NCBI GenBank assembly: GCA_020051015.1
Contig: JAGVJQ010000032.1
Coordinates: forward strand, 7,199-71,198
Direction: 5' to 3'
DNA length: 64,000 nt
Source of the DNA: Gammaproteobacteria bacterium
GTDB taxonomy: Bacteria; Pseudomonadota; Gammaproteobacteria; UBA1113
In this document: piece by piece, positions 1-64,000 of the stretch
How the letters are laid out: the number at the start of each line of letters is the position of its first letter
Position numbering within the stretch: the first letter of the stretch is position 1
Notes under the pieces: model-generated
What the model was told of the DNA's origin: nothing
The model's database searches: none
What the model saw: the letters and a program-made list of their open reading frames with translations, nothing else
Translations under genes and position numbers: made by a program

Positions 1-9536: not shown

Positions 9537-10941
9537 TATTGCTATTATCGGCGCAGGAGCCGCCGGTTTAAGTGTTGCTGCAGGTGCCGCACAAATGGGT
9601 GCCAAAGTGATTTTGATCGAAAATCATCGCATGGGTGGTGATTGTTTGAATTATGGTTGCGTGCCATCCAAAGCATTATTGGCCGCAGCAAAATCCGTTT
9701 TACAAATACGTGATGCGGCAACGCTTGGTATTCATGCCGCCAATATTACTATTGATTTCACGGCCGTCATGGCACATATACAGCAAACGATAAAAAATAT
9801 TGAGCCGAATGATTCAGTTGAGCGTTTTGAAAAACTCGGTGTCACTGTTATTCGAGAAACGGGTCAATTTGTTGATCCAAACACACTTCAGGCCGGTGAT
9901 AAATTAATTCAAGCCAAACGTTTTGTGATTGCAACCGGTTCATCCGCGTTTATTCCGCCCATTCCAGGATTGGCAAATATTCCTTATTTAACTAATGAAA
10001 CAATTTTTAATTTAACACACTTACCAGAGAAACTGTTAATTATTGGTGGTGGCCCTATCGGTTGTGAAATGGCGCAAGCATTTGCCCTATTAGGAGCAGA
10101 TGTCACTATTTTAGAAGCAGGAAAATTGTTGGCAAAAGATGAGCCAGATATGGTAGCAATATTACGCCAGCAACTATTGGTGAATGGTATAAAAATTTAT
10201 GAACAAGCTAATATCACTCAGGTTAGATATAACCAAAATGAATTCACTGTCGAATTTACCCGCGATAATCAACAATACAAATTAACTGGCACACAATTAT
10301 TAGTTGCTACGGGTCGACAACCTAAGGTCAAAACCTTAAATTTAGATGCTGCGAATATTCAGTTTTCCAATAAAGGTATTCAAGTTAATGCTCATTTGCG
10401 CACGACAAATCATCGTGTGTATGCCATTGGTGATGTTACAGGGCAAATGCCATTTACGCATATTGCAAGTTATCATGCTGGTTTGATACTGCGAGAAATT
10501 CTCTTTAAAATGCCGGCTAAAATTAATTATTCTGCCACGCCATGGGTCACTTATACTGAACCTGAACTTGCCCATGTAGGTATGACACTTGCCCAAGCAC
10601 AGGAAAAATTTGGTGATACTATTCAAATTTTTGAAACTGATTTTAAAGATAATGACCGGGCACAAGCTGAAGCAAAAACGTTAGGCAAAATAAAAATTAT
10701 TACTGATAAAAAAGCACATGTTTTAGGTGTTACTATCCTTGGTCCACAAGCTGGAGAATTGTTATTACCTTGGATTATGATAATTCATCAAAAACAAACG
10801 GTACGTGCATTAACTGATGTGATTGTGCCCTATCCGACGCTTTCTGAATTAAGTAAACGTGTAGCTGGTGAATTTTATAAACCACTTATTTTTTCTGATA
10901 AAATAAAGCGCTTGGTAAGATTTATGATGCGGATTACGTAA
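9514..10941 (+). CDS. class I pyridine nucleotide-disulfide oxidoreductase (Lpd/MerA-like flavoprotein)
   Basis: FAD motif IIGAGAAG. Redox-active disulfide GGDCLNYGCVPSK. NAD-binding motif IIGGGPIGCE. No HMA domain. Confidence 0.85.
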   Translation: MATKLKCDIAIIGAGAAGLSVAAGAAQMGAKVILIENHRMGGDCLNYGCVPSKALLAAAKSVLQIRDAATLGIHAANITIDFTAVMAHIQQTIKNIEPNDSVERFEKLGVTVIRETGQFVDPNTLQAGDKLIQAKRFVIATGSSAFIPPIPGLANIPYLTNETIFNLTHLPEKLLIIGGGPIGCEMAQAFALLGADVTILEAGKLLAKDEPDMVAILRQQLLVNGIKIYEQANITQVRYNQNEFTVEFTRDNQQYKLTGTQLLVATGRQPKVKTLNLDAANIQFSNKGIQVNAHLRTTNHRVYAIGDVTGQMPFTHIASYHAGLILREILFKMPAKINYSATPWVTYTEPELAHVGMTLAQAQEKFGDTIQIFETDFKDNDRAQAEAKTLGKIKIITDKKAHVLGVTILGPQAGELLLPWIMIIHQKQTVRALTDVIVPYPTLSELSKRVAGEFYKPLIFSDKIKRLVRFMMRIT

Positions 10942-10954
10942 TATCATTTGTTTA

Positions 10955-11115
10955 AGCCTGACAGCCCCTCTCCCCCAACCCCTCCCCCGCTTCGCGGGGG
11001 AGGGGAGCAGATATGTGAAACAATAACACTCCTAATATGCTTCGCGGGGGAGGGGAGCAGATCTGTGAAACAATAACACTCCTAACATGCTTCGCGGGAG
11101 GGAATAGACATGTGG
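10955..11115. repeat. GC-rich REP-like element: perfect hairpin plus 2.5 tandem copies of a 50 bp unit
   Basis: Hairpin cccctcccccgc-ttc-gcgggggagggg, followed by units gcttcgcgggggaggggagcagatNtgtgaaacaataacactcctaaNat starting at 10989 and 11039, and a partial unit at 11089. Sits between convergent gene ends. Confidence 0.85.
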
Positions 11116-11120
11116 GATAT

Positions 11121-12839
11121 CTATTGATTAACATTAAACGGTTGATTACTCACGAGATAATTTCGATCATAATAACCAATGATATAAACTGATGAAGGTT
11201 TTGCTGTTGCTTGAAATTTCACTAAGTCATGCTTTGATAAAAATACAAATAATCGTTTTTGGCTATGCCATTGCTGCCAAAATTGATTCGTTGTAATTAA
11301 CCATGTTCTTGCTTGTGGTTGATAAGCCAATAAACTCGACATCTGACCACTCCAACTATCATTATTTTTAATTTTTGGACTATCCCAATCAGCAACTACT
11401 GTAACCTGACGTTGTGTATAAAAGGGTAAATCATAATAATACTTCTTATAGGCAACAATTTCATCTTGTGGTGCTAATTGCTTATTAATTAACGTTACTA
11501 ATGGCTTGATCGTAGGTTTATAGTGAACGACCGATTGGGCCAAATTAACCAACACTAATCCCACTGCCATAAAAGCAATTAAGCCAGCCCAGCGTTGAGT
11601 GGGTTTTATAAAATGAAATAATATAAAGCTGAAAATCCCAAAAAAAGCTAATAAGATTGCACCAACTATTTGAGCATGGTGATTCAAATCATAATGAGCA
11701 AATAATTTAGTCGGTAACATAGCAAGAATGATAGCCGCTATTATTAACAAGATTGATACACTATAAAATATCCATTTCCAGAATGAGGCTGTTAATTCTC
11801 TTTCTGCTATATAACGACCAACTAATAATGCCAATGCAGGAAAAATCGGTAAAATATAACTATCAATTTTCGATGTTGGAATACTAAAAAACAAAGTAAT
11901 TAAGCCTATCCATAATAATATAAAACCAGCTAAATAATCATGTTGTTGTCGAATTTTTATAATTGATAACCAAATGCTTTGTAGTAGCCAAAACGTCCAT
12001 GGTAATAAGCCTATGATAATAGCAACAAGATAAAATGTTGCTGGTTCAGGATTATTAAATTGCGTCCCTGTATAACGTTGAAATTGTTGAATATAAAAAA
12101 AGTATTTAAAAAACTCAGGATTCTGTATTTGTACGCTGATTAACCACGGTAAACAAATGGTTAATATAATCAATAACCCCCAGCCAATATACATGTGACG
12201 CAATAATCGCCAGCGATTAAAACAAATAATCCATGCCCCAATAATCATGACAGGAAAAACTATTCCCATTAAGCCTTTTGTCATAAAAGCTAAACCAGCA
12301 CAAATATAGGCAAATAACATCGATTTAATATGTGGCTTATCAGTTCCATCACGAACAGCTAGCATAAATCCCATTAGCGATGCCGCAATTAATACAGCGA
12401 CTTCAAGATCTAAATTAGCATAGTGACTAAACACAAAATAAAGAGGTGAAATTGCTAAAATAGCGAAAGATAAATACGCTGTGCGTCGATTATATAGATA
12501 AAATGCTGTTACAAACGTTACCGTACAGCCAAACCAGGCAAAAATCATTGGCCACAGTCTAACAGTCCATTCATTAATTCCGAATAACCAAAAACTGCTT
12601 GCCTGTAACCAATAAAATAATGGCGGTTTATCAAGGAATAAAACATTATTATTGGTAGGTGTAATAAAATTATGAGAAAAAAACATTTCTCGCGCGACTT
12701 CATTATAACGACCTTCATCATTAACTAAAATAGGATGTAAGCCAGTAAAAAGAACATAGCAAATAAAAAAAAGTACTGTTAATAAAGCGATATCTTTCCA
12801 TTGTTGGTTTGACCAATTTTTTGTTATATCCATTAACAT
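11121..12839 (-). CDS. GT39/GT83-family glycosyltransferase (ArnT/PMT-like, undecaprenyl- or dolichyl-phosphate sugar transferase)
   Basis: 572 aa polytopic membrane protein. N-terminal loop NDEGRYNEVAREM matches the ArnT/PMT DExRYAEIxREM motif. Confidence 0.75.
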   Translation of the reverse strand: MLMDITKNWSNQQWKDIALLTVLFFICYVLFTGLHPILVNDEGRYNEVAREMFFSHNFITPTNNNVLFLDKPPLFYWLQASSFWLFGINEWTVRLWPMIFAWFGCTVTFVTAFYLYNRRTAYLSFAILAISPLYFVFSHYANLDLEVAVLIAASLMGFMLAVRDGTDKPHIKSMLFAYICAGLAFMTKGLMGIVFPVMIIGAWIICFNRWRLLRHMYIGWGLLIILTICLPWLISVQIQNPEFFKYFFYIQQFQRYTGTQFNNPEPATFYLVAIIIGLLPWTFWLLQSIWLSIIKIRQQHDYLAGFILLWIGLITLFFSIPTSKIDSYILPIFPALALLVGRYIAERELTASFWKWIFYSVSILLIIAAIILAMLPTKLFAHYDLNHHAQIVGAILLAFFGIFSFILFHFIKPTQRWAGLIAFMAVGLVLVNLAQSVVHYKPTIKPLVTLINKQLAPQDEIVAYKKYYYDLPFYTQRQVTVVADWDSPKIKNNDSWSGQMSSLLAYQPQARTWLITTNQFWQQWHSQKRLFVFLSKHDLVKFQATAKPSSVYIIGYYDRNYLVSNQPFNVNQ

Positions 12840-12856
12840 TTATCCTAGCCTATTAT

Positions 12857-13002
12857 AGGGGCTGTTGACAATTCTACTATGCTGGGCATTAAGCCTCGAT
12901 TTTTTGTGCTCCGCTGCTCACAGACGGCCAAAGTATGCTGCGCTGCGGTGCTCAAAAATCAAGCCTTTCTGCCACAGCCTAGCGAATTGTCAACAGCCCC
13001 TA
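12857..13002. repeat. MITE-like palindromic element, copy A (about 146 bp, terminal inverted repeats ggggctgttgacaattctact)
   Basis: Left end ggggctgttgacaattctactatgctgggcat; right end gcctagcgaattgtcaacagcccc. The internal core gctccgctgc...ggtgctcaaaaatcaag is shared with the copy at 59533-59650. Confidence 0.85.
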
Positions 13003-13179
13003 ATTTTCCAATCAGTTACCAGATTATTAGCATTTTGTAATATCAATATAAACCACATTGATTTGCACAATAATCAAGTTTTCTCATACGCTAATCCAGG
13101 CTGCATTTAACTTGGTAGAAAGGACGTATGTAATACGCCCCTTCAATTTACAATTTTACAATCCCGGCTACATTTAATC

Positions 13180-14580
13180 TTACGAAGCCGCATCTTTATT
13201 TGGATTTATTGCATGCAATCCTTTTAATAAATTCAATGCTTCATATAATTGATAATCCGTCACGGCAAGTGGCTGAGTATCTTCTTTTTTACTATCTGAA
13301 CTAACTTTTGTACCATCTTTTCCATTATCTTTAGGCTCGGTAACAGATTCTTCTTTATTACCATTCGCTAAATGCGCGGCTAAATCCTGTTCTTTAATAA
13401 TTGCTGTACTAAAGTTTTCAGCATTTTTATCAGGTTTAACATCCATCATTTCTACTTCTATATCTGGCACAATACCTTTTGCTTGAATAGAGCGACCACT
13501 TGGAGTGTAATAAAGTGCGGTTGTGATTTTAATCGCTGTCTCCTCATCTAATGGCAAGACTGTTTGTACAGACCCCTTACCAAAGGTTTGCGTACCCATG
13601 ATAATCGCTCGTTTATGATCTTGCAGCGCACCCGCTACAATTTCTGAAGCTGATGCCGAGCCTTCATTTACTAATACCACAATAGGTGCGCCATTAAGTA
13701 AATCGCCTGGTGTTGCAGACGCTTCTAGTTGAGAACCTTTCATGCGGCCTTTAGTGTAAACAATTAAATCATTTTTACCGAGTTTAGAACTATCTAAAAA
13801 TGCATCAGACACCGCGACAGCTGAATCTAATAAACCACCTGGATTGTTGCGTAAATCAAGCACCAGACCATTTAAATCTTTACCATTATTTTCTGCTTTC
13901 AATTTTGCAATTGCCGCATTTAAATCATCAATAGTTGGTGATTGGAATTGACTGATACGAATATAACCATAGCCATTTTCCAACATACGGCTTTTGACAC
14001 TTTTCACATGAATGATTTCACGCGTTAATGTCACATTAAAAGGTGCTTTTTCACCCTCACGAAAAATTGTTAAAACGACTGTAGTACCGGGTTTACCACG
14101 CATTTTTTCTACAGCGTCGCGTAAATCCATATCTTGTACCGATTCATTATTAATTTTAATTATAAAATCACCTGGTTTTAAACCAGCTTTTTGCGCAGGC
14201 GTATCATCAATAGGACTAACAATGCGGATATAACCACCTTCACTACCAATTTCAATGCCTAAGCCACCAAACTCACCAGCGGTGACTGAACGTAAATCGG
14301 CATAATCTTCAATATCCAGATAAGTTGAATGCGGATCCAACCCTGCCATCATACCGCGAATGGCACTATCAAATAATTTATCGTCACTTACATCCTCAAC
14401 ATAATATTTCTTAACATCAGAAATAGCCGTTGTAAATCGCTGTACATCTTCAATGGGCAATGGCTGTACTTGTTGTGCTGAGCTCTTTTCAACTTGTTTT
14501 GATGCGGCCGTAGTCGCTGCAAAGCAAGGCATGCTTACTAAACATAAGCTAATTAAAAGATGTTTCACTCCTGAATACAT
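13180..14580 (-). CDS. ctpA: carboxy-terminal processing protease (S41 family) with PDZ domain
   Basis: Signal peptide. S41 catalytic region GSASASEIVAGALQDHKRAIIMG. Confidence 0.85.
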   Translation of the reverse strand: MYSGVKHLLISLCLVSMPCFAATTAASKQVEKSSAQQVQPLPIEDVQRFTTAISDVKKYYVEDVSDDKLFDSAIRGMMAGLDPHSTYLDIEDYADLRSVTAGEFGGLGIEIGSEGGYIRIVSPIDDTPAQKAGLKPGDFIIKINNESVQDMDLRDAVEKMRGKPGTTVVLTIFREGEKAPFNVTLTREIIHVKSVKSRMLENGYGYIRISQFQSPTIDDLNAAIAKLKAENNGKDLNGLVLDLRNNPGGLLDSAVAVSDAFLDSSKLGKNDLIVYTKGRMKGSQLEASATPGDLLNGAPIVVLVNEGSASASEIVAGALQDHKRAIIMGTQTFGKGSVQTVLPLDEETAIKITTALYYTPSGRSIQAKGIVPDIEVEMMDVKPDKNAENFSTAIIKEQDLAAHLANGNKEESVTEPKDNGKDGTKVSSDSKKEDTQPLAVTDYQLYEALNLLKGLHAINPNKDAAS

Positions 14581-14603
14581 ACAACTACTCCTAATAATAC
14601 TCT

Positions 14604-15779
14604 TTACGATTTACACCATTGCTCTGGATTAATTGGATCGCCATTATAACGAATTTCAAAATACAGACCACTTTGCGCATATCCGCCAGTCTCGCCAACT
14701 TGGGCAATTAAGTCACCCGCATTGACATCTTGCCCAGATTTCCTAAATAAGCTTTGATTACGCCCATATAACGACATATAGCCATTACCATGATCAATAA
14801 TCATTAATAATCCAAATCCTTTTAACCATCCTGCAAACATAACACGTCCAGGATAAATTGCATAAACATTCTGCCCTTCTGGCGCTTTGATTATAATGCC
14901 ATTCGATGTTAAATCACTATTATCAATCGGGGTATCATAATGCAAGGTAATAGGACCTCGTGTTGGCCAGGGCAATGCTCCTTTCAATTTGGCAAATGGA
15001 ATTGGCATTGATGCTATTTGAGTTTGACCAGCCTCACGCTGCAATTGTTCAATCAAACGCTGTAAATTTTTCTTATTACTTTGCAAAGCACCCAATTGTT
15101 GCTTGTTTGTATCAATTTGTTGGTTAAGTCTGGAAAGCAATTGAATACGCGCCTGTTGACCACGTACCAGTTGTTGTTTTTGCAATCGTTGCTGATCACG
15201 CAATTGTTGTAACGATTTTGTTTGTTGAGTAATTTGTTGTTGATTTGTCAGCAATTGATTAAGTGTATTATTTAACCCCGAGATAAGGGTCAGTCGATTT
15301 TGATTCAAATATTTAAAATACGTCATATTGCGGGTAATGTCCGCTGGATTTTGTTGATTCAACAATAACTTAAAATAATTCTGTTGCCCCATGAAGTAAG
15401 CGGCACGCATTTGTGCGGCTAACGCTGATTGTTGCTCGGTCAGTTGTTGTTGATAAATGGTTTGCTGTTGTTGCAATAGCGACAATTTTGTCATTTGCAA
15501 GCTGATTTGCTTATCCAACACATGTAAATTTTCAGTTAACTGCCCAATGGTAACCTCAATCTTTTGAAGCTCTTTTTCCAATTTATCTTGGCGAACTTGA
15601 TCTTGAGATAACGTTTGTTGAACATCGTTAATTTGATTATTCACCGCTTGTAATTGTTTATTCATATCTTTTGAGTTATCAGCGGCATATGAAATTGGTA
15701 CAACCAATACCATCATGCTTAACGAGATGGTAATCATCGTTTTTTTAATTATAAATTGTAACTTATTGGCAACACTCAT
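14604..15779 (-). CDS. envC: murein hydrolase activator EnvC-like (coiled-coil plus M23/LytM domain)
   Basis: Long Q/L-rich coiled coil followed by a C-terminal LytM domain (GIIIKAPEGQNVYAIYPGRVMFAGWLKGFGLLMIIDHGNGYMSLYG). Positioned gpmI-envC as in E. coli. Confidence 0.8.
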   Translation of the reverse strand: MSVANKLQFIIKKTMITISLSMMVLVVPISYAADNSKDMNKQLQAVNNQINDVQQTLSQDQVRQDKLEKELQKIEVTIGQLTENLHVLDKQISLQMTKLSLLQQQQTIYQQQLTEQQSALAAQMRAAYFMGQQNYFKLLLNQQNPADITRNMTYFKYLNQNRLTLISGLNNTLNQLLTNQQQITQQTKSLQQLRDQQRLQKQQLVRGQQARIQLLSRLNQQIDTNKQQLGALQSNKKNLQRLIEQLQREAGQTQIASMPIPFAKLKGALPWPTRGPITLHYDTPIDNSDLTSNGIIIKAPEGQNVYAIYPGRVMFAGWLKGFGLLMIIDHGNGYMSLYGRNQSLFRKSGQDVNAGDLIAQVGETGGYAQSGLYFEIRYNGDPINPEQWCKS

Positions 15780-15798
15780 TAATAAATCTCAACTACAG

Positions 15799-17346
15799 TC
15801 ACGACAATGATAATAATACTTTACCTTCCATTTCTTTCGGAATAGGTAAGCCCATTAAATATAATAATGTTGGCGCAACATCTGCTAATTTACCATTTGG
15901 TACGGTAAATGAGGCTGGTCGACCGACATAAATTAATGGAACAGGTTCCGTAGTATGCGCTGTGTGTGGTTGTGCGGTTTGTTTGTCAAACATATATTCA
16001 GCATTACCATGATCAGCGGTAATTAACATCTCACCCCCAACCTCCATCAAGGCATCATAAATATATCCTAAACAAGTGTCGACAACCTCAATAGCTTTCA
16101 CCGTTGCTGGAAAATTCCCACTATGACCAACCATATCAGGGTTAGCAAAATTGCAGACAATAAAATCAAACTCTTGTGATTTTATCGCCGCCGTTAATTG
16201 ATCGGTTAATTGATAAGCGCTCATTTCTGGCTGCAAATCATAGGTAGCCACTTTAGGGGATGGTACTAAAATTCGTTTTTCACCTGGATAAATTGTTTCT
16301 GTACCACCATTAAAGAAAAACGTAACATGCGCATATTTTTCTGTTTCAGCAATTCGTAATTGTGTTAACCCATTTTCTGAAAGTACTTCCCCCATGCCTT
16401 GGGCTAATGTTTGCGGCTGAAAAGCGACTTGAGACCTAATGTTAGTTGCATATTCAGTTAACGTAACAAAAGCACCTAACTGAGGCCATTTTAGTCTTTC
16501 AAATCCAGTAAAGTCAGGCTGCGTTAAGGCATATGATAACTCACGAGCACGATCGGCTCTAAAATTCATAAAGATAACAACATCATCATTGTTAATAGTG
16601 ATTGGTTTTTGATTAGTTGAACAAATAGTCGTTGGTTTAACAAACTCATCAGTTTCACCACGGCGATAAGCGGCATCTAAACCATCCACTGCTGAATCAG
16701 CTTGGTAAGCCGCTATTCCTGATGTTAATAAATCGTAAGCGAGCTGTACCCGCTCCCATCGTTTATCGCGATCCATGGCATAATAACGACCGCATAGTGA
16801 TGCAATTTGACCACATCCGGTTTTTTTTAATAGCGTATCCATTTTTTCTAATGTCGCACCAGCACTTTGTGGTGGGGTATCTCTTCCATCTAAAAAAGCA
16901 TGTACAGCCAGTTTGGTTGTCCCTAATCGCGCTGCCAATTCAATTAACGCTATTACATGTTGTTCATGACTATGAACACCCCCAGGCGACATTAAGCCCA
17001 AAATGTGGACTGTTTTATCATTTTTCTTAGCTTGTTCAATTGCATTCACTAAAACCGGATTAGTAAAAAACTCGCTACTGTTGATGGCTTCGCTAATGCG
17101 CGTATAATCTTGGAATACAATACGCCCTAACCCTAAATTAACGTGCCCGACTTCAGAATTCCCCATTTGACCATCAGGTAAACCGACACAGCGTCCTGAG
17201 CCTGAAATAGTAGTATGAGGATAGCGTTGATTCAGCTTATCCCAAGTTGGTTTAATAGCCGCTGCAATAGCATTATCCGTGGGATCTTCGCGGTAACCCC
17301 ATCCATCTAAAACAATCAATAACATCGGCTTTGGGCGGTTTGGCAT
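15799..17346 (-). CDS. gpmI: 2,3-bisphosphoglycerate-independent phosphoglycerate mutase
   Basis: MPNRPKPMLLIVLDGWGYR...; 515 aa; metal-binding motifs of iPGM. Confidence 0.95.
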   Translation of the reverse strand: MPNRPKPMLLIVLDGWGYREDPTDNAIAAAIKPTWDKLNQRYPHTTISGSGRCVGLPDGQMGNSEVGHVNLGLGRIVFQDYTRISEAINSSEFFTNPVLVNAIEQAKKNDKTVHILGLMSPGGVHSHEQHVIALIELAARLGTTKLAVHAFLDGRDTPPQSAGATLEKMDTLLKKTGCGQIASLCGRYYAMDRDKRWERVQLAYDLLTSGIAAYQADSAVDGLDAAYRRGETDEFVKPTTICSTNQKPITINNDDVVIFMNFRADRARELSYALTQPDFTGFERLKWPQLGAFVTLTEYATNIRSQVAFQPQTLAQGMGEVLSENGLTQLRIAETEKYAHVTFFFNGGTETIYPGEKRILVPSPKVATYDLQPEMSAYQLTDQLTAAIKSQEFDFIVCNFANPDMVGHSGNFPATVKAIEVVDTCLGYIYDALMEVGGEMLITADHGNAEYMFDKQTAQPHTAHTTEPVPLIYVGRPASFTVPNGKLADVAPTLLYLMGLPIPKEMEGKVLLSLS

Positions 17347-17520
17347 GACAGTAGTTCCTAGCTACGATATTTTTAACAATTGTAATCATAACCTGAAATC
17401 AGGAATACCCATCATACCTCAAGATGCGAAGTTTAGCGACCGAGTGAACGATTATACACTCGCATTTTGGGGTATGATGGGTATATACTATGCCATCTTT
17501 TAATTTGCTTAAGGTTTATT

Positions 17521-17934
17521 ATGGCTGAATATATTCAATTTTTGACAACGCACTGGTTATTAAGCACAGCTTTTGTAGTGGTCTTAGTATTATTAATTGC
17601 CAATGAAATAGTGGGGCGATTACGAGGAGCTGGACAATGCTCACCACAACAATTAGTACAGATGATTAATCACGAAAAAGCCAATATTATTGATGTGCGT
17701 GAAAAAGCCGATTTTCGCTCAGGCAAAATTGTTGGCTCAAAAAATATCCCTGCTGCTGAATTAATCAAGCGCGTTAGTGAACTTGATAAGTCTAAACCCG
17801 TTGTACTTGTTTGTAGTAATGGTCAACAAACAGCCAAATTGGCTCTTCAATTAAAAGAACAAGGTTTTAATGCCTATTCGTTATCAGGTGGAATTGCTGC
17901 TTGGCGAAATGATAATATGCCCCTTGATAAATAA
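17521..17934 (+). CDS. yibN: rhodanese-domain membrane protein YibN-like. The start is taken at MAEYIQF; the track ORF begins upstream at 17467.
   Basis: N-terminal TM followed by a rhodanese fold with active-site CSNGQQ. Synteny yibN-grxC-secB-gpsA. Confidence 0.7.
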   Translation: MAEYIQFLTTHWLLSTAFVVVLVLLIANEIVGRLRGAGQCSPQQLVQMINHEKANIIDVREKADFRSGKIVGSKNIPAAELIKRVSELDKSKPVVLVCSNGQQTAKLALQLKEQGFNAYSLSGGIAAWRNDNMPLDK

Positions 17935-17975
17935 GACCATGCCGGAACAAGATACATCAAATAGGTGAATTTACT

Positions 17976-18227
17976 ATGGCCGAAATAATTATTTATACGA
18001 CTGAAATTTGTCCATACTGTGTACGAGCCAAACAATTACTTGATCGCAAAGGTCTCGATTATTCTGAAATTCGTGTCGATAATAACGATGCGTTACGCAA
18101 TGAAATGATTAAGTTAAGTGGTCGCCGAACCGTACCGCAAATCTTCATTAATGGAAAATCCATTGGTGGTTGTGATGATTTGTATCAACTCGAGCTTTCC
18201 GGCGAATTAGATAAAATGTTAAAATAA
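17976..18227 (+). CDS. grxC: glutaredoxin 3
   Basis: CPYC active site; 83 aa; TVPQIFINGKSIGGCDDL. Confidence 0.9.
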   Translation: MAEIIIYTTEICPYCVRAKQLLDRKGLDYSEIRVDNNDALRNEMIKLSGRRTVPQIFINGKSIGGCDDLYQLELSGELDKMLK

Positions 18228-18248
18228 CTTTCTAGAAGGAGTTCCATC

Positions 18249-18752
18249 ATGACCGAATCAACAACCAATACTAAGCCAAATTCTGCGGATACCGAAGCAC
18301 AGCCTAATTTTGTGATTCAACGTATTTATATAAAAGATATTTCTTTCGAAGCACCTAATACTCCTCAAGTTTTTCTTGACGAATGGAAGCCACAAATGGA
18401 AGTCGAAATTCAAAATCGCAGCCTCCAAATTGGTACTGATACACATGAAGTTGTCTTGCGAATTGCAGTAACCACCAAGATTAATGACAAAGTAGCTTTC
18501 TTAATTGAAGTACAACAAGCTGGTATTTTCTCTGTTCATGGTGCAACTAATGAACAATTAGGCCCCATTATTGGTAGCTATTGCCCAAGTATTCTTTTCC
18601 CATATGCTCGAGAAGCTATTGCAAGCTTGAGTATGAATGGTGGCTTCCCACCTATTCATTTAGCGCCAGTCAATTTTGATGCTGCTTACCATCAACATAT
18701 GCAACAAGTAGCAAACAATCCAACGACAGCGGCTGAGGAAACACAACACTAA
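18249..18752 (+). CDS. secB: protein-export chaperone SecB
   Basis: FVIQRIYIKDISFEAPN...; 167 aa; conserved SecB core. Confidence 0.9.
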   Translation: MTESTTNTKPNSADTEAQPNFVIQRIYIKDISFEAPNTPQVFLDEWKPQMEVEIQNRSLQIGTDTHEVVLRIAVTTKINDKVAFLIEVQQAGIFSVHGATNEQLGPIIGSYCPSILFPYAREAIASLSMNGGFPPIHLAPVNFDAAYHQHMQQVANNPTTAAEETQH

Positions 18753-18754
18753 TC

Positions 18755-19765
18755 ATGGTAGAGGTAAATACAACTGAACCAAAACTGACAGTGCTAGGGG
18801 CGGGTTCGTGGGGAACTGCCCTTGCAATCCATTTGGCTAGACATCATGCGAATGTGACATTATGGGGACGTGATAGTTTACAGATTCAGCAAATGAATGC
18901 CGCTCGATGTAATACTCGTTACTTACCCTCCATTCGATTACCAGAAAACTTGACAGTCACCGATGATTTAAATGAAGCAATGAAAAATTGTGGCTTCTTA
19001 TTGATTGTGGTACCCAGTCATGTTTTTGAGTCATGTTTAACTCAAATCAAACCTTATTATCGTCCAGGCTTAACCGTTGCCTGGGCAACTAAAGGTATCA
19101 AAGCTGACGGTGAGCTATTACATCAAGTTGTTGAGCGAATATTAGGGAAGGACACGCCAAAAGCGGTGATAGCGGGTCCATCGTTTGCCGCCGAAGTAGC
19201 CACAGAACTCCCAACCGCTATTACGGTTGCATCCGATCAAGAATCCAGCGCACGCGCAGTTGCCAATATGCTTAACAGCCCTCGTTTCCGAGTTTATACC
19301 AGCAACGATATGATTGGAGCGCAATTAGGTGGTGCCGTCAAAAATGTGTTAGCGATTGCAACAGGTAGTTCCGATGGTTTAGGTTTTGGAGCGAATGCTC
19401 GCAGCGCATTAATCACTCGCGGGTTGGCTGAATTAATGCGTTTAGGTTTAGCCTTAGGCGCGCAAGCTGAAACATTAATGGGTTTAGCGGGTTTAGGTGA
19501 TTTAGTCTTAACGTGTACCGATGATAAATCGCGGAATCGCCGTTTTGGTTTAGCACTTGGTCGTGGTAGCTCAGTACAAGATGCCATTGAAAGTATTGGT
19601 CAAGTAGTTGAGGGTGTTACCGCGGCTGGACATATCTATCATTTAGCTAAGAAACATAACGTTGAAATGCCCATTACTGAGCAAGTTTATCGAGTTTTAC
19701 AAGGTCAATATTCTGCAGCTGATGCAGTTAAGATTTTATTATCGCGCGCATCGGGTAATGAATAA
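18755..19765 (+). CDS. gpsA: NAD(P)H-dependent glycerol-3-phosphate dehydrogenase
   Basis: LGAGSWGTALA Rossmann motif; 336 aa; conserved GpsA C-terminus. Confidence 0.95.
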   Translation: MVEVNTTEPKLTVLGAGSWGTALAIHLARHHANVTLWGRDSLQIQQMNAARCNTRYLPSIRLPENLTVTDDLNEAMKNCGFLLIVVPSHVFESCLTQIKPYYRPGLTVAWATKGIKADGELLHQVVERILGKDTPKAVIAGPSFAAEVATELPTAITVASDQESSARAVANMLNSPRFRVYTSNDMIGAQLGGAVKNVLAIATGSSDGLGFGANARSALITRGLAELMRLGLALGAQAETLMGLAGLGDLVLTCTDDKSRNRRFGLALGRGSSVQDAIESIGQVVEGVTAAGHIYHLAKKHNVEMPITEQVYRVLQGQYSAADAVKILLSRASGNE

Positions 19766-19784
19766 GGGCGTATGCAATACGCCC
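19766..19784. terminator. perfect 8 bp stem / 3 nt loop palindrome gggcgtat-gca-atacgccc immediately after gpsA
   Basis: Seen directly. Related copies are at about 13122 (ggacgtatgtaatacgccc) and, degenerate, at about 22442. Confidence 0.55.
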
Positions 19785-19796
19785 TTCATTTACCTA

Positions 19797-19819
19797 GGAG
19801 CTGTTGACAATTCTACTTT
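19797..19819. repeat. MITE terminal-inverted-repeat fragment (left-end type)
   Basis: agctgttgacaattctact matches the left terminus of the MITE copies (ggggctgttgacaattctact). It is preceded by cctagg, as at the MITE flanks. Confidence 0.7.
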
Positions 19820-21233
19820 AACGCAAAGGTCTCATTGAAAGTTTATTGGCTGGCCCATTAACATGTCCGATATCGGATGCTGGAAATACTTGCGCATTGA
19901 CTCTTGTTAATGGCAAATCGTAATTAACACTACCCAGGAATTTACGCGTTAAAGCAGTAGGATCGACTGCAACGTAAGATTGTGCTGATGCACTACTTTG
20001 TTGCGCGATGGCCTTTAGCCCACTTGATGCTTGTCGATGTACTTCACCAAGAGCATAAGCAGAATTTTTTAGTTTATTATACACTTCATCAGCATTTCCA
20101 AATTGTGGATTTTGTTCCGCAAAGGTTTTTGTTAAATCTCGGCTAACTAACAATCCATGCGGTGTAGTAATCAATAACTGTGTTAATGCGCCATTGCCAT
20201 TTTGTCGACCATATTTATGTCCATATTGCTTTAACCAATTAAGGAAAAACTCACCAAATTCAGTTGCGCCCAGCGAACCGCTGATTTCAGATGAGCTAAT
20301 CTCTTTACCCGGAATAAACATGCCACTATTAGTAAAATGAGATTGAGGTACAGTGGCTTCTTGATTAAATGTGGTATTTTCTTGATTACTGTCTGCGTCA
20401 TCAGCTTGTTTAGCATTTTTCTTATCTTCACTAGATTCACCAATTTCATATTGTTGAATTAAATCACCAATTAAAAATCCAGCTTCTAAATTGGGTTGTT
20501 GTTCTAAATCAGCTTCGATAGGTAAAATACATTTAGCAAATAAACCTGCATGTTTATCATCATTTAATAAAATGGCTAACCATGCGTTAAAAATTTCAGC
20601 ATCCGTTGCAATCCAGCTCACACCGACTGGCGGTAAAGTCTCTAATGCTAAAACCAAGGTACTGCGGGCTGCTAATTCATCACGACGTGTCGTTTCAAAA
20701 CTATAACGATAAAATTCGCCCTGATCTCGCATATATCCTTTTACAGGATTCCATCGTTGTGTTGGATGACCATTCATTTCACACATCATCACCCAGTACG
20801 TAGCAACAACTTGACCAATACCATACATCAAGCCAGCAGTAAAAAGTGCGTAACTCCAAATGGCTTGCCGAATGGGCATTTGCTCAGGGGTCGCATGGCG
20901 GACAGGAAATTCACGGCGATACCAAGCTAAAGTTTGTAGCGCTCGCTTGATGCCAAGCTCTAATAAACCACCATGATAATTAAACGTGTCAACTTGGGTT
21001 GCAGGTAATCCTTGCACAAAATTGGCGTAATCATGAATAGCTTTCAAATATAAGTCATTGAAAACACTTTCTGGCACAAAAGCTAAATTTTTTAACTGCG
21101 ACAATGTTTGTTGGTAATTTTTGCCTTTAAGCAATTGTTCCGCTGATAATACTGGATAATGCGGTGGTAATTTCGACATGATAGGTGTTACTTTATCCCA
21201 AGCTGGAGATGAGGCTACTTTTGTTGTAAACAT
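19818..21233 (-). CDS. hypothetical protein with similarity to the N-terminal HD-like domain of MobH/TraI_2-type ICE relaxases, with catalytic residues substituted
   Basis: Segment LPATQVDTFNYHGGLLELGIKRALQTLAWYRR...ATPEQMPIRQAIWSYALFTAGLMYGIGQVV resembles the LPAS...HHxxxGGLLxHTLEV...LLHDIGK region of MobH relaxases, but the second His, the H-T and the HD are replaced. 471 aa, no transmembrane segment. Confidence 0.4.
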   Translation of the reverse strand: MFTTKVASSPAWDKVTPIMSKLPPHYPVLSAEQLLKGKNYQQTLSQLKNLAFVPESVFNDLYLKAIHDYANFVQGLPATQVDTFNYHGGLLELGIKRALQTLAWYRREFPVRHATPEQMPIRQAIWSYALFTAGLMYGIGQVVATYWVMMCEMNGHPTQRWNPVKGYMRDQGEFYRYSFETTRRDELAARSTLVLALETLPPVGVSWIATDAEIFNAWLAILLNDDKHAGLFAKCILPIEADLEQQPNLEAGFLIGDLIQQYEIGESSEDKKNAKQADDADSNQENTTFNQEATVPQSHFTNSGMFIPGKEISSSEISGSLGATEFGEFFLNWLKQYGHKYGRQNGNGALTQLLITTPHGLLVSRDLTKTFAEQNPQFGNADEVYNKLKNSAYALGEVHRQASSGLKAIAQQSSASAQSYVAVDPTALTRKFLGSVNYDLPLTRVNAQVFPASDIGHVNGPANKLSMRPLR

Positions 21234-21282
21234 AATAATCCTTTTCGTTTACATAGGCACGTCATCAGACGTGCCGTATAAT

Positions 21283-22059
21283 TTAAACAAACTTATCAAA
21301 TTGTTGCAGTTTTAAATGATTAACAACTTTTTTAATCGATGATATATATCGATTACCCAATTCAGAATAAGCCATTAATCCATTGACCAATTCAATACTG
21401 TTGATATTTTTCTTTTGCGAACGTTCGTTATAACGAATATTTCGCATTTGTTTATATGCCTTATTGCTATTCAAGTTGTGAATATAGGTATTAATTGCAT
21501 CATCAATATCATCAAACTTAGCCATTTCATAATAATTACCGCGTCGATTATGGCCTGTACTGACACCACAACCACGTGAAAAACACTCTTGGCCAAAATA
21601 ATTATTCGCATGACGGGCAATATGAGAGTTACCCCATCCTGATTCTTGGATTGCTTGTGCCAATACCAGTGAAACAGGAACAATATCTACACGCTTATCT
21701 AATTCTTGCCATGTGCCTTTACTATTAAAGTTTGGCGATGCAATTTTATATTCACTCGCTAAATTCATTAACCAATGTTTATCACCGGCAGATAAATCTT
21801 TACCACTTTGATATTGCGTTTGCAATGAAAGTAATTGTTTTCGGTCACTCAATATTTGTTGATTTGTTTGATAAGTACTATCTACTACTGATTCAACAAA
21901 TTTGGCATGCTGTCCAGAAAAATTACTTTTCACTTGCTGACTAACTTGGGCGTGGTTCCCAAACCAATTAAATGCAAATGCATTTGTCGAAAGTACCAAC
22001 AACGGTACTAAAATTAAACTAGCGAAAACTGATTTTGTCCGCCTTGGTTGTTTTTGCAT
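21283..22059 (-). CDS. Bax-like protein with mannosyl-glycoprotein endo-beta-N-acetylglucosaminidase (FlgJ-type) domain
   Basis: Signal peptide or TM. Motif LVLAQAIQESGWGNSHIARHANNYFG is typical of the glucosaminidase domain. Confidence 0.7.
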   Translation of the reverse strand: MQKQPRRTKSVFASLILVPLLVLSTNAFAFNWFGNHAQVSQQVKSNFSGQHAKFVESVVDSTYQTNQQILSDRKQLLSLQTQYQSGKDLSAGDKHWLMNLASEYKIASPNFNSKGTWQELDKRVDIVPVSLVLAQAIQESGWGNSHIARHANNYFGQECFSRGCGVSTGHNRRGNYYEMAKFDDIDDAINTYIHNLNSNKAYKQMRNIRYNERSQKKNINSIELVNGLMAYSELGNRYISSIKKVVNHLKLQQFDKFV

Positions 22060-22526
22060 ATCTTTTACCTCTTTCTTTTGGTCGAAGGTTTAATCTAAAT
22101 TTATTTTTAGATTAAGAGAATGCCCAACAACATCCTTGCTCATTGCACATTTAAGGCGACTACCTAAATACAACCGAATAAACATATTCACCGAATTGTG
22201 AATATATTGAACTTGGGTAGTCACTTTCGAGCCGTCAATTATATCAAAAAATGTTCTAAATGCAAAACAAAAAATTAAATGGGATATAATCAAGAGGTTA
22301 GATGTCTGAATAAAACAAGAAAATCTTAAGAAGCAATGAAGTATTTTTTAATGAGAATTAAATAACATATTGATTTATAACACATAAAATCATGCTATCT
22401 GCGAAGAAGTAAAATAAAGTGTTGTCCGATGTCGGATAAATGGGCATATGCAATACAAAGAATTTTCTTGACGGTGTAGGATGGGCTAAATATTGTTGCC
22501 CTCGAAGAGGTATCGCATAACAATAT

Positions 22527-22569
22527 GTGCCCACCATTGGTGATGAGTGATGGCATGATGGTGGGCACA
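22527..22569. other. 12 bp-stem hairpin (tgtgcccaccat ... atggtgggcaca) inside a 635 bp non-coding region
   Basis: Seen directly. It is followed by a T-containing stretch. It could be the terminator of the upstream lipoprotein gene or part of an sRNA. Confidence 0.4.
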
Positions 22570-22694
22570 CATCGCTTCATTATCGTGCTAATTAGTTGTT
22601 TTTGCACGTGACGCGATGTTTAGTCCACCCTACATAAAAAAAATTCTTTGGGAGATCTTCGCTCCATCCAGGCACATTTTGCCTTAAACTGTTA

Positions 22695-22994
22695 TTACCC
22701 TTTTTGCCCAGCTTTCTGTGCGGCTAAGCTACCAGGAGGCAATAAAGACACTGGGGCAGCTTGATTATTAGGCAAATCAGGAACGACATAATAAGGATCA
22801 TTTGGAATTGGTGGCACACCAGCGGGCATTTGTAATGCTGGCACGCTCTTACCCTGCGAATAGATAACATTACGATCGGGGAATAACCCGGCCTTTTGCG
22901 CATAGGAAGAATGCGTAACGCTAGAGCAACCTGTGATTTCACCTAATATGGATACGGCTACCGCACCTAAGAAAAGTTTTTTAACTAATTTCAT
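22695..22994 (-). CDS. small proline-rich lipoprotein, possibly a minimal BamC (only the N-terminal BamD-binding region)
   Basis: Lipobox LGEITGC. It lies immediately downstream of dapA, as E. coli bamC does. ALQMPAGVPPIPNDPYYVVP resembles the BamC N-terminal [20 protein letters not shown] segment. Only 99 aa. Confidence 0.5.
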   Translation of the reverse strand: MKLVKKLFLGAVAVSILGEITGCSSVTHSSYAQKAGLFPDRNVIYSQGKSVPALQMPAGVPPIPNDPYYVVPDLPNNQAAPVSLLPPGSLAAQKAGQKG

Positions 22995-23010
22995 TTTTAT
23001 TTCCGCGTGT

Positions 23011-23039
23011 CCCGCATAGTAGAATTGTCAATCGACCTG
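23011..23039. repeat. MITE terminal-inverted-repeat fragment (right-end type, inverted relative to the one at 19797)
   Basis: The reverse complement caggtcgattgacaattctactatgcggg matches the MITE terminus ttgacaattctactatgctggg. It overlaps the dapA stop. Confidence 0.65.
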
Positions 23040-23915
23040 AATACCGGCTTGTTGCATCGCAGCCAATACCTCAGGATAATATTTTTCTGACAGTGGTGTT
23101 AACGGTAATCGAATACCATTTGGAATTAACCCCATTTTTGCCAGCGCCCATTTTACCGGAATTGGGTTAGCTTCGACAAATAATTTCCGATGTAAGCCTG
23201 CTAATTTTGCATCAATTGCTTCAGCTTGCGCTTTGTCGCCCGCCAATGCTGCCATCGACATTTCATGCATGAGTTTCGGTGCTACGTTTGCCGTAACAGA
23301 AATGACACCCTTACCACCGGCCAACATAATCGCGCACGCCACTGCATCATCGCCACTATAAACATCTATTTTTCCGTCGCAAAGCGATAAAATTTCAATT
23401 GTACGCTCAAGTTTTCCCGTCGCTTCTTTAATACCAATGATATTAGGAAGATCTGCCAACCGAGCAACGGTTTCAGGTAAGATATCACAAACCGTACGAC
23501 CAGGAACATTGTATAAAATTTGTGGAATCGCCACTGCTTCCGCAATCGCTTTATAATGCTGAAATAATCCTTCTTGTGTTGGTTTCACATAACCTGGCGC
23601 CATTAATAAGCAAGCATCAGCACCTGCATCCATGGCTGCTTGTGTTAATTTAATCGCCGTGCTAGTTGCTGTTGCACCTGTTCCCGCAATCACAGGAATA
23701 CGGCCGGCAACTTCTTGTACAACATATTGTATGACATGATGATGTTCGTCATAGTTAAGTGTCGCAGCCTCACCCGTCGTGCCAACGGCAATAATTGCAT
23801 CCGTTTGATTTTGTAAATGAAAATCTACTAATTTTGTTAAGCATTCGTAATCAACATCTCCAGCAGCATCCATTGGGGTAACTAATGCCACCATACTACC
23901 TTTAAACATTTGCAT
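23028..23915 (-). CDS. dapA: 4-hydroxy-tetrahydrodipicolinate synthase
   Basis: MFKGSMVALVTPM...GTTGE; 295 aa; Schiff-base lysine region. Confidence 0.95.
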   Translation of the reverse strand: MQMFKGSMVALVTPMDAAGDVDYECLTKLVDFHLQNQTDAIIAVGTTGEAATLNYDEHHHVIQYVVQEVAGRIPVIAGTGATATSTAIKLTQAAMDAGADACLLMAPGYVKPTQEGLFQHYKAIAEAVAIPQILYNVPGRTVCDILPETVARLADLPNIIGIKEATGKLERTIEILSLCDGKIDVYSGDDAVACAIMLAGGKGVISVTANVAPKLMHEMSMAALAGDKAQAEAIDAKLAGLHRKLFVEANPIPVKWALAKMGLIPNGIRLPLTPLSEKYYPEVLAAMQQAGIQVD

Positions 23916-24004
23916 ACTCCTTCATTTCTTATTAGTATCCATGTTACACTATACTTCGTCACAAAGTATACTTTCATTGGTGTTTTAACACATGGAAATC
24001 TTGA

Positions 24005-24538
24005 ATGAATCAACACCTAGCATTAACCGTCTTAACACATGATCAGCCAAATACATTGGCACAATTAACTGAGTTTCTTGCATCACATCATTGCCAAATT
24101 CACTCTAGCCGTATGTTAGTACTTGGTGGCGAATTTGCTATGTTATTGCTAATTGCAGGTCCATGGAATGAAATTGCCAAGCTCGAATCCCATTTACCTG
24201 AATTTTCGACCAAGCACGATTTAATTGTGCAATTTAAACGCACTGAATTACAGCATCACGATAATCAAAAATGGATTCCATATTCTGTTGAATTAATTGC
24301 CCATGATTGCGATGGTTTAATAGAAACTATGAGCAGTTTTTTTACGGATCTGGGCGCAGTGATATATGAAGTACATAATAATCACTACACTGCCAATCCC
24401 ATAGGAATCCCCATGTTTTCACTTGCCATGCGCATTTTAGTGCCGGCCGATACGCAATTATCCGATTTGCGTGAACGCTTCATTAATATTTGTGATTTTT
24501 TGAATGTTGATGCTTACTTGGAACCTGAACGTGCATAA
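24005..24538 (+). CDS. gcvR: glycine cleavage system transcriptional repressor GcvR-like (tandem ACT domains)
   Basis: 177 aa with two ACT-like halves. Conserved position dapA-gcvR-bcp. Confidence 0.75.
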   Translation: MNQHLALTVLTHDQPNTLAQLTEFLASHHCQIHSSRMLVLGGEFAMLLLIAGPWNEIAKLESHLPEFSTKHDLIVQFKRTELQHHDNQKWIPYSVELIAHDCDGLIETMSSFFTDLGAVIYEVHNNHYTANPIGIPMFSLAMRILVPADTQLSDLRERFINICDFLNVDAYLEPERA

Positions 24539-24549
24539 GGAGTTCTATT

Positions 24550-25017
24550 ATGAGTAATATTGTGCTCAATCAACTCGTCCCTGATTTTTCTGCCCAGGCT
24601 ACAGACGGACAATTGATTAAATTGTCTGACTTAACAGGTAAAAATATTGTGCTTTATTTTTACCCAAAAGATAGCACGCCAGGTTGTACTATGGAGGGGG
24701 AAAACTTCCGGGATTTATATTCTGAATTTAAAAAATACCATACTGAAATTTTTGGTGTTTCACGTGATTCACTCACTTCACATGAAAAGTTTAGATGCAA
24801 TTACAATTTTCCATTTGCCTTAATCAGCGATAGCAACGAAGCATTATGTAAATTATTTGGTGTAATTAAAGAAAAAAATATGTATGGTAAGAAAGTAATG
24901 GGAATCGAACGCAGTACTTTCTTAATAGATAAAACAGGGAAACTAGTTGCAGAATGGCGTGGTGTAAAAGTTCCTGGCCATGTTGCTGCAGTTTTAGAAA
25001 AAGTGAAAGAATTGTAA
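24550..25017 (+). CDS. bcp: thiol peroxidase Bcp (peroxiredoxin Q)
   Basis: FYPKDSTPGCT peroxidatic cysteine motif; 155 aa. Confidence 0.9.
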   Translation: MSNIVLNQLVPDFSAQATDGQLIKLSDLTGKNIVLYFYPKDSTPGCTMEGENFRDLYSEFKKYHTEIFGVSRDSLTSHEKFRCNYNFPFALISDSNEALCKLFGVIKEKNMYGKKVMGIERSTFLIDKTGKLVAEWRGVKVPGHVAAVLEKVKEL

Positions 25018-25051
25018 ACAGACCCTAAGTTAACTTTATAAGGAATACTTC

Positions 25052-26455
25052 ATGACAAAAAAACGTGGGCAAGGTAAGCGGTTATTTGTTATTGATACCA
25101 ATGTTCTTATGCATGACCCTTCAGCCATCTACCGATTCGAAGAACATGATATTTACATTCCCATGGTAGTGTTAGAAGAATTAGATAACAATAAAAAAGG
25201 GTTATCTGAAGTTGCACGTAACGTGCGACAAGTGAGTCGTTATTTCGCTGATATTATTGCTAACGCTCAAGATAATCAAATCAAAGCGGGTCTTAGCTTA
25301 ACAAAGAATTCTTCGCAAACCAAGACACACGGTCGTTTATTTTTCCAAACACATGAGCTAACAGCTACCTTACCGCATAGTTTACCTGGCAATAAACCTG
25401 ACAATGGTATTTTAGAAACCGTCATTGCATTACAAGCAGAGCATGCAGATGTCACCATTATTCTCGTTTCTAAAGATATTAATTTACGTATTAAAGCCAC
25501 TTTATTAGGCATTCATGCTGAAGATTATTTTAATGATCAAGTCATTGATGATATCGATTTATTGTATAAAGGCGTACAACAATTAGATGAAAATTTCTGG
25601 GAAAAACATGGCAGTAAAATGCAATCTTGGAAAGACAAAGAAAAAACATATTATCGCTTAACCGGTGATGATATACATCAATGGTATCCCAATATGTTTT
25701 TATCCACTCCTGATGAAGAAGGTTTTTCTGCGGTAGTGAGAGAAATTCATGATAATGATGCATTGATTGAGTTAACCACTGATTATCGCCATCAGAATAA
25801 TGCTGTATGGGGAATTACTGCTCGTAACCGCGAACAAAATTTTGCACTGAATTTATTGATGGATCCTTCTATTGATTTTGTCTCATTACAAGGCATTGCA
25901 GGTACTGGCAAAACATTATTAACCCTCGCGGCTGGTTTAGCACAAACCATCGAGAAGAAACTTTATCGTGAAATTATTGTTACACGTGTAACGGTGCCAC
26001 TTGGTGAAGATATAGGTTTCTTACCTGGTACGGAAGAGGAAAAGATGACGCCGTGGATGGGCGCTTTAATGGATAATTTGGAAGTCTTACACTGTCATGA
26101 TGATACTGAAGATTGGGAGATAAGCGCTACCAATGATTTATTACGCAATCGTATTAAAATTCGTTCTATGAATTTTATGCGTGGTCGAACCTTCTTGAAT
26201 AAATATATCATTATTGATGAAGCACAAAATTTATCAGCTAAACAAATTAAGACGTTAATAACTCGTGCGGGACCCGGCACTAAAATTGTATGTTTAGGTG
26301 ATATTAAACAAATTGATACCCCTTATTTGACAGAAACCAACTCTGGTTTTACTTATGCCGTCGATCGGTTTCGACCATGGAGTCACAGCGGCCATGTCAC
26401 GTTAAATCGTGGTGAGCGCTCGCGTTTGGCAGATTTTGCGGCAGAACAATTATAA
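25052..26455 (+). CDS. PhoH-like ATPase with N-terminal PIN domain (YlaK/PhoH2 family)
   Basis: PIN acidic residues at the N-terminus (LFVIDTNVLMHDP, VVLEELD). Walker A GIAGTGKT; Walker B IIIDEAQN. Confidence 0.85.
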   Translation: MTKKRGQGKRLFVIDTNVLMHDPSAIYRFEEHDIYIPMVVLEELDNNKKGLSEVARNVRQVSRYFADIIANAQDNQIKAGLSLTKNSSQTKTHGRLFFQTHELTATLPHSLPGNKPDNGILETVIALQAEHADVTIILVSKDINLRIKATLLGIHAEDYFNDQVIDDIDLLYKGVQQLDENFWEKHGSKMQSWKDKEKTYYRLTGDDIHQWYPNMFLSTPDEEGFSAVVREIHDNDALIELTTDYRHQNNAVWGITARNREQNFALNLLMDPSIDFVSLQGIAGTGKTLLTLAAGLAQTIEKKLYREIIVTRVTVPLGEDIGFLPGTEEEKMTPWMGALMDNLEVLHCHDDTEDWEISATNDLLRNRIKIRSMNFMRGRTFLNKYIIIDEAQNLSAKQIKTLITRAGPGTKIVCLGDIKQIDTPYLTETNSGFTYAVDRFRPWSHSGHVTLNRGERSRLADFAAEQL

Positions 26456-26534
26456 ATATAATAAACTAGATAGGTAGGTCAATTACGTTTATTGGCTTAC
26501 CTAATTAATAATATAAAAAAAGCATTCTGTTAAA

Positions 26535-27782
26535 ATGAAAGAAAAACTATTACAAACGATTAATCAATTAATTCCACAAATAGATAAAGTACTTAAAAAG
26601 AAAAAAATTCGTACTGCAGATACGGCTGAAGCACTGGATTTTATAGCTTTATTAAATAAAATCAGCATTATTAAAAAAGAAAAAATCCTTCGCAGTGATG
26701 ATGCCTTTTTAATCTTTTTATCCCTTGCGGAAATTTTATTCATTAGCTTAAATTATCTAATAAAACATGAATTAATAGATGAAACAATTAAAAGAACTCT
26801 CTACGAGATTTACGCTAAACTAAACTGGTGTTCAAACCAAATATTCGGACAAAAAGATACTGGTTTTTATTTTACTACGTCGACAAATTTTACTAATGAT
26901 GCAATAACTAACGAAACAGTCATTCCTACAATAAAAAATATGGCTTATCTCAACCTAACACATAACTATCTATTAGAAACACAGCAGTTATATACAGAAA
27001 AAAATAGGACAAAAAAAATATCTGTAGCTGAAAAAATACTCTTCTACCGCTTTACATTCTTAATATTATCAACATATAACAATAATAATATAATTAGTGG
27101 TTACCGAATTATTAAGGATCATGTTAATGTATTACCCGATTCTTACGAAGTAAATTATCAAACTTGTATTGATTCCATTAAATCGTTATATGAAAAAAAT
27201 TTATTAGCCCTTAAAGAAACACCGTACCAAGGCTTTTTTGTTGCTGCATTGCACTCACTCACAACACAGCTTGATTCAATTTCTAACCTAGAACAATTTA
27301 TCTCACTCATTCCACGCTTTATATCACAAGCGCTAGCAATCATTGCAGCTAGTCCATATAAAATAAAATTTGAATTATGCAATTTGGTTGATCTATTTAT
27401 GCTAGATACAATAGGAATTATATTTAATCTCAGTGAACATCCAATACTAAAGACAGTAAAAGATAATGTTTCTTCACTATATAGCAATATTGCGAATGCT
27501 GGTATTCCAATTTTAGCATGGCAACGACATTGCACGAACATTAAACTAGCTTGGGAAAAATTAGTTATCACCATTAATCAGCCTAATGTTTCAAGTGATT
27601 TATTTTCATCTTCTCTTGCTGCAATGATACCGAAAACTATGCAACTACAATATGCACAGAATGAGCAATTACGGCGATCATCGTCACCTATTCATAACAA
27701 GTCGAACTATAAAGATGGAACCATAGAAATTCACATTAAAGAAGAGTTTGCTGTTCCCATGCTCTTGAGTCTAACCTGCTAA
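26535..27782 (+). CDS. hypothetical protein (415 aa), very AT-rich, no recognisable motif; candidate effector
   Basis: Long ORF in a conspicuously low-GC segment, rich in I/N/K/L. No signal peptide and no TM evident. Confidence 0.5.
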   Translation: MKEKLLQTINQLIPQIDKVLKKKKIRTADTAEALDFIALLNKISIIKKEKILRSDDAFLIFLSLAEILFISLNYLIKHELIDETIKRTLYEIYAKLNWCSNQIFGQKDTGFYFTTSTNFTNDAITNETVIPTIKNMAYLNLTHNYLLETQQLYTEKNRTKKISVAEKILFYRFTFLILSTYNNNNIISGYRIIKDHVNVLPDSYEVNYQTCIDSIKSLYEKNLLALKETPYQGFFVAALHSLTTQLDSISNLEQFISLIPRFISQALAIIAASPYKIKFELCNLVDLFMLDTIGIIFNLSEHPILKTVKDNVSSLYSNIANAGIPILAWQRHCTNIKLAWEKLVITINQPNVSSDLFSSSLAAMIPKTMQLQYAQNEQLRRSSSPIHNKSNYKDGTIEIHIKEEFAVPMLLSLTC

Positions 27783-28951
27783 TTAAACGCATTTAATCCC
27801 GTTAAATACTTACCAAGAATTAAGTGATGTACGTTATCTGTTCCTTCATACGTGTAAACCGATTCTAGATTGGTCATATGTCGAATTACGTGGTAATCCA
27901 AGGTGATACCATTACCACCTAATAAATTACGAATCGTGCGCGCGGCATTTAATGCTTGATGACAGCTATTCATTTTAGCCATTGAAGCTAAAGTTGGATC
28001 ATTTGAGCCCTGTTCTTTTAAACGTCCCGCTTGTAAATTTAATAATTGAGCTTTGCAAATTTCAGTATAAATATCTGCTAAATCTTTTTGAATTAATTGA
28101 AATCCTGCTAGTGGTTTGCCAAAAACATGTCGTGATCCTAAATAATCTAAGGCAATATCTAAACATGCCATTGCCGCACCCATGGCCCCCCATGCAACAC
28201 CATAACGGGCTTGTGTTAAGCAGGATAAGGCTGCACCTAAGCCTTTTTCAGTACCCGGTAATAAATGCGAATCAGGAATAAAACAATCATTAAAAAATAA
28301 ACTACCGGTTGCTGATGCTCGCAATGACATTTTGTGATGAATTTCTTCTCGCTCAAAGCCTTTAAATTCTTTTTCAACAACAAAGCCTCGTACGCCATCT
28401 TTGGTTTTTGCCCAAACGATTGCTAAATCAGCAAACGGCGCATTGGTAATCCATTGTTTACTGCCGTTTAACAACCAACCACCATCCACTTTATCCGCAT
28501 GTGTTTTCATTGCCGATGGATCGGAGCCACCATCCGGTTCAGTCAAACCAAAGCATCCAATTAATTCACCCCGCGCCATTTTGGGTAGCCATTGTTGTCG
28601 CTGTTTATCATTACCATAGGTAAAAATCGGATACATGCATAATGAACTTTGCACGGAAACAAAACTTCGTAATCCGCTATCGCCACGTTCAAGCTCTTGG
28701 CAAACTAAACCGTATGTTACATATCCAGCATTAGCCCCACCAACACTATCTGGTAAGGTAATGCCTAATACACCAAGATCAGCCAACCGTTTAATTAACT
28801 GTTTGGGAAATTCAGCTTTTTCATAAGCATCGGTCATAATCGGAGTCACTTCCGCATCGACAAATTGTCGTAATGTATCACGAATAGCTTTTTCTTCATT
28901 GGTTAATAGTGAGTCAAGTTGAATGAGATCTTGCATAACGATACTTCCCAT
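27779..28951 (-). CDS. gcdH: glutaryl-CoA dehydrogenase (acyl-CoA dehydrogenase family)
   Basis: GCFGLTEPDGGSDPSAMKT matches the GCDH signature GCFGLTEPNSGSDPSSMET; 390 aa; C-terminal YEGT motif. Confidence 0.85.
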   Translation of the reverse strand: MGSIVMQDLIQLDSLLTNEEKAIRDTLRQFVDAEVTPIMTDAYEKAEFPKQLIKRLADLGVLGITLPDSVGGANAGYVTYGLVCQELERGDSGLRSFVSVQSSLCMYPIFTYGNDKQRQQWLPKMARGELIGCFGLTEPDGGSDPSAMKTHADKVDGGWLLNGSKQWITNAPFADLAIVWAKTKDGVRGFVVEKEFKGFEREEIHHKMSLRASATGSLFFNDCFIPDSHLLPGTEKGLGAALSCLTQARYGVAWGAMGAAMACLDIALDYLGSRHVFGKPLAGFQLIQKDLADIYTEICKAQLLNLQAGRLKEQGSNDPTLASMAKMNSCHQALNAARTIRNLLGGNGITLDYHVIRHMTNLESVYTYEGTDNVHHLILGKYLTGLNAFN

Positions 28952-29123
28952 AAGTTATTTTTCTAAATCATATCCATACTAACCTTATGATACAATAAAT
29001 CGAATCATTACCGTATTAATATGATCTTAATCATAAAAACTACATACCTTTCGCTCATGAGTTCCCCTAAGAGCTATTTTGCGGTATATTTTCATCACAT
29101 TTAAATTGTTTAATGAGGCCAGA

Positions 29124-30605
29124 ATGAAATTTGAATTAATGCAACAAGATCCAACCACGATATCCAGTCAATGTATTATGGTAGGTGTTTTTGAAAAAGG
29201 TGAATTGACATCTGCATCTCAACTTATTGATAAATCAAGTGATAATCAAATTAGCCAAGTAATTGAACGCGGTGATTTTACTGGTGAAACGGGTCAGGTA
29301 ATCGTATTACACCACTTGAATGGTATAAAAGCTGAACGCATTATGTTGGTTGGATTAGGTGCTAAAGACAAATTAACCGCCACGGGATTCTGTAAAGCAA
29401 TACAAACCGCTTTTGCAACATTAGTTAAATTGCCTATTAATAATGCAGCATGTCTGTTAACAGAAATTGATGTTCCGGAAACCAATGAAAATTGGCGCGT
29501 CCGCATGCTGGCACAAGCCGCTGAAACAGCTAATTACAAATTTGATCAATTCAAATCACAAAAATCAGCAAAAACTTGTCTATTAGAAACCGTAAAAATT
29601 GCTGCGAAAAACAATGTTGAAATAGCGCTTAAAGAAGGTCAAGCTATTGCTCACGGGGTTAATTTAGCACGCCAATTAGCGAATATGCCTTGTAATATTT
29701 GTACTCCTGCTTATTTAGCGGAACAAGCAAAAGCATTGGCAAATGAATTTTCTAATCTAAAAGTAAACGTCTTAGAAAAAACTGATATGGTTGAATTAAA
29801 AATGGGTGCATTATTAGCTGTCGGTCAAGGTAGCGCCAATCCTCCCAAATTAATTGAATTAAATTATCAAGGTACTTCATCCGATAAAGCACCCATTGTA
29901 TTAGTTGGTAAAGGCATTACGTTTGATACTGGTGGTATTTCACTAAAACCTCCAGCTGGTATGGAAGATATGAAGTTTGATATGGGTGGTGCAGCAAGTG
30001 TTATTGGTACTATGCGAGCCATTGCTGAATTAAAATTACCTATTAATGTGGTTGGCTTAGTCCCTACTGCTGAAAATATGCCTGATGGTAATTCCTATCG
30101 CCCTGGCGACATTTTAACAAGCATGTCTGGCCAAACGATTGAAGTCGTCAATACCGATGCTGAAGGCCGTTTAATTTTATGTGATGCATTAACTTATGCC
30201 GAACGTTTTAAACCAGCAACCGTCATTGATATCGCAACATTAACGGGTGCCATGGTCATTTCCTTAGGTTATTTACTAAATGGTGTATTCAGCAATCAAG
30301 ATGAGTTAGCAAATGAATTAGTTGCTGCTAGCAAACGTAGTAATGATCCTGCATGGCACATGCCTTTAGTAGAAGAATATCACGAAGGATTAAAAAGCAA
30401 TTATGCTGATATGATTAATGCTAGCAAATTAGCTGGCGCAATCACCGCAGCTTGTTTTTTATCGAAATTTACCAAGCAATATCGTTGGGCACACATTGAC
30501 TGTGCAGGTACAGCTATGCCAGCGGATAGTAATAAAGCTGGTGGTGCTACCGGTCGTCCAGTACCATTATTAGTGGAGTATTTATTGCATGTCAGTTCGC
30601 GTTGA
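29124..30605 (+). CDS. pepA: leucyl aminopeptidase (M17). The start is taken at MKFELMQ; the track ORF begins at 29079.
   Basis: NTDAEGRL signature; GKGITFDTGG; about 495 aa. Confidence 0.9.
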   Translation: MKFELMQQDPTTISSQCIMVGVFEKGELTSASQLIDKSSDNQISQVIERGDFTGETGQVIVLHHLNGIKAERIMLVGLGAKDKLTATGFCKAIQTAFATLVKLPINNAACLLTEIDVPETNENWRVRMLAQAAETANYKFDQFKSQKSAKTCLLETVKIAAKNNVEIALKEGQAIAHGVNLARQLANMPCNICTPAYLAEQAKALANEFSNLKVNVLEKTDMVELKMGALLAVGQGSANPPKLIELNYQGTSSDKAPIVLVGKGITFDTGGISLKPPAGMEDMKFDMGGAASVIGTMRAIAELKLPINVVGLVPTAENMPDGNSYRPGDILTSMSGQTIEVVNTDAEGRLILCDALTYAERFKPATVIDIATLTGAMVISLGYLLNGVFSNQDELANELVAASKRSNDPAWHMPLVEEYHEGLKSNYADMINASKLAGAITAACFLSKFTKQYRWAHIDCAGTAMPADSNKAGGATGRPVPLLVEYLLHVSSR

Positions 30606-31023
30606 TTTTTATGTTCTGGCACAAGCAAATGAAACAGCTGGTTTACAATTTGCCTGTAAATTAGCAGAAAAAGCTTATCGTCATAAACAGCGCATGTATG
30701 TGTACTGCGCTGATCAAGCAACAGCTCATCGCTTCGATGAGCTGTTGTGGACTTTTGATGATATCAGTTTTGTTCCACACTTATTGCAAGGTGAAACAGC
30801 AAAATACCCTCCTGCGATCAATATTGGCTATAGCGAACCACAAGCCTCTTATCCTCTTATTTTAAATTTAAGCCATGAAATACCGGCTTTTTATTCGAAT
30901 AGTAAGCGTGTAATGGAAATTGTTTTTGGTGATGAAACTCAACGTGCTGCAACACGTGAGCGATTTAAACAATACCGTGCCGACAGTTGTGATATGCATA
31001 CGCATCAAATGGATAAATACTAG
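30589..31023 (+). CDS. holC: DNA polymerase III chi subunit
   Basis: MSVRVDFYVLAQANETAGLQFACKLAEKAYRHKQRMYVYC is the typical chi N-terminus. Synteny pepA-holC-valS. Confidence 0.8.
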   Translation: MSVRVDFYVLAQANETAGLQFACKLAEKAYRHKQRMYVYCADQATAHRFDELLWTFDDISFVPHLLQGETAKYPPAINIGYSEPQASYPLILNLSHEIPAFYSNSKRVMEIVFGDETQRAATRERFKQYRADSCDMHTHQMDKY

Positions 31024-31163
31024 GGCGATTGACAATGTTACTACGTTGAAGATAAAGCCTAGCAAATTGCCAATAAACCCTAGTTTTTTATTAAATCTGC
31101 TTCCATTTTCACCAGCCGAATGTTATAATTTAAGTTATAACATGTTCATTTAGGCAAAATACC

Positions 31164-31385
31164 ATGAAACTTGAAGTCAGAAAAATTGGTAACTCCGTTG
31201 GTGTAATCTTACCTAAGCAATTAACAGATAAATTACATGCGGTTGAAGGCGACTTACTCAATGTAATTGAATCACCCGAAGGCGTGATCTTAACTCCTTA
31301 TGATCCAGATTTTGATAATGCTATGAAAGCATACGCTAAATTTTCGAAAAAATATAAGAACGCACTACGAGAATTAGCTAAATGA
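31164..31385 (+). CDS. AbrB/MazE/SpoVT-family antitoxin
   Basis: 73 aa; swapped-hairpin motif LEVRKIGNSVGVILPKQL. Its stop overlaps the doc start (ATGA). Confidence 0.7.
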   Translation: MKLEVRKIGNSVGVILPKQLTDKLHAVEGDLLNVIESPEGVILTPYDPDFDNAMKAYAKFSKKYKNALRELAK

Positions 31386-31771
31386 AAAAGCCTATTTGGC
31401 TAACTACAACTCATGTGTTGGCATTTCATACTGATCAAATTCGTGAACATGGTGGCTTACATGGTATTCGAGATCATGGCCTATTTGAATCTGCAATAGC
31501 AAAACCTCAACAAGTTTATCATTACAATGATAAAGCGACATTATTTGATCTTGCTGCTGCATATGCTTATGGCATTATAAAAAATCACCCATTTCTTGAT
31601 GGTAATAAACGTACCGGTATTATTTGTGCTGGCGTTTTCCTTTCGCTTAATGGTTATTTTTTAAATGTTGAAGAAACTGAAATGGTCATGACTGTATTAG
31701 CATTAGCGAGCAGCCAAATGACTGAGTCTGAATTTGCCCATTGGTTGAAAAAAAATTCAACTGCAGAATAA
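31382..31771 (+). CDS. doc: Doc (death-on-curing) / Fic-family toxin
   Basis: Fic/Doc motif [11 protein letters not shown]; 129 aa. Confidence 0.85.
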
Positions 31772-31797
31772 TTTTAAACTATTTTTTAGGTAATTTA

Positions 31798-34572
31798 ATG
31801 GAAAAAGTTTACAACCCACATCAAATCGAACAAACCTGTTACCAAAATTGGGAACAACAGGGTTATTTCACTCCCACCGGCCAAGGTCCTGCTTATTGCA
31901 TCATGTTGCCACCACCTAATGTCACCGGTACTTTGCACATGGGACACGGCTTTCAACAATCGATTATGGATGCGTTAATTCGTTATCATCGCATGCATGG
32001 TGATAATACGTTATGGCAAATTGGTACTGATCATGCCGGCATTGCAACCCAAATGGTGGTTGAGCACCAATTATTACAACAAAATATTACACGTCATGAT
32101 CTCGGTCGTGAAAAATTTGTCGAAAAAGTATGGGAATGGAAAGAACAATCCGGAAATACCATATTGCAACAAATGCGCCGCTTAGGGGTATCTGCTGACT
32201 GGTCACGCGAATGCTTTACCATGGACGAGCATATGTCTGATGCCGTACGTGAAGTGTTTATTCGCTTATTTGATGAGGGATTAATTTATCGCGGCCAACG
32301 TCTCGTTAATTGGGATCCCAAACTTCATACCGCAATCTCTGATTTAGAAGTTGTAGCAAGTGAAGAACAAGGTTTCTTATGGCACATTCGTTATCCACTA
32401 GTGAATGGTAATGGTCATTTAATTGTTGCTACTACTCGCCCAGAAACCATGTTAGGTGATGCTGCAGTGGCAGTGCATCCTGAAGATGAACGTTATAAAC
32501 ATTTAATTGGCCAATTTGTTCATTTACCATTAACTGATCGCACCATTCCAATCATTGCTGATGAATATGTTGATAAAGAATTTGGTACAGGGTGTGTGAA
32601 AATTACACCTGCACATGACTTTAATGACTACGCCGTTGGCCAACGTCATGAATTACCCTTAATTAATATCTTAAATGCCGATGCAACTTTAAATAATGAG
32701 GTGCCTGAAGCTTATCGAGGTTTAAATCGCTTTGTTGCACGTGAAAGAATTGTTAATAATTTAGAAACACAACATTTACTCGAAAAAATCCAGCCTCATA
32801 CGCTAAATGTACCACGCGGCGATCGTTCAGGTGAAATTTTAGAACCCTTCTTAACTTTCCAATGGTATGTGAAAACTAAACCATTAGCTGAACCTGCAAT
32901 TAAAGCAGTTGAGAGTGGTGAGATTCGTTTTATCCCAGAAAACTGGAGTAAAACCTATTATCAATGGATGTATAACATTGAGGATTGGTGTATCAGTCGT
33001 CAATTATGGTGGGGACACCGCATCCCAGCTTGGTATGATGAAGCCGGTAATATTTATGTGGCGCAAGATGAAGCAAGTGCTCGTAAGAAATATCATTTAT
33101 CTGATACAGTTAAATTAACGCAAGATACTGATGTGTTAGATACGTGGTTCTCTTCAGCCCTATGGCCATTTTCCACATTAGGTTGGCCCCATGACACACC
33201 AGAATTAAAAACATTTTATCCAACCAGTGTCTTGGTCACGGGCTTTGATATTATCTTTTTCTGGGTTGCCCGCATGATTATGTTTGGTTTGAAATTTACT
33301 GGAAAAATTCCTTTTAAAGATATTTATATTACTGGCTTGATTCGCGATCATGAAGGCCAGAAAATGTCGAAATCAAAAGGTAATATTTTAGATCCCATTG
33401 ATTTAATCGATGGCATTGATCTTGATAATTTATTACAGAAACGTACCACCGGTTTAATGCAGCCACAAATGGCGGCTAAAATTGACAAAGCCACGCGCCA
33501 GCAATTTCCCGATGGTATTCCTGCATATGGTACTGATGCATTGCGTATGACATTTTACAGCATCAGCAGTCCAAGCCGTGATTTACGTTTCGAATTAAAT
33601 CGTCTTGAAAGTTGTCGCAATTTCTGTAATAAATTATGGAATGCCGCACGATTTGTTATTATGAATGTTGAAGGTAAAGATTGTTCATTTAACGAATCAG
33701 ATAATGCCCAACTTAATATTGCTGACAAATGGATATTATCTAAATTACAGCACTTAATTAATTCTATCGTTGATGTTGATCTTCCCAATTATCGTTTTGA
33801 TTTGGCAATGCAATCCATTTATGAATTTACCTGGAATGATTACTGTGATTGGTATTTAGAATTAGCAAAGGCTATTTTAGCAACATCAGATAATCCTGAC
33901 ATGCAACGTCGTACGCGCTATACATTGATAAATGTATTAGATCAATTATTACGAATATTGCATCCATTTATGCCATTTATTACGGAAACCATTTGGCAAA
34001 CGATAGCACCATTAACTGGCAAGAAAGTAGCCGCTAATGCAAGCATCATGACTCAAGCTTATCCTCAAGTAGATAATAGTGTTATCGATACAGAGAGTTG
34101 TGATGATATTGAATGGCTACAAAAAACTATCATTGGGATTCGAACTGTTCGCAGCGAAATGAATATTAATCCTGGTAAAATGCTGCCATTAATTATTCGT
34201 AATGCTGATGATAACGATAAAATACGTTTGAACCAATTAGAGTTATTTATTCGCAGTTTAGCAAAAGTAAATTCCATTGATTTTTTGGCTGCTGATATAG
34301 AAGCCCCTGCTGCTGCAACAGCTTTAGTTGGGCAAATGGAGCTATTAATTCCATTAGCTGGCTTAATTGATGTTACTGCTGAAACTGCGCGCTTGAATAA
34401 AGAAATTGGAAAATTGCAAGCTGAAATAACCAAGTGTGAAACTAAGTTAGGGAATCCAACGTTTGTTGATAAGGCACCACCAGCGGTGGTTGTACAAGAG
34501 AAACAACGTTTAAGTGATTTTTCTGCTGCATTGCAACAATTGCAAGAGCAATTGAAAAAATTAAAAATGTAG
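31798..34572 (+). CDS. valS: valine--tRNA ligase. The start is taken at MEKVYNPHQ; the track ORF begins at 31741.
   Basis: HMGH and KMSKS motifs; C-terminal coiled coil; about 924 aa. Confidence 0.95.
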
Positions 34573-34656
34573 CCCGTATTAAAGCGAGAAAAATGATAAA
34601 AATGGGGGCTCAATTAATATTTTAAATATGGTAATAACAAGACAATTCAATATAAG

Positions 34657-34708
34657 AGCGTAATACGGGATCGGTGGTTGTTTATGGCACGATCCTGTAT
34701 TACGCGCG
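34657..34708. terminator. strong bidirectional hairpin between convergent valS and dotB
   Basis: gcgtaatacgggatcg ... cgatcctgtattacgcgc gives a 16 bp stem with a 16 nt loop. Confidence 0.65.
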
Positions 34709-34719
34709 ATATTCAGATA

Positions 34720-35862
34720 CTACGCCAATCCAGCATCTCTGTCAGCATTAATTGAACCAGCCGCTAAAATTTTATAATCACGCTCGCTGATAATACCATC
34801 ATCAAATCGACGTTTTGCTTCGACGATCATAGGTTGTCCATATTCTTTCAACAAGCGGCGTGTTTCTGCTGTAATATTTTCGACATTGACACTTAATAAC
34901 TTATCACGAATAGCTTCATCAAAGATTAAAAATTCGCGCAATGCAGTGCGTTTACCATCAACAGTAGGTACTAGTTTTTGCCAAATAATTAACCGTACGG
35001 TTTCAATAATATCAATAGTACGGCCATGTCGTTCATCAGCTGGAAATGTATTGACTAAACGACGCATAACTTCGGAGACACCATTACTATGTAATGTCGT
35101 GTAAACCGGATGCCCAGTAATAGCTGCCTCCATTGCCGCTGCAATTGTTTCCGTGTCACGTGCTTCACCCACCAAAATCAAACGCGGTTTACGTCGTAAC
35201 GCATTGCGCACTCCGGCCGCAAAACTAGGCAAATGACGAGGAATTTCGGATTGACTAATGACAGTATTAGGTCTTTCAACGCTATCATATACAAATTCAA
35301 TAGGTGATTCATAAGTAAGTATTTTACGATTGCTTTCTGTACTTTCTGCTAAATGTCGAATAATCGCTGCTAATAAAGTACTTTTACCTGATCCAGTTGC
35401 GCCCGTAACATATACCACACCTTCTTGTGGCGCAATCGCTGGTAATAAAGTTGGTTCCAACTGCATGCTTTCTAATGTTGGAGGATCACTTGGAATAGTA
35501 CGTAAGGTCATTTGAATGGCATCATGCCCTTCTACTTGACAGCCTGTACCATTGACACGATAACGATAGCGCTCAGATCGACTTGGACGCACTTCATAGT
35601 GCGTATCAACATCTTTACCGCTTAAGATTTGCGTCGTACCATTTGGGCCATAAATAAAATTCAGCATGTCGCCAATTTCGTTATTGGTCATTCGTCTGCG
35701 CGTAATATGATATAAACGACCATACACTTCAGCAATAACATGCTCATTGGTTTGTAGCGTTATATCAGATGCTTGAATTTGATGGCAAAAAACCAACATT
35801 CGATCCATTTCATCTTTGGTAAAACGTAATGGTTCATCTGGCAAACTATAAGACTCATTCAT
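34720..35862 (-). CDS. dotB: Dot/Icm type IVB secretion ATPase DotB (PilT/VirB11 superfamily)
   Basis: Walker A GATGSGKST plus Asp and His boxes of PilT-like ATPases; 380 aa. Immediately downstream of dotA. Confidence 0.8.
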   Translation of the reverse strand: MNESYSLPDEPLRFTKDEMDRMLVFCHQIQASDITLQTNEHVIAEVYGRLYHITRRRMTNNEIGDMLNFIYGPNGTTQILSGKDVDTHYEVRPSRSERYRYRVNGTGCQVEGHDAIQMTLRTIPSDPPTLESMQLEPTLLPAIAPQEGVVYVTGATGSGKSTLLAAIIRHLAESTESNRKILTYESPIEFVYDSVERPNTVISQSEIPRHLPSFAAGVRNALRRKPRLILVGEARDTETIAAAMEAAITGHPVYTTLHSNGVSEVMRRLVNTFPADERHGRTIDIIETVRLIIWQKLVPTVDGKRTALREFLIFDEAIRDKLLSVNVENITAETRRLLKEYGQPMIVEAKRRFDDGIISERDYKILAAGSINADRDAGLA

Positions 35863-35877
35863 GCTACACTAATCCCA

Positions 35878-38337
35878 TTATGAAACCTTATTATTCTCAC
35901 CACCACCTTGTTTGCCCTGCGAAGCATTGAAGGCGGCCTCCATTGCTTTGGCTTGCAATGCACGGTTACGCTCATCTTTAACAGCCTCAGCACCCGCTTT
36001 GGCACCACCTTCTGCTTGACCAGAAACTTTTTGGCCGCCTTGCGATACTTCTTGATCGGCTTCTTGACCGGTTTGTTCTGGTGTTTCACCTATCCAACGT
36101 AATACTTGATCGGGAATTTTGTGGATTAACTTGAAACATTGTTGCATTAAATACGTTGCCAACGAGAAATAAGTGATCAGTGTAAAGAACATCGTAAACG
36201 GTCCAAAAACACTCATACTTAAAAATGAAATTGCAACTTTGAAACCACCATTTAAAATCTGAAACGCGATATATACTAATAAACTTGCAGCAATAAAACC
36301 AATAATCATCAACATGGGCCGCAAAAATACACTTAGTAATAACATAACACCCTTTTCAGATCGTCCCCAAATGTCATGCTGACCTTCTGGATGCACAATC
36401 CCCAGTGCTAAAATAGGTCCCGCCACCATCGCTTCAATTACCAAAATTAACCACGCTAGCGAACCTGCTGTAAACAAAATATAAGGGATTAATGGCATAT
36501 AATATCCCACCATGGCACCAAACCCCATGGTCATTCCTAACAATCCCATTGCCGGCAAAACGAATAAATCCAAGGCAATTTCAATTGAACTTGAAATATC
36601 ACTGCCAACAAACGGAATCCAACTAGTACCTGCATTTATGCCGACGACTAAACCACCAAATAACATAAATGTACTTGCCACAGTTACAACGATGGTTTGT
36701 CCCATGGTTGCTAATCCCACAACCGGATTACTGGATGTGCTTGTTATGACTTGCAGAAACCAATTAAAGATATCTTCAAACATACTATTAATCGCACCAA
36801 TCAACGGTGAGAGAATACCAGTACCGTTATTAGAGGTATAAGTAACATTAAAAGTTTGAGCCGGGCCATTTACATTTAAATCCTTTGGAATACACGGAAC
36901 AAGAATGGCACCCGCATTATTTGCAGTCGTTGCTGAAATGCTATTTGATCCAAGATTAGGACCACTACAAATTTGAGTAATTTGCTGAGTATCACTATAT
37001 TGCTGCGATGATGCGTAATTGTTAATGGCACCTAAATTCGGCGTATTTACTTTAGGGGCATTCACATTAGGCGTGGTTTCAGCAGTAATTTTACTTAATA
37101 AAAGGTAGTAAGTTCCTGCATACAACCAACCATATTGTCGTGCTTGATTTAAATCGCCCATAATTGCCACAGATGCATTGGATGCAAGTGACTGTCTTAA
37201 TTGTTGTGTGTCACCCAGCCCTCCCTGCGTCCCTTTAGTCAATAACCCACCGCCGCCCATTTGTCCTTTGACAATAGGTGCATTCGCGCCAGTAGATTGC
37301 GCTGAATAGTTTTGTGCCGCATTAAGAATTTGTCGTTGTACCTCTTGAATACAGTTTTTATCGGTATTTAAGTTGCAATAATTTGATGTGTTAACATAAT
37401 AATTAGCAGCTTGAGCTAATGTTTGCGTGATGCTAATCAATACTTGGTTCGATTGCATGGCTTTTCGATAAGCATATACGTCATCCAAGGATCCGTAATT
37501 ACCATAATTAGTAAAAGCATTGGTAATTTGTGACACACCCTCCGCTGCTGGCACATAATTCGCAACATTACCCATGGCAGTATTATTAGTATTAAAACTA
37601 CCTTGTTGTCCTACTCCAGAAGGTTTTTGTGGCGCAGTTAACTCAACCGTTCCACAAATAGCTGGTTGATTAGGATTGGTAATACCAAATTTTATTGCCG
37701 TACCATTTGATGCATCAGATGATGGGTAAAAAATACTGGATGTAGATGGTTGAGTTTGTACACCTTGCTCAAGTTGATTTTGCGCTAAAGCTAATGAATA
37801 GGTACAAGAGGCATTTTTAAAGATTTGGATAATTGCAGGCATAACTTGTTGCGAAACATAAGGCACTTGTGGTGTCGCATTCCCTTCCATCACATTTTTC
37901 AGATATTGATTCCATAGATAATCCGCTGCACCAACACCTTGCACTACAATCCACATAATAATAACTTGAATAATCGCGTAACCACCGGCTTTTACTGGTA
38001 ATAACATGGCAAAACCCGCGGCCATACGCAATGGGATCCACACTGAGCTCCATTTTTTCCCTAATAATTCACCATCATGTGCCGTATTAACAGTAGAAAC
38101 GATAATGGCATAAAGAATAATAAAACCACCGACTACTAAGGCAACGTTATTAAAGAGCAAAATTACAGTCTCTAGTGGACCATTAGTCGCACCACCGATC
38201 ACATTACCAACTTGACCGAATATTTCGCTTAAAAACAACATGGATTGATCCATGTTAGGCACCGCAAAAATACTACCTGCCGCTAAACTTAGTGGAGATA
38301 CTAATAATAAAATTAAGCCGAGGAAAATACGCATCAC
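35878..38337 (-). CDS. dotA: Dot/Icm type IVB secretion protein DotA
   Basis: 819 aa with signal peptide. N-terminal block IIVSTVNTAHDGELLGKKWSSVWIPLRMAAGFAMLLPVKAGGYAIIQVIIMWIVVQGVGAAD matches the conserved DotA N-terminal region. Large Q/N/T-rich periplasmic domain and a C-terminal polytopic TM bundle. Confidence 0.8.
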   Translation of the reverse strand: MMRIFLGLILLLVSPLSLAAGSIFAVPNMDQSMLFLSEIFGQVGNVIGGATNGPLETVILLFNNVALVVGGFIILYAIIVSTVNTAHDGELLGKKWSSVWIPLRMAAGFAMLLPVKAGGYAIIQVIIMWIVVQGVGAADYLWNQYLKNVMEGNATPQVPYVSQQVMPAIIQIFKNASCTYSLALAQNQLEQGVQTQPSTSSIFYPSSDASNGTAIKFGITNPNQPAICGTVELTAPQKPSGVGQQGSFNTNNTAMGNVANYVPAAEGVSQITNAFTNYGNYGSLDDVYAYRKAMQSNQVLISITQTLAQAANYYVNTSNYCNLNTDKNCIQEVQRQILNAAQNYSAQSTGANAPIVKGQMGGGGLLTKGTQGGLGDTQQLRQSLASNASVAIMGDLNQARQYGWLYAGTYYLLLSKITAETTPNVNAPKVNTPNLGAINNYASSQQYSDTQQITQICSGPNLGSNSISATTANNAGAILVPCIPKDLNVNGPAQTFNVTYTSNNGTGILSPLIGAINSMFEDIFNWFLQVITSTSSNPVVGLATMGQTIVVTVASTFMLFGGLVVGINAGTSWIPFVGSDISSSIEIALDLFVLPAMGLLGMTMGFGAMVGYYMPLIPYILFTAGSLAWLILVIEAMVAGPILALGIVHPEGQHDIWGRSEKGVMLLLSVFLRPMLMIIGFIAASLLVYIAFQILNGGFKVAISFLSMSVFGPFTMFFTLITYFSLATYLMQQCFKLIHKIPDQVLRWIGETPEQTGQEADQEVSQGGQKVSGQAEGGAKAGAEAVKDERNRALQAKAMEAAFNASQGKQGGGENNKVS

Positions 38338-38843
38338 TTGTCTCCACTCACTTTTTCATTAAGCCATTCTTTAATTGTGCAACCTAATTTATGATTTTTT
38401 ATCTGAAAATACCAAAAATGGTAACGACATGCTGTTACCAAACATAATAATGTCACGACAAACGCCAATGCAGCGCTAGTAAATGAGGCTTGCCATAATA
38501 AATAAAGGGTATACAAAAGCGTTAATGCTCCAAATGAGCCAATAATAATAACCATGCGCAGAAAATTAGATTGACGCTCTTGAATATCTGCTTCAGACAA
38601 ATTTAAGCGTTTCATTGCCTCTTCAAAACTTTCAGTATGTTCCGGCTTTTGAATAATAAAGAGAGAACGTGCATTATCCTTCACATAACTAGAATTAGAC
38701 TTGACTGCATCCCAGCTTACCCAGGATTTAACGCCGTTTCCAGCACGTTTCAATAAACCTTTTTTCGGTTTTTCAACCTTGCTCACCGGTGGTTGTTTCT
38801 GTTCTTCAACATTCGTTTCTGGTACTTTTGGTGTATCCGCCAT
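38334..38843 (-). CDS. icmV: Dot/Icm protein IcmV. The start is taken at MADTPK; the track ORF begins at 38900. There is a 4 nt ATGA overlap with dotA.
   Basis: Two TM helices and C-terminus RYHFWYFQIKNHKLGCTIKEW as in IcmV. Translationally coupled to dotA. Confidence 0.65.
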   Translation of the reverse strand: MADTPKVPETNVEEQKQPPVSKVEKPKKGLLKRAGNGVKSWVSWDAVKSNSSYVKDNARSLFIIQKPEHTESFEEAMKRLNLSEADIQERQSNFLRMVIIIGSFGALTLLYTLYLLWQASFTSAALAFVVTLLCLVTACRYHFWYFQIKNHKLGCTIKEWLNEKVSGDK

Positions 38844-39030
38844 GCGATTGACCTCAAAATAAAATTTACCCTTTAATTTCAATATAACACTGGAAGTCAA
38901 CCCCCGCCAATACTGTTTAAAAAAAATACATCATTTTAATGAAAATGCTTGCTTGGGCTTGCAACTAACTCTATAGTGTGCATATATGCCCATTATATTT
39001 GAAGATGCGAGTATCATTAAATATGACCAA

Positions 39031-39112
39031 GTGGGCGGAGCAAAGGGAGGGTTCCCGTCCGCGCGGAGCTTGCGAGCACGGCGGGATACCCGCAGCTCCG
39101 GGGCCCCACTTG
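39031..39112. repeat. GC-rich REP-like hairpin element inside the divergent icmV / icmW promoter region
   Basis: gggcggagcaaagggagggttcccgtccgcgcggagcttgcgagcacggcgggatacccgcagctccggggcccc, with inverted arms gcggagcttgcg / cgcagctccg. It stands out sharply from the AT-rich surroundings. Confidence 0.7.
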
Positions 39113-39152
39113 CCCCATTTCAAATTTCATATAAATTTCAGGAGATATCGAT

Positions 39153-39602
39153 ATGGTTGACCTTAGTCATGAAGGCGCACATAGGTTTTGGCGAGAATAT
39201 CCCGATCCAATGATTTATCGTGTGGTTGCTTTTATGGAAGGTGTGGAACAATGGACTTTAGACGGCGATCCAGCCTTTGAAGCCGCAGTTGCCAAATTGG
39301 GCGAAGAATTAGATAAAGTAGGCAATTATGAACTTGGAATGAAAGATGAGTTTATTAAATTTGCCACGTATATTAAAGCAGCGCGTAATTTACGCCTTTT
39401 ACAAGCATTAGACACCGCTCATCCTGGTGCCGCATCCAAATTACTTATTCATGCTGAAGAATCCAGCAAAAGCAGTGATGATATTCCTGGCCTTTTTTTA
39501 AGGCGTAATATAGTCTTTGAAAGATTACGTTTATTAGGCCGCATTTTTTCTATAGAACGTTTAGATTTAATTGTAAAAGCGCTTGGAGGTGAAGATGTTT
39601 AA
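39153..39602 (+). CDS. icmW: Dot/Icm type IV adaptor protein IcmW
   Basis: 149 aa. DLSHEGAHRFWREYPDPMIYRVVAFMEGVEQWTLDGDP and RLLQALDTAHPGAASKLLIHAEE match the IcmW family. Confidence 0.8.
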   Translation: MVDLSHEGAHRFWREYPDPMIYRVVAFMEGVEQWTLDGDPAFEAAVAKLGEELDKVGNYELGMKDEFIKFATYIKAARNLRLLQALDTAHPGAASKLLIHAEESSKSSDDIPGLFLRRNIVFERLRLLGRIFSIERLDLIVKALGGEDV

Positions 39603-40068
39603 AGTAGCTAAATTATCCTCGTTATTCGTTGTTACTGGGCTGATTAGTATGAGTTCAGCTTGGGCAGCAGACGCGAATGACACCCTTTACCAACAAGTTG
39701 GTAATCAAGATATCAGTGTTTTAAATAGTATGAATGTCCAAGCATCGCAAAACCAAGCCCAACAAATGGGTACGCAAATGCAACAAGATATTAATCAGCA
39801 ACGTGCTCAAAATCAACAATATTTACAACAAGTTGGACAACAAATCATTCAAGCTGGAACACGTAATGGCGCCACTCAAACCACTATAACACCACCAGCG
39901 CCAACCAATACTCCCACGACGAATACACCGACCACAGGGCCATCAAACAATGCCAGCCCTGCCACTTCTACTAATAAATCCACATCTACAAACCCACCAG
40001 CTCCCACTACGCCAAATGGTTTAAGTAATGGTGCTAATGGTGGCAGCGGTTGGAGTTATGGTTTTTAA
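39583..40068 (+). CDS. secreted Q/N- and T/P-rich protein (161 aa)
   Basis: Signal peptide (LSSLFVVTGLISMSSAWAAD), a poly-Q/N central part, a TNTPTTNTPTTGPS repeat, and a G-rich C-terminus. It overlaps icmW by 20 nt and is in the same frame as the next ORF but separated from it by TAA. Confidence 0.5.
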   Translation: MEVKMFKVAKLSSLFVVTGLISMSSAWAADANDTLYQQVGNQDISVLNSMNVQASQNQAQQMGTQMQQDINQQRAQNQQYLQQVGQQIIQAGTRNGATQTTITPPAPTNTPTTNTPTTGPSNNASPATSTNKSTSTNPPAPTTPNGLSNGANGGSGWSYGF

Positions 40069-40104
40069 ATCTATTTTCAATTAATTTTTCCACTGGAGGT
40101 TTCT

Positions 40105-41103
40105 GTGAAACATAAAGCACAAAAATTGGTAGCGTTAACTACTGTAACAACAGCGATGACGGTAGGATTATTAGGTAGCAGTACAGCGCTAGCTGATGAT
40201 AGCTCTGACAGCGTTCATCAAATTACAAGTGGTGTTGCTAGTGCATTTGGCTTTGGCACTATCAATGTCTTAAGTGGCTTATATACTTATTTACAAGATT
40301 GTGAAAATGCTTATTCAGTTTGGGTACTTAAAACCATGCAAGGTAATGCTACTCAATACGCCATTACTGACTCACAAAAATTACAGGCACAAACCGCAAA
40401 AGATACTACGGCCTTTATCTTTAACGCGGTCACCGCACCTAATGCTCAGCCACAAGCAACAACGTCTACGGGCTTACCAACTAATTATTCTGCTGGTGTT
40501 TATGCAGCTATGGTACCGGTTAACAGAGACACGATGGGATTAGCTAAATCTACTTACTTATCAAGTGAAGCGCTTTTTGCCTCAACCAAATACAATGGTG
40601 ATACACAGCGTCAACAAGCTGGCACATTTATTCAATTTTTAGGTGATGCGGGAGCCAGAGTAACGCCGCTAAATGCGCAAACGTTACAAAAAGCAGATGG
40701 TGCAACAGCCGCATCTTATTTAAACTCACTAGCAACTTATTATGCCGGTCAATCAGTGGGCTTAAATGCACTTTACAATTTGTATAATGAACGTATCCCA
40801 GTTCAACAATTAAATGGTGAAAGTGTCTTATCAAATGATCAAAAGCAAGTTCTGCGCCGCATGCAACCTGCTTGGACCGAAAGTGTCAGTAAAATGACAA
40901 TTGTTGATGTTGCACGTGAAACGCTTTATACACAAGCCGAAATGAATTATCAACTCTTTCAGCTACGCATGCAGTTAGAGCAATTAAATGCTACATTGGC
41001 AGCTATGCAAATGGAGCAACAACAGATTTCTGCTAAACCATTATTGATGGGTAAAGAACAACAAGTTATCCAATCAGCTAATGCGGCAAGTGCTCCTAGT
41101 TAA
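40105..41103 (+). CDS. icmX: periplasmic protein, probable IcmX homologue
   Basis: GTG start with GGAGG RBS. Signal peptide MKHKAQKLVALTTVTTAMTVGLLGSSTALA. 332 aa with a C-terminal coiled coil. Sits in the icmX position after icmW. Confidence 0.45.
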   Translation: MKHKAQKLVALTTVTTAMTVGLLGSSTALADDSSDSVHQITSGVASAFGFGTINVLSGLYTYLQDCENAYSVWVLKTMQGNATQYAITDSQKLQAQTAKDTTAFIFNAVTAPNAQPQATTSTGLPTNYSAGVYAAMVPVNRDTMGLAKSTYLSSEALFASTKYNGDTQRQQAGTFIQFLGDAGARVTPLNAQTLQKADGATAASYLNSLATYYAGQSVGLNALYNLYNERIPVQQLNGESVLSNDQKQVLRRMQPAWTESVSKMTIVDVARETLYTQAEMNYQLFQLRMQLEQLNATLAAMQMEQQQISAKPLLMGKEQQVIQSANAASAPS

Positions 41104-41108
41104 TGATA

Positions 41109-41190
41109 ATATACCTATCACACATCAAGGTGCGATGTTTGCTTCTAAGAGAATGGTAAACTCGCATTTTGAGGTGTGATAGATATATAC
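41109..41190. terminator. long imperfect inverted repeat between convergent icmX-like and the regulator gene
   Basis: Left arm atatacctatcacacatcaaggtgcg; right arm cgcattttgaggtgtgatagatatat. Confidence 0.5.
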
Positions 41191-41260
41191 TCGCCTTGAT
41201 AAATTCCAAGGCAAATATCGCTTTAACCGGTAAGGTTTTTTGAAATTTATCGGTGCGTAT

Positions 41261-42877
41261 CTATGTCGAATAATCGCTAAATATACAATTCCCACCGACC
41301 ATTTTTGCTTTTAACAACGCTTCACTCGCAGTATGAATAAAACTTTCAACTGATAAACAAGGTGGAAATGATGCTATTCCAGCACTAAAAGTCGCTAAAA
41401 ATGATTCCCCTAAATTATTAAATACAACTTGACTAAAATACTCTTTAAATTCATTAATAAGAGTTAAAGCGGATTGTACCGTTGTATTAGGTAAGACCAT
41501 TAAAAAGCTACCACTACTATAACGACCAATTAAATCCGATTTTCGCAATCGTTCACATAGCATCAAAGATAAGCTCTTAATCACCCGATCGCCAACGATA
41601 TAACCATAATCATCATTAATTTTCTGACAATTATCTATATCTATTATTGCAACAGTCAATGTTTGATGAGCACGATTTGCTAATTTTAATTCTGACTCGA
41701 GTTCTTGAATAATTGAATTATGATTAAGAACACCTGTTAAATGATCTTTCATAATTAAAGTCTGCAATGCATGATAACGTTTGATTCTATTTTTAATTGT
41801 TGAAATTAAAATACCAGGATCCATTGATTTTTTGATAACATCATCAGCACCCATGCTCATAGCATATAATTGTTTTTCAGGGTTTTCTTCCATCGATAAG
41901 AAAATTATTGGAATGTGTACATAAGCATCACGTTGACGAATTATTTTAACTAATTCTAGCCCACTACAAATTGGCATATAAATATCAGTTAAAATCAAAT
42001 CCGGGTGAAATTCATGTAACGCTTTATCGATAAAGACTGGTTGATTAATCACCATTGTTGCGATACCAGCATACTGTAAAATCGTTTCATAAACTTGTGC
42101 TACATCAGGTTCATCCTCAATGAGTAATACTTTATAAGGATCTTTATCTTCATTATGTAATAAAGCTAATTTAGTTATGATTTCTTCTTCTTTAAATGGA
42201 TATGGGAAATAACCATCACCGCCAGCGCGAACAGCCTGCAGGTGTAATAAAAAGTTATCACTTTCACCCAGAAAAAATATTGGAATTGCTAACGTTAATT
42301 TTGGACTTTTAATCTTTTTAAGAATTTCTTCTAATTCTTCATTGAGACATTTAATATCAACAATAATTAATTCCGGTAAACTTTCATCCAATATTTTTTT
42401 GAAGGATTCGACATCGTGCAATATTTTAGTAATATAGCCAAATTGTTCAAAATGTAATTTTTGTAAGGAATCTTTATCGTCGGTAGGAGCAAGGTAATAA
42501 ATCATATGATTTTGGATTAACAACTCATTCTTATTCTGTGTATAAAGCGTTTTATTTTTAATGTCTGCTGCATCCAATAGCATTTGACAAAATTGAGATA
42601 ATCGCGCAATTTGATCTTCGCTTGGATTAACCTTCAATAAGTTTTTCAAAAAAAACTCGAAAGTTTCAGCTGACTTTTCTAATTTCGTAAAGCCATACAT
42701 TGCTGCGGAACCATGTAAAGCATGCACTTTACAATGTAGGTCAACAAGTACATTGTTATCCCACTTTGCATTGAGTTGCTCGCAAATGGTTACAATTTCA
42801 TTGATTTTATGCGGTATACTTTTTTTATATTTATCAATAAGTAATGAGATTTTTTCATGAAAATCCATCTTTTCCAA
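41261..42877 (-). CDS. HPt - pseudo-receiver - receiver - degenerate GGDEF multidomain response regulator
   Basis: N-terminal HPt (HALHGSAAMYGF). A second receiver has canonical Asp (DLILTDIYMP), T/S and K. The C-terminal GGDEF fold has an SGSF motif in place of GG(D/E)EF (RYSSGSFLMVLP). Confidence 0.75.
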   Translation of the reverse strand: MEKMDFHEKISLLIDKYKKSIPHKINEIVTICEQLNAKWDNNVLVDLHCKVHALHGSAAMYGFTKLEKSAETFEFFLKNLLKVNPSEDQIARLSQFCQMLLDAADIKNKTLYTQNKNELLIQNHMIYYLAPTDDKDSLQKLHFEQFGYITKILHDVESFKKILDESLPELIIVDIKCLNEELEEILKKIKSPKLTLAIPIFFLGESDNFLLHLQAVRAGGDGYFPYPFKEEEIITKLALLHNEDKDPYKVLLIEDEPDVAQVYETILQYAGIATMVINQPVFIDKALHEFHPDLILTDIYMPICSGLELVKIIRQRDAYVHIPIIFLSMEENPEKQLYAMSMGADDVIKKSMDPGILISTIKNRIKRYHALQTLIMKDHLTGVLNHNSIIQELESELKLANRAHQTLTVAIIDIDNCQKINDDYGYIVGDRVIKSLSLMLCERLRKSDLIGRYSSGSFLMVLPNTTVQSALTLINEFKEYFSQVVFNNLGESFLATFSAGIASFPPCLSVESFIHTASEALLKAKMVGGNCIFSDYST

Positions 42878-42919
42878 GATATTATCCTCAAAAACTACCC
42901 CTCATATAAGTAGTTTAGC

Positions 42920-44365
42920 TTATCCTGCGAACGCAGCCAGGCAAACTTGAAATAATCCTGTTGGAATAATACCTAAAGCTAGTACCATTAAGCAGTTAAC
43001 GCTAATGCCCAATTGCTTACCAAAACCATCAATAACAACCATAGTATGGTCTTCTGGCGCATCAAAATACATAACTTTTACCACACGTAGATAATAATAT
43101 GCGCCGATGATAGCAAAAATTAAAGCTAAAGCAGCTAACCAAACTAAATGTACGTGAACTAATGACACTAATACTGAAATTTTAGCGAAAAATCCTGCAC
43201 TTGGCGGAATACCGGCCATAGAAAACATCACTAATAGCATTAAGAATGCTAACCAGGGATTACGTGCATTTAAACCGCGCAAGTCATCAATGGATTGGAC
43301 CTCAAAGCCAGTACGACTTAACAACATTAAGACACCAAAAGCGCCTAAAGACATAATGGCATAAACAAGGGTATAAAACATGGCAGCACCAAAGCCAGAT
43401 GCAATGCCAGAAACTAAACCTAATAACATATAACCAATATGAGCGATTGAAGAATAAGCAAGCATACGACGAATATTAGATTGCACAATCGCAACAATAT
43501 TACCTATCGCCATCGATAAAATAGAAATTACCATCAAGATATGCTGCCATTGACTCGTTAATGCCGGCAAGGCATCGACTAATAAACGAATAGCTAAAGC
43601 AAATGCCGCAATTTTAGTTGCACTTGCAATAATTAACGTTACAGGTAACGGTGAACCTTCATAAATATCCGGAATCCACATATGGAAAGGTACCGCACCT
43701 AGTTTAAACGCCGCTGCCGCAATGACAAAAACTAACCCTAATACTAATACTGTTAATTGAGTATTATTGGAAGCAGCAATTGCTTGCATGACATCAGGAA
43801 TAGTTAAACTACCCGTTGCACCATATAACATGGACATACCAAATAACAAAAAGGCAGATGCTGTTGAGCCTAGCACAAAATATTTTAATGCGGCTTCAGC
43901 ACATTCTGCTGAATTTCGTTGCATAGCAATCATTGCATACAATGGCAATGATAATAATTCCAACCCAAGAAATAAGGTAATAAAACTATAAGCTGACACT
44001 AAGACCATCATTCCTAACACCACAAATAAGGTTAGCAAATAATATTGTCCTTCAGCTAAACCTTTTTGTCGGATAAAATTATGGGAATACAATAATGCCA
44101 AGAAAGTTGTAGCGTAAATAAAGACTTTTAACACACAGCCCATATGATCAATGATAAAACTATTATTAAAAACAATTTCGGTTTGATAATGAAATAAATT
44201 AACTGATAAAAAGGTACAAATTACCAATGTTAATTGGGTCAACATAAAAGTTAAATTACGTAACCGCTCACCCCAAAATAGATCGACTAGCAAAATGATT
44301 AAAATCATTGCTGTGATAAAAATTTCCGGCATGGCCGGGATAAGCTGTGTAACAGTAAAACTCAT
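42920..44365 (-). CDS. nuoN: NADH-quinone oxidoreductase subunit N
   Basis: 481 aa polytopic protein; last gene of the nuo operon. Confidence 0.9.
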   Translation of the reverse strand: MSFTVTQLIPAMPEIFITAMILIILLVDLFWGERLRNLTFMLTQLTLVICTFLSVNLFHYQTEIVFNNSFIIDHMGCVLKVFIYATTFLALLYSHNFIRQKGLAEGQYYLLTLFVVLGMMVLVSAYSFITLFLGLELLSLPLYAMIAMQRNSAECAEAALKYFVLGSTASAFLLFGMSMLYGATGSLTIPDVMQAIAASNNTQLTVLVLGLVFVIAAAAFKLGAVPFHMWIPDIYEGSPLPVTLIIASATKIAAFALAIRLLVDALPALTSQWQHILMVISILSMAIGNIVAIVQSNIRRMLAYSSIAHIGYMLLGLVSGIASGFGAAMFYTLVYAIMSLGAFGVLMLLSRTGFEVQSIDDLRGLNARNPWLAFLMLLVMFSMAGIPPSAGFFAKISVLVSLVHVHLVWLAALALIFAIIGAYYYLRVVKVMYFDAPEDHTMVVIDGFGKQLGISVNCLMVLALGIIPTGLFQVCLAAFAG

Positions 44366-44374
44366 GTTCTATTC

Positions 44375-45895
44375 CTAAACTAATTTGGTAGTATTACTAA
44401 TTGTTAATAAATGCCCAACTGTGGCATGCATCATATTTAATAATGGTTGTGGATAAACACCTAGTGCGATTACAGCAATAGCCAAAATTACCATTACTGC
44501 CGTCTCAGTACCGCTAATATCTTCAAATGTAGCGACATAATCATGGGTAATTTCACCAAAGAAAACTCGTTTATACATCCATAGTGTGTAAGCCGCTGCT
44601 AATACTAATGTCGAAGCTGCCATTAAAGCAATCCACACACTTGCACCGAATGCACTCAAAATAATCATGAATTCGCCTACGAAACCTGACGTTCCTGGCA
44701 AGCCAACATTAGCCATACAAAACAACATAAAGAATGCAGCGAACCATGGCATTGAATTTACAATACCACCAAAATCATCAATCATACGACTATGATAACG
44801 CTCATACAAAATGCCTACGCCAAAGAACATTGCTCCGGTACTAAATGCATGCGAAATCATTTGCACCATAGAGCCTTCCAGACTCATGTATGCATCCCGA
44901 ATATCACCCGTTCTTGCTAAAATTAAATAAATCATGAAACATGCTAATGTCGCAAAACCCATATGTGCAATAGAAGAATAAGCAATTAATCGCTTCATAT
45001 CTTTTTGGCCAATAGCAACCAATGCTATATAAATGATGGCAAATAATGATAATAAAATCACTAACCAATCCAATGCTCGCGAAGCATCTGGCGTAATAGG
45101 CAAGCTAAACCGTAAGAAGCCATACACACCCATTTTCAACATTAATGCAGCTAACACCACTGAACCACCAGCAGGCGCTTCTGTATGTGCATCAGGTAAC
45201 CAGGTATGAAAAGGAAACATAGGAACTTTAACAGCAAAGGCAAGTAAAAATGCTAAGAAAATCCATATTTGTTCGGTCATACTAAGTTTTAATGTGTAAT
45301 AACCGAGAATAGAAAAACTGCCGGAATAATAACGCATATATAATAATGCAACTAACATCAAGGCTGAGCCGAAAAACGTATAGAGGAAGAACTTGATTGA
45401 CGCGTAACTACGATTTTCGCCACCCCACATACCGATACATAGGTACATAGGAATTAGCATACCTTCCCAAAATACATAAAAAAGCACCGCATCTAACGCA
45501 GCAAATACACCGACCATCATGCCTTGCATAATTAAAAAGGCTGCCATATATTGTGCAACGCGATGTTTAATGGGGCGCCAGGAAGCAATAACAACCACTA
45601 ATGTTGTTAAGGTTGTTAACATAATTAAAGGCAATGAAATGCCATCCACACCTAAATTATAGTAAATGCCGTAACGCGCAATCCACGGATAATATTCAGC
45701 AAATTGCATAACAGAAGTTGATGCATCATATTCCAAATAAAGTGGAACACATAAAGCCAAGCAGATAATTGCTGTAAATAATGCGATAAGTCGCGCGGCA
45801 TTGGCACGACGATCATCACCAGTCATCAGTGCTGCAGCACCGCCCAACATTGGCAACCAAATTTCTAAACTGAGTAACGGTAATTGTTGAAACAA
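44375..45895 (-). CDS. nuoM: NADH-quinone oxidoreductase subunit M
   Basis: 506 aa antiporter-like subunit. Confidence 0.9.
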   Translation of the reverse strand: MFQQLPLLSLEIWLPMLGGAAALMTGDDRRANAARLIALFTAIICLALCVPLYLEYDASTSVMQFAEYYPWIARYGIYYNLGVDGISLPLIMLTTLTTLVVVIASWRPIKHRVAQYMAAFLIMQGMMVGVFAALDAVLFYVFWEGMLIPMYLCIGMWGGENRSYASIKFFLYTFFGSALMLVALLYMRYYSGSFSILGYYTLKLSMTEQIWIFLAFLLAFAVKVPMFPFHTWLPDAHTEAPAGGSVVLAALMLKMGVYGFLRFSLPITPDASRALDWLVILLSLFAIIYIALVAIGQKDMKRLIAYSSIAHMGFATLACFMIYLILARTGDIRDAYMSLEGSMVQMISHAFSTGAMFFGVGILYERYHSRMIDDFGGIVNSMPWFAAFFMLFCMANVGLPGTSGFVGEFMIILSAFGASVWIALMAASTLVLAAAYTLWMYKRVFFGEITHDYVATFEDISGTETAVMVILAIAVIALGVYPQPLLNMMHATVGHLLTISNTTKLV

Positions 45896-45914
45896 TTTTC
45901 ACTCCGAAAAATAA

Positions 45915-47903
45915 TTAACGTATCAAATACCAACCTAAAAATATCAACACACCTAGCACCATAGCCAATGCATAATGATATAAATAACCAGATTGCAACT
46001 TACGGGTTGTCGCAGATAGCCACGCAATCACACGCCCCGATCCATTTACCATAAAATCATCAAGAATTTTGACATCACCAACCTGGAATAACCACGTTGC
46101 TAATTTACGGCCACCTCGAACGAAAAACCAATTATTAAATTCATCAAACCCATATTTATTAACCATGATACGATGTAATAGGGCAAATCGACGAGCTGCC
46201 CAAGCTGGCAAACCTGGAACAGCAATATAACAAACCCAGGCAGCAATAATTCCAGAAACCGCTAGCCAAAATGGTAATGTCACTACCGAATGAATTGCCA
46301 TAGCCCATGCACCATGGAAGTCATGCGCAATTTGCCCCAACGTATCATATTGCGGAGCAACAAAAACGGTATCACCCAATAAACTATTCTGATCAAATAA
46401 CATTGGGCCTGCAAAAAGCAATCCGATCAAGATCGAAGGAATAGCTAAAATAATTAATGGTATTAATACTACCGCTTTTGATTCATGAATAGATTTGCGA
46501 ATATGATCATCCATTCGCTCTTTAGTATGAAATGTCATGAAAAACGCGCGAAAAGTATAAAGCGCTGTCACAAAAGAACCTAACAATACACAAATATAGG
46601 CGTATTTCGCGCCAGGAATGGTAGCTACATGAATCGCATCAATAATAGTATCTTTTGAGTAAAACCCTGAAAAAGGTGGAATCGCACATAATGCCAACGC
46701 ACCTACCAAAAACGTTATATAGGTAATCGGCATATACTTCCATAAATTACCCATTTTTCGCATATCTTGTTCGTGATGCATACCGATAATTACAGAACCC
46801 GCTGCTAAGAATAATAACGCTTTAAAACAAGCGTGCGTGAATAAATGGAACATACCTGCTGAATAAGCAGATGCGCCCAACGCTGCAATCATATAACCCA
46901 ATTGCGATAAAGTTGAATAAGCAACTACACGTTTAATATCATTTTGTACTAATGCTAAAATACCCGTAAATAATGCTGTAGTTGAACCAATTATCAAGAC
47001 AAAGCTTAATGCAGTAGCGGACAATTCAAACAATGGTGACATGCGCGACACCATATACACCCCAGCTGTCACCATGGTTGCCGCATGGATAAGTGCTGAA
47101 ATAGGGGTTGGACCTTCCATTGATTCTGGAAGCCACACATGCAAAGGCATTTGTGCTGATTTACCCATAGCACCTATAAATAACAGTAAACAAATCACCG
47201 TAATAGCTGACCAATTTACACCTGGCATGATGTGAACCATGGTATTTGCTGCAGCTAATGCTGGAGCCTGATTGAAAACACTGCTGTAATCAACCGTACC
47301 AAAATAAGTCAATACTGCGGCAATTCCTAAAATAAAGCCAAAATCACCTACGCGGTTGACTAAAAAGGCTTTCAAACTACCTTGATTTGCCGATTCCTTT
47401 TTATACCAAAATCCAATTAATAAGTAGGAAACTAAACCTACTCCTTCCCAACCAAAATAGAGTTGTAAGAAATTATTGGCTGATACCAACATCAACATAG
47501 CAAATGTAAATAGTGAAATATAGCTAAAAAAGCGCTGATAGCCACTATCACCTTCCATATAACCAACAGTGTAAATGTGTACCAAGAAAGATACGAACGT
47601 TACCACCATCATCATTAATGCGGATAATCTGTCGATCATAAATCCAACATCAAATGAGAAAACACCACTGGTTGCCCAGGTATAAATTGCACCATTAAAA
47701 GTCATATTATCTAGCACAACTAATTTGCACAGATAAACTGATAAGAAAAAAGAAACTCCAACCGGGATAATAGTGACCCAATGAGCACCACGACGTCCGA
47801 TTTGTTTGCCAAAAAAGCCCGCAATTAAACTACCAACTAATGGCAATAAAATAATTGCTAAACTTAAATTTCGTAATATATCTGGATTCATTGTTGTATC
47901 CAC
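45915..47903 (-). CDS. nuoL: NADH-quinone oxidoreductase subunit L
   Basis: 662 aa antiporter-like subunit with a long C-terminal helix region. Confidence 0.9.
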   Translation of the reverse strand: MDTTMNPDILRNLSLAIILLPLVGSLIAGFFGKQIGRRGAHWVTIIPVGVSFFLSVYLCKLVVLDNMTFNGAIYTWATSGVFSFDVGFMIDRLSALMMMVVTFVSFLVHIYTVGYMEGDSGYQRFFSYISLFTFAMLMLVSANNFLQLYFGWEGVGLVSYLLIGFWYKKESANQGSLKAFLVNRVGDFGFILGIAAVLTYFGTVDYSSVFNQAPALAAANTMVHIMPGVNWSAITVICLLLFIGAMGKSAQMPLHVWLPESMEGPTPISALIHAATMVTAGVYMVSRMSPLFELSATALSFVLIIGSTTALFTGILALVQNDIKRVVAYSTLSQLGYMIAALGASAYSAGMFHLFTHACFKALLFLAAGSVIIGMHHEQDMRKMGNLWKYMPITYITFLVGALALCAIPPFSGFYSKDTIIDAIHVATIPGAKYAYICVLLGSFVTALYTFRAFFMTFHTKERMDDHIRKSIHESKAVVLIPLIILAIPSILIGLLFAGPMLFDQNSLLGDTVFVAPQYDTLGQIAHDFHGAWAMAIHSVVTLPFWLAVSGIIAAWVCYIAVPGLPAWAARRFALLHRIMVNKYGFDEFNNWFFVRGGRKLATWLFQVGDVKILDDFMVNGSGRVIAWLSATTRKLQSGYLYHYALAMVLGVLIFLGWYLIR

Positions 47904-47906
47904 AGC

Positions 47907-48209
47907 TTAACCCTTTAATGAATTCATCTCTTGGACACTGATTGTGTGTTTATTGCGGAAAAACACCATCAAAATGGCCAAGCCAATTGCAGCCTCTGCT
48001 GCTGCCACCGTCAAGATAAAGAAGACAAATATTTGTCCCTGTAAATTACCTAAAAAGTGTGAAAATGCTATAAAATTGGTATTAACAGCTAATAGCATTA
48101 ATTCAATACACATCAATAATAAAATTAAGTTTTTGCGGTTGATCACCATACCAGCAACCGCGATACCAAATAAAATCGAACTTACGATTAAATATGCAGA
48201 TAAAGGCAT
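47907..48209 (-). CDS. nuoK: NADH-quinone oxidoreductase subunit K
   Basis: 100 aa, three TM helices. Confidence 0.9.
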
Positions 48210-48217
48210 GATATTCC

Positions 48218-48835
48218 TTATTGTTTCTTTTCACTAAGCATATTGACAAGATGTACACGATCCTTTGGATCAACATCAATTTGCTTACTAATATTTTGTG
48301 TTTTACGTTGTGGTTTGCCATGCTGACTCAAGCTAATTGCAGCAACAATAGCAACTAATAACAACATAGCAGCCAACTCAAAAGCATATACATAATGTGT
48401 ATAAAGCAACGCCCCTAATGCGCCCGTATTACTATAATCTGCTGCGGCTTGGGGATTTGGTAAAGCCCCAAAATTAGCTGGCCAAATCGCTGTAATCATT
48501 AAACCAACGACAAGCGCAACCGCAACCAAACCAAAGGGTAAATAGCGGACAAAACCTTTACGTAATGTTTCAATATCGATATTTAACATCATGACCACAA
48601 ACAAGAATAAGGTCATGACTGCGCCTACATACACGAAGATTAATACCAATGATAAAAATTCGGCATTTAATAACATCCACAAAATGGCACTGTTGAAAAA
48701 ACTATAAACTAAAAATAATGCGCTAGTTACCGGGTTACGGGATAGTACAACCATCGCGGCAGAAAATACCAACGAGGCTGCGAAGAAGTAAAACACAATT
48801 TGTTGCAATACTGTTGATAACATTATTTCTCTCAC
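48218..48835 (-). CDS. nuoJ: NADH-quinone oxidoreductase subunit J
   Basis: 205 aa. Confidence 0.85.
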
Positions 48836-49323
48836 TATCTAAATGCTGCATCAGTCCGACGCGCCGCAGCGATTTCTTTTTCATACTTATCGCCAATGGC
48901 TAACAGCATGGGCTTCGTCATGATATTTTCACCGCGATTTTCAAAATGGTAATGTGACATGCCTGTTTCTACAATAGAATCAACAGGACATGATTCTTCA
49001 CAAAATCCGCAATAGATACATTTGAATAAATCGATTTCATAGCGTGTGGTTCGACGTGAGCCATCAGCTCGTGGTTCTGCATCAATAGTAATGGCTAATG
49101 CAGGACAAACAGCCTCACATAATTTACATGCAATACAACGCTCTTCGCCGTTAGGATAACGACGCAAGGCGTGTAATCCACGAAAACGTGGTGATGTAGG
49201 TGTTTTTTCTTCTGGAAATTGTATTGTTATTTTTCGTTTAAACATATACTTACCGGTGAGTTTTAAACCCATCAGTATTTCCCACAGTAAGAAACTTTTT
49301 AATAACCGTTTAAATTTATTCAT
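48835..49323 (-). CDS. nuoI: NADH-quinone oxidoreductase subunit I (2x[4Fe-4S] ferredoxin)
   Basis: [12 protein letters not shown] and [12 protein letters not shown] motifs. Confidence 0.9.
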
Positions 49324-49446
49324 GAAATAATCGCTTAAATTATTAACATATTTAATCTAGGGACTGCATACAATTAATTCGGGTCTCCGCCTTCACCCTT
49401 TTGGGATGGCTTTTGGCCGTCCAAATTGGTTAGCGCCAATGTGTCG

Positions 49447-50484
49447 CTAGGTAAACCACGGTGGCATTCTAAACTCAATTGCCAACCCAATCAACACTAT
49501 CCAAACAATGGTTACTGGAATTAACACTTTCCAGCCTAACTGCATGATTTGATCATAACGATAGCGTGGCAACGTACCGCGAATCCAAATAAATAACAAT
49601 AAGAAAAAGCCTAGTTTAGCTAAAAACCAAACAATACCTGGCACCCAAGCAAATATTGAATCTAATACCGGAATACCTTGAAATGGTGATAACCAACCAC
49701 CCCAAAAGAAAATCGTTGCTAAGGCAGCAACTAAAATCATATTGGCATATTCAGCCAGGAAAAACATCGCAAATCCCATGCTAGAATATTCAACATGAAA
49801 TCCCGCTACGATTTCTGACTCACCTTCAGCCATATCAAATGGTAAACGATTGGTTTCTGCTAACCCTGAGATCCAATAAACTAAAAACATAGGTAATAAT
49901 GGCAACCAAAACCAATGCCAAATACCACCTTGTTGACGAATGATAATATCTTGTAAATTAGTTGAGCCAGCGGCCATCAAAACACCCACTAAGGCAAAGC
50001 CCATAGCAATTTCATATGACACAACTTGCGCAGCAGAACGCATAGCACCAAAAAATGCATACTTGGAATTTGAGGCCCAACCCGCAATCAAAATTCCATA
50101 AACACCCAACGATGTCATGGCTAAAATATATAATAAACCTGCATTGATATTAGCAATCACCCACCCTTTATCAAATGGAATGACGGCCCATACTGCTAAC
50201 GCGGGTGCCATCGATAAAATTGGCGCTAATAAAAATAATACTGGATTAGCACTAGATGGATAAATTGGTTCTTTCAAAAATAATTTCACTGCATCGGCAA
50301 TCGGTTGTAATAATCCAAAATAACCAACACGGTTGGGCCCAATACGCGCTTGAATATAACCAATCACTTTTCGTTCAGCAAAAGTTAAATACGCCACTGC
50401 CAGCAATAATGGCACGATTACGATAATTATCTTGATTACAATCCAAATTAATGTAAGCAAATCATTCCACATGGTGTGTATCAC
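49447..50484 (-). CDS. nuoH: NADH-quinone oxidoreductase subunit H
   Basis: 345 aa; conserved NuoH/ND1 core. Confidence 0.9.
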
Positions 50485-52849
50485 TCCGCTGGAGACTTAA
50501 TGCGCCAAATGACGCTGACAAATCAGATGTTAAACCAAAACCGGCTGGGATATAAACGGTGTTATCTGGCATATCATCGCACAATTCAACTGGTAATATT
50601 ACTTCGCAATCATCTTGTTTAATTGCTACACGACTATCTGCAGATAGTTGCAATCTATTGGCTAAAGTAACTGGCATACGAGCAACTGGTATTTCATTAA
50701 TAACGGCAGCTTGCAACGCTGGCGCGCGACGTACAATATTATCTGCTCGATAAATTGGCCATTCAGTTAATCGCTCAATACCCTCAATAATGGGAGGTAT
50801 TGTTGTAGGAGTATGTAGTGTATGTGTGTGTGATGGTTGATTCTCCGCCACGATACGATTCACTTCATCATGAATTTCTTCTGATGATTGGTAATCAAAA
50901 TGTTCTAAATCAAGCAAATTACCCAATACTCGCAGAATTTTCCATGCAGGTCGCGCTTCACCTTGTGCAGGGACCACACCATTAAAACGTTGCCATTTTC
51001 CTTCAGCATTAATATAGGTACCCGATGTTTCAGTAAATGGCGTGCTTGGCAATAATACCTCAGCATACGCCGCAACTTTATGTGAGAAAAATGGGGTAAT
51101 TGCAACAACAAAATCAGCGGCAACCATAGCCTTATTAGCCAATTGTGGATTAGCACAATCTAAATCTGGCTCCACATTTAATAATACATAGGCGGCTAAT
51201 TTAGCTTGCAACATTTGTTGTACATCTAATCCTGGATTGGATAGATGCTTCATATTGATACCACGATGTGGCACTGCACCGACTATCCATGCACCAGCAC
51301 CATTTGCACCAGGTGTTAAGAATCCAACATGAGCGTGTGTCATTTTGGCAATAATATTTGCTAAATATGTTATGGTACCCGCATGCATATGATTTTGTGC
51401 AATTGCGCCCAGTATAATTATTTTTTTGCTTTCTTGTTTTAATTGTTTAGCAAGTTCAACTGCAAATTCGCTGGGTTTAACATTCTGTACTAACTTATTA
51501 ACTTCTACTGCTGGCGCTGCAACACCATTATCCAACAAAGCTTTAATCACTTCAGCCAATGCTTGAGGCATTGCGCTAGGTTTAACAATTTGTTTGCCTT
51601 TCATTGGAAAACGGAAAGGATAATCTACTGGATTGATTGCAAATATCGCACTACCCTGCAATGCCGCAGTACGTACACGATGTGCACCAATAGGTTGTTC
51701 ACGAGAAATATGTGAACCAATCAATACAATGGTATCTTGTCCTTCGAATGATTCTAAACTCATATGTAAGCCAGGATAGAGTGGCATACTGTGTTGCGCA
51801 GAAAAGTCCATTTGTTGCAAACGATGATCAATATTATGACTACCCAGTTGACGTATTAATTTTTGTAATAAATGCGCTTCTTCCAGGGTTGCTGTTGGTG
51901 ATAATAAAGCACCAATTTTATCTGCACCTTTTTCGCGAATAACTTGTTGTAATCTTTCGGCGACGCGTTTTAATGCGGTTGGCCAATTGACTACTTGCCA
52001 TTCGCCATTTTCTTTAATCATCGGTTGCAATAAACGCTCATCATCATTTAAGGCTTCATAACTAAAACGATCACGGTCCGACAACCATGTTTCATTAATT
52101 GCTTCATTTTCACGTGGTGCAACGCGTAATACTCGCTGTCTTAAGATGTGCGTATAAATATTGGAGCCGATACAATCATGCGGCGCAATAGTTGGCATTT
52201 GCTCCATTTCCCATGCTCGTGCACGAAAACGAAATGGCTTGGAAGTTAGCGCGCCAACTGGGCATAGATCAATAATATTACCTGATAATTCAGAAACTAA
52301 ACTACGCTCAACGCATGTTCCAATTTCAGATGTTTCCCCACGACCTAAGGTTCCAAGCTCTTGTACGCCAGCAATTTCTTCAGTAAAACGAACACAACGC
52401 GTGCAAAGAATACAACGTGTCATGTCAGTACCAATTAACGATCCAAGGCTTTTATCTTTAACTGAGCGTTTACCTTCGTTATAACGAGAAACGTCTTTAC
52501 CATAACCCATCGAAATATCTTGTAATTCACATTCACCACCTTGATCGCAAATCGGGCAATCTAATGGGTGGTTAATCAGTAAAAATTCCATTACTGATTT
52601 TTGCGCATCAATTGCTTTAGCTGAATGTGTACGAACAATCATTCCATCCGTTACTGGTGTTGCACAGGCTGGTAATGGTTTACCTGACTTTTCTACATCG
52701 ACCAGACACATACGGCAATTAGCGGCAATGGATAATTTTTTATGGTAGCAAAAACGCGGAATACGAATATCCGCTTGATCAGCTACTTCTATAATCATTT
52801 TCCCAGGCTCTACCTGGAATTTTTTACCATCTATTTCGACTTCAATCAT
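50462..52849 (-). CDS. nuoG: NADH-quinone oxidoreductase subunit G
   Basis: 795 aa; N-terminal 2Fe-2S and 4Fe-4S cysteine clusters ([15 protein letters not shown]...). Confidence 0.9.
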
Positions 52850-52927
52850 GGGTCAAACCTAAATTATATGCATTTAAAAAAATCGCAAAATGAGCATGTT
52901 CAATATGCCCTACACCAATCTCATGCA

Positions 52928-53026
52928 CCCCTTCGGTGCCTACTTCATACTCCCCCCTCCCCGCGAAGCGCGGGAGAGCGCAGCGAGGGGGGCGAAGCCG
53001 ATGGGGAGAGGGGTCTAATCCACCAT
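52928..53026. repeat. GC-rich REP-like element between nuoF and nuoG, overlapping the nuoF stop
   Basis: ctcccccctccccgcgaagcgcgggagagcgcagcgaggggggcgaagccgatggggagaggggtctaatccacc. It has the same gcgggggagggg core, in opposite orientation, as the element at 10955-11115, and it ends with the taatccacc half-site. Confidence 0.75.
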
Positions 53027-54292
53027 ACAGCGTTTATGCTCAATATGATATTCAAACTCAGGCCGGTAATACTTCATAAAACTAACGACAGGTAATGCAA
53101 TAGAATCAGCCAATACACAAATGGTGCGACCAGACATTTTCATTGCAACATCGGTCAATAGTTCTAAATCTTTTGCTGTACCATGTCCATGCTCAATACG
53201 ATGTAATACTCGTTCTAACCAACCTGTACCTTCACGACATGGTGTACATTGGCCACATGATTCTTCATGATAAAACTCAGCATTTCGCAATAACACTTTT
53301 ACCATGCAAGTAGAATCATCCATGACGATCACGGCACCAGAACCTAACATTGAACCTGACTTAGAAATACAATCGTAATCCATCGTCATGTCCATCATCA
53401 TGTCACCTGGTATCACTGGCGCTGACGAACCACCAGGAATAACGGCTTTTAATTTTTTACCGTCACGCATTCCGCCTGCTAACTCTAACAATTGTGAGAA
53501 TGGCGTACCCAATGGAATTTCATAATTACCTGGCTTATTAACATGACCAGACACAGAGAAAATTTTGTAGCCGCCATTATTTGGCTTACCTAATTCCAAA
53601 AACCAATTGCCACCATTATTTAAAATCACAGGCACAGAAGCAAATGTTTCAACGTTATTAATCGTTGTTGGACGGCCATATAAACCAAAGTTAGCTGGAA
53701 ACGGTGGTTTAAATCGTGGTTTACCTTGCTTACCTTCCAATGACTCCAGTAATGCAGTTTCTTCACCACAAATATAAGCCCCTGCCCCAACATGAAAATG
53801 TATTTGGCAATCAAAACCAGAACCTAAAATATTCTTGCCGAGGTATCCAGCCGCACGAGCTTCTTCTAATGCTTTTGCAACGCGTTCAATTGGCTCATAA
53901 AATTCACCGCGAATATAAATATATGCATCTGTTGCGCCGACGACATAACACGCAATAATGATACCTTCTAGCAATTGATGCGGATTAAAGCGCAAAATAT
54001 CACGATCTTTAAATGTACCTGGCTCACCTTCATCGGCATTACATACTACATATTTTGGTGCTGGTGTGCTTGGTGAAATGAAACTCCATTTAAGGCCAGT
54101 GGGAAATCCTGCCCCACCGCGACCACGTAGTGATGATAATTTTAATTGCTCGACAATGTCCTGGGCCGGCACTTTATTTTGCAAAATGTGTTTTAATGCT
54201 TTGTACCCATCGGCTTGCTCATAGGTAGCCAACGTCCAGGGTTTATCCATTTGCAACGTTCGGAAACAGATTTTGTTAAGCTCTATGCTCAT
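53015..54292 (-). CDS. nuoF: NADH-quinone oxidoreductase subunit F
   Basis: FMN- and NADH-binding glycine-rich motifs; 4Fe-4S ligands CGQCTPCREG. Confidence 0.9.
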   Translation of the reverse strand: MSIELNKICFRTLQMDKPWTLATYEQADGYKALKHILQNKVPAQDIVEQLKLSSLRGRGGAGFPTGLKWSFISPSTPAPKYVVCNADEGEPGTFKDRDILRFNPHQLLEGIIIACYVVGATDAYIYIRGEFYEPIERVAKALEEARAAGYLGKNILGSGFDCQIHFHVGAGAYICGEETALLESLEGKQGKPRFKPPFPANFGLYGRPTTINNVETFASVPVILNNGGNWFLELGKPNNGGYKIFSVSGHVNKPGNYEIPLGTPFSQLLELAGGMRDGKKLKAVIPGGSSAPVIPGDMMMDMTMDYDCISKSGSMLGSGAVIVMDDSTCMVKVLLRNAEFYHEESCGQCTPCREGTGWLERVLHRIEHGHGTAKDLELLTDVAMKMSGRTICVLADSIALPVVSFMKYYRPEFEYHIEHKRCMVD

Positions 54293-54786
54293 TTCAAACT
54301 ATCCAACAGTTCATTCGCTTTTTCAGGCGTAATATTTTCGTGATAATCACGGTCAATCATAACCGCAGGCGCGCCACCACAAGCTGCTAAACATTCAGCT
54401 TTTTTCAGGGTAATACGTCCATCCGGCGTCGTTTCACCGACTTTAATTTTTAAGTGTTTTTCCATATGTTCGAGTAATTCATCAGCACCACGCAACATAC
54501 AAGAAATACTGGTACAAACTTTTACTTTATGTCGACCAACGGGTTGTAAATCATACATCGAATAAAATGTTGCGACTTCATAAGCCTGTACCGGCGGTAA
54601 TCCTAAATAATTCGCAACCGCTTCAATTAATTCTGGCGATAACCATCCACCATTTGCATCTTGTGCAATATGTAATGCCGGCAATAATGCCGAACGTTTT
54701 TGTGCAGGCGGATATTTTGTTAACCATTGGTCAATCTCCGCACGTGAAGCTTCTGATAATAAGGAGGGTTTTTCTTGAGACATCAA
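54289..54786 (-). CDS. nuoE: NADH-quinone oxidoreductase subunit E
   Basis: 165 aa thioredoxin-like 2Fe-2S subunit. Confidence 0.9.
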
Positions 54787-56036
54787 CGGTCAATCTCCCC
54801 AAATACAATATCTTGACTGGATAAAATGGCAACTACGTCTGCCAACAAATGACCACGAGACATTTCATCCAATGCTGCCAAGTGGCTAAAGCCCGGTGCA
54901 CGCACTTTTAATCGAAATGGTTTATTTGACCCATCCGATACTAAATACACACCAAATTCACCTTTAGGATGTTCTACTGCAGCATACGCTTCACCTATTG
55001 GAACGTGATAACCTTCAGTAAATAATTTGAAATGGTGAATTAATGATTCCATGTTATCTTTCATTTCTTCACGTGTAGGTGGTGTAATTTTATGATCTTG
55101 CAACATCACAGGGCCAGGATTTTTACGTAACCAATCAATACACTGTTTAATAATGCGATTGGACTGACGCATTTCTGCAACACGTACTAAATAACGATCA
55201 TAACAATCACCATTAACGCCAACCGGAATATCAAACTCTAATTGATCATAGACTTCATAAGGTTGTTTACGACGTAAATCCCAGGCCACACCTGAACCTC
55301 GTAACATGGGTCCAGTAAAACCTAATGCTAATGCACGTTCAGCCGATACTACCCCGATGTCAACTGTCCGTTGTTTCCAAATACGATTATCGGTTAATAA
55401 CGTTTCGTACTCATCAACTTTACCATCAAAACGTTGAGCGAAATTTTCAATAAAATCCAACAATGAACCTTGTCGATTTTCATTTAATTTTTTAATTTGT
55501 GCTTCACTACGCCAAGCGGATGCTTGATATTGAGGCATCGAAATTGGTAAATCACGGTAAACACCACCAGGACGATAATACGTGGCATGCATTCTGGCTC
55601 CAGAAACTGCTTCGTAACAATCCATCAAATCTTCGCGTTCACGAAATGCGTAGAGAAATACAGTCATCGCACCAATGTCTAACGCATGCGCACCTAACCA
55701 TAATAAATGGTTTAAAATACGGGTGATTTCATCAAACATCACTCGAATATATTGCGCACGTACTGGCGGTGCAATACCTAATAATTTTTCAATTGCTAGC
55801 ACATAGCCATGCTCATTACACATCATGGATACGTAATCGAGTCGATCCATATAACCAATACTTTGATTAAATGGTTTGGACTCAGCTAATTTTTCGGTAG
55901 CACGATGCAAAAGCCCAACATGGGGATCTGCACGTTTAATTACTTCACCTTCAAGCTCAAGCACTAATCGCAACACGCCATGCGCTGCTGGGTGCTGAGG
56001 ACCAAAGTTAAGTGTATAGTTACGAATATCTGCCAT
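54783..56036 (-). CDS. nuoD: NADH-quinone oxidoreductase subunit D (separate from C)
   Basis: 417 aa; begins [31 protein letters not shown]. Confidence 0.9.
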
Positions 56037-56728
56037 TAACTTTTGTTCCCTTCTGGAAAATTAAGTTCAGCATAGCGGCTATCTTCACGAATCACTCGCG
56101 GTACTAATGTTCTTGGTTGAATGCTGACAGGCTCATAAACAACGCGCCCTTGGGTTGCGTCATAACGCATTTCAACATTACCAATTAAAGGAAAATCTTT
56201 TCGGAATGGATGACCAATAAAGCCATAATCAGTCAAAATACGACGTAAATCAGGATGACCCTTAAAGAAAATACCGTATAAATCAAATGCTTCACGTTCA
56301 AACCAATTTGCTGCCGGCCAGATCTCAACCACGCTATCAACGGCTGGGAAATCTTCATGTAAAAATGCTTTTAATCGTACTCGATGATTATGCTTAACTG
56401 AAAGAAGGTGATATACCGCAGCGAATCGTGCCGGCATGGCCCCTAACACTCGTACTTCTTGCTTACGATTAGCAGCACGCTCAAAACCAGTACCTGTTGC
56501 TTGATCAGTAACCCATTCGCTCATGCCATAGCTTTGGTAATCGACACCACATACATCGATTAATTCTTCAAAGTGTAAGTCCGGATCATCACGTAAAATA
56601 GTAGCAATCGCTTTTAAATGCTCAGGCATAATGCGAACCGTTAGCTGGCCACATTGAATATGCGTATCGTGAATATGTTCACCAATACGAGCTTGAATTA
56701 ATTGTTGTAAATCTTCAACTGAGGCCAT
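56036..56728 (-). CDS. nuoC: NADH-quinone oxidoreductase subunit C
   Basis: 230 aa 30 kDa subunit. Confidence 0.9.
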
Positions 56729-56730
56729 GT

Positions 56731-57246
56731 TTATTCACCCTCACGGAAGAGACTATTCGTCCGTTTGATTTTGTTTTGCAACTGAATAATGCCATAAAGC
56801 AATGCCTCTGCCGTTGGTGGGCAGCCTGGCACATAAACATCAACCGGAACGATGCGATCACAACCGCGGACGACGGAATAGGAATAATGATAGTAGCCGC
56901 CACCATTCGCACAGGACCCCATGGAAATAACCCAACGCGGTTCTGCCATTTGATCGTAAACTTTGCGTAATGCAGGTGCCATTTTATTACATAATGTACC
57001 TGCCACAATCATCACATCAGATTGACGTGGACTTGGACGAAACATAATACCAAAACGATCTAAATCATAACGCGCCGCACCAGCATGCATCATTTCTACC
57101 GCACAACAAGCTAAGCCAAAGGTCATTGGCCACATTGAACCGGTACGAGCCCAATTGACTAACTTATCAACGCTGGTAGTTAAAAAACCTTGATGTTGGA
57201 TGTTTTGCAAGTTTTCTACTCCCATTCGAGCGCTCCTTTTTTCCAT
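56731..57246 (-). CDS. nuoB: NADH-quinone oxidoreductase subunit B
   Basis: CCAVEMM and GxCxxGGG iron-sulfur motifs; 171 aa. Confidence 0.9.
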
Positions 57247-57572
57247 TCAAAAATGAAGCCCACGATCAAGATGGCAAGAAATACCATCATGGAAATAAAA
57301 CCAAACCAACCAATATTGCGAATCGCCACTGCCCAGGGGAAAAGAAAAGCCGTTTCTAAATCAAAAATGATAAAAAGTAATGCAACTAAATAATAGCGTA
57401 CATCAAATGGCAAACGTGCATCTTCAAATGCAGGAAAGCCACACTCAAAGGGTGATTGTTTTTCGGCATTCGGTTTGTAAGGACCGATGATTCTATTAAT
57501 AATAAGCGGCAGCATGGCTATCGCCACACCGATCCCCATAAAAATCAATATCGGCAAGTAATTTGTTAGCAT
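57216..57572 (-). CDS. nuoA: NADH-quinone oxidoreductase subunit A
   Basis: 118 aa, three TM helices; first gene of the operon. Confidence 0.9.
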
Positions 57573-57708
57573 ATCGTCGCCTTATTCACTCAGAAATTTA
57601 CAAGATCTATTCTCTTCTGAAATGAATTAATACCCCTTCTTCCATTTCTCTCCCACTTCATGGGTGAGGGAAGCGAAGATAACAAATTCATTTGTGAGCA
57701 GTAATAGA

Positions 57709-57793
57709 TGGTGCCGAAGAGAGGACTCGAACCTCCACGGCTTGCGCCGCCACCCCCTCAAGATGGTGTGTCTACCAATTCCACCACTTCGGC
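57709..57793 (-). tRNA. tRNA-Leu (anticodon GAG), long variable arm
   Basis: The reverse complement reads GCCGAAGTGGTGGAATTGGTAGACACACCATCTTGAGGGGGTGGCGGCGCAAGCCGTGGAGGTTCGAGTCCTCTCTTCGGCACCA, with anticodon loop TTGAGGG and a type II variable arm. Confidence 0.88.
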
Positions 57794-57914
57794 AAGAGTT
57801 ACTTTTGTGGGGCATATTATTACCCGAAAAAAAGAATTTGTCACCTTTTAGCGCAGATAAATTTGTGCTAACTCTCTTTAAGCACAGTCGTGCTTTTTTT
57901 GAACAGCAATATGA

Positions 57915-58023
57915 GGTGGATTAGTGCCGTCAGGCACGTAATCCACCATCAAACTATCCTTCAATATGTTTAATTTGAATATCCAGCGGCGGTGGATTAC
58001 GAGCCTAGCGGCTCTAATCCACC
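57915..58023. repeat. two tandem REP-like hairpins with shared outer stems ggtggatta / taatccacc
   Basis: ggtggattagtgcc-gtca-ggcacgtaatccacc (57915-57947) and ggtggattacgagcc-tagc-ggctctaatccacc (57991-58023). They directly abut the stop of the upstream (minus-strand) phosphoesterase gene. Confidence 0.8.
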
Positions 58024-59460
58024 CTACTTTGTATGCGACGTTGTTGGGTGTTTATTTTTTGCACCATTAATCGACGCCACACACGCCTGATATCCTTTCT
58101 TGGTTTGATGTTGGAGCGCACACCAGTAATATGGCAGCCAATAGCCCTGTGTAATATATTGACTATCGGTATCCACACCATAATACTTTTGATATTGTTC
58201 TGCTCGCCAACCGGATTGTTCAATCGTTGAGTAGCCATTTAAAATACGACAGGGGTGACAGTATGGTTGATACACTTTATTAAAGTCATATTCTAACGTC
58301 CACGCTCCCGTCGGCTCATTCAAGTAATAAGTTTGGAAATTCTTTAGCTTCATCGAATGCGGATAATAGTCGTACACTTTAAACGCTGGATTATTGCCAT
58401 AAATTGGTGAAACAGCGGGAATAAATGTATTCAGCAAGCGCACACGATTATGTAAGTGTATTAACTGCGCTGCATCCATATGAATATGTGAAGTAATTAA
58501 AGCCGCAATCGTATCTGGATATTGATTAACCAATTTTAAAAAAGCTTCATTATACTGTGGTTGCCATAACATGGTTGTAGCTTTTTTATTCACTGTATAA
58601 TAAGCATCAACACCATTGGGGATATGGTATACCAACCAAACATGTTGTTTATTTTGTTTTGCACTTTGTAATTGTTGTTGCAGCCATGTTAATTCTTGTT
58701 GCGCAGCAGTTTTAATATTAGGGCCAATTGCAATAGCAGAAAATAATACCGTATTTAAAAATATAACCCGGTTGGTTTGTTTAGTCTTCGTTGGCAATGT
58801 TATTGCATAATAACCGGCCTGAGGAAACGTCTGCTCAAAAGATGCTTTATTTTTTACATCAGGAATCATACTTTGCCATAATTGCGTCATATTTTTATAA
58901 AAATCACCTTTTGGATCAGAATAATAATTTCCATCATAAGAATCATTATTCCCAAGTGCGATATAAACGGGCGTATCAGGGAATGTTTGTTGTAATTGTC
59001 CTTGCAAGTATTGATAAGTTTTATTTACAAATTGCTTATAATCTTGTAATGATTTATCTCCAGTAAATTGCTGAAAATTTTGTTGGTAGTTATGGGCTAA
59101 TAAATCCCCCGTTAACATCACAAAACGATAAGTCTTAGGTAATGCCTTGATTTGATTTAAAGTTGAATTCAATAATGCGGTGTTAGTATCTTCGCCATCT
59201 TGACTCGGGGTTTTTGCATCATATTTTTTCAAGATGCTGGCCCATTGTTCAGCTGGTGCAGCTTGTAATTTTTGAATCAAATCACAAGGTTGATTATTTG
59301 GTTGACATGTTTCAAATGGACTGAAATGAATATCACTCAACGCTAAAAATGTTGCCATGACTTTATTGCCACAGGCTGCAGTCGAGAAGAGTAATATTGA
59401 GACTAATAATAGGCTGGTAAGTAATCGCAATGTATTACCAAGTTTAAAAACATGCCGCAT
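58024..59460 (-). CDS. lipoprotein, calcineurin-like metallophosphoesterase (acid-sphingomyelinase-like phosphodiesterase family). The start is taken at MRHVFK.
   Basis: Lipobox LLFSTAAC. Metallophosphatase motifs LSDIHF, LTGDLLAHN, LGNNDS and YHIP/SHIHMD. Confidence 0.7.
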   Translation of the reverse strand: MRHVFKLGNTLRLLTSLLLVSILLFSTAACGNKVMATFLALSDIHFSPFETCQPNNQPCDLIQKLQAAPAEQWASILKKYDAKTPSQDGEDTNTALLNSTLNQIKALPKTYRFVMLTGDLLAHNYQQNFQQFTGDKSLQDYKQFVNKTYQYLQGQLQQTFPDTPVYIALGNNDSYDGNYYSDPKGDFYKNMTQLWQSMIPDVKNKASFEQTFPQAGYYAITLPTKTKQTNRVIFLNTVLFSAIAIGPNIKTAAQQELTWLQQQLQSAKQNKQHVWLVYHIPNGVDAYYTVNKKATTMLWQPQYNEAFLKLVNQYPDTIAALITSHIHMDAAQLIHLHNRVRLLNTFIPAVSPIYGNNPAFKVYDYYPHSMKLKNFQTYYLNEPTGAWTLEYDFNKVYQPYCHPCRILNGYSTIEQSGWRAEQYQKYYGVDTDSQYITQGYWLPYYWCALQHQTKKGYQACVASINGAKNKHPTTSHTK

Positions 59461-59532
59461 AATAACCAATTCCATAAGGACAATAGAAGCCCGTATTATA
59501 CAGTATTTGGCGAAAATTACGTCTTTAGATTA

Positions 59533-59650
59533 GGGGCTGTTTACAATTCTACTATGCTGGGCATAAAGCTTCGCTTTTTGGCGCTCCGCTGCGGTGCTCA
59601 AAAATCAAGTCTTTATGCCCAGCCTAGCGAATTATAAACAGACCCTAGGG
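59533..59650. repeat. MITE-like palindromic element, copy B (about 118 bp)
   Basis: ggggctgtttacaattctactatgctgggcataaagcttcgctttttggcgctccgctgcggtgctcaaaaatcaagtctttatgcccagcctagcgaattataaacagaccc. It lacks the approximately 28 bp internal duplication of copy A and overlaps the stop of the LysR gene. Confidence 0.85.
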
Positions 59651-60604
59651 CAAATAATGATAAAAATTATGTTGAATATTACTGCCAACATCTACTTGCT
59701 GCTCAGATATCAATTGTGATTTGATGTAATCCAAGAAAATTTGCAATTTTTTTGACACATTTTTATGTCGATATTGTGTCACATACACTTCAGCTTCTTG
59801 AAATTTTATTGGTTTTAACAAAGCAACCAATTCCTTTGTCTTTAAATATTTGCTAACCATAAACTCCGGGAGTAATGCAACCCCTATACCTGCGCGTGCC
59901 ATTTTTACGAGAAAATGTGCACGCGATGCATATAACTTACCATCAACATCGATGGCTTTTATTTTACCTTTTTCATAGTAAAACCATCGCTTAACAGGAT
60001 GTTCGTATAAATAATGTAATAAACAATTATGTTTGGTTAGATCGTTAATGGTTTTGAGAGTACCCGCTTTTTTAAGATATTCCGGTGAAGCACAAGGTAT
60101 TAATTTATATTTGCAATATAAGGTTGAAATTAATTTAGAACTAGTTAAGTCATTGTCAGTAAAATACAAGTCAAAATCCTGTTCTATCAAATCAATATCC
60201 GCGCTGGTGGTAAATGAGTGTAATTCAACTGAAATGTCAGGATTGATTTGCATAAACTTAGCAATCATTTGTGAAGCACGATAATCATTAGCAAAATACG
60301 AAGAAAAGCCAATTTTTAATTTACCTGTTGGGCGTGATTTATGCTCTGAAATTTCTTGAATGGCATCATCCAATGTAGCCGAAATTTCATTACATTGATT
60401 AAATAAAATTTTACCCGTTTCCGTCAATGATAGTTTTCGAGTTGTGCGTTTGATAAGTGGATTTTTTAATGCAGTTTCAAGGTTATTTAAACGACGACTC
60501 ACGGAAGGCTTTGATATTCCTAGTTTTTTTGCCGCACCACTCAAACTACCTGTTTTTATAACTTCTACAAAAAGCAGCACATCACTAATCATTTCTTGAT
60601 ACAT
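59645..60604 (-). CDS. LysR-family transcriptional regulator. The start is taken at MYQEM.
   Basis: N-terminal wHTH LLFVEVIKTGSLSGAAKKLGISKPSVSRRLNNLE; about 320 aa. Divergent from the hydrolase gene. Confidence 0.85.
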   Translation of the reverse strand: MYQEMISDVLLFVEVIKTGSLSGAAKKLGISKPSVSRRLNNLETALKNPLIKRTTRKLSLTETGKILFNQCNEISATLDDAIQEISEHKSRPTGKLKIGFSSYFANDYRASQMIAKFMQINPDISVELHSFTTSADIDLIEQDFDLYFTDNDLTSSKLISTLYCKYKLIPCASPEYLKKAGTLKTINDLTKHNCLLHYLYEHPVKRWFYYEKGKIKAIDVDGKLYASRAHFLVKMARAGIGVALLPEFMVSKYLKTKELVALLKPIKFQEAEVYVTQYRHKNVSKKLQIFLDYIKSQLISEQQVDVGSNIQHNFYHYLP

Positions 60605-60722
60605 AAACGCCTCAATTGATAACAATAATGAAACAATATGTTTCAATATTATCATATTGTTTCATAAATGACAAAATAATATACTATGGCCACCAAAAGC
60701 ATAAACCTTTTAGAGGCCCATC

Positions 60723-64000: not shown

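Follow-up and report, generated by a model that had tools for sequence, protein, structure and literature searches.

A divergent, motif-less MOBH3-type relaxase relative encoded between bax and gpsA in a Legionellales bacterium

The gene described here lies in a stretch of 64,000 nucleotides of contig JAGVJQ010000032.1 (the window), where the ORF listing gives an intact open reading frame for a 471-aa protein on the minus strand at 19818..21233. The product, here termed protein X, is a motif-less TraI_2/TraI_2_C protein (ORF listing, Pfam TraI_2) and is matched at 100% by a database protein (P0001). Its start codon is backed by the conserved MF.. N-termini of its homologues, and a Shine-Dalgarno-like AAAAGGA, read directly from the sequence, is found 7 nt 5' of the ATG (21239..21245, minus strand). 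Upstream and co-oriented is a bax-like glucosaminidase gene (21283..22059, minus strand; NCBIfam ‘protein bax’, Pfam Glucosaminidase). The 49-nt spacer between bax and X contains a perfect 8-bp GC-rich hairpin (21256..21275), which is not a canonical terminator since no T-run follows it on the minus strand. At the other end of the gene, a perfect 10-bp hairpin (19764..19786) separates the stop codons of the convergent X and gpsA genes and is likely to be a bidirectional terminator common to both. An Rfam scan revealed no RNA element near X.

The gene had been placed among housekeeping genes by an earlier note on this DNA, and scans of the flanking ORFs confirmed this arrangement (bax-X-gpsA). 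The same note had pointed to neighbouring ICE or coupling-protein genes as something to look for; none was found within the 64-kb window, where all ORFs of at least 150 aa lack an ICE, integrase or coupling-protein gene. The window does encode icmV-dotA-dotB (34720..38900; DotB scores 614 bits, cut-off 463), which identifies the host as a Dot/Icm-bearing member of the Legionellales. The distance from X to these genes is 13.5 kb, with housekeeping genes in between.

Protein X begins with a TraI_2 (relaxase-derived, putatively HD-fold) domain at residues ~26-245 (20499..21158, minus strand), which is delimited by a Pfam match to residues 30-236 and by MobH model positions 2-213, and which is helical in the structure model with a pLDDT of about 70-90. 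It is followed by a disordered acidic linker at residues ~246-320 (20274..20498, minus strand; pLDDT <50 over 260-320), which has a net charge of -9; linker charge is negative in 15/15 clade members. Next is a TraI_2_C-like α/β domain at residues ~321-430 (19944..20273, minus strand), defined by hhalign and secondary structure, and the protein ends in a Pro/Ser/Thr-rich tail with a basic tip (…KLSMRPLR), defined by composition (residues 431-471; 19821..19943, minus strand; pI 10.3). Of the motif-less proteins, 75% have lysine or arginine within the last 5 residues, as do 79% of the canonical ones, where 42% would be expected. The N-domain has a pI of ~6 and is not basic, and the canonical relaxase domain is likewise acidic; domain pI is uninformative as a pointer to DNA binding, and the N-domain of X shows no positive sign of nucleic-acid binding.

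The proposal that the N-terminal region follows a MobH-like pattern is borne out by similarity far beyond chance, both profiles suggested for checking it giving significant matches. Pfam TraI_2 (PF07514) matches residues 30-236 with E=1.9e-16 and 60.4 bits (gathering score 23.9), and NCBIfam MobH (NF041494) matches with E=7.7e-37 and 127 bits, set against a curated equivalog cut-off of 200. The match to the MobH model is confined to positions 2-213 of 340, so that the last ~110 are absent, and where the relaxase domain would have its final third, X has the 75-residue acidic disordered linker. Motif-bearing controls cover the whole model (positions 1-340) with 327-371 bits, and motif-less proteins reach 82-180 bits. 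In 4/5 motif-less proteins scanned, X included, the match ends at ~213-236; P0101, also motif-less, gives a weak match that reaches model position 290. No HD-domain match was found in a Pfam scan of X.

A PDB search identified a sole related solved structure, that of an uncharacterised Coxiella burnetii protein (3KQ5; phmmer E=2.3e-17 with X), the fold of which has been likened to the di-metal HD proteins 3CCG, 2O08 and 2OGI (PMC6736028). The profile of the X family aligns both domains with 3KQ5 (E=7.7e-39), including its residues 244-295, and a Foldseek search with the predicted model of X returned 3KQ5 at E=5.2e-8 and no other match. The C-terminal region of X was compared with canonical TraI_2_C regions by hhalign (probability 96.6%, E 5.8e-10), and the canonical TraI_2_C profile matches 3KQ5 and 2IPQ. 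Direct Pfam/PDB sequence matching of the C-terminal domain to TraI_2_C/2IPQ succeeded in 1/15 members only and gave no match in X (Pfam); a deoxyguanosine-kinase match to this domain was discarded as spurious, profile-profile comparison being needed instead. The canonical PNP(H/Y)L corresponds in X to GSVNYDLPL; an ‘(F/Y)P’ motif farther downstream was rejected for this role and proved to be subclade-specific. The earlier note had also drawn attention to the lack of a helicase part. This absence is real and has no diagnostic value, since MOBH relaxases are without a helicase domain anyway and normally consist of TraI_2, a disordered middle part and TraI_2_C (PMC6736028), an architecture that X retains.

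Gonococcal TraI is the only MOBH relaxase for which biochemistry is available (PMC6736028). The residues S103, E104, H106-108, H117, H161, D162, K165, Y212, H215 and D267 are its essential positions, and Mn2+ binding depends on D162 and D267 (PMC6736028). These 12 catalytic/metal positions were followed through an alignment of 177 homologues, drawn from the window, two database searches and 17 genomic loci: 10-12 are kept in 16 homologues, 8 in one and 0-5 in the remaining 160. X keeps 0/12, as does the 3KQ5 fragment. The 3H motif (S-E-x-H-H-H) corresponds in X to T79-Q80-V-D82-T83-F84, in columns that drift freely within the clade. Among the HD ligands, H117 is replaced by L93, H161-D162 by Y137-G138, K165 by Q141 and D267 by E240, and the positions of the HD site are filled by F, L, Y, G or A; the cleavage residues Y212 and H215 have become D185 and A188. 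The segment running from LPATQVDTFNYHGGLLELG to LMYGIGQ in X aligns column for column with that from LPASEAHHHAGLGGLLDHG to LLHDIGK in motif-bearing MobH relaxases. Of the substitutions listed in the earlier note, HD to YG and H to L (LLDH to LLEL) are correct. The reading of HH as YH was off by four residues, the HHH triplet aligning with D82-T83-F84 and not with Y86-H87; this error of register leaves the conclusion unchanged because none of the 12 positions is kept.

The relaxase scaffold has been kept. At the 39 most conserved N-domain positions of the X subgroup, the consensus residue is the same as in canonical relaxases in 32 cases (32/39), and the equivalents of gonococcal Y93 and Y201 are among the positions common to both groups. 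Conservation at the 12 former active-site positions does not exceed that of the domain as a whole (mean entropy 1.72 vs 1.77 for the domain, p=0.42), and the idea that the old active site has been rebuilt as a new conserved pocket was rejected on this ground. Judged by its residues, X would be catalytically dead and presumably cannot nick DNA; it may be regarded, at most, as an HD-fold pseudoenzyme.

Loss of the motifs alone is no proof of inactivity, since gonococcal TraI carrying 3H or HD mutations still supports DNA secretion in vivo (PMC6736028). Together with the very strong constraint on the N-domain and the high conservation of a few clade-specific polar residues (D185, conserved at 94% and occupying the old Y212 position, R97 and C151), these functional mutants speak for the reading that X is still an enzyme, be it a nuclease/relaxase or some other hydrolase, with a re-invented active site. 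Set against this are the average conservation of the 12 former active-site positions and the drifting 3H loop, the hydrophobic or small residues at the HD site, the loss of the last third of the relaxase domain, and the lack of oriT-type partner genes nearby. An enzymatic role of this kind is considered very improbable.

X belongs to a sizeable family. When 1.84 billion cluster representatives were searched exhaustively with a profile, 1,516 reached E<=1e-3, 286 of these with E<=1e-30, and the best 150 matches are nearly all 400-540 aa long and motif-less; an alignment-based homologue search added no proteins beyond those already found. In an NJ tree (299 columns), which is rough and carries no support values, 157 degenerate sequences fall into one cluster and 17 into the canonical cluster, and a few basal sequences have kept HHH and lost HD. 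The motif-less proteins comprise the subgroup of X (38 representatives), that of Cbu0560/3KQ5 (13 representatives) and a large subgroup of about 90 to which the Legionella type belongs. The Legionella type retains H117, K165 and D267, and some relatives keep HD..K; its member L012, from the ksgA-X-apaH-litOPAI context, was confirmed to be motif-less (3/12 positions kept). Pairwise identity between subgroups is 26-28%, no higher than to canonical relaxases. A single origin of the motif-less proteins is plausible from these sequences; as p-distances are saturated at ~26-29%, the claim rests only on the rough NJ topology.

The genomic loci were obtained by a profile-driven scan of genome contigs (a single-protein scan gave 0 matches). 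Motif-bearing homologues were found in ICEs: one locus (L006) carries a tyrosine recombinase together with PFGI-1-type ICE proteins, and at another (L016) TraD lies immediately downstream. The motif-less homologues were always among housekeeping genes in the loci examined, in contexts that include bax-X|gpsA, mlaA-trmL-X, plsC-X and bamD-X; Legionella has ksgA-X-apaH-litOPAI, and the Coxiella lineage has leuS|X. No constant partner gene was found across the subgroups; bax is constant only in the sub-lineage with at least 50% identity to X, where it adjoins X in 7/7 loci. At 77%, 74%, 59% and ~52% identity, homologues are flanked as X is: bax lies upstream of them and, on contigs that reach far enough, gpsA-secB-grxC-rhodanese-gpmI-envC-prc lies downstream. 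Even a homologue with 38% identity (L002) still adjoins gpsA-secB-grxC.

Selection on the gene was gauged from dN/dS, which is 0.09-0.15 for X and 0.035-0.08 for dapA, gpsA, gpmI, secB and bax, values that are only rough because dS is close to saturation. The N-domain is the most constrained part, with a dN of 0.067 (gpsA 0.086) and a dN/dS of about 0.02, and the ratio rises to 0.31 in the linker and 0.42 in the tail. In more than 150 cluster representatives the ORF is intact and constant in length and architecture. These data bear on the earlier suggestion of an ‘exapted or decaying’ ICE relaxase. If X were what is left of an integrated conjugative element, decaying and kept only by chance, this would explain why the catalytic motifs and part of the relaxase domain are gone and why the gene stands alone, with no ICE genes nearby. 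Such a history does not fit an intact, constant-length ORF in so many representatives, synteny held down to 38% identity, a dN/dS of about 0.1, or a proper ribosome-binding site and terminator; moreover, a copy that truly is decaying, in the tick endosymbiont CLEOmar, looks different, with a stop codon and a frameshift. The selection and synteny data refute this reading, which is given next to no probability. The first half of the suggestion stands: the synteny over 77%-38% identity and the purifying selection acting on X favour an exapted gene rather than a decaying one.

On the evidence above, the account that we consider the most probable, at somewhat better than even confidence, is that X descends from a MOBH relaxase, has been passed on vertically as a chromosomal gene, is of the motif-less Cbu0560/Lpg2927 type and now serves as a non-catalytic binding protein. 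As such it would act inside the bacterium, where the conserved non-catalytic surfaces common to X and real relaxases would, together with the TraI_2_C domain, hold a nucleic-acid or protein partner. The only functional data on a motif-less protein come from Legionella pneumophila, where an in-frame deletion of lpg2927 reduced replication in macrophages, was complemented in trans and left growth in broth normal (PMC11559062). The authors could not tie this defect to the adjacent Lit transporter (PMC11559062). In the CLEOmar tick endosymbiont (GCA_907164965), in which Dot/Icm is inactivated, the Cbu0560 orthologue is a pseudogene with an in-frame stop and a frameshift; this observation agrees with a role linked to an infective way of life, but is weak because the genome is generally rich in pseudogenes. 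By extension from Lpg2927 and the CLEOmar pseudogene, the function of X might be important during growth within the host cell, without being needed for basic viability. X differs in position from both proteins (bax-X|gpsA vs ksgA-X-apaH vs leuS|X), and with an N-domain identity of ~27% and this difference in context, neither orthology with Lpg2927 or Cbu0560 nor transfer of the Lpg2927 phenotype is established.

The same phenotype can be read in another way, namely that X is tied to the Dot/Icm type IVB system, having kept the recognition features of a relaxase, and either enters the host cell by translocation or helps with docking, or as an adaptor, at the DotL coupling complex. Type IV coupling proteins had relaxases as their ancestral clients, all identified carriers of the gene are Legionellales (the window itself encoding icmV-dotA-dotB), and TraI_2_C and the basic tip are as well retained as in real relaxases. 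The defect of the lpg2927 mutant is specific to intracellular growth, the Coxiella-type copy has been pseudogenised in an endosymbiont with an inactivated Dot/Icm, and the Bep effectors of Bartonella offer a precedent. The tail of X, however, is polar, Pro/Ser/Thr-rich and basic at its tip, and lacks the Glu-rich block that Dot/Icm signals typically have (positions -17 to -10 contain 0.41 Glu on average, and 0 in X); it is also fast-evolving (dN/dS 0.42). X never adjoins dot/icm genes, being 13.5 kb from them in the window, and they are absent from all the other loci examined. Furthermore, MOBH relaxases normally partner TraD-type coupling proteins of MPF-G/F and not type IVB, the literature searched contains no report of Lpg2927 or Cbu0560 as an effector, and the taxonomic restriction to Legionellales rests on pattern-limited scans. 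A link to Dot/Icm is considered unlikely, albeit with a probability well above negligible.

A more far-reaching version can be envisaged, in which a MOBH relaxase was captured once from an ICE early in the Legionellales, lost its catalytic activity and has persisted throughout the order because intracellular growth needs it, either as a client or adaptor of the Dot/Icm coupling complex or in translocated form. We judge this to be decidedly doubtful. If true, X would be a core virulence factor of relaxase origin, comparable to the relaxase-derived signals of the Bartonella Beps.

Whichever account holds, the motif-less TraI_2 family is sizeable and strongly constrained and has a crystal structure and one clean infection phenotype on record, and what a catalytically stripped relaxase does in bacteria whose way of life hinges on a type IV secretion system would bear on how components of conjugation come to be reused in host interaction. 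On the practical side, motif-less proteins score near or above the cut-off of TIGR03760 and similar annotation models, and may therefore be mislabelled as ICE relaxases, inflating the counts of mobile elements in Legionellales genomes.

Compared with functional MOBH relaxases, such as TraI of the gonococcal genetic island and TraI of ICEs of the PFGI-1/ICEclc class, X has in common the TraI_2 and TraI_2_C domains, the disordered middle part and the basic C-terminal tip, as well as the FVQxLP(A) block, the W-x-P motif and the Y175 and W207/W218 positions. It differs in that other residues stand at 12/12 catalytic/metal positions, the relaxase domain stops short of its last ~110 positions, and TraD, MPF, integrase and oriT are all missing from its surroundings. 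HD-domain phosphohydrolases use H...HD...H...D ligands, all of which are missing in X, and any relationship to them would run through homology with 3KQ5, the fold of which resembles theirs. In the Bep effectors of Bartonella, a relaxase-derived BID domain and a basic tail have been reused as a translocation signal for VirB/D4. Like X, the Beps contain parts of a conjugative relaxase with a C-terminal domain and a basic tail, and they are a precedent for exaptation by a type IV system devoted to host interaction; unlike X, they derive from a MOBQ/MOBP-type TraA relaxase, work with VirB/D4 and have kept the signal module only, whereas X keeps the whole scaffold. The closest likeness is to Cbu0560/3KQ5 and Lpg2927, which are also chromosomal proteins of ~390-470 aa encoded outside an ICE, have the same order of TraI_2, linker and TraI_2_C, have lost the 3H and HD motifs and cluster with X apart from the motif-bearing relaxases. 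X is set off from both as a separate subgroup (~27-28% N-domain identity) and is more degenerate (0/12) than the Legionella type (3/12). The clade MOBH3, which is poorly resolved, lacks both motifs and includes 3KQ5, has been ‘suggested to have an alternative function’ (PMC6736028), and X is a new, divergent and unusually degenerate member, with a new subgroup and a new context, of this already described, little-studied motif-less type.

Some motif-less TraI_2 proteins are caught by a model built for relaxases of integrative and conjugative elements (ICEs). With the NCBIfam model TIGR03760 ('ICE relaxase, PFGI-1 class'; cut-off 161 bits), the motif-less chromosomal protein of Legionella nagasakiensis (L012 5929..7263) scores 182 bits and the database homologue P0088 185 bits, with a further homologue, P0047, falling slightly under the cut-off at 160.5 bits. 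Annotation pipelines will consequently label some of these non-ICE proteins as ICE relaxases. P0088 also belongs, with P0104, P0137 and P0109, to a set of four proteins that are basal in the motif-less cluster and possibly transitional forms: the HHH triplet is retained in P0088, P0104 and P0137, in which HD..K, Y212/H215 and D267 are gone, and P0109 retains 8 of the 12 catalytic/metal positions. The disordered linker of X, the 471-aa motif-less protein (linker at window 20274..20498), and of its homologues is weakly conserved in sequence (dN/dS 0.31), and its net charge is below zero in all 15 clade members (range -3 to -11); the equivalent segment in the canonical relaxase P0016 carries a net charge of +1.

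Motif-less TraI_2 genes often adjoin envelope-related genes (window 21283..22059; loci L001-L005, L012 and L018-L024), which may be chance. These neighbours include the bax glucosaminidase, mlaA, bamD (with a 4-nt overlap), lptD, plsC, gpsA, a dapA-lipoprotein pair and the litOPAI efflux system. Upstream of bax in the window lies an unusually long non-coding gap of 635 nt (22060..22694), inside which is a 15-nt inverted repeat (22523-22537 / 22558-22572, 93% complementary); the corresponding gap in L001 is occupied by an opposite-strand ORF of 419 aa, whereas the one in L018 measures only ~300 nt. The L020 contig carries a 52%-identical homologue of X together with a 62-aa gene (275..463) matching Pfam PF28076 (CBU_0585_lpg0581), a family named from Coxiella and Legionella genes, and this gene supports a Legionellales origin of the contig.

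Genes for a type IVB secretion system (Dot/Icm) are also present in the window, namely icmV, dotA and dotB at 34720..38900 (-), with products of 188, 819 and 380 aa, respectively; DotB scores 614 bits, the cut-off being 463. Divergent from these, two ORFs of 161 and 332 aa (39583..41103 (+)) gave no family matches; they occupy the places expected for icmW and icmX. Next to the dot/icm cluster is a response regulator that carries a GGDEF diguanylate cyclase domain (41261..42877). Five further ORFs of 163-569 aa (486..2195, 2413..2904, 5163..6542, 26535..27782 and 58024..59475) all lacked a Pfam match; the first four were also without a match in NCBIfam, the fifth having been scanned against Pfam only. 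As the host is Dot/Icm-bearing, these five are candidate lineage-specific effectors. Elsewhere in the window, a PhoH2-type PIN+PhoH fusion gene (25052..26455) adjoins ahpC-gcvR, a conserved arrangement also present in L021, and an apparently complete nuo (NADH:quinone oxidoreductase) operon (42920..57246 (-)) explains why AT and GC skew are strong at 44-50 kb.

In the Coxiella-like tick endosymbiont CLEOmar (GCA_907164965.1), the orthologue of the Coxiella motif-less protein Cbu0560/3KQ5 is a pseudogene (L024 8001..9133). It has 93-95% identity to Cbu0560/3KQ5, and its reading frame is broken by an in-frame stop, with VVN*KTF in place of VVNQKIF, as well as by a frameshift lying between the N and C domains. 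The adjacent genes, leuS-lptE-holA-nadD, are intact.

Follow-up and report, generated by a model that had tools for sequence, protein, structure and literature searches.

The six genes at positions 34720-41103 of the 64-kb stretch of DNA analyzed here (the window) are, judged by homology, part of the chromosomal Dot/Icm (type IVB) system of a member of the Legionellales. Very probably, this is a canonical sub-locus in which dotB was flipped once in the ancestor of a clade, with dotC and dotD located elsewhere in the genome. Six ORFs are present, arranged in two divergent units, icmV-dotA-dotB on the minus strand (unit 1) and icmW-orfY-icmX on the plus strand (unit 2), each of which ends at a strong hairpin. 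The co-directional order of the first unit and its divergence from icmW, a small ORF and an icmX-like gene had been predicted originally and agree with the ORF coordinates. The features of the locus and its valS flank are the following.

29079-30605, upstream of valS: pepA (Pfam)
30589-31023, upstream of valS: holC (Pfam)
31164-31771, upstream of valS: antitoxin/Doc pair (Pfam)
31741-34572, plus strand: valS, valine-tRNA ligase, convergent with dotB (NCBIfam NF004349, 1296 bits)
34658-34708, no strand: hairpin between the convergent genes valS and dotB, 17-bp stem, dG -24.5 kcal/mol, z -3.92
34720-35862, minus strand: dotB, predicted hexameric PilT-like Dot/Icm ATPase (TIGR02524 equivalog, 614 bits, cutoff 463)
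35878-38337, minus strand: dotA, predicted polytopic inner-membrane protein, half of the DotA-IcmX protochannel (DotA/TraY, TIGR04346)
38334-38843, minus strand: icmV, predicted small inner-membrane protein of 169 aa (NF038219 equivalog, 151 bits, cutoff 100)
38844-39152, no strand: divergent promoter region between icmV and icmW (promoter scan)
39153-39602, plus strand: icmW, predicted adaptor/chaperone of the IcmS-IcmW-DotL coupling complex (NF038222, 172 bits; Pfam PF23130, 184 bits)
39595-40068, plus strand: orfY, 157 aa from the ATG at 39595 (sequence; ORF extent 39583-40068)
40105-41103, plus strand: icmX, divergent in sequence, 332 aa with a signal peptide, predicted periplasmic half of the DotA-IcmX protochannel (profile match)
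41109-41190, no strand: hairpin between icmX and a convergent response-regulator/GGDEF gene, dG -40.1 kcal/mol, z -7.4

The identities first proposed for DotA, DotB, IcmV and IcmW were confirmed by NCBIfam models and by solved proteins of L. pneumophila; for IcmV no solved homologue was found and the identity comes from the model. DotB matches L. pneumophila DotB (6geb) with E=6.5e-164, IcmW its counterpart 5xnb with E=1.4e-52 and DotA its counterpart 9ngy with E=4e-77. For DotA, the TIGR04346 model scores 348 bits (cutoff 100), and the stricter NF033886 model 444 bits, which is below its cutoff of 500. By homology, DotA and IcmX would form the central protochannel, DotB would be the ATPase docking on DotO and IcmW the effector adaptor; IcmV would be a small membrane protein and the orfY product an uncharacterized secreted protein.

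The Dot/Icm genes are homologous to the tra genes of IncI plasmids, DotB scores 263 bits against the TraJ model, and an ORF with a TraI_2 domain is located at 19818-21233, all of which could point to an IncI-type (MPF-I) conjugative locus, on a plasmid or an integrated element, instead of an effector translocator. However, the TraJ score lies under the cutoff of 368 (as does the 210 bits against the PilT model, cutoff 319), whereas the DotB equivalog is far over its own. Plasmid matches are all below 60% identity except for the L. adelaidensis record (66.5%), and the full-length TraJ/ATPase matches among those listed show about 31-36% identity. Furthermore, IcmW and IcmV are Legionellales-specific components (PMC8896642), no relaxase adjoins the locus, and the flanks are core housekeeping operons, pepA-holC-valS on one side and nuoN..nuoA on the other. 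A conjugative locus is thus exceedingly improbable, and the original assignment to a Legionellales Dot/Icm system, as opposed to type IVA or plasmid conjugation, stands. Further housekeeping genes are present in the window, and no GC anomaly was found in it. The locus identifies its carrier as a member of the Legionellales that is host-adapted and has a Dot/Icm system. As a separate observation, the window contains several orphan ORFs that are putative effector candidates.

The position of dotB was compared across 58 loci, namely those with dotB and visible upstream sequence. Here, dotC and dotB follow each other on the same strand in 54, and dotB is adjacent to and convergent with dotA in 28. 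The order dotA-dotB on one strand occurs in the remaining four only, the window and the loci L029, L030 and L002, which makes it rarer than implied earlier. A metagenome scan with a DotC profile added 37 independent loci, and in each that reaches past dotC, dotB follows directly 3'; a close relative of the clade was not among them, the best match showing 58% identity. The canonical order, dotB directly 3' of dotC, is replaced in the window, where dotB lies 3' of dotA. The other canonical trait, a coupled icmV-dotA pair divergent from icmW..icmX, is present in the window, and since this arrangement is found in Legionella, Coxiella and most uncultured relatives, the window's version is canonical; this architecture is also the ancestral one. 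Accordingly, the term rearranged locus, used in the original prediction, holds for the position of dotB but not for the icmV-dotA coupling, the divergence or the small ORF. On comparison of gene orders, the dotB position is the sole derived feature of the locus.

Neither dotC nor dotD was found in the window, as had been stated: a tblastn search using proteins from a close relative and family scans of the other ORFs detected no homologue of DotC, DotD, IcmT, DotM or DotL in the 64 kb, and dotH, dotG, dotF, dotN and dotO are likewise absent from the window. The accompanying claim that dotC and dotD lie elsewhere agrees with a sister metagenome-assembled genome (MAG), which has dotD-dotC on another contig; for the window's organism it is deduced from relatives only. 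A dotD-dotC pair without dotB was found in the loci L070, L072 and L074, and their DotC proteins form a clade, the sister of those of the uncultured Legionellales L001 and L031. L070 comes from the same assembly as L002 (JABEVJ01), on a contig other than that of icmV-dotA-dotB, both belonging to a MAG obtained by binning, which can produce chimeras. The region 3' of dotC contains 547 bp without a gene in L070 and unrelated convergent genes in L072 and L074.

This raises the question whether the six genes are the relics of a decaying system that no longer builds a secretion machine, dotC, dotD and further core genes having disappeared. Such a reading would fit the lack of any other dot/icm homologue in the 64 kb, the fragmentation of the system in the clade, where the dotDC of L074 is found without adjoining icmT and icmS, and the broken dotA of L029 (718 + 88 aa), in which the apparent spacer is the frameshifted C-terminus of DotA. 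In the window, however, all six ORFs are intact and full length against the family models, and the locus has kept its Shine-Dalgarno sites and coupled junctions. DotB is 85-90% identical within the clade, which indicates purifying selection, and the sister MAG retains icmS-icmT/dotD-dotC. Moreover, the Legionella system itself is split over two regions (PMC12482156). Decay is therefore unlikely. The Dot/Icm system of the window's organism is presumably complete and functional.

The four loci with the dotA-dotB order are monophyletic, with a bootstrap of 100/100 in a neighbor-joining tree of DotB, DotA, IcmV and IcmW, which is a simple tree of few proteins. This clade is nested among genomes of the ancestral layout, and its nearest outgroups, L001 and L031, have this layout as well. 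Here, dotD, dotC and dotB would have been followed tail-to-tail by dotA and icmV on the opposite strand. In the ancestor of the clade, dotB would have been inverted in place, taking the final position in the icmV-dotA unit, and would afterwards have parted from dotD-dotC, which would have stayed elsewhere in the genome. This succession of an in-place inversion and a break from dotDC accounts for the gene orders most simply, the mechanism itself being deduced from them. Neither a DotC remnant nor a scar was found in the dotA-dotB spacers or the 3' flanks of dotB in the four clade members, and no repeat flanks dotB in the window. Given that neither a DotC remnant nor a repeat lies beside dotB in the window, an inversion here would have left no detectable scar, which counts against this scenario. 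In the outgroups L001 and L031, the dotB-dotA spacers contain palindromic REP/MITE-like elements.

Some MAGs (L009, L010 and L059) harbor two DotB-like genes per locus, which might suggest that the dotB of the window is a second, paralogous copy next to a canonical dotD-dotC-dotB operon retained at another place in the genome. Against this, nothing DotB-like is present 3' of dotC in L070, L072 and L074, and the DotB proteins of the clade are closest to the dotDCB-linked proteins of L001 and L031. A paralogue is thus improbable. With 88-90% identity to the DotB of L001, the clade DotB is an orthologue rather than a foreign copy. Likewise, the sequence is metagenome-derived and palindromic repeats often occur between the genes of relatives, so that a contig mis-joined or inverted at a repeat, or another fault of assembly or binning, might have created the order. 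Yet four assemblies, independent of each other and stemming from different samples and pipelines, share the order icmV-dotA-dotB (the window, JGI 3300014198, Logan SRR33557408 and NCBI GCA_013043985), and the dotA-dotB junction of the window comprises 15 bp free of repeats. An artefact is thus very improbable, and the single inversion of dotB is retained as the most probable explanation.

At the end of unit 1, the hairpin at 34658-34708 is probably a bidirectional terminator. None of 200 shuffled sequences folds as well, which supports the strong terminator postulated against valS as far as the stable hairpin is concerned; the U-tract, however, is weak and a consensus terminator scan made no call at this position. 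The hairpin at 41109-41190 is probably the terminator of the icmW-orfY-icmX unit. Between both units, the promoter scan revealed a sigma-70-like site that precedes icmV on the minus strand (38910-38881). The same region contains a GC-rich imperfect hairpin of about 90 nt (39025-39115; dG -52.1, z -2.9), present in a single copy; neither the rest of the window nor 74 loci contain another one, and Rfam gave no match. A tandem site of the PmrA type (TTAAT-N6-TTAAT) was not found in the region 38844-39152, and across the whole window sites of this type are as frequent as expected by chance (35 observed, 33.8 expected).

We infer that dotB is co-transcribed with icmV-dotA. The spacer between dotA and dotB measures 200-270 bp in L002 and L030 and contains palindromic repeat elements, so that dotB might have its own promoter there. 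The clade represents a natural experiment, which suggests that expression of dotB needs no coupling to the outer-membrane core genes.

Within unit 1, the ORF of icmV extends over 38334-38900, its true start probably being the ATG at 38843. The gene dotA starts with the GTG at 38337 or the ATG at 38334, and the TGA of icmV overlaps the former by 4 nt or the latter by 1 nt. Translational coupling of icmV and dotA, originally proposed via an ATGA, is thus plausible from the overlap, although the junction reads GTGATG. DotA carries the N-terminal signal peptide MRIFLGLILLLVSPLSLA. Compared to 9ngy, the hydrophobic regions at both termini (residues 7-155 and 520-785) show conservation, and about 146 aa are lacking from the extended domain relative to this L. 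pneumophila protein. With 819 aa, DotA had been regarded as notably short; this did not hold, since the median of 57 DotA ORFs is 844 aa and the length is typical.

Within unit 2, icmW is preceded by a Shine-Dalgarno sequence (AGGAG) 8 nt upstream, and icmX starts with GTG, with a GGAGG 5 nt upstream. As a single sequence, the icmX product reaches only E=0.007 against NF038225. A profile of nine proteins from the icmX position, however, matches L. pneumophila IcmX (9ngy_AP1) with E=2e-17, aligning profile positions 126-310 to residues 225-447, the C-terminal half of IcmX; for the N-terminal half, no similarity to L. pneumophila IcmX was detectable with this profile. Sequence comparison thus clearly points to divergent IcmX orthologues outside Legionella, which contradict a family-clustering-based statement on IcmX (PMC8896642).

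The small ORF between icmW and icmX, orfY, overlaps the stop of icmW by 8 nt, to which it would be translationally coupled, and its start is preceded by GGAGG. Its product displays a Sec signal peptide (..SAWA|AD), a single long Q-rich helix and a disordered linker rich in P, T and S. The C-terminus is conserved, reading GWSYGF in the window, with a GWxYGF motif in the alignment ([GS]-W-x-[YVI]-x-[FY]). An AF2 model (pLDDT 52) shows a helix at residues 33-93, the remainder being disordered. Positional equivalents are present in many loci, and the position is conserved outside Legionella. Homologues are few, with four matches in a word-indexed search and seven cluster representatives at E<1e-10 in an exhaustive HMMER search; no family was matched in Pfam or NCBIfam, and a profile search of the PDB gave no significant match. 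By these sequence features, the orfY product is a secreted, fast-evolving protein. The ORF preceding traW in IncI plasmids, at the TraV position, was considered as a counterpart and rejected, as hhalign assigned this pairing a probability of 0.04 and the IncI protein has no signal peptide. It is a speculative and rather doubtful idea that orfY encodes an accessory subunit, whose C-terminal aromatic strand docks by beta-augmentation and for which the enlarged extended domains of IcmX and DotA substitute in Legionella. If this were true, then together with dotB joining the icmV-dotA operon, the channel (DotA, IcmX) and the energizer (DotB) would be wired differently in this clade with respect to stoichiometry and timing.

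Taken as a whole, the locus represents a known system with a lineage-specific change in gene order, and the working of the machine is seen no differently. The dotD-dotC-dotB linkage, shared by IncI plasmids, Legionella and presumably Coxiella, would have been disrupted a single time, in a small clade of uncultured bacteria, which kept dotB beside dotA. The order dotA-dotB provides a synapomorphy for spotting this clade in metagenomes.

Compared to known systems, the Dot/Icm region I of Legionella (lpp2728-2743 in L. pneumophila) has the same seven-gene repertoire as the window, bar dotC and dotD. The reference layout of L. pneumophila used in the original prediction was wrong in that dotA is not divergent from an icmVWX operon; icmV-dotA (lpp2741-2740) form an operon and icmWX a separate one (bioRxiv 10.1101/2024.09.25.615009). 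As in the window, the coupled icmV-dotA operon is divergent from icmW..icmX. In the annotated L. adelaidensis genome (NZ_LR134433.1), dotD, dotC and dotB are followed by dotA and icmV on the opposite strand and then by icmW and icmX in the first direction, and its DotB is 66.5% identical to that of the window. Thus, dotB of Legionella is the last gene of dotD-dotC-dotB and convergent with dotA, whereas dotB of the window is co-directional after dotA and without dotDC. Furthermore, Legionella has no ORF between icmW and icmX, where orfY is located in the window, and the extended domains of its DotA (1024-1048 aa) and IcmX (466 aa) are larger than those of the window's proteins (819 and 332 aa).

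In Coxiella burnetii, icmV-dotA are co-directional and divergent from the icmX-cbu1651-icmW side, as in the window, and dotB presumably remains linked to dotC-dotD within a single contiguous locus. Immediately upstream of icmX, Coxiella has the small hypothetical gene cbu1651 (PMC4117601), the positional equivalent of orfY.

The IncI1 plasmids (R64-type) encode a homologous machinery, with record labels such as DotA/TraY family, IcmT/TraK family and TraJ ATPase, arranged as traH-traI-traJ-traK and traW-traX-traY. Here, the DotD-DotC-DotB linkage corresponds to traH-traI-traJ, so this linkage predates the Legionellales. In contrast to the window, all genes are co-directional, plasmid-borne and without IcmW; orfY bears no resemblance to the 206-aa ORF that precedes traW, and TraJ is about 33% identical to DotB of the window.

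The nearest relatives are the uncultured Legionellales L001 and L031, whose DotB proteins are 85-89% and whose IcmW proteins are 79-87% identical and which share the same icmV-dotA and icmW-orfY-icmX units. Their layout reads <dotL <dotM <orf <icmS <icmT, dotD> dotC> dotB>, <dotA <icmV, icmW> orfY> icmX>, and L001 also has nuoN as a neighbor, as in the window. In both, dotB is in the opposite orientation and linked to dotD-dotC and the icmT..dotL block, in the place where the window carries valS.

The region at 34720-41103 of the window comprises six ORFs, and its original prediction as a Legionellales Dot/Icm sub-locus has proven correct:

34720-35862, minus strand: DotB (NCBIfam equivalog TIGR02524, 614 bits, cutoff 463)
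35878-38337, minus strand: DotA/TraY family protein (TIGR04346, 348 bits, cutoff 100)
38334-38900 (longest ORF), minus strand: IcmV (NCBIfam equivalog, 151 bits, cutoff 100)
39153-39602, plus strand: IcmW (NCBIfam equivalog, 172 bits; Pfam PF23130, 184 bits)
39595-40068, plus strand: orfY, a small secreted ORF overlapping icmW
40105-41103, plus strand: divergent IcmX (332 aa, profile match to L. pneumophila IcmX)

The equivalog identities of DotB, DotA and IcmW agree with the comparison to the solved L. pneumophila proteins 6geb (E=6.5e-164), 9ngy (E=4e-77) and 5xnb (E=1.4e-52), respectively. The plasmid TraJ model stayed under its cutoff for the window DotB (263 bits, cutoff 368), and a stricter DotA model was slightly short of its cutoff (444 bits, cutoff 500).

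The locus is flanked by pepA-holC-(antitoxin/Doc)-valS on one side and by nuoN through nuoA on the other, while lgt, thyA, secB, gpsA, dapA and others are found elsewhere in the window and the GC content is uniform. One Legionella adelaidensis record matches DotB with 66.5% identity, whereas all other plasmid matches are below 60%; among those listed, the full-length ones share ~31-36% identity with the window DotB. These housekeeping flanks, the uniform GC content and the low plasmid identities argue against a type IVA, conjugative or plasmid-borne locus. Furthermore, when the DotC, DotD, IcmT, IcmS, DotM and DotL proteins from a close relative were searched against the window by tblastn, no match was obtained, which bears out the predicted absence of dotC and dotD, and further dot/icm genes were not found in the 64 kb.

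Within the same window, a toxin-antitoxin pair (31164-31771), consisting of a MazE/AbrB-type antitoxin (73 aa) and a Fic/Doc toxin (129 aa), lies between holC and valS beside the rearranged dotB junction. A 471-aa ORF amid housekeeping genes (19818-21233, minus strand) contains a TraI_2 "putative helicase" domain (E=1.9e-16); it is possibly what is left of a mobile element that had integrated. Five orphan ORFs of 163-569 aa, at 486-2195(-), 2413-2904(+), 5163-6542(+), 26535-27782(+) and 58024-59475(-), had no match in Pfam, and the first three none in NCBIfam; these are possible candidates for Dot/Icm effectors. An exact TTAAT-N6-TTAAT (PmrA-like) site is present at 5119-5134, just 5' of ORF 5163, the window-wide count of such sites being at chance level.

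The organization of the locus had been called non-canonical, which holds for the relocation of dotB, the remainder being due to a mistaken reference layout. Here, dotA of L. pneumophila was taken to be divergent from icmVWX. In fact, "icmV-dotA (lpp2741-2740)" forms one operon and "icmWX" another according to the transcriptome (10.1101/2024.09.25.615009). The annotated record of L. adelaidensis reads dotD>dotC>dotB> <dotA<icmV / icmW>icmX> (> and < denote the strand) with a 4-nt overlap of icmV and dotA, and in Coxiella the non-essential hypothetical gene cbu1651 is located directly 5' of icmX (PMC4117601). Due to these layouts, the coupling of icmV and dotA, their divergence from icmW and the small ORF in front of icmX are all the rule. 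The short DotA is likewise unremarkable, since the 57 DotA-like ORFs of the collected loci have a median of 844 aa. In comparison to the 1048-aa DotA of L. pneumophila, the hydrophobic parts are conserved (N-terminal 7-155, C-terminal 520-785) and the main difference is the periplasmic extended domain, which is ~146 aa shorter.

The ORF at 40105-41103 alone matched the IcmX model with E=0.007 only. Therefore, a profile was built from the proteins that nine related loci (the window and eight others, none of them Legionella) encode at this position, and this profile matched L. pneumophila IcmX (9ngy_AP1) with E=2e-17 over the C-terminal half of IcmX. Based on this profile, the ORF is accepted as a divergent IcmX. 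icmX has been treated as Legionella-specific (PMC8896642); the profile match shows that IcmX is widespread, yet too divergent for family calls by clustering.

The orfY product displays a Sec signal peptide (..SAWA|AD) and a Q-rich segment for which AF2 predicts a single long helix (residues 33-93) at moderate confidence. Its linker is disordered and rich in P/T/S, and its C-terminal W-x-Y-G-F is invariant. The product has no match in Pfam, NCBIfam or PDB and belongs to no known family; sequence relatives are very few, with four from a word search and seven representatives (E<1e-10) from exhaustive HMMER. Positional orfY-like ORFs are present in many distant loci, overlapping icmW and encoding 110-200 aa with a signal peptide, a low-complexity linker and an aromatic C-terminus (GWHYGF, GWNVKY, GWNIKY, SLNIKY; motif [GS]W-x-[YVI]-x-[FY]). 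Among the related Dot/Icm loci from other genomes or metagenomes (L001-L074), such an ORF follows icmW, with translational coupling as in the window, in L001, L002, L007, L027, L029-L031, L034, L036, L038, L046, L053, L054 and L066. Its position is kept in many uncultured Legionellales; L. adelaidensis and a few MAGs (L015, L018) are without it. A counterpart in the ORF at the equivalent position of IncI plasmids was rejected, as there is no similarity. The positional equivalent in Coxiella is reported to be non-essential for vacuole biogenesis (PMC4117601). Our best guess, a tentative one, is a periplasmic accessory factor of either the IcmX/DotA assembly or the one in the outer membrane.

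At the icmV/dotA junction the sequence is GTGATG and not ATGA as originally proposed, so that the icmV TGA overlaps dotA by 4 nt with a GTG start or by 1 nt with an ATG start. Since the alignment to the IcmV model begins at residue 49 of the longest ORF, icmV itself likely starts at ATG 38843. A gap of 15 bp separates dotA from dotB, there is an 8-nt overlap between the orfY start (ATG 39595) and the icmW stop, and a GGAG-type ribosome-binding site precedes each of icmW, orfY and icmX. Hairpins are located between dotB and the convergent valS (34658-34708; dG -24.5, z -3.9) and, a stronger one, between icmX and the response-regulator/GGDEF gene that converges on it (dG -40.1, z -7.4). Taken together, the locus consists of two divergent units, each closed by a hairpin and presumably co-transcribed. 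The divergent icmV/icmW promoter region, AT-rich for the rest, holds a GC-rich, imperfect hairpin of ~90 nt (39025-39115; dG -52 kcal/mol, z -2.9). Rfam gave no match to this hairpin, a second copy is absent from the window and from 74 related loci, and relatives do not have it at the matching position.

The position of dotB was surveyed in 27 Dot/Icm loci from species-representative genomes (DotB query), 37 metagenome loci (DotC profile) and several further loci obtained via exact-protein look-ups, all annotated with seed proteins. The dominant layout is <dotL<dotM<orf<icmS<icmT / dotD>dotC>dotB> / <dotA<icmV / icmW>(orfY)>icmX>. dotC is upstream of dotB on the same strand in 54 of the 58 loci that show dotB together with 1.2 kb or more of upstream sequence, and dotB and dotA are adjacent and convergent in 28 loci. 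The order icmV>dotA>dotB> without dotDC was found only in the window, L029 (JGI 3300014198), L030 (Logan SRR33557408) and L002 (NCBI MAG 29), and its presence in four independent assemblies argues against an artefact. These four are monophyletic in 100 of 100 NJ bootstraps (concatenated DotB, DotA, IcmV and IcmW), and the nearest outgroups, L001 (DotB 89% identical) and L031 (85%), both have the ancestral layout. The relocation is the sole unusual feature, a clade-specific rearrangement probably due to a single event.

Other arrangements were also seen. In L066 (13661-15958) the entire divergent pair is inverted (dotD>dotC>dotB> <icmX<orf<icmW icmV>dotA>), and L024 (10001-21101) reads dotB>dotA>icmV>dotA>. 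Two or three tandem head-to-tail DotA paralogues, usually downstream of icmV, are present in L003, L020, L022, L023, L024, L026 and L056, from MAGs of uncultured Gammaproteobacteria/Legionellales, and may point to a diversification of protochannel subunits. In L029 (7577-9983), dotA is split into ORFs of 718 and 88 aa, the latter 70% identical to the C-terminus of the window DotA; the split is due either to a sequencing error or to a frameshift that made dotA a pseudogene.

L070, from the same assembly as L002, reads <orf<icmS<icmT / dotD>dotC> followed by 547 bp without dotB, and in L072 and L074 dotD>dotC> is followed by unrelated convergent genes; DotB-like sequence was not detectable in these three loci. 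Their DotC proteins form a clade sister to L001 and L031, which mirrors the DotB/DotA tree. This gives a coherent picture of one event in one lineage, in which dotB was uncoupled from dotDC and the latter persist elsewhere. In L074 (3397-6143), dotD-dotC are isolated, with RNase R/SpoU-methylase genes on one side, a radical-SAM gene on the other and no icmT/icmS upstream; compared with its relatives, this lineage appears to have more scattered T4BSS genes.

In the ancestral layout, dotB already adjoins the 3' end of dotA in opposite orientation, so that a flip in place would reproduce exactly the observed order; an in-place inversion appears to be the most economical scenario. A later break in the new convergent dotC/dotB spacer would then have separated dotDC. 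In both the window and L029, dotB adjoins valS; in L030 it adjoins an SNF2 helicase gene and in L002, directly, a PIN toxin (VapC-like) gene. Therefore, this junction has been rearranged repeatedly. In the spacer between dotB and dotA, GC-rich palindromic REP/MITE-like elements are present both in L001 and L031 (ancestral layout) and in L002 and L030 (derived layout). Palindromic repeats in intergenic regions of relatives are located at 11147-11414 (L001), 11141-11318 (L031), 9731-10000 (L002), 9800-10000 (L030) and 93-182 (L070). Such elements might have promoted the rearrangement as recombination substrates; since the window junction is clean of palindromic elements, this role stays speculation.

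As an ATPase, DotB joins DotO at the base of the machine. After the rearrangement it would be expressed with DotA from the icmV promoter and no longer alongside DotC and DotD, which are lipoproteins of the outer membrane. DotA and IcmX, assigned here by homology, form the pentameric central protochannel (PMC12501162).

In IncI plasmids the homologues traH-traI-traJ stay together, and therefore the dotD-dotC-dotB linkage is older than the Legionellales. The locus is a gene-order variant of a known system, mainly of importance for the comparative genomics of T4BSS, in which the relocation of dotB has undone a linkage that had been kept since the conjugative ancestors.

Follow-up and report, generated by a model that had tools for sequence, protein, structure and literature searches.

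The 64,000-nucleotide stretch of DNA analysed here (the window) carries a Dot/Icm type IVB secretion cluster from an uncultured bacterium related to Legionella and Coxiella. Downstream of icmW, two genes in succession encode proteins with predicted signal peptides: ORF1 is a gene in its own right rather than a fragment of IcmX, and ORF2 is the divergent, short IcmX of the host lineage. The reading somewhat favoured here is that of an icmW-ORF1-icmX unit in which the short IcmX is accompanied by an exported accessory partner of DotA-IcmX, the part that ORF1 would play.

Locus and gene models

The cluster and the evidence for its parts are as follows.

34720..35862, minus strand: dotB (NCBIfam dot_icm_DotB, E 9e-185, 614 bits, above the curated cutoff)
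35878..38337, minus strand: dotA, 819 aa (NCBIfam T4SS_DotA, E 1.7e-132; DotA_TraY, E 9e-104)
38334..38900, minus strand: icmV, longest ORF given (NCBIfam IcmV_IVB, E 2.1e-44)
38890..38990, no strand assigned: conserved icmV-icmW intergenic block (near-invariant alignment columns in L027, L004 and L001)
39153..39602, plus strand: icmW, 149 aa (Pfam IcmW, E 2.5e-54; NCBIfam IcmW_IVB, E 8e-51)
39595..40068, plus strand: ORF1, 157 aa (sequence, family alignments, HMMER relatives, synteny)
40069..40104, plus strand: spacer of 36 nt with GGAGG at 40095-40099 (sequence; kept in L027)
40105..41103, plus strand: ORF2, 332 aa (sequence; IcmX profile matches)

The dotB gene forms one edge of a Dot/Icm region-I-like cluster. 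The true start of icmV may lie further in, since the IcmV_IVB match spans residues 49-186 only. On the plus strand, icmW is the first gene and ORF2 the last of a unit that is probably one operon. The conserved block between icmV and icmW is a candidate for a shared promoter or regulatory element, in which the single result of a consensus scan is a minus-strand sigma-70-like site (38910..38881). A sigma-70 promoter read by eye, TTGCTT-N17-TATAGT at 38949-38977, failed that scan, and a GC-rich hairpin 5' of icmW has no match in Rfam.

The listed start of ORF1, a TTG at 39583, overlaps a GGAGG ribosome-binding site at 39585-39589, whereas an ATG at 39595 stands 5 nt past it and fits the MxK N-termini of the homologues. 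This ATG, which overlaps the icmW stop by 8 nt, is therefore the likely start, and the first ORF, which an earlier note on this DNA had described as a secreted protein of 161 aa, keeps its predicted export but has a length of 157 aa. The in-frame TAA (40066-40068), the 36-nt spacer, the GGAGG 5 nt ahead of the GTG start at 40105 and the second exported ORF of 332 aa are all in the sequence as that note had described them. Since a terminator scan found no terminator-like site in the spacer, ORF1 and ORF2 are probably co-transcribed. ORF1 and ORF2 also lie in the same frame, as had been noticed, with starts 510 nt apart; the frame is common to ORF1 and icmX in 6 of 15 loci, against ∼5 expected by chance, so the shared frame is a coincidence.

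ORF2 as a short IcmX

The identity of ORF2 rests on profile comparisons of its C-terminal part. A profile of 19 non-Legionella sequences matches Legionella pneumophila IcmX (PDB 9ngy) with an E value of 1.3e-18 over chain residues 237-451, while ORF2 as a single sequence reaches E 0.054 against the same chain. In hhalign, the ORF2 family scores 96-99.5% against Legionella IcmX, and 99.5% (E 3e-22) against five Legionella IcmX proteins together. The NCBIfam model IcmX_IVB matches the C-terminal part of ORF2 at 15.4 bits (E 0.007) and its equivalog cutoff of 500 bits is not reached; the model appears to be tuned to IcmX of the Legionella type. An alignment of ORF2 with IcmX, which the earlier note had envisaged over the full length, is thus obtained with confidence over the C-terminal ∼175 aa and not beyond. 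A word-indexed protein search with ORF2 returned nine matches, and one with a broad IcmX alignment at least 16, with no named Legionella or Coxiella protein among the matches listed; plasmids searched with ORF2 by tblastn yielded no match.

The layout of the protein accounts for most of its shortness. A predicted signal peptide (∼residues 1-30, ALA/DD) is followed by N-terminal helices (∼36-109) predicted with low confidence, a short middle region and C-terminal helices homologous to the C-terminal region of IcmX. In ORF2 the conserved FIQFL/FIRYA anchor is found at residue 175, compared with 250-284 in Legionella IcmX, which places most of the missing length N-terminal of the anchor; the stretch from the N-terminal region to the anchor measures ∼20-60 residues in ORF2 versus ∼130-200 in Legionella IcmX. 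ORF2 is without the large extended domain (residues 90-290 in L. pneumophila) through which IcmX touches DotA and the outer-membrane complex, and having little sequence in place of these ∼200 aa mostly explains why it is short.

The N-terminal 145 residues of ORF2 have no significant alignment to the N-terminus of Legionella IcmX (hhalign P 0.085). Bridging through intermediate IcmX proteins (L008, L009, L019, L021) aligned the C-terminal part alone, and a resemblance between SLILWLNNNL and LAKYLLNLG has no statistical support. AlphaFold2 was run twice on ORF2, with 9 and 16 sequences (pLDDT 47 and 56), and was not used as evidence; the model is all-helical, with helices at 36-77 and 82-109 where pLDDT is ∼50-60 or lower, and Foldseek with this low-confidence model finds no match in the PDB below E 0.9. 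We infer, rather than observe, an N-terminal IcmX helix within ORF2, the model being of low confidence and the N-terminal alignment not significant.

The exported protein between icmW and icmX

ORF1 is a predicted Sec-exported protein of ∼13 kDa when mature. Its signal peptide (∼residues 1-24, AWA/AD) is followed by a conserved Q-rich, helix-like segment (∼28-92), a P/T/A/S-rich spacer (∼87-148) and a C-terminal W-S-Y-G-F; the Q-rich segment, the TNTPTTNTPTT stretch and the G-rich tail singled out by the earlier note are all present. The signal peptides of ORF1 and ORF2 were predicted by a Kyte-Doolittle hydrophobicity scan and a reading of the N-termini, not by SignalP, and each has a basic N-terminus, a hydrophobic core and an A-x-A site. 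ORF1 has no match in Pfam, NCBIfam or the PDB, and it resembles no known Dot/Icm component.

Among 1.84 billion representatives, an HMMER scan detected 15 relatives of ORF1, all of 129-192 aa, with no ORF1-IcmX fusion among the 15 and no match attributable to a cultured organism. A word-indexed protein search with the family alignment gave at least nine matches, with no named Legionella or Coxiella protein among those listed. The order icmW-ORF1-icmX holds in all 16 contigs inspected, including those of relatives at E 4e-4. Homologues of ORF1 unlinked from icm genes, which the earlier note had considered as a sign of an independent gene, do not occur in these contigs: the family is seen solely between icmW and icmX. 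The start of ORF1 overlaps the icmW stop in most loci, and icmX lies 15-53 nt downstream in all relatives.

The proteins themselves are only ∼22-55% identical across lineages. All 25 family members end in W-x-[Y/L]-G-F, a pattern of aromatic-x-aromatic-G-F that presumably resembles the C-terminal signals of outer-membrane proteins (the sequence pattern alone was compared); no beta-barrel lies upstream of the motif. The dN/dS of ORF1 is ∼0.09 overall, at a dS >1, with 0.03 in the helix versus 0.15 in the P/T-rich spacer. The spacer is the fastest-evolving part of the protein and ranges from 28 to 96 aa in length across the family, and it is plausible that it is flexible. Judged from sequence, ORF1 is one of a family of genes conserved in many non-Legionella lineages and subject to purifying selection. 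Of the earlier suggestion that a novel low-complexity periplasmic protein had been inserted ahead of icmX, the separate gene stands and the local insertion does not.

The distribution has its limits. Four more distant lineages (L010, L011, L013, L018) have a small ORF at the position of ORF1, and these ORFs, tried as distant relatives, show no detectable similarity to it. In L010 the small ORF precedes an IcmX of 456 aa, which shows that small ORFs and short IcmX proteins do not always go together. Five Legionella loci are without ORF1: icmW is followed directly by an IcmX of 426-476 aa, whose gene abuts or overlaps the icmW stop. A genome scan with IcmW patterns, which were too specific, returned 14 loci, none of them from L. 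pneumophila or Coxiella.

In the favoured reading, the DotA-IcmX central module has ORF1 as an accessory partner, located in the periplasm or at the surface. IcmW, ORF1 and IcmX are probably made together, given the overlap of the ORF1 start with the icmW stop and the closeness of icmX. ORF2 would act as a VirB5-like cap that has kept its C-terminal helices. The helix of ORF1 may pack against helices of IcmX or DotA, its spacer could bridge the periplasm, and its C-terminal aromatic strand might dock on a component of the outer-membrane complex or outer membrane; such contacts would stand in for those made by the extended domain of Legionella IcmX. An essential structural role is argued against by the Coxiella gene cbu1651, in which a transposon insertion causes no defect in vacuole biogenesis (PMC4117601). 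A bolder proposal is offered tentatively: ORF1 could be an unrecognised conserved subunit of type IVB systems in non-Legionella Legionellales that, by way of its helix, a spacer spanning the periplasm and the invariant W-x-Y-G-F tail, links a minimal IcmX cap with the outer-membrane complex, and that the extended domain of IcmX would have made redundant in Legionella. If this is true, the function of ORF1 was absorbed into a neighbouring protein, IcmX, in the Legionella lineage.

It is possible, if rather doubtful, that ORF1 is instead an independent protein, Sec-secreted to the periplasm or surface, that has its gene in the operon without being part of the machine: an envelope or host-facing factor, for example, or a protein whose Y-x-F C-terminus is a ligand for PDZ-domain proteases or outer-membrane-protein assembly factors. 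The lack of resemblance to Dot/Icm components would fit such a protein, as would the aromatic C-terminus, whose presumed likeness to outer-membrane-protein signals is again one of pattern alone. Coxiella CBU1651, encoded at the same position, goes Sec-dependently into the culture medium (PMC3882888), and its transposon insertion has no Dot/Icm phenotype (PMC4117601). However, the likeness between ORF1 and CBU1651 is one of position, size and signal peptide, short of established homology, and absolute linkage in 16 of 16 contigs is unusual for an unrelated gene at so low an identity of ORF1.

The earlier note had also proposed that icmX was split into two exported polypeptides. This idea, together with its mirror image, in which the two genes fused in the ancestor of Legionella and then diverged beyond recognition, would make ORF1 the N-terminal part of IcmX, and it is improbable. 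In its favour, the summed length of ORF1 and ORF2 (489 aa) is near the 466 aa of L. pneumophila IcmX (a length the earlier note had right, as the PDB 9ngy chain confirms), Legionella icmX begins at the icmW stop, where ORF1 begins elsewhere, the N-terminus is the least conserved part of IcmX (PMC6761968), and the N-terminal half of ORF2 has no confident alignment to that of Legionella IcmX. Yet the ORF1 profile reaches at most 1.2% in hhalign against Legionella IcmX, whether full length or N-terminal, has no match to the 466-aa PDB chain even at E ≤ 10, and finds nothing in a local hmmsearch against IcmX with filters off; nothing in Legionella IcmX corresponds to the P/T spacer or the W-x-Y-G-F end. 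ORF2, for its part, has its own signal peptide and, ahead of the conserved region, ∼145 residues with a low-confidence helical prediction, and what it lacks in length is missing from the middle of the protein rather than from the N-terminus. In addition, none of the 15 relatives from the HMMER scan is fused, L010 has both a small ORF and a 456-aa IcmX, and the frame relation of ORF1 to icmX is random. The last alternative, that the TAA arose from faulty sequencing or assembly, or that ORF1 is spurious in low-complexity DNA, draws on nothing but the coincident frame and the composition, and is already refuted by the comparative data. The independent assembly L027, with an ORF2 ∼90% identical, has the same TAA, 36-nt spacer, GGAGG and GTG; all 16 contigs have two separate ORFs, mostly in different frames; and both the dN/dS of ORF1 (0.09, at dS >1) and a C-terminal motif invariant over 25 proteins speak for a real gene. 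Accordingly, the sequencing-derived stop raised by the earlier note is not borne out.

Inseparable from icmX in the lineages examined, ORF1 is a concrete candidate for an accessory component so far overlooked, and W-x-[Y/L]-G-F provides a sequence definition for a group now without annotation. The IcmX result has a bearing of its own. The icmX gene has been published as Legionella-specific (PMC8896642), and the short, recognisable IcmX that follows icmW in the non-Legionella lineages sampled qualifies such claims, which probably reflect a failure of orthology detection on a divergent protein.

Comparison with known secretion systems

The finding represents no new kind of system, and the closest reference is the Dot/Icm machine of L. 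pneumophila. There, DotA is an inner-membrane pentamer on which a pentamer of IcmX sits, and in IcmX an extended domain (residues 90-290) lies between an N-terminal helix and C-terminal helices, the contacts being mediated by the extended domains (bioRxiv 10.1101/2025.06.23.660953). Like ORF2, L. pneumophila IcmX (lpg2689; PDB 9ngy/9nh0) has its gene after icmW and opposite icmV-dotA, carries a signal peptide, and shares the homologous C-terminal ∼175 aa, including the motifs Y..L..Y.A.QSVGL..LY and AE.NYQ. Unlike ORF2, it has 466 rather than 332 aa, its extended domain occupies residues 90-290 where ORF2 has a short stretch, and its N-terminal half is not alignable; the Legionella loci examined are also without the extra gene that precedes ORF2.

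The closest known parallel to ORF1 is the hypothetical protein CBU1651 of Coxiella burnetii, a protein of 15.9 kDa encoded upstream of icmX, with a signal peptide, and found in culture supernatant (PMC4117601; PMC3882888). ORF1 likewise lies between icmW and icmX and has a predicted signal peptide and a mass of ∼16 kDa. It is unlikely that CBU1651 can be recognised as belonging to the W-x-Y-G-F family, given that the HMMER scan gave no match to a cultured organism. If related, the Coxiella counterpart would be experimentally tractable.

A parallel in position is seen in the IncI1 (R64-type) plasmid, reached through DotA/TraY, where a traV of ∼200 aa lies directly before, and overlaps, traW, followed by traX (IcmV) and traY (DotA). 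TraW is presumably the counterpart of IcmX, and the ORF2 family weakly matches its C-terminal helix (hhalign E 1e-3, probability 22%). TraV, considered as a homologue of ORF1, has no similarity to it (hhalign probability 0.0) and, unlike ORF1, has no signal peptide, Q-rich helix, P/T spacer or W-x-Y-G-F end, so the parallel is positional only.

In type IVA systems, the relevant proteins are the minor pilins VirB5/TraC. IcmX is a structural analogue of VirB5, sharing an N-terminal and two C-terminal helices and a pentameric arrangement on a VirB6-like base (bioRxiv 10.1101/2025.06.23.660953). ORF2 has no sequence match to VirB5/TraC and no structural one in Foldseek with the low-confidence model; in size, at 332 aa and with a small middle domain, it is nearer to VirB5 than Legionella IcmX is.

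Two genes after icmW

Directly downstream of icmW the window carries two genes tightly packed with it, ORF1 for a small exported protein and ORF2 for a divergent, short IcmX (dot/icm assignments are from curated models):

34720-35862, minus strand: dotB
35878-38337, minus strand: dotA
38334-38900, minus strand: icmV
39153-39602, plus strand, divergent from dotB/dotA/icmV: icmW
ATG 39595 to TAA 40066-40068, plus strand: ORF1, 157 aa, directly after icmW
36-nt spacer between ORF1 and ORF2, with a ribosome-binding site, GGAGG, at 40095-40099
GTG 40105 to 41103, plus strand: ORF2, 332 aa

The earlier note described two consecutive signal-peptide ORFs in one frame after icmW, and the sequence is as described save for the start of ORF1, which had been read as a 161-aa protein. 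Because TTG 39583, the start of the longest mechanical ORF, overlaps the GGAGG at 39585-39589, while ATG 39595 lies 5 nt past it and agrees with the N-termini of all ORF1 homologues, the protein is 157 aa long. There is an 8-nt overlap between its start and the icmW stop, most loci have such a start-stop overlap, and a terminator scan of the window found no terminator-like site between ORF1 and ORF2. Both N-termini have a basic stretch, a hydrophobic core and an A-x-A site, as called by a hydrophobicity heuristic rather than SignalP.

An artefact is ruled out: the closest relative (L027, an independent assembly with ORF2 ~90% identical) has the same TAA, 36-nt spacer, GGAGG and GTG, and all related contigs examined show the icmW-ORF1-icmX layout (the window, L001-L004, L006-L009, L019, L021/L022, L024-L027 and the contig of the related proteins P0009/P0014). 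The spacer is 15-53 nt across the 15 loci with DNA; ORF1 and ORF2 have a common frame in six of them, with ~1/3 expected by chance, and the shared frame is a matter of chance. Judged from the sequence comparison, ORF1 is a real gene and evolves under purifying selection.

Approximate dN/dS, window versus L027 (dS of 1.1-1.7 is near saturation, so the ratios are approximate)
icmW: 0.03
ORF1, whole: 0.09
ORF1, helix segment: 0.03
ORF1, P/T spacer: 0.15
ORF2: 0.04

Between icmV and icmW, a block at 38890-38990 is near-invariant even among relatives with IcmX identities of only 53-90%; it probably serves as a promoter or regulator-binding region that the two divergent genes share, and a consensus promoter scan of it gives a single match, on the minus strand (38910..38881). 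The icmW leader (39010-39135) can form a GC-rich (~52% versus ~38% nearby), ~110-nt imperfect hairpin (MFE -46.6 kcal/mol, z -1.8), single-copy within the window and with no Rfam match, which is missing in L027 and in another relative, L004; a third, L001, has a different hairpin-forming insertion at this site. On the other flank dotB lies directly beside dotA (34720-38337), followed by valS (31741-34572) and not, as in L. pneumophila region I, by dotC and dotD; the order of the region-I genes therefore differs from that of L. pneumophila, or they are dispersed. Converging on the icmX end is a minus-strand gene (41261-42877) for a response-regulator-type diguanylate cyclase with receiver and GGDEF domains and a long N-terminal extension, and beyond it lie genes for NADH dehydrogenase-type antiporter-like subunits.

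The ORF1 family and a short IcmX

ORF1 has no significant match in Pfam, NCBIfam or the PDB. An exhaustive HMMER search of 1.84 billion representatives, with a profile of the window protein and nine homologues, found 15 relatives, all of 129-192 aa and none fused to a longer protein; ten are new and form single-member clusters. With proteins taken from loci the family has 25 members of one common layout. The signal peptide is followed by a Q-rich segment whose conserved core reads ..NQQYLQQVGQQII.. in the subgroup of the window and ..QQILAQRLQALSAAMQAQ.. in a different one; next come a spacer of 28-96 residues rich in P/T/A/S and, often, a [T/S]-G-[L/F] motif ~18-26 residues before the end. 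The C-terminus is invariably W-x-[Y/L]-G-F, with TAA directly after it. The weakest matches (P0032, P0034 and P0035, E 5e-6 to 8e-4) are likewise flanked by icmW and an IcmX-like gene, and in this sample the linkage to the icmW-icmX position is absolute.

ORF2 alone matches the C-terminal part of IcmX weakly, both in NCBIfam IcmX_IVB (15 bits; cutoff 500 bits) and in PDB 9ngy "IcmX (IcmY)" (E 0.054). A profile of 19 IcmX-like proteins, none from Legionella, finds residues 237-451 of the 466-aa L. pneumophila chain at E 1.3e-18, and hhalign against five Legionella IcmX proteins from genome loci gives probabilities of 96-99.5%, with confident alignment restricted to the C-terminal ~175 residues of ORF2. 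By position and C-terminal homology, ORF2 is IcmX. A VirB5-like pentamer on DotA, IcmX has, after its signal peptide and an N-terminal helix, an extended domain spanning residues 90-290 and a pair of C-terminal helices (bioRxiv 10.1101/2025.06.23.660953); nothing in the Dot/Icm system is less conserved than its N-terminal region (PMC6761968), and the Coxiella and Legionella proteins are ~24% identical (PMC12039232). The conserved FIQFL/FIRYA anchor falls at residue 175 in ORF2 versus 250-284 in Legionella IcmX. A weak alignment (P 0.085) places ORF2 residues 123-153 opposite Legionella residues ~85-118, which, if right, puts the length deficit in the extended domain and not in the N-terminus; we infer that the N-terminus of ORF2 is complete. 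AlphaFold2 predicts long helices at residues 36-109 with low confidence (pLDDT 47, then 56), and Foldseek with this model found no match. A subgroup of IcmX-like proteins (L008 5843-7006, L019 5424-6614, L021 5420-6490) has low-complexity extensions rich in N and G at the N-terminus, such as GVGGAINQGVNNTLSNIGTSVNAGVGNIGGSV, which the window's IcmX lacks.

Separate gene or split icmX

An IcmW-anchored genome scan yielded 14 loci. In five Legionella/Legionellaceae MAGs (L012, L014-L017) IcmX follows icmW directly, abutting or overlapping its stop (mechanical ORFs of 435-476 aa; 426 aa in L012 with a corrected start). The other nine, Legionellales or unclassified Gammaproteobacteria MAGs, have an exported ORF of 119-192 aa and then an IcmX-like ORF of 304-456 aa. 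Five of these small ORFs are members of the W-x-Y-G-F family; the remaining four have the same layout of signal peptide, helical part and low-complexity tail, with no detectable sequence similarity to it. While icmX has been published as Legionella-specific and absent from Coxiellaceae (PMC8896642), IcmX-like ORFs follow icmW in the sampled non-Legionella loci (among them L006-L011, L013 and L018), with a pooled profile clearly homologous to IcmX. These data are evidence for short IcmX homologues in the non-Legionella lineages sampled.

The earlier note had offered two readings, icmX split into two exported polypeptides or a low-complexity periplasmic protein inserted ahead of it, and proposed alignment to Legionella and Coxiella IcmX as a check on whether ORF1 is the IcmX N-terminus. 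The split is rejected. The ORF1 profile reaches an hhalign probability of at most 1.2% against Legionella IcmX, whether the whole protein or its N-terminal part is used and whether signal peptides are kept or removed; in the PDB, no match to the IcmX chain appears at E <= 10; a local hmmsearch, all filters off, found nothing in any IcmX; and Legionella IcmX has nothing that corresponds to the spacer or the C-terminal motif. Small exported ORFs are also found ahead of longer IcmX-like proteins, up to 456 aa (L010). A split or ancient fusion diverged beyond recognition would fit the position of Legionella icmX, whose start, abutting or overlapping the icmW stop, is exactly that of ORF1 in the other loci, but with no profile similarity to any part of IcmX it is very improbable. 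What stands of the second reading is the separate small protein, predicted to be periplasmic; a local insertion does not fit a family that is old, conserved and Dot/Icm-linked.

Proposed role and known arrangements

It is proposed that icmW, ORF1 and icmX are co-expressed and that ORF1, exported by Sec, works alongside IcmX and DotA in the periplasm or on the surface. The conserved ORF1 helix, with hydrophobic Y76, L77, V80, I84 and I85 in a glutamine-rich sequence, would be an interaction module, the fast-evolving, length-variable P/T stretch a spacer, and the invariant alternating-aromatic C-terminus a docking strand. The extended domain of Legionella IcmX contacts DotA and probably also the outer-membrane complex (bioRxiv 10.1101/2025.06.23.660953). 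In W-x-Y-G-F lineages IcmX is 316-396 aa long with little or no extended domain, and ORF1 may supply such contacts in trans.

In the IncI1 plasmid NZ_MN419435.1 (L023 2179-3962), traV (204 aa) lies directly before, and overlaps the start of, traW, which we take to be the icmX counterpart. The position is alike, but TraV has neither sequence similarity to ORF1 nor a signal peptide and is rejected as a relative.

Closer is C. burnetii, in which icmX is immediately preceded by the hypothetical gene cbu1651. One transposon insertion in this gene caused no vacuole phenotype, and insertions at its 3' end were considered polar on icmX (PMC4117601). The 15.9-kDa CBU1651 protein carries a signal peptide and is released to the culture supernatant (PMC3882888). 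Compared by description only, it resembles ORF1 in position, size and signal peptide. If the two are related, a non-essential, Sec-released CBU1651 would favour the main rival, that ORF1 is a passenger in the operon with a role in the envelope or directed at the host, a reading considered less likely than that of an accessory protein. None of the 15 relatives from the HMMER scan is attributable to a cultured organism, which suggests that CBU1651 lies outside the recognisable ORF1 family. ORF1 provides a defined candidate for an accessory protein of the DotA-IcmX gate; icmW-ORF1-icmX is a variant of a known arrangement, that of Coxiella cbu1651-icmX, in a known system.

Follow-up and report, generated by a model that had tools for sequence, protein, structure and literature searches.

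Proteins with a degenerate GGDEF domain and an intact I-site are well established as c-di-GMP effectors, and phosphorelays that deliver to REC–GGDEF cyclases have likewise been described. In Caulobacter crescentus, the domain order of PopA is REC-REC-GGDEF. This GGDEF response regulator is a paralogue of PleD; it has a degenerate A-site and an intact RxxD motif and operates as an effector, acting by binding c-di-GMP and not by making it (PMC12564702). A relay connecting a histidine kinase, a receiver, an Hpt domain and a REC-GGDEF protein has been shown for CdgK/CdgS of Anabaena (PMC9927289). By contrast, no description of a single chain in which an Hpt domain and a canonical receiver are combined with a dead cyclase was found in the literature searched by architecture name.

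A gene with this composition lies in the window analyzed here (the whole 64-kb stretch of DNA). On balance, we take it to encode a two-component signaling protein of the cytoplasmic, multistep-phosphorelay type, with a dead diguanylate cyclase as its output domain.

Domain organization of the regulator

The open reading frame occupies positions 41261–42877 of the minus strand, as do all the features of the protein given below, and encodes 538 residues from a TTG start; an ATG located three codons further (at 42868) would give a 535-residue product, which is 100% identical to the public protein P0001. Successively, the chain comprises an Hpt domain, a pseudo-receiver, a receiver, a stalk and a degenerate GGDEF domain. 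The order of the Hpt, the two receiver-like and the GGDEF domains had been proposed in the original prediction and is confirmed by Pfam (all reported domain matches exceed the gathering cut-offs), by alignments and by the AlphaFold model. The PleD-like body proposed at the same time is also recovered: over the whole chain, no fold matches better than that of PleD (PDB code: 2v0n; 456 aligned columns, E = 2e-28).

The Hpt domain (residues 6–103, nt 42569–42862) is predicted to be a four-helix bundle on the basis of a Pfam match (PF01627, residues 29–100, 28.6 bits for a cut-off of 24.6), of the AlphaFold model (helices 6–37, 41–61, 64–82 and 87–103, pLDDT about 90) and of weak matches to HPt domains in the PDB, the histidine of which aligns with His52. 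His52 (nt 42722–42724), which lies in the sequence HALHGS, thus provides the conserved histidine that an HxxKG-type motif places on such a bundle, and alignment with homologues designates it as the predicted phospho-accepting residue: it is present in the five closest homologues that cover the position (P0003 is truncated at its N-terminus) and the phospho-histidine is kept in 89% of the family members outside the clade.

The two receiver-like domains differ in the state of their phosphorylation pocket. REC1 (residues 125–241, nt 42155–42505) is modeled by AlphaFold as a receiver fold, and CpxR is among the receivers that it matches (E = 3e-6). As anticipated, however, alignment reveals a pseudo-receiver: the acidic pair is replaced by A130/P131, the Ser/Thr by G204 and the Lys by Y226, although D174 is retained. 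REC2 (residues 249–353, nt 41819–42133), identified by Pfam and alignment, is canonical, also as anticipated, with E254, D255, D298 (nt 41984–41986), S328 and K350 all present; the Lys350-Pro pair reads Lys-Ser. The Pfam Response_reg match is split into two stretches (93.9 bits), the best of which covers residues 250–361.

A long linker helix, the stalk (residues 354–376, nt 41750–41818), connects REC2 to the GGDEF domain in the model, as in DgcR and WspR. REC2, the stalk and the GGDEF domain superpose on DgcR (PDB code: 6zxb) with a TM score of 0.71 over 294 columns, and the modeled arrangement suggests that the regulator may use the same phospho-dependent coiled-coil or dimer switch as DgcR and WspR. 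Finally, the palm-like GGDEF domain (residues 377–534, nt 41276–41749) is recognized by Pfam (PF00990, residues 377–530, 96.7 bits) and displays a TM score of about 0.9 with solved GGDEF domains.

To compare the constraints acting on these domains, we used pN and pS calculated against the two closest orthologues, dN/dS being unreliable because synonymous sites are saturated. For the folded domains, pN is 0.08–0.20 versus a saturated pS of 0.62–0.84 in every case, and the regulator is therefore not a pseudogene. All the domains, including the GGDEF domain, are under purifying selection. REC2 shows the lowest non-synonymous divergence (pN 0.06–0.08), and the GGDEF domain is the least constrained.

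Loss of the cyclase active site and survival of the I-site

In phmmer alignments, the stretch R-Y-S-S-G-S-F of the regulator falls onto R-Y-G-G-E-E-F of PleD and DgcR, so that the A-site loop reads SSGSF (residues 454–458, nt 41504–41518) in place of the GG(D/E)EF motif of active diguanylate cyclases: both catalytic glutamates and both glycines are gone. The damage extends further than the original prediction, which had deduced the loss of cyclase activity from this loop, had claimed. Indeed, C417, Q418, Y426 and G529 stand where PleD has F331, K332, H340 and R446; 98–100% of 57 family members keep F, K, H and R, respectively, at these positions. Altogether, the regulator departs from the family at 11 of the 44 family-conserved columns of the GGDEF domain. 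An intact GG[DE]EF motif is present nowhere else in the protein; the sole look-alike, GGDGY at residue 219, belongs to REC1, where the family consensus is AVRAGGxAYF. As judged from its sequence, the regulator is not a diguanylate cyclase, and since c-di-GMP synthesis would be impossible, its output should be non-enzymatic.

The I-site, on the other hand, is intact. An RxxD motif, RKSD (residues 445–448, nt 41534–41545), which corresponds to R359–D362 of PleD in the alignment, lies five residues upstream of SSGSF, giving the combination of a degenerate A-site with an intact RxxD. All six closest homologues (the trio to which the regulator belongs, P0004, P0005 and P0007) share R445 and D448, while their A-site drifts through SSGSF, SSECF, SNERF, GSEKF, NG-EF and NG-DF. 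The suggestion that the output is independent of c-di-GMP was consequently premature. The surviving RKSD probably binds c-di-GMP, a prediction that rests on a four-residue motif; Arg390 of the secondary I-site of PleD aligns with Glu476. Note that the original prediction mentioned neither RKSD, nor the further active-site losses, nor the same-strand link with the nuo operon described below.

Relatives and recurrent active-site loss

Full-length homology and a common domain order make the regulator a member of an unnamed family of Hpt-REC-REC-GGDEF response regulators. The proteins most closely related to it carry an Hpt domain and come from diverse phyla; for most of the matches listed, Hpt-bearing members align with 29–41% identity and 96–99% coverage, with E-values down to 1e-109. 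Coverage is 73–82% for most Pseudomonas-type members, and the Pseudomonas members are devoid of the Hpt histidine. The 538-residue 'PleD family' regulators of Pseudomonas (P0113-type) presumably correspond to the GcbA (PA4843) group, to go by their length and architecture. GcbA contains two REC domains plus a GGDEF domain (PMC9355167).

The GG(D/E)EF motif is kept in about 90% of the family members, including the nearest canonical relative of the regulator, P0264, which is 41% identical over 528 residues and has the RYGGDEF, GH, FK and GRN signatures. Loss of the active site nevertheless recurs in the family, while the Hpt histidine and the D/D/S/K set of REC2 are retained in almost all members, those with a degenerate A-site included. 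This pattern suggests that the phosphorelay function is the selected core of these proteins, which would constitute a good natural series for studying the role left to a GGDEF domain after the loss of catalysis. In a neighboring subfamily, RxxD has also disappeared from 4 of the 15 members with a degenerate A-site (P0262, P0266, P0268 and P0359), so this motif is not obligatory for every dead-cyclase member.

In a first neighbor-joining tree of 63 sequences, the six degenerate proteins formed a clade with 100% support, which pointed to a single loss of the active site. When 148 further cluster representatives were included, the six were monophyletic in none of 60 bootstraps, 42 of which placed the trio containing the regulator together with the canonical P0264; the idea of a single loss was therefore withdrawn. 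A search of the genome contigs of species representatives with the protein as query returned only an unrelated GGDEF match from Syntrophomonadaceae, and a scan of metagenome contigs with the clade alignment yielded generic receiver patterns, with distant REC matches only.

A predicted phosphorelay with a non-catalytic output

A role in a phosphorelay, which had been put forward from the sequence, is plausible given the conservation of the Hpt histidine and of the REC2 pocket and the genetic environment of two homologues. More specifically, P0007 is encoded in an operon behind a PAS-HisKA-HATPase-REC hybrid kinase and a single-REC protein, and the gene for P0004 overlaps by 4 nt the single-REC gene that precedes it.

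With moderate confidence, we favor the view that the regulator takes part in a His-to-Asp phosphorelay and that its output is non-catalytic, probably based on c-di-GMP binding and PopA-like in logic, with no orthology implied. According to this model, His52 would be phosphorylated by the receiver of a hybrid histidine kinase whose gene lies elsewhere in the genome. From His52, the phosphoryl group would reach Asp298 of REC2, either within one chain or between the chains of a dimer, and perhaps further receivers as well. Phosphorylated REC2 would then act through the stalk helix so that the GGDEF domains pair differently, as in DgcR, WspR and PleD. The output would be non-enzymatic; most likely, binding of c-di-GMP at RKSD would alter the oligomeric state, the localization or the partner binding of the protein, which would thereby integrate phosphorylation with the c-di-GMP level as expected of a PopA-like effector.

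Alternatively, the regulator might be a c-di-GMP-independent phosphorelay node or a phosphate sink, in which only the Hpt domain and REC2 matter and the GGDEF fold is a scaffold for dimerization or protein binding. We regard this possibility as real, if rather doubtful. It would account for the fact that, across the degenerate members, no features are conserved as consistently as the Hpt histidine and the REC2 pocket, RxxD having been lost from some of them, as well as for the ranking of REC2 and the GGDEF domain as the most and least constrained domains; it also agrees with the missing equivalent of PleD R390. Non-catalytic GGDEF proteins that operate independently of the nucleotide would be comparable, and regulation by inactive GGDEF proteins without synthesis is discussed by Levi et al. 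(PMC3023162). The surroundings of the gene are compatible with such a role too, as no c-di-GMP enzyme was seen in the window. A Pfam scan covering the remaining ORFs of 100 residues or more that lie outside longer annotated ORFs, internal nuo genes excepted, detected no kinase, receiver, PilZ, EAL or HD-GYP partner there, and the lack of a histidine kinase or single receiver likewise counts against the model favored above. Rfam identified only two tRNAs and no c-di-GMP riboswitch in the window. However, a mere scaffold does not fit well with the invariance of R445 and D448 in the trio, P0004, P0005 and P0007 next to a freely drifting A-site loop, nor with the clear purifying selection still acting on the GGDEF domain.

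Genomic context and the Dot/Icm question

The regulator gene lies between nuoN and icmX. It follows nuoN in the same orientation after 42 nt, and the gap between the nuoN stop codon and the TTG (42878–42919, minus strand) contains a GAGGA ribosome-binding site and a weak A/U-rich hairpin, which is insignificant (z = -1.0). No consensus sigma-70-like promoter or terminator was found in these 42 nt, and nothing near the gene rises above the shuffled expectation, so read-through from the nuo operon is possible. A comparable gap separates nuoN from the gene in L004. On the other side, the gene converges with icmX, as initially described, across 157 nt (41104–41260, assigned to neither strand); this intergenic region harbors a 27-nt inverted repeat (41109–41135 and 41162–41188) and is probably a terminator region. 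Note that the nearest named relatives of the IcmW protein encoded in the window come from metagenome-assembled genomes labeled 'Legionellales bacterium' and 'Gammaproteobacteria bacterium'.

The proximity of icmW and icmX had led to the proposal that the protein regulates the secretion system. If the regulator were dedicated to Dot/Icm type IVB secretion and controlled the expression or the activity of icmW/icmX, then its gene should accompany dot/icm across related genomes. The gene does converge with icmX at 157 nt, and the same pairing recurs in L089, which belongs to assembly GCA_046313575.1, but the location is shared with the two nearest relatives only (L004 on the nuoN side, L089 on the icmX side), and the gene sits beside icmX only in the window and in L089. 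In five more distant dot/icm loci (L085, L086, L087/L088, L091 and L092), other genes follow icmX, with no GGDEF gene within 10 kb, and the icmX–nuoN junction of L087 is occupied by gloB. Distant homologues belong to kinase operons away from dot/icm; no dot/icm gene lies within 12 kb of the gene for P0007, a more distant degenerate homologue. Moreover, the gene has the orientation of nuoN and, being convergent with icmX, is not co-transcribed with it, and the protein has no DNA-binding domain. A dedicated Dot/Icm regulator is thus quite unlikely, and the absence of co-conservation beyond the two nearest relatives is the very outcome that had been named in advance as evidence against it. On this comparison of loci, the gene came to lie between nuoN and icmX by chance in this lineage, and its position is not the mark of a dedicated Dot/Icm regulatory module. 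For Dot/Icm biology, the finding is mainly a negative one, as the gene is no conserved neighbor of the secretion genes; the protein should be annotated neither as a diguanylate cyclase nor as a T4BSS regulator.

Other readings of the degenerate GGDEF domain

It is also conceivable, if quite improbable, that the regulator is a c-di-GMP-gated histidine phosphotransferase, in which the Hpt domain would be locked or freed by binding at the I-site, perhaps with the help of the pseudo-receiver, so that the second messenger would become an on/off input of the phosphorelay. In the hybrid kinase ShkA, c-di-GMP liberates domains (PMC6969517); the two situations are conceptually alike, but the device would here be built from a decayed cyclase. 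If this were the case, the regulator, transcribed behind the nuo operon and beside icmX, might link type IVB secretion to c-di-GMP and to respiration or energy status in a lineage with an intracellular lifestyle.

A sensor of GTP or (p)ppGpp, whose nucleotide state would gate the phosphorelay through the remnant substrate pocket, appears very unlikely. The pocket does retain N421 and D430, equivalent to the guanine-contacting N335 and D344 of PleD, as well as D413, D415 and the phosphate-binding K525 (PleD K442); PleD bound to ppGpp and pppGpp is represented in the PDB (9g85 and 9g86), and such a sensor would resemble degenerate GGDEF domains that bind GTP allosterically. Yet none of the PleD residues F331, K332, H340 and R446, nor any of the four GGEE residues, is kept; N or S takes the place of D413 in P0002, P0005 and P0007, and the retained residues may be structural. 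Lastly, a still active nucleotide cyclase with an unorthodox motif is hardly credible: activity can survive with some non-canonical motifs, such as AGDEF in Vibrio cholerae VCA0965 (PMC3974145), but the (D/E)EF acidic pair is present in the active variants known, whereas the regulator has lost both metal-binding/catalytic glutamates, both glycines and the R446 and K332 equivalents.

Comparison with known systems

The phosphorelay protein with a c-di-GMP-binding output that we favor resembles PopA (CC1842) in its logic: in both, tandem receivers precede a GGDEF domain whose A-site is degenerate and whose RxxD is intact. PopA, however, has no Hpt domain, is alphaproteobacterial and works with RcdA, ClpXP and CtrA; unlike PopA, the regulator has a degenerate N-terminal receiver and a canonical GGDEF-proximal one. 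We also considered the regulator as a PopA orthologue and rejected this assignment, its nearest relatives being Hpt-REC-REC-GGDEF proteins. PleD likewise associates a phospho-receiver, an adaptor receiver and a GGDEF domain with an RxxD I-site, but it is active (GGEEF), it is devoid of an Hpt domain and its first receiver is phosphorylated while the second serves as the adaptor, the reverse of the situation predicted here; the regulator scores 142 bits against the PleD equivalog NF007135 of NCBIfam, the cut-off of which is 474. The best sequence match in the PDB is DgcR of Leptospira (6zxm, E = 1.3e-28 over residues 246–533), with 131 bits for a cut-off of 500 against the DgcR equivalog; DgcR and WspR of Pseudomonas, though, are active REC-stalk-GGDEF cyclases with a single receiver and no Hpt domain. 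Finally, the Hpt-REC-REC-GGDEF family itself is large and most of its members are catalytically intact; the regulator represents a degenerate offshoot of it.

Domain architecture and phosphorelay residues

The open reading frame at 41261–42877 (minus strand) encodes 538 residues from a TTG start, with a GAGGA ribosome-binding site 7 nt 5' of it; an ATG three codons past the TTG gives the 535-residue form of public gene calls (P0001, 100% identical). A Pfam scan detected three families, every one above its curated threshold: Hpt (residues 29–100; 28.6 bits, threshold 24.6), Response_reg (93.9 bits, split over two stretches, of which residues 250–361 are the best) and GGDEF (residues 377–530; 96.7 bits). 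The AlphaFold2 model, derived from an alignment of 63 sequences, has high confidence (mean pLDDT 88, pTM 0.71) and displays (i) a four-helix bundle (residues 6–103) and a disordered linker (111–122); (ii) two receiver folds, each a complete (βα)5 unit, REC1 (125–241) and REC2 (249–353); (iii) a long stalk helix (354–376) followed by the GGDEF palm domain. Foldseek placed PleD as the top match to the model (456 columns, E = 2e-28); DgcR matched the REC2–stalk–GGDEF part with a TM of 0.71, and isolated GGDEF domains reached a TM of ~0.9. The domain order of the original prediction, namely Hpt, a receiver-like domain, a REC domain and GGDEF, is confirmed.

His52 lies within HALHGS, the classical Hpt signature, and in alignments with HPt domains of solved structure it falls on their His. 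The REC2 pocket (E254, D255, D298, S328 and K350) is canonical, as predicted, its sole oddity being a Ser after the Lys where Pro is family-invariant: the Lys–Pro pair is found in 100% of 57 family sequences outside the clade. At this position (residues 350–351, nt 41825–41830), all six closest homologues have Lys followed by Ser or Ala, not Pro. REC1 matches receivers (CpxR, E = 3e-6) and is, as suspected, non-canonical: A130/P131 stand at the acidic pair, G204 at the Ser/Thr and Y226 at the Lys, though D174 is kept. Most family members have a canonical REC1 (with ED, D, S and K), so the pseudo-receiver state seen here is derived.

A degenerate catalytic loop and a preserved I-site

Phmmer aligned R-Y-S-S-G-S-F of the protein on R-Y-G-G-E-E-F of PleD and DgcR, so the A-site loop is SSGSF (residues 454–458, nt 41504–41518, minus strand). 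No intact GG(D/E)EF was found elsewhere in the whole protein; the only candidate, GGDGY at residue 219, falls in a part of REC1 with the family consensus AVRAGGxAYF and was rejected. Set against 57 members of the family from beyond its immediate group, the protein departs at 11 of the 44 GGDEF-domain columns with conservation of 85% or more: C417, Q418 and Y426 (PleD F331, K332 and H340), S454, S455, G456 and S457 (the GGEE positions), K478, S518, L522, and G529 (PleD R446). The damage is concentrated in the catalytic half-site, and cyclase activity is almost certainly gone, as the original prediction had it. D413, D415, N421, D430 and K525, which stand at guanine and metal contact positions, are kept. 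So is the inhibitory RxxD motif, a point that prediction did not note: R445-K-S-D448 is equivalent to PleD R359–D362, and Glu476 aligns with Arg390 of the PleD secondary I-site. RxxD is invariant across the six closest homologues, and their A-site loops are all different (SSGSF, SSECF, SNERF, GSEKF, NG-EF and NG-DF).

Purifying selection acts on every domain, dead cyclase included: relative to the two closest orthologues (L004 and L089; 81% and 73% amino acid identity), synonymous sites are saturated (pS 0.62–0.84), and non-synonymous divergence is 0.06–0.08 in REC2, 0.09–0.17 in REC1 and 0.15–0.20 in the GGDEF domain.

Distribution of A-site loss in the family

Word-indexed searches, together with HMMER run exhaustively over 1.84 billion cluster representatives, revealed a large family of full-length Hpt–REC–REC–GGDEF proteins in many phyla, GG(D/E)EF and RxxD being present in ~90% of its members. 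The Hpt His is missing in the 538-residue Pseudomonas members, which probably represent the GcbA group. GcbA is described as a cyclase with two REC domains (PMC9355167). The only close relatives of our protein are P0002 (81% identity; encoded in L004) and P0003 (73%; encoded in L089), both from uncultured bacteria; all other homologues are at most 41% identical. A sparse tree had suggested a single A-site loss in a six-member clade, a scenario overturned by dense sampling: the six degenerate proteins were never monophyletic, the trio of our protein, P0002 and P0003 was recovered in 60/60 bootstraps, and it grouped in 42/60 with P0264, a canonical relative (41% identity) with RYGGDEF, GH, FK and GRN present. 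Non-canonical A-sites occur in 14 further representatives, four of which have also lost RxxD. Nearly all of these representatives retain both the Hpt His and an intact REC2 pocket. A-site decay is therefore recurrent in this architecture, with the phosphorelay residues as the constant.

Genomic context

Upstream of the gene, the nuo operon extends over the same strand as far as ~57572, with nuoN (42920–44365) nearest, then nuoM and nuoL; no consensus promoter or terminator was found in the 42-nt nuoN–gene gap. Downstream, icmX-like (40105–41103) and icmW (39153–39602) are convergent with the gene, in line with the placement first described, and icmV, dotA and dotB follow beyond icmW on the minus strand. 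Between icmW and icmX, an ORF at 39583–40068 (plus strand) encodes 161 low-complexity residues without a Pfam match; since all five related dot/icm loci have an ORF of 155–171 residues at this position, it is probably a genuine gene, conserved and associated with the T4BSS. The icmX–gene gap contains, 6 nt past the icmX stop, a 27-nt inverted repeat (41109–41135 and 41162–41188; 85% complementary, 26-nt loop). The region, single-copy in the window, has a folding energy of -53.3 kcal/mol (z = -7.3); it probably represents a terminator-like element, though one lacking a T-run. In L089 (GCA_046313575.1, 1383–1820), this gap is ~440 nt and holds a different long inverted repeat (CTTGCTAAGAGTTGGTGTAGCCCGGTGTGA and its reverse complement) with the look of a MITE-type insertion.

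The nuoM–nuoN–gene order is kept in L004, and the convergent icmX 3' end in L089. In five more distant dot/icm loci, reached via IcmW homologues (71–92% identity), a GGDEF gene is absent over 10 kb, and icmX is followed by an acyltransferase gene (L085), rsmA and surA (L086), further dot/icm genes (L091), AstE/AspA-family and MFS genes (L092), or a hydroxyacylglutathione hydrolase-like gloB and then convergent nuoN (L087/L088, GCA_964621215.1). In the last, the same icmX–nuoN junction exists with gloB in place of the GGDEF gene; gene content at this junction appears to vary. The more distant degenerate homologues are found in other settings: P0007 lies behind a PAS–HisKA–HATPase–REC hybrid kinase gene and a single-REC gene, with no dot/icm genes within 12 kb, and P0004 overlaps a preceding single-REC gene by 4 nt. 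The proposed role in regulating secretion is thus not upheld, there being essentially no co-conservation with dot/icm; the adjacency is synteny retained in one narrow lineage. No other kinase, receiver or c-di-GMP gene was found among the Pfam-scanned ORFs (at least 100 residues) of the 64-kb window, nor any riboswitch (Rfam).

Elsewhere in the window, a Fic/DOC-family ORF (31382–31771, plus strand, 129 residues) directly precedes valS, whose predicted start it overlaps; in L085 no gene is called there. ORFs at 486–2195 (minus, 569 residues), 5163–6542 (plus, 459) and 26535–27782 (plus, 415) have no Pfam match and, in a Dot/Icm-bearing genome, are possible secreted effectors. A TraI_2 helicase-like ORF (19818–22059, minus, 471 residues) adjoins a glucosaminidase-domain ORF and may be a conjugative or mobile element remnant.

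Proposed mechanism and comparison with known systems

Altogether, this is a non-catalytic GGDEF protein under purifying selection, with an intact Hpt His, receiver Asp and I-site motif. A hybrid kinase encoded elsewhere could, via its own receiver, phosphorylate His52, from which the phosphoryl group would pass to Asp298; phosphorylated REC2 would then act by way of the stalk helix to change how the GGDEF domains pair, in the manner of DgcR, WspR and PleD. The output would not be enzymatic; most likely it would consist of c-di-GMP binding at RKSD, controlling oligomer state, localisation or partner binding, for which PopA is a precedent (PMC12564702). The leading alternative is a relay node or sink that works independently of c-di-GMP; the loss of RxxD in some dead-cyclase relatives and the status of REC2 as the most constrained domain lend it weight. 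Sensing of GTP or (p)ppGpp by the remnant substrate pocket is a lesser alternative, as is residual catalysis. A dedicated Dot/Icm regulator is unlikely, although in L. pneumophila the timing of Icm/Dot translocation is affected by c-di-GMP (bioRxiv 10.1101/754762).

In practice the finding is corrective: the label 'diguanylate cyclase (GGDEF)-like protein' in public databases overstates what the protein does, and its proximity to the icm genes warrants no functional reading. A literature search by architecture name found no paper describing this architecture. The protein is not an orthologue of PopA, PleD or DgcR, since its NCBIfam PleD and DgcR equivalog scores fall well short of the cut-offs and an Hpt domain is present in the proteins nearest to it. 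In logic it resembles PopA, and by homology it belongs to the uncharacterised Hpt–REC–REC–GGDEF family, whose catalytic hallmark it fails.
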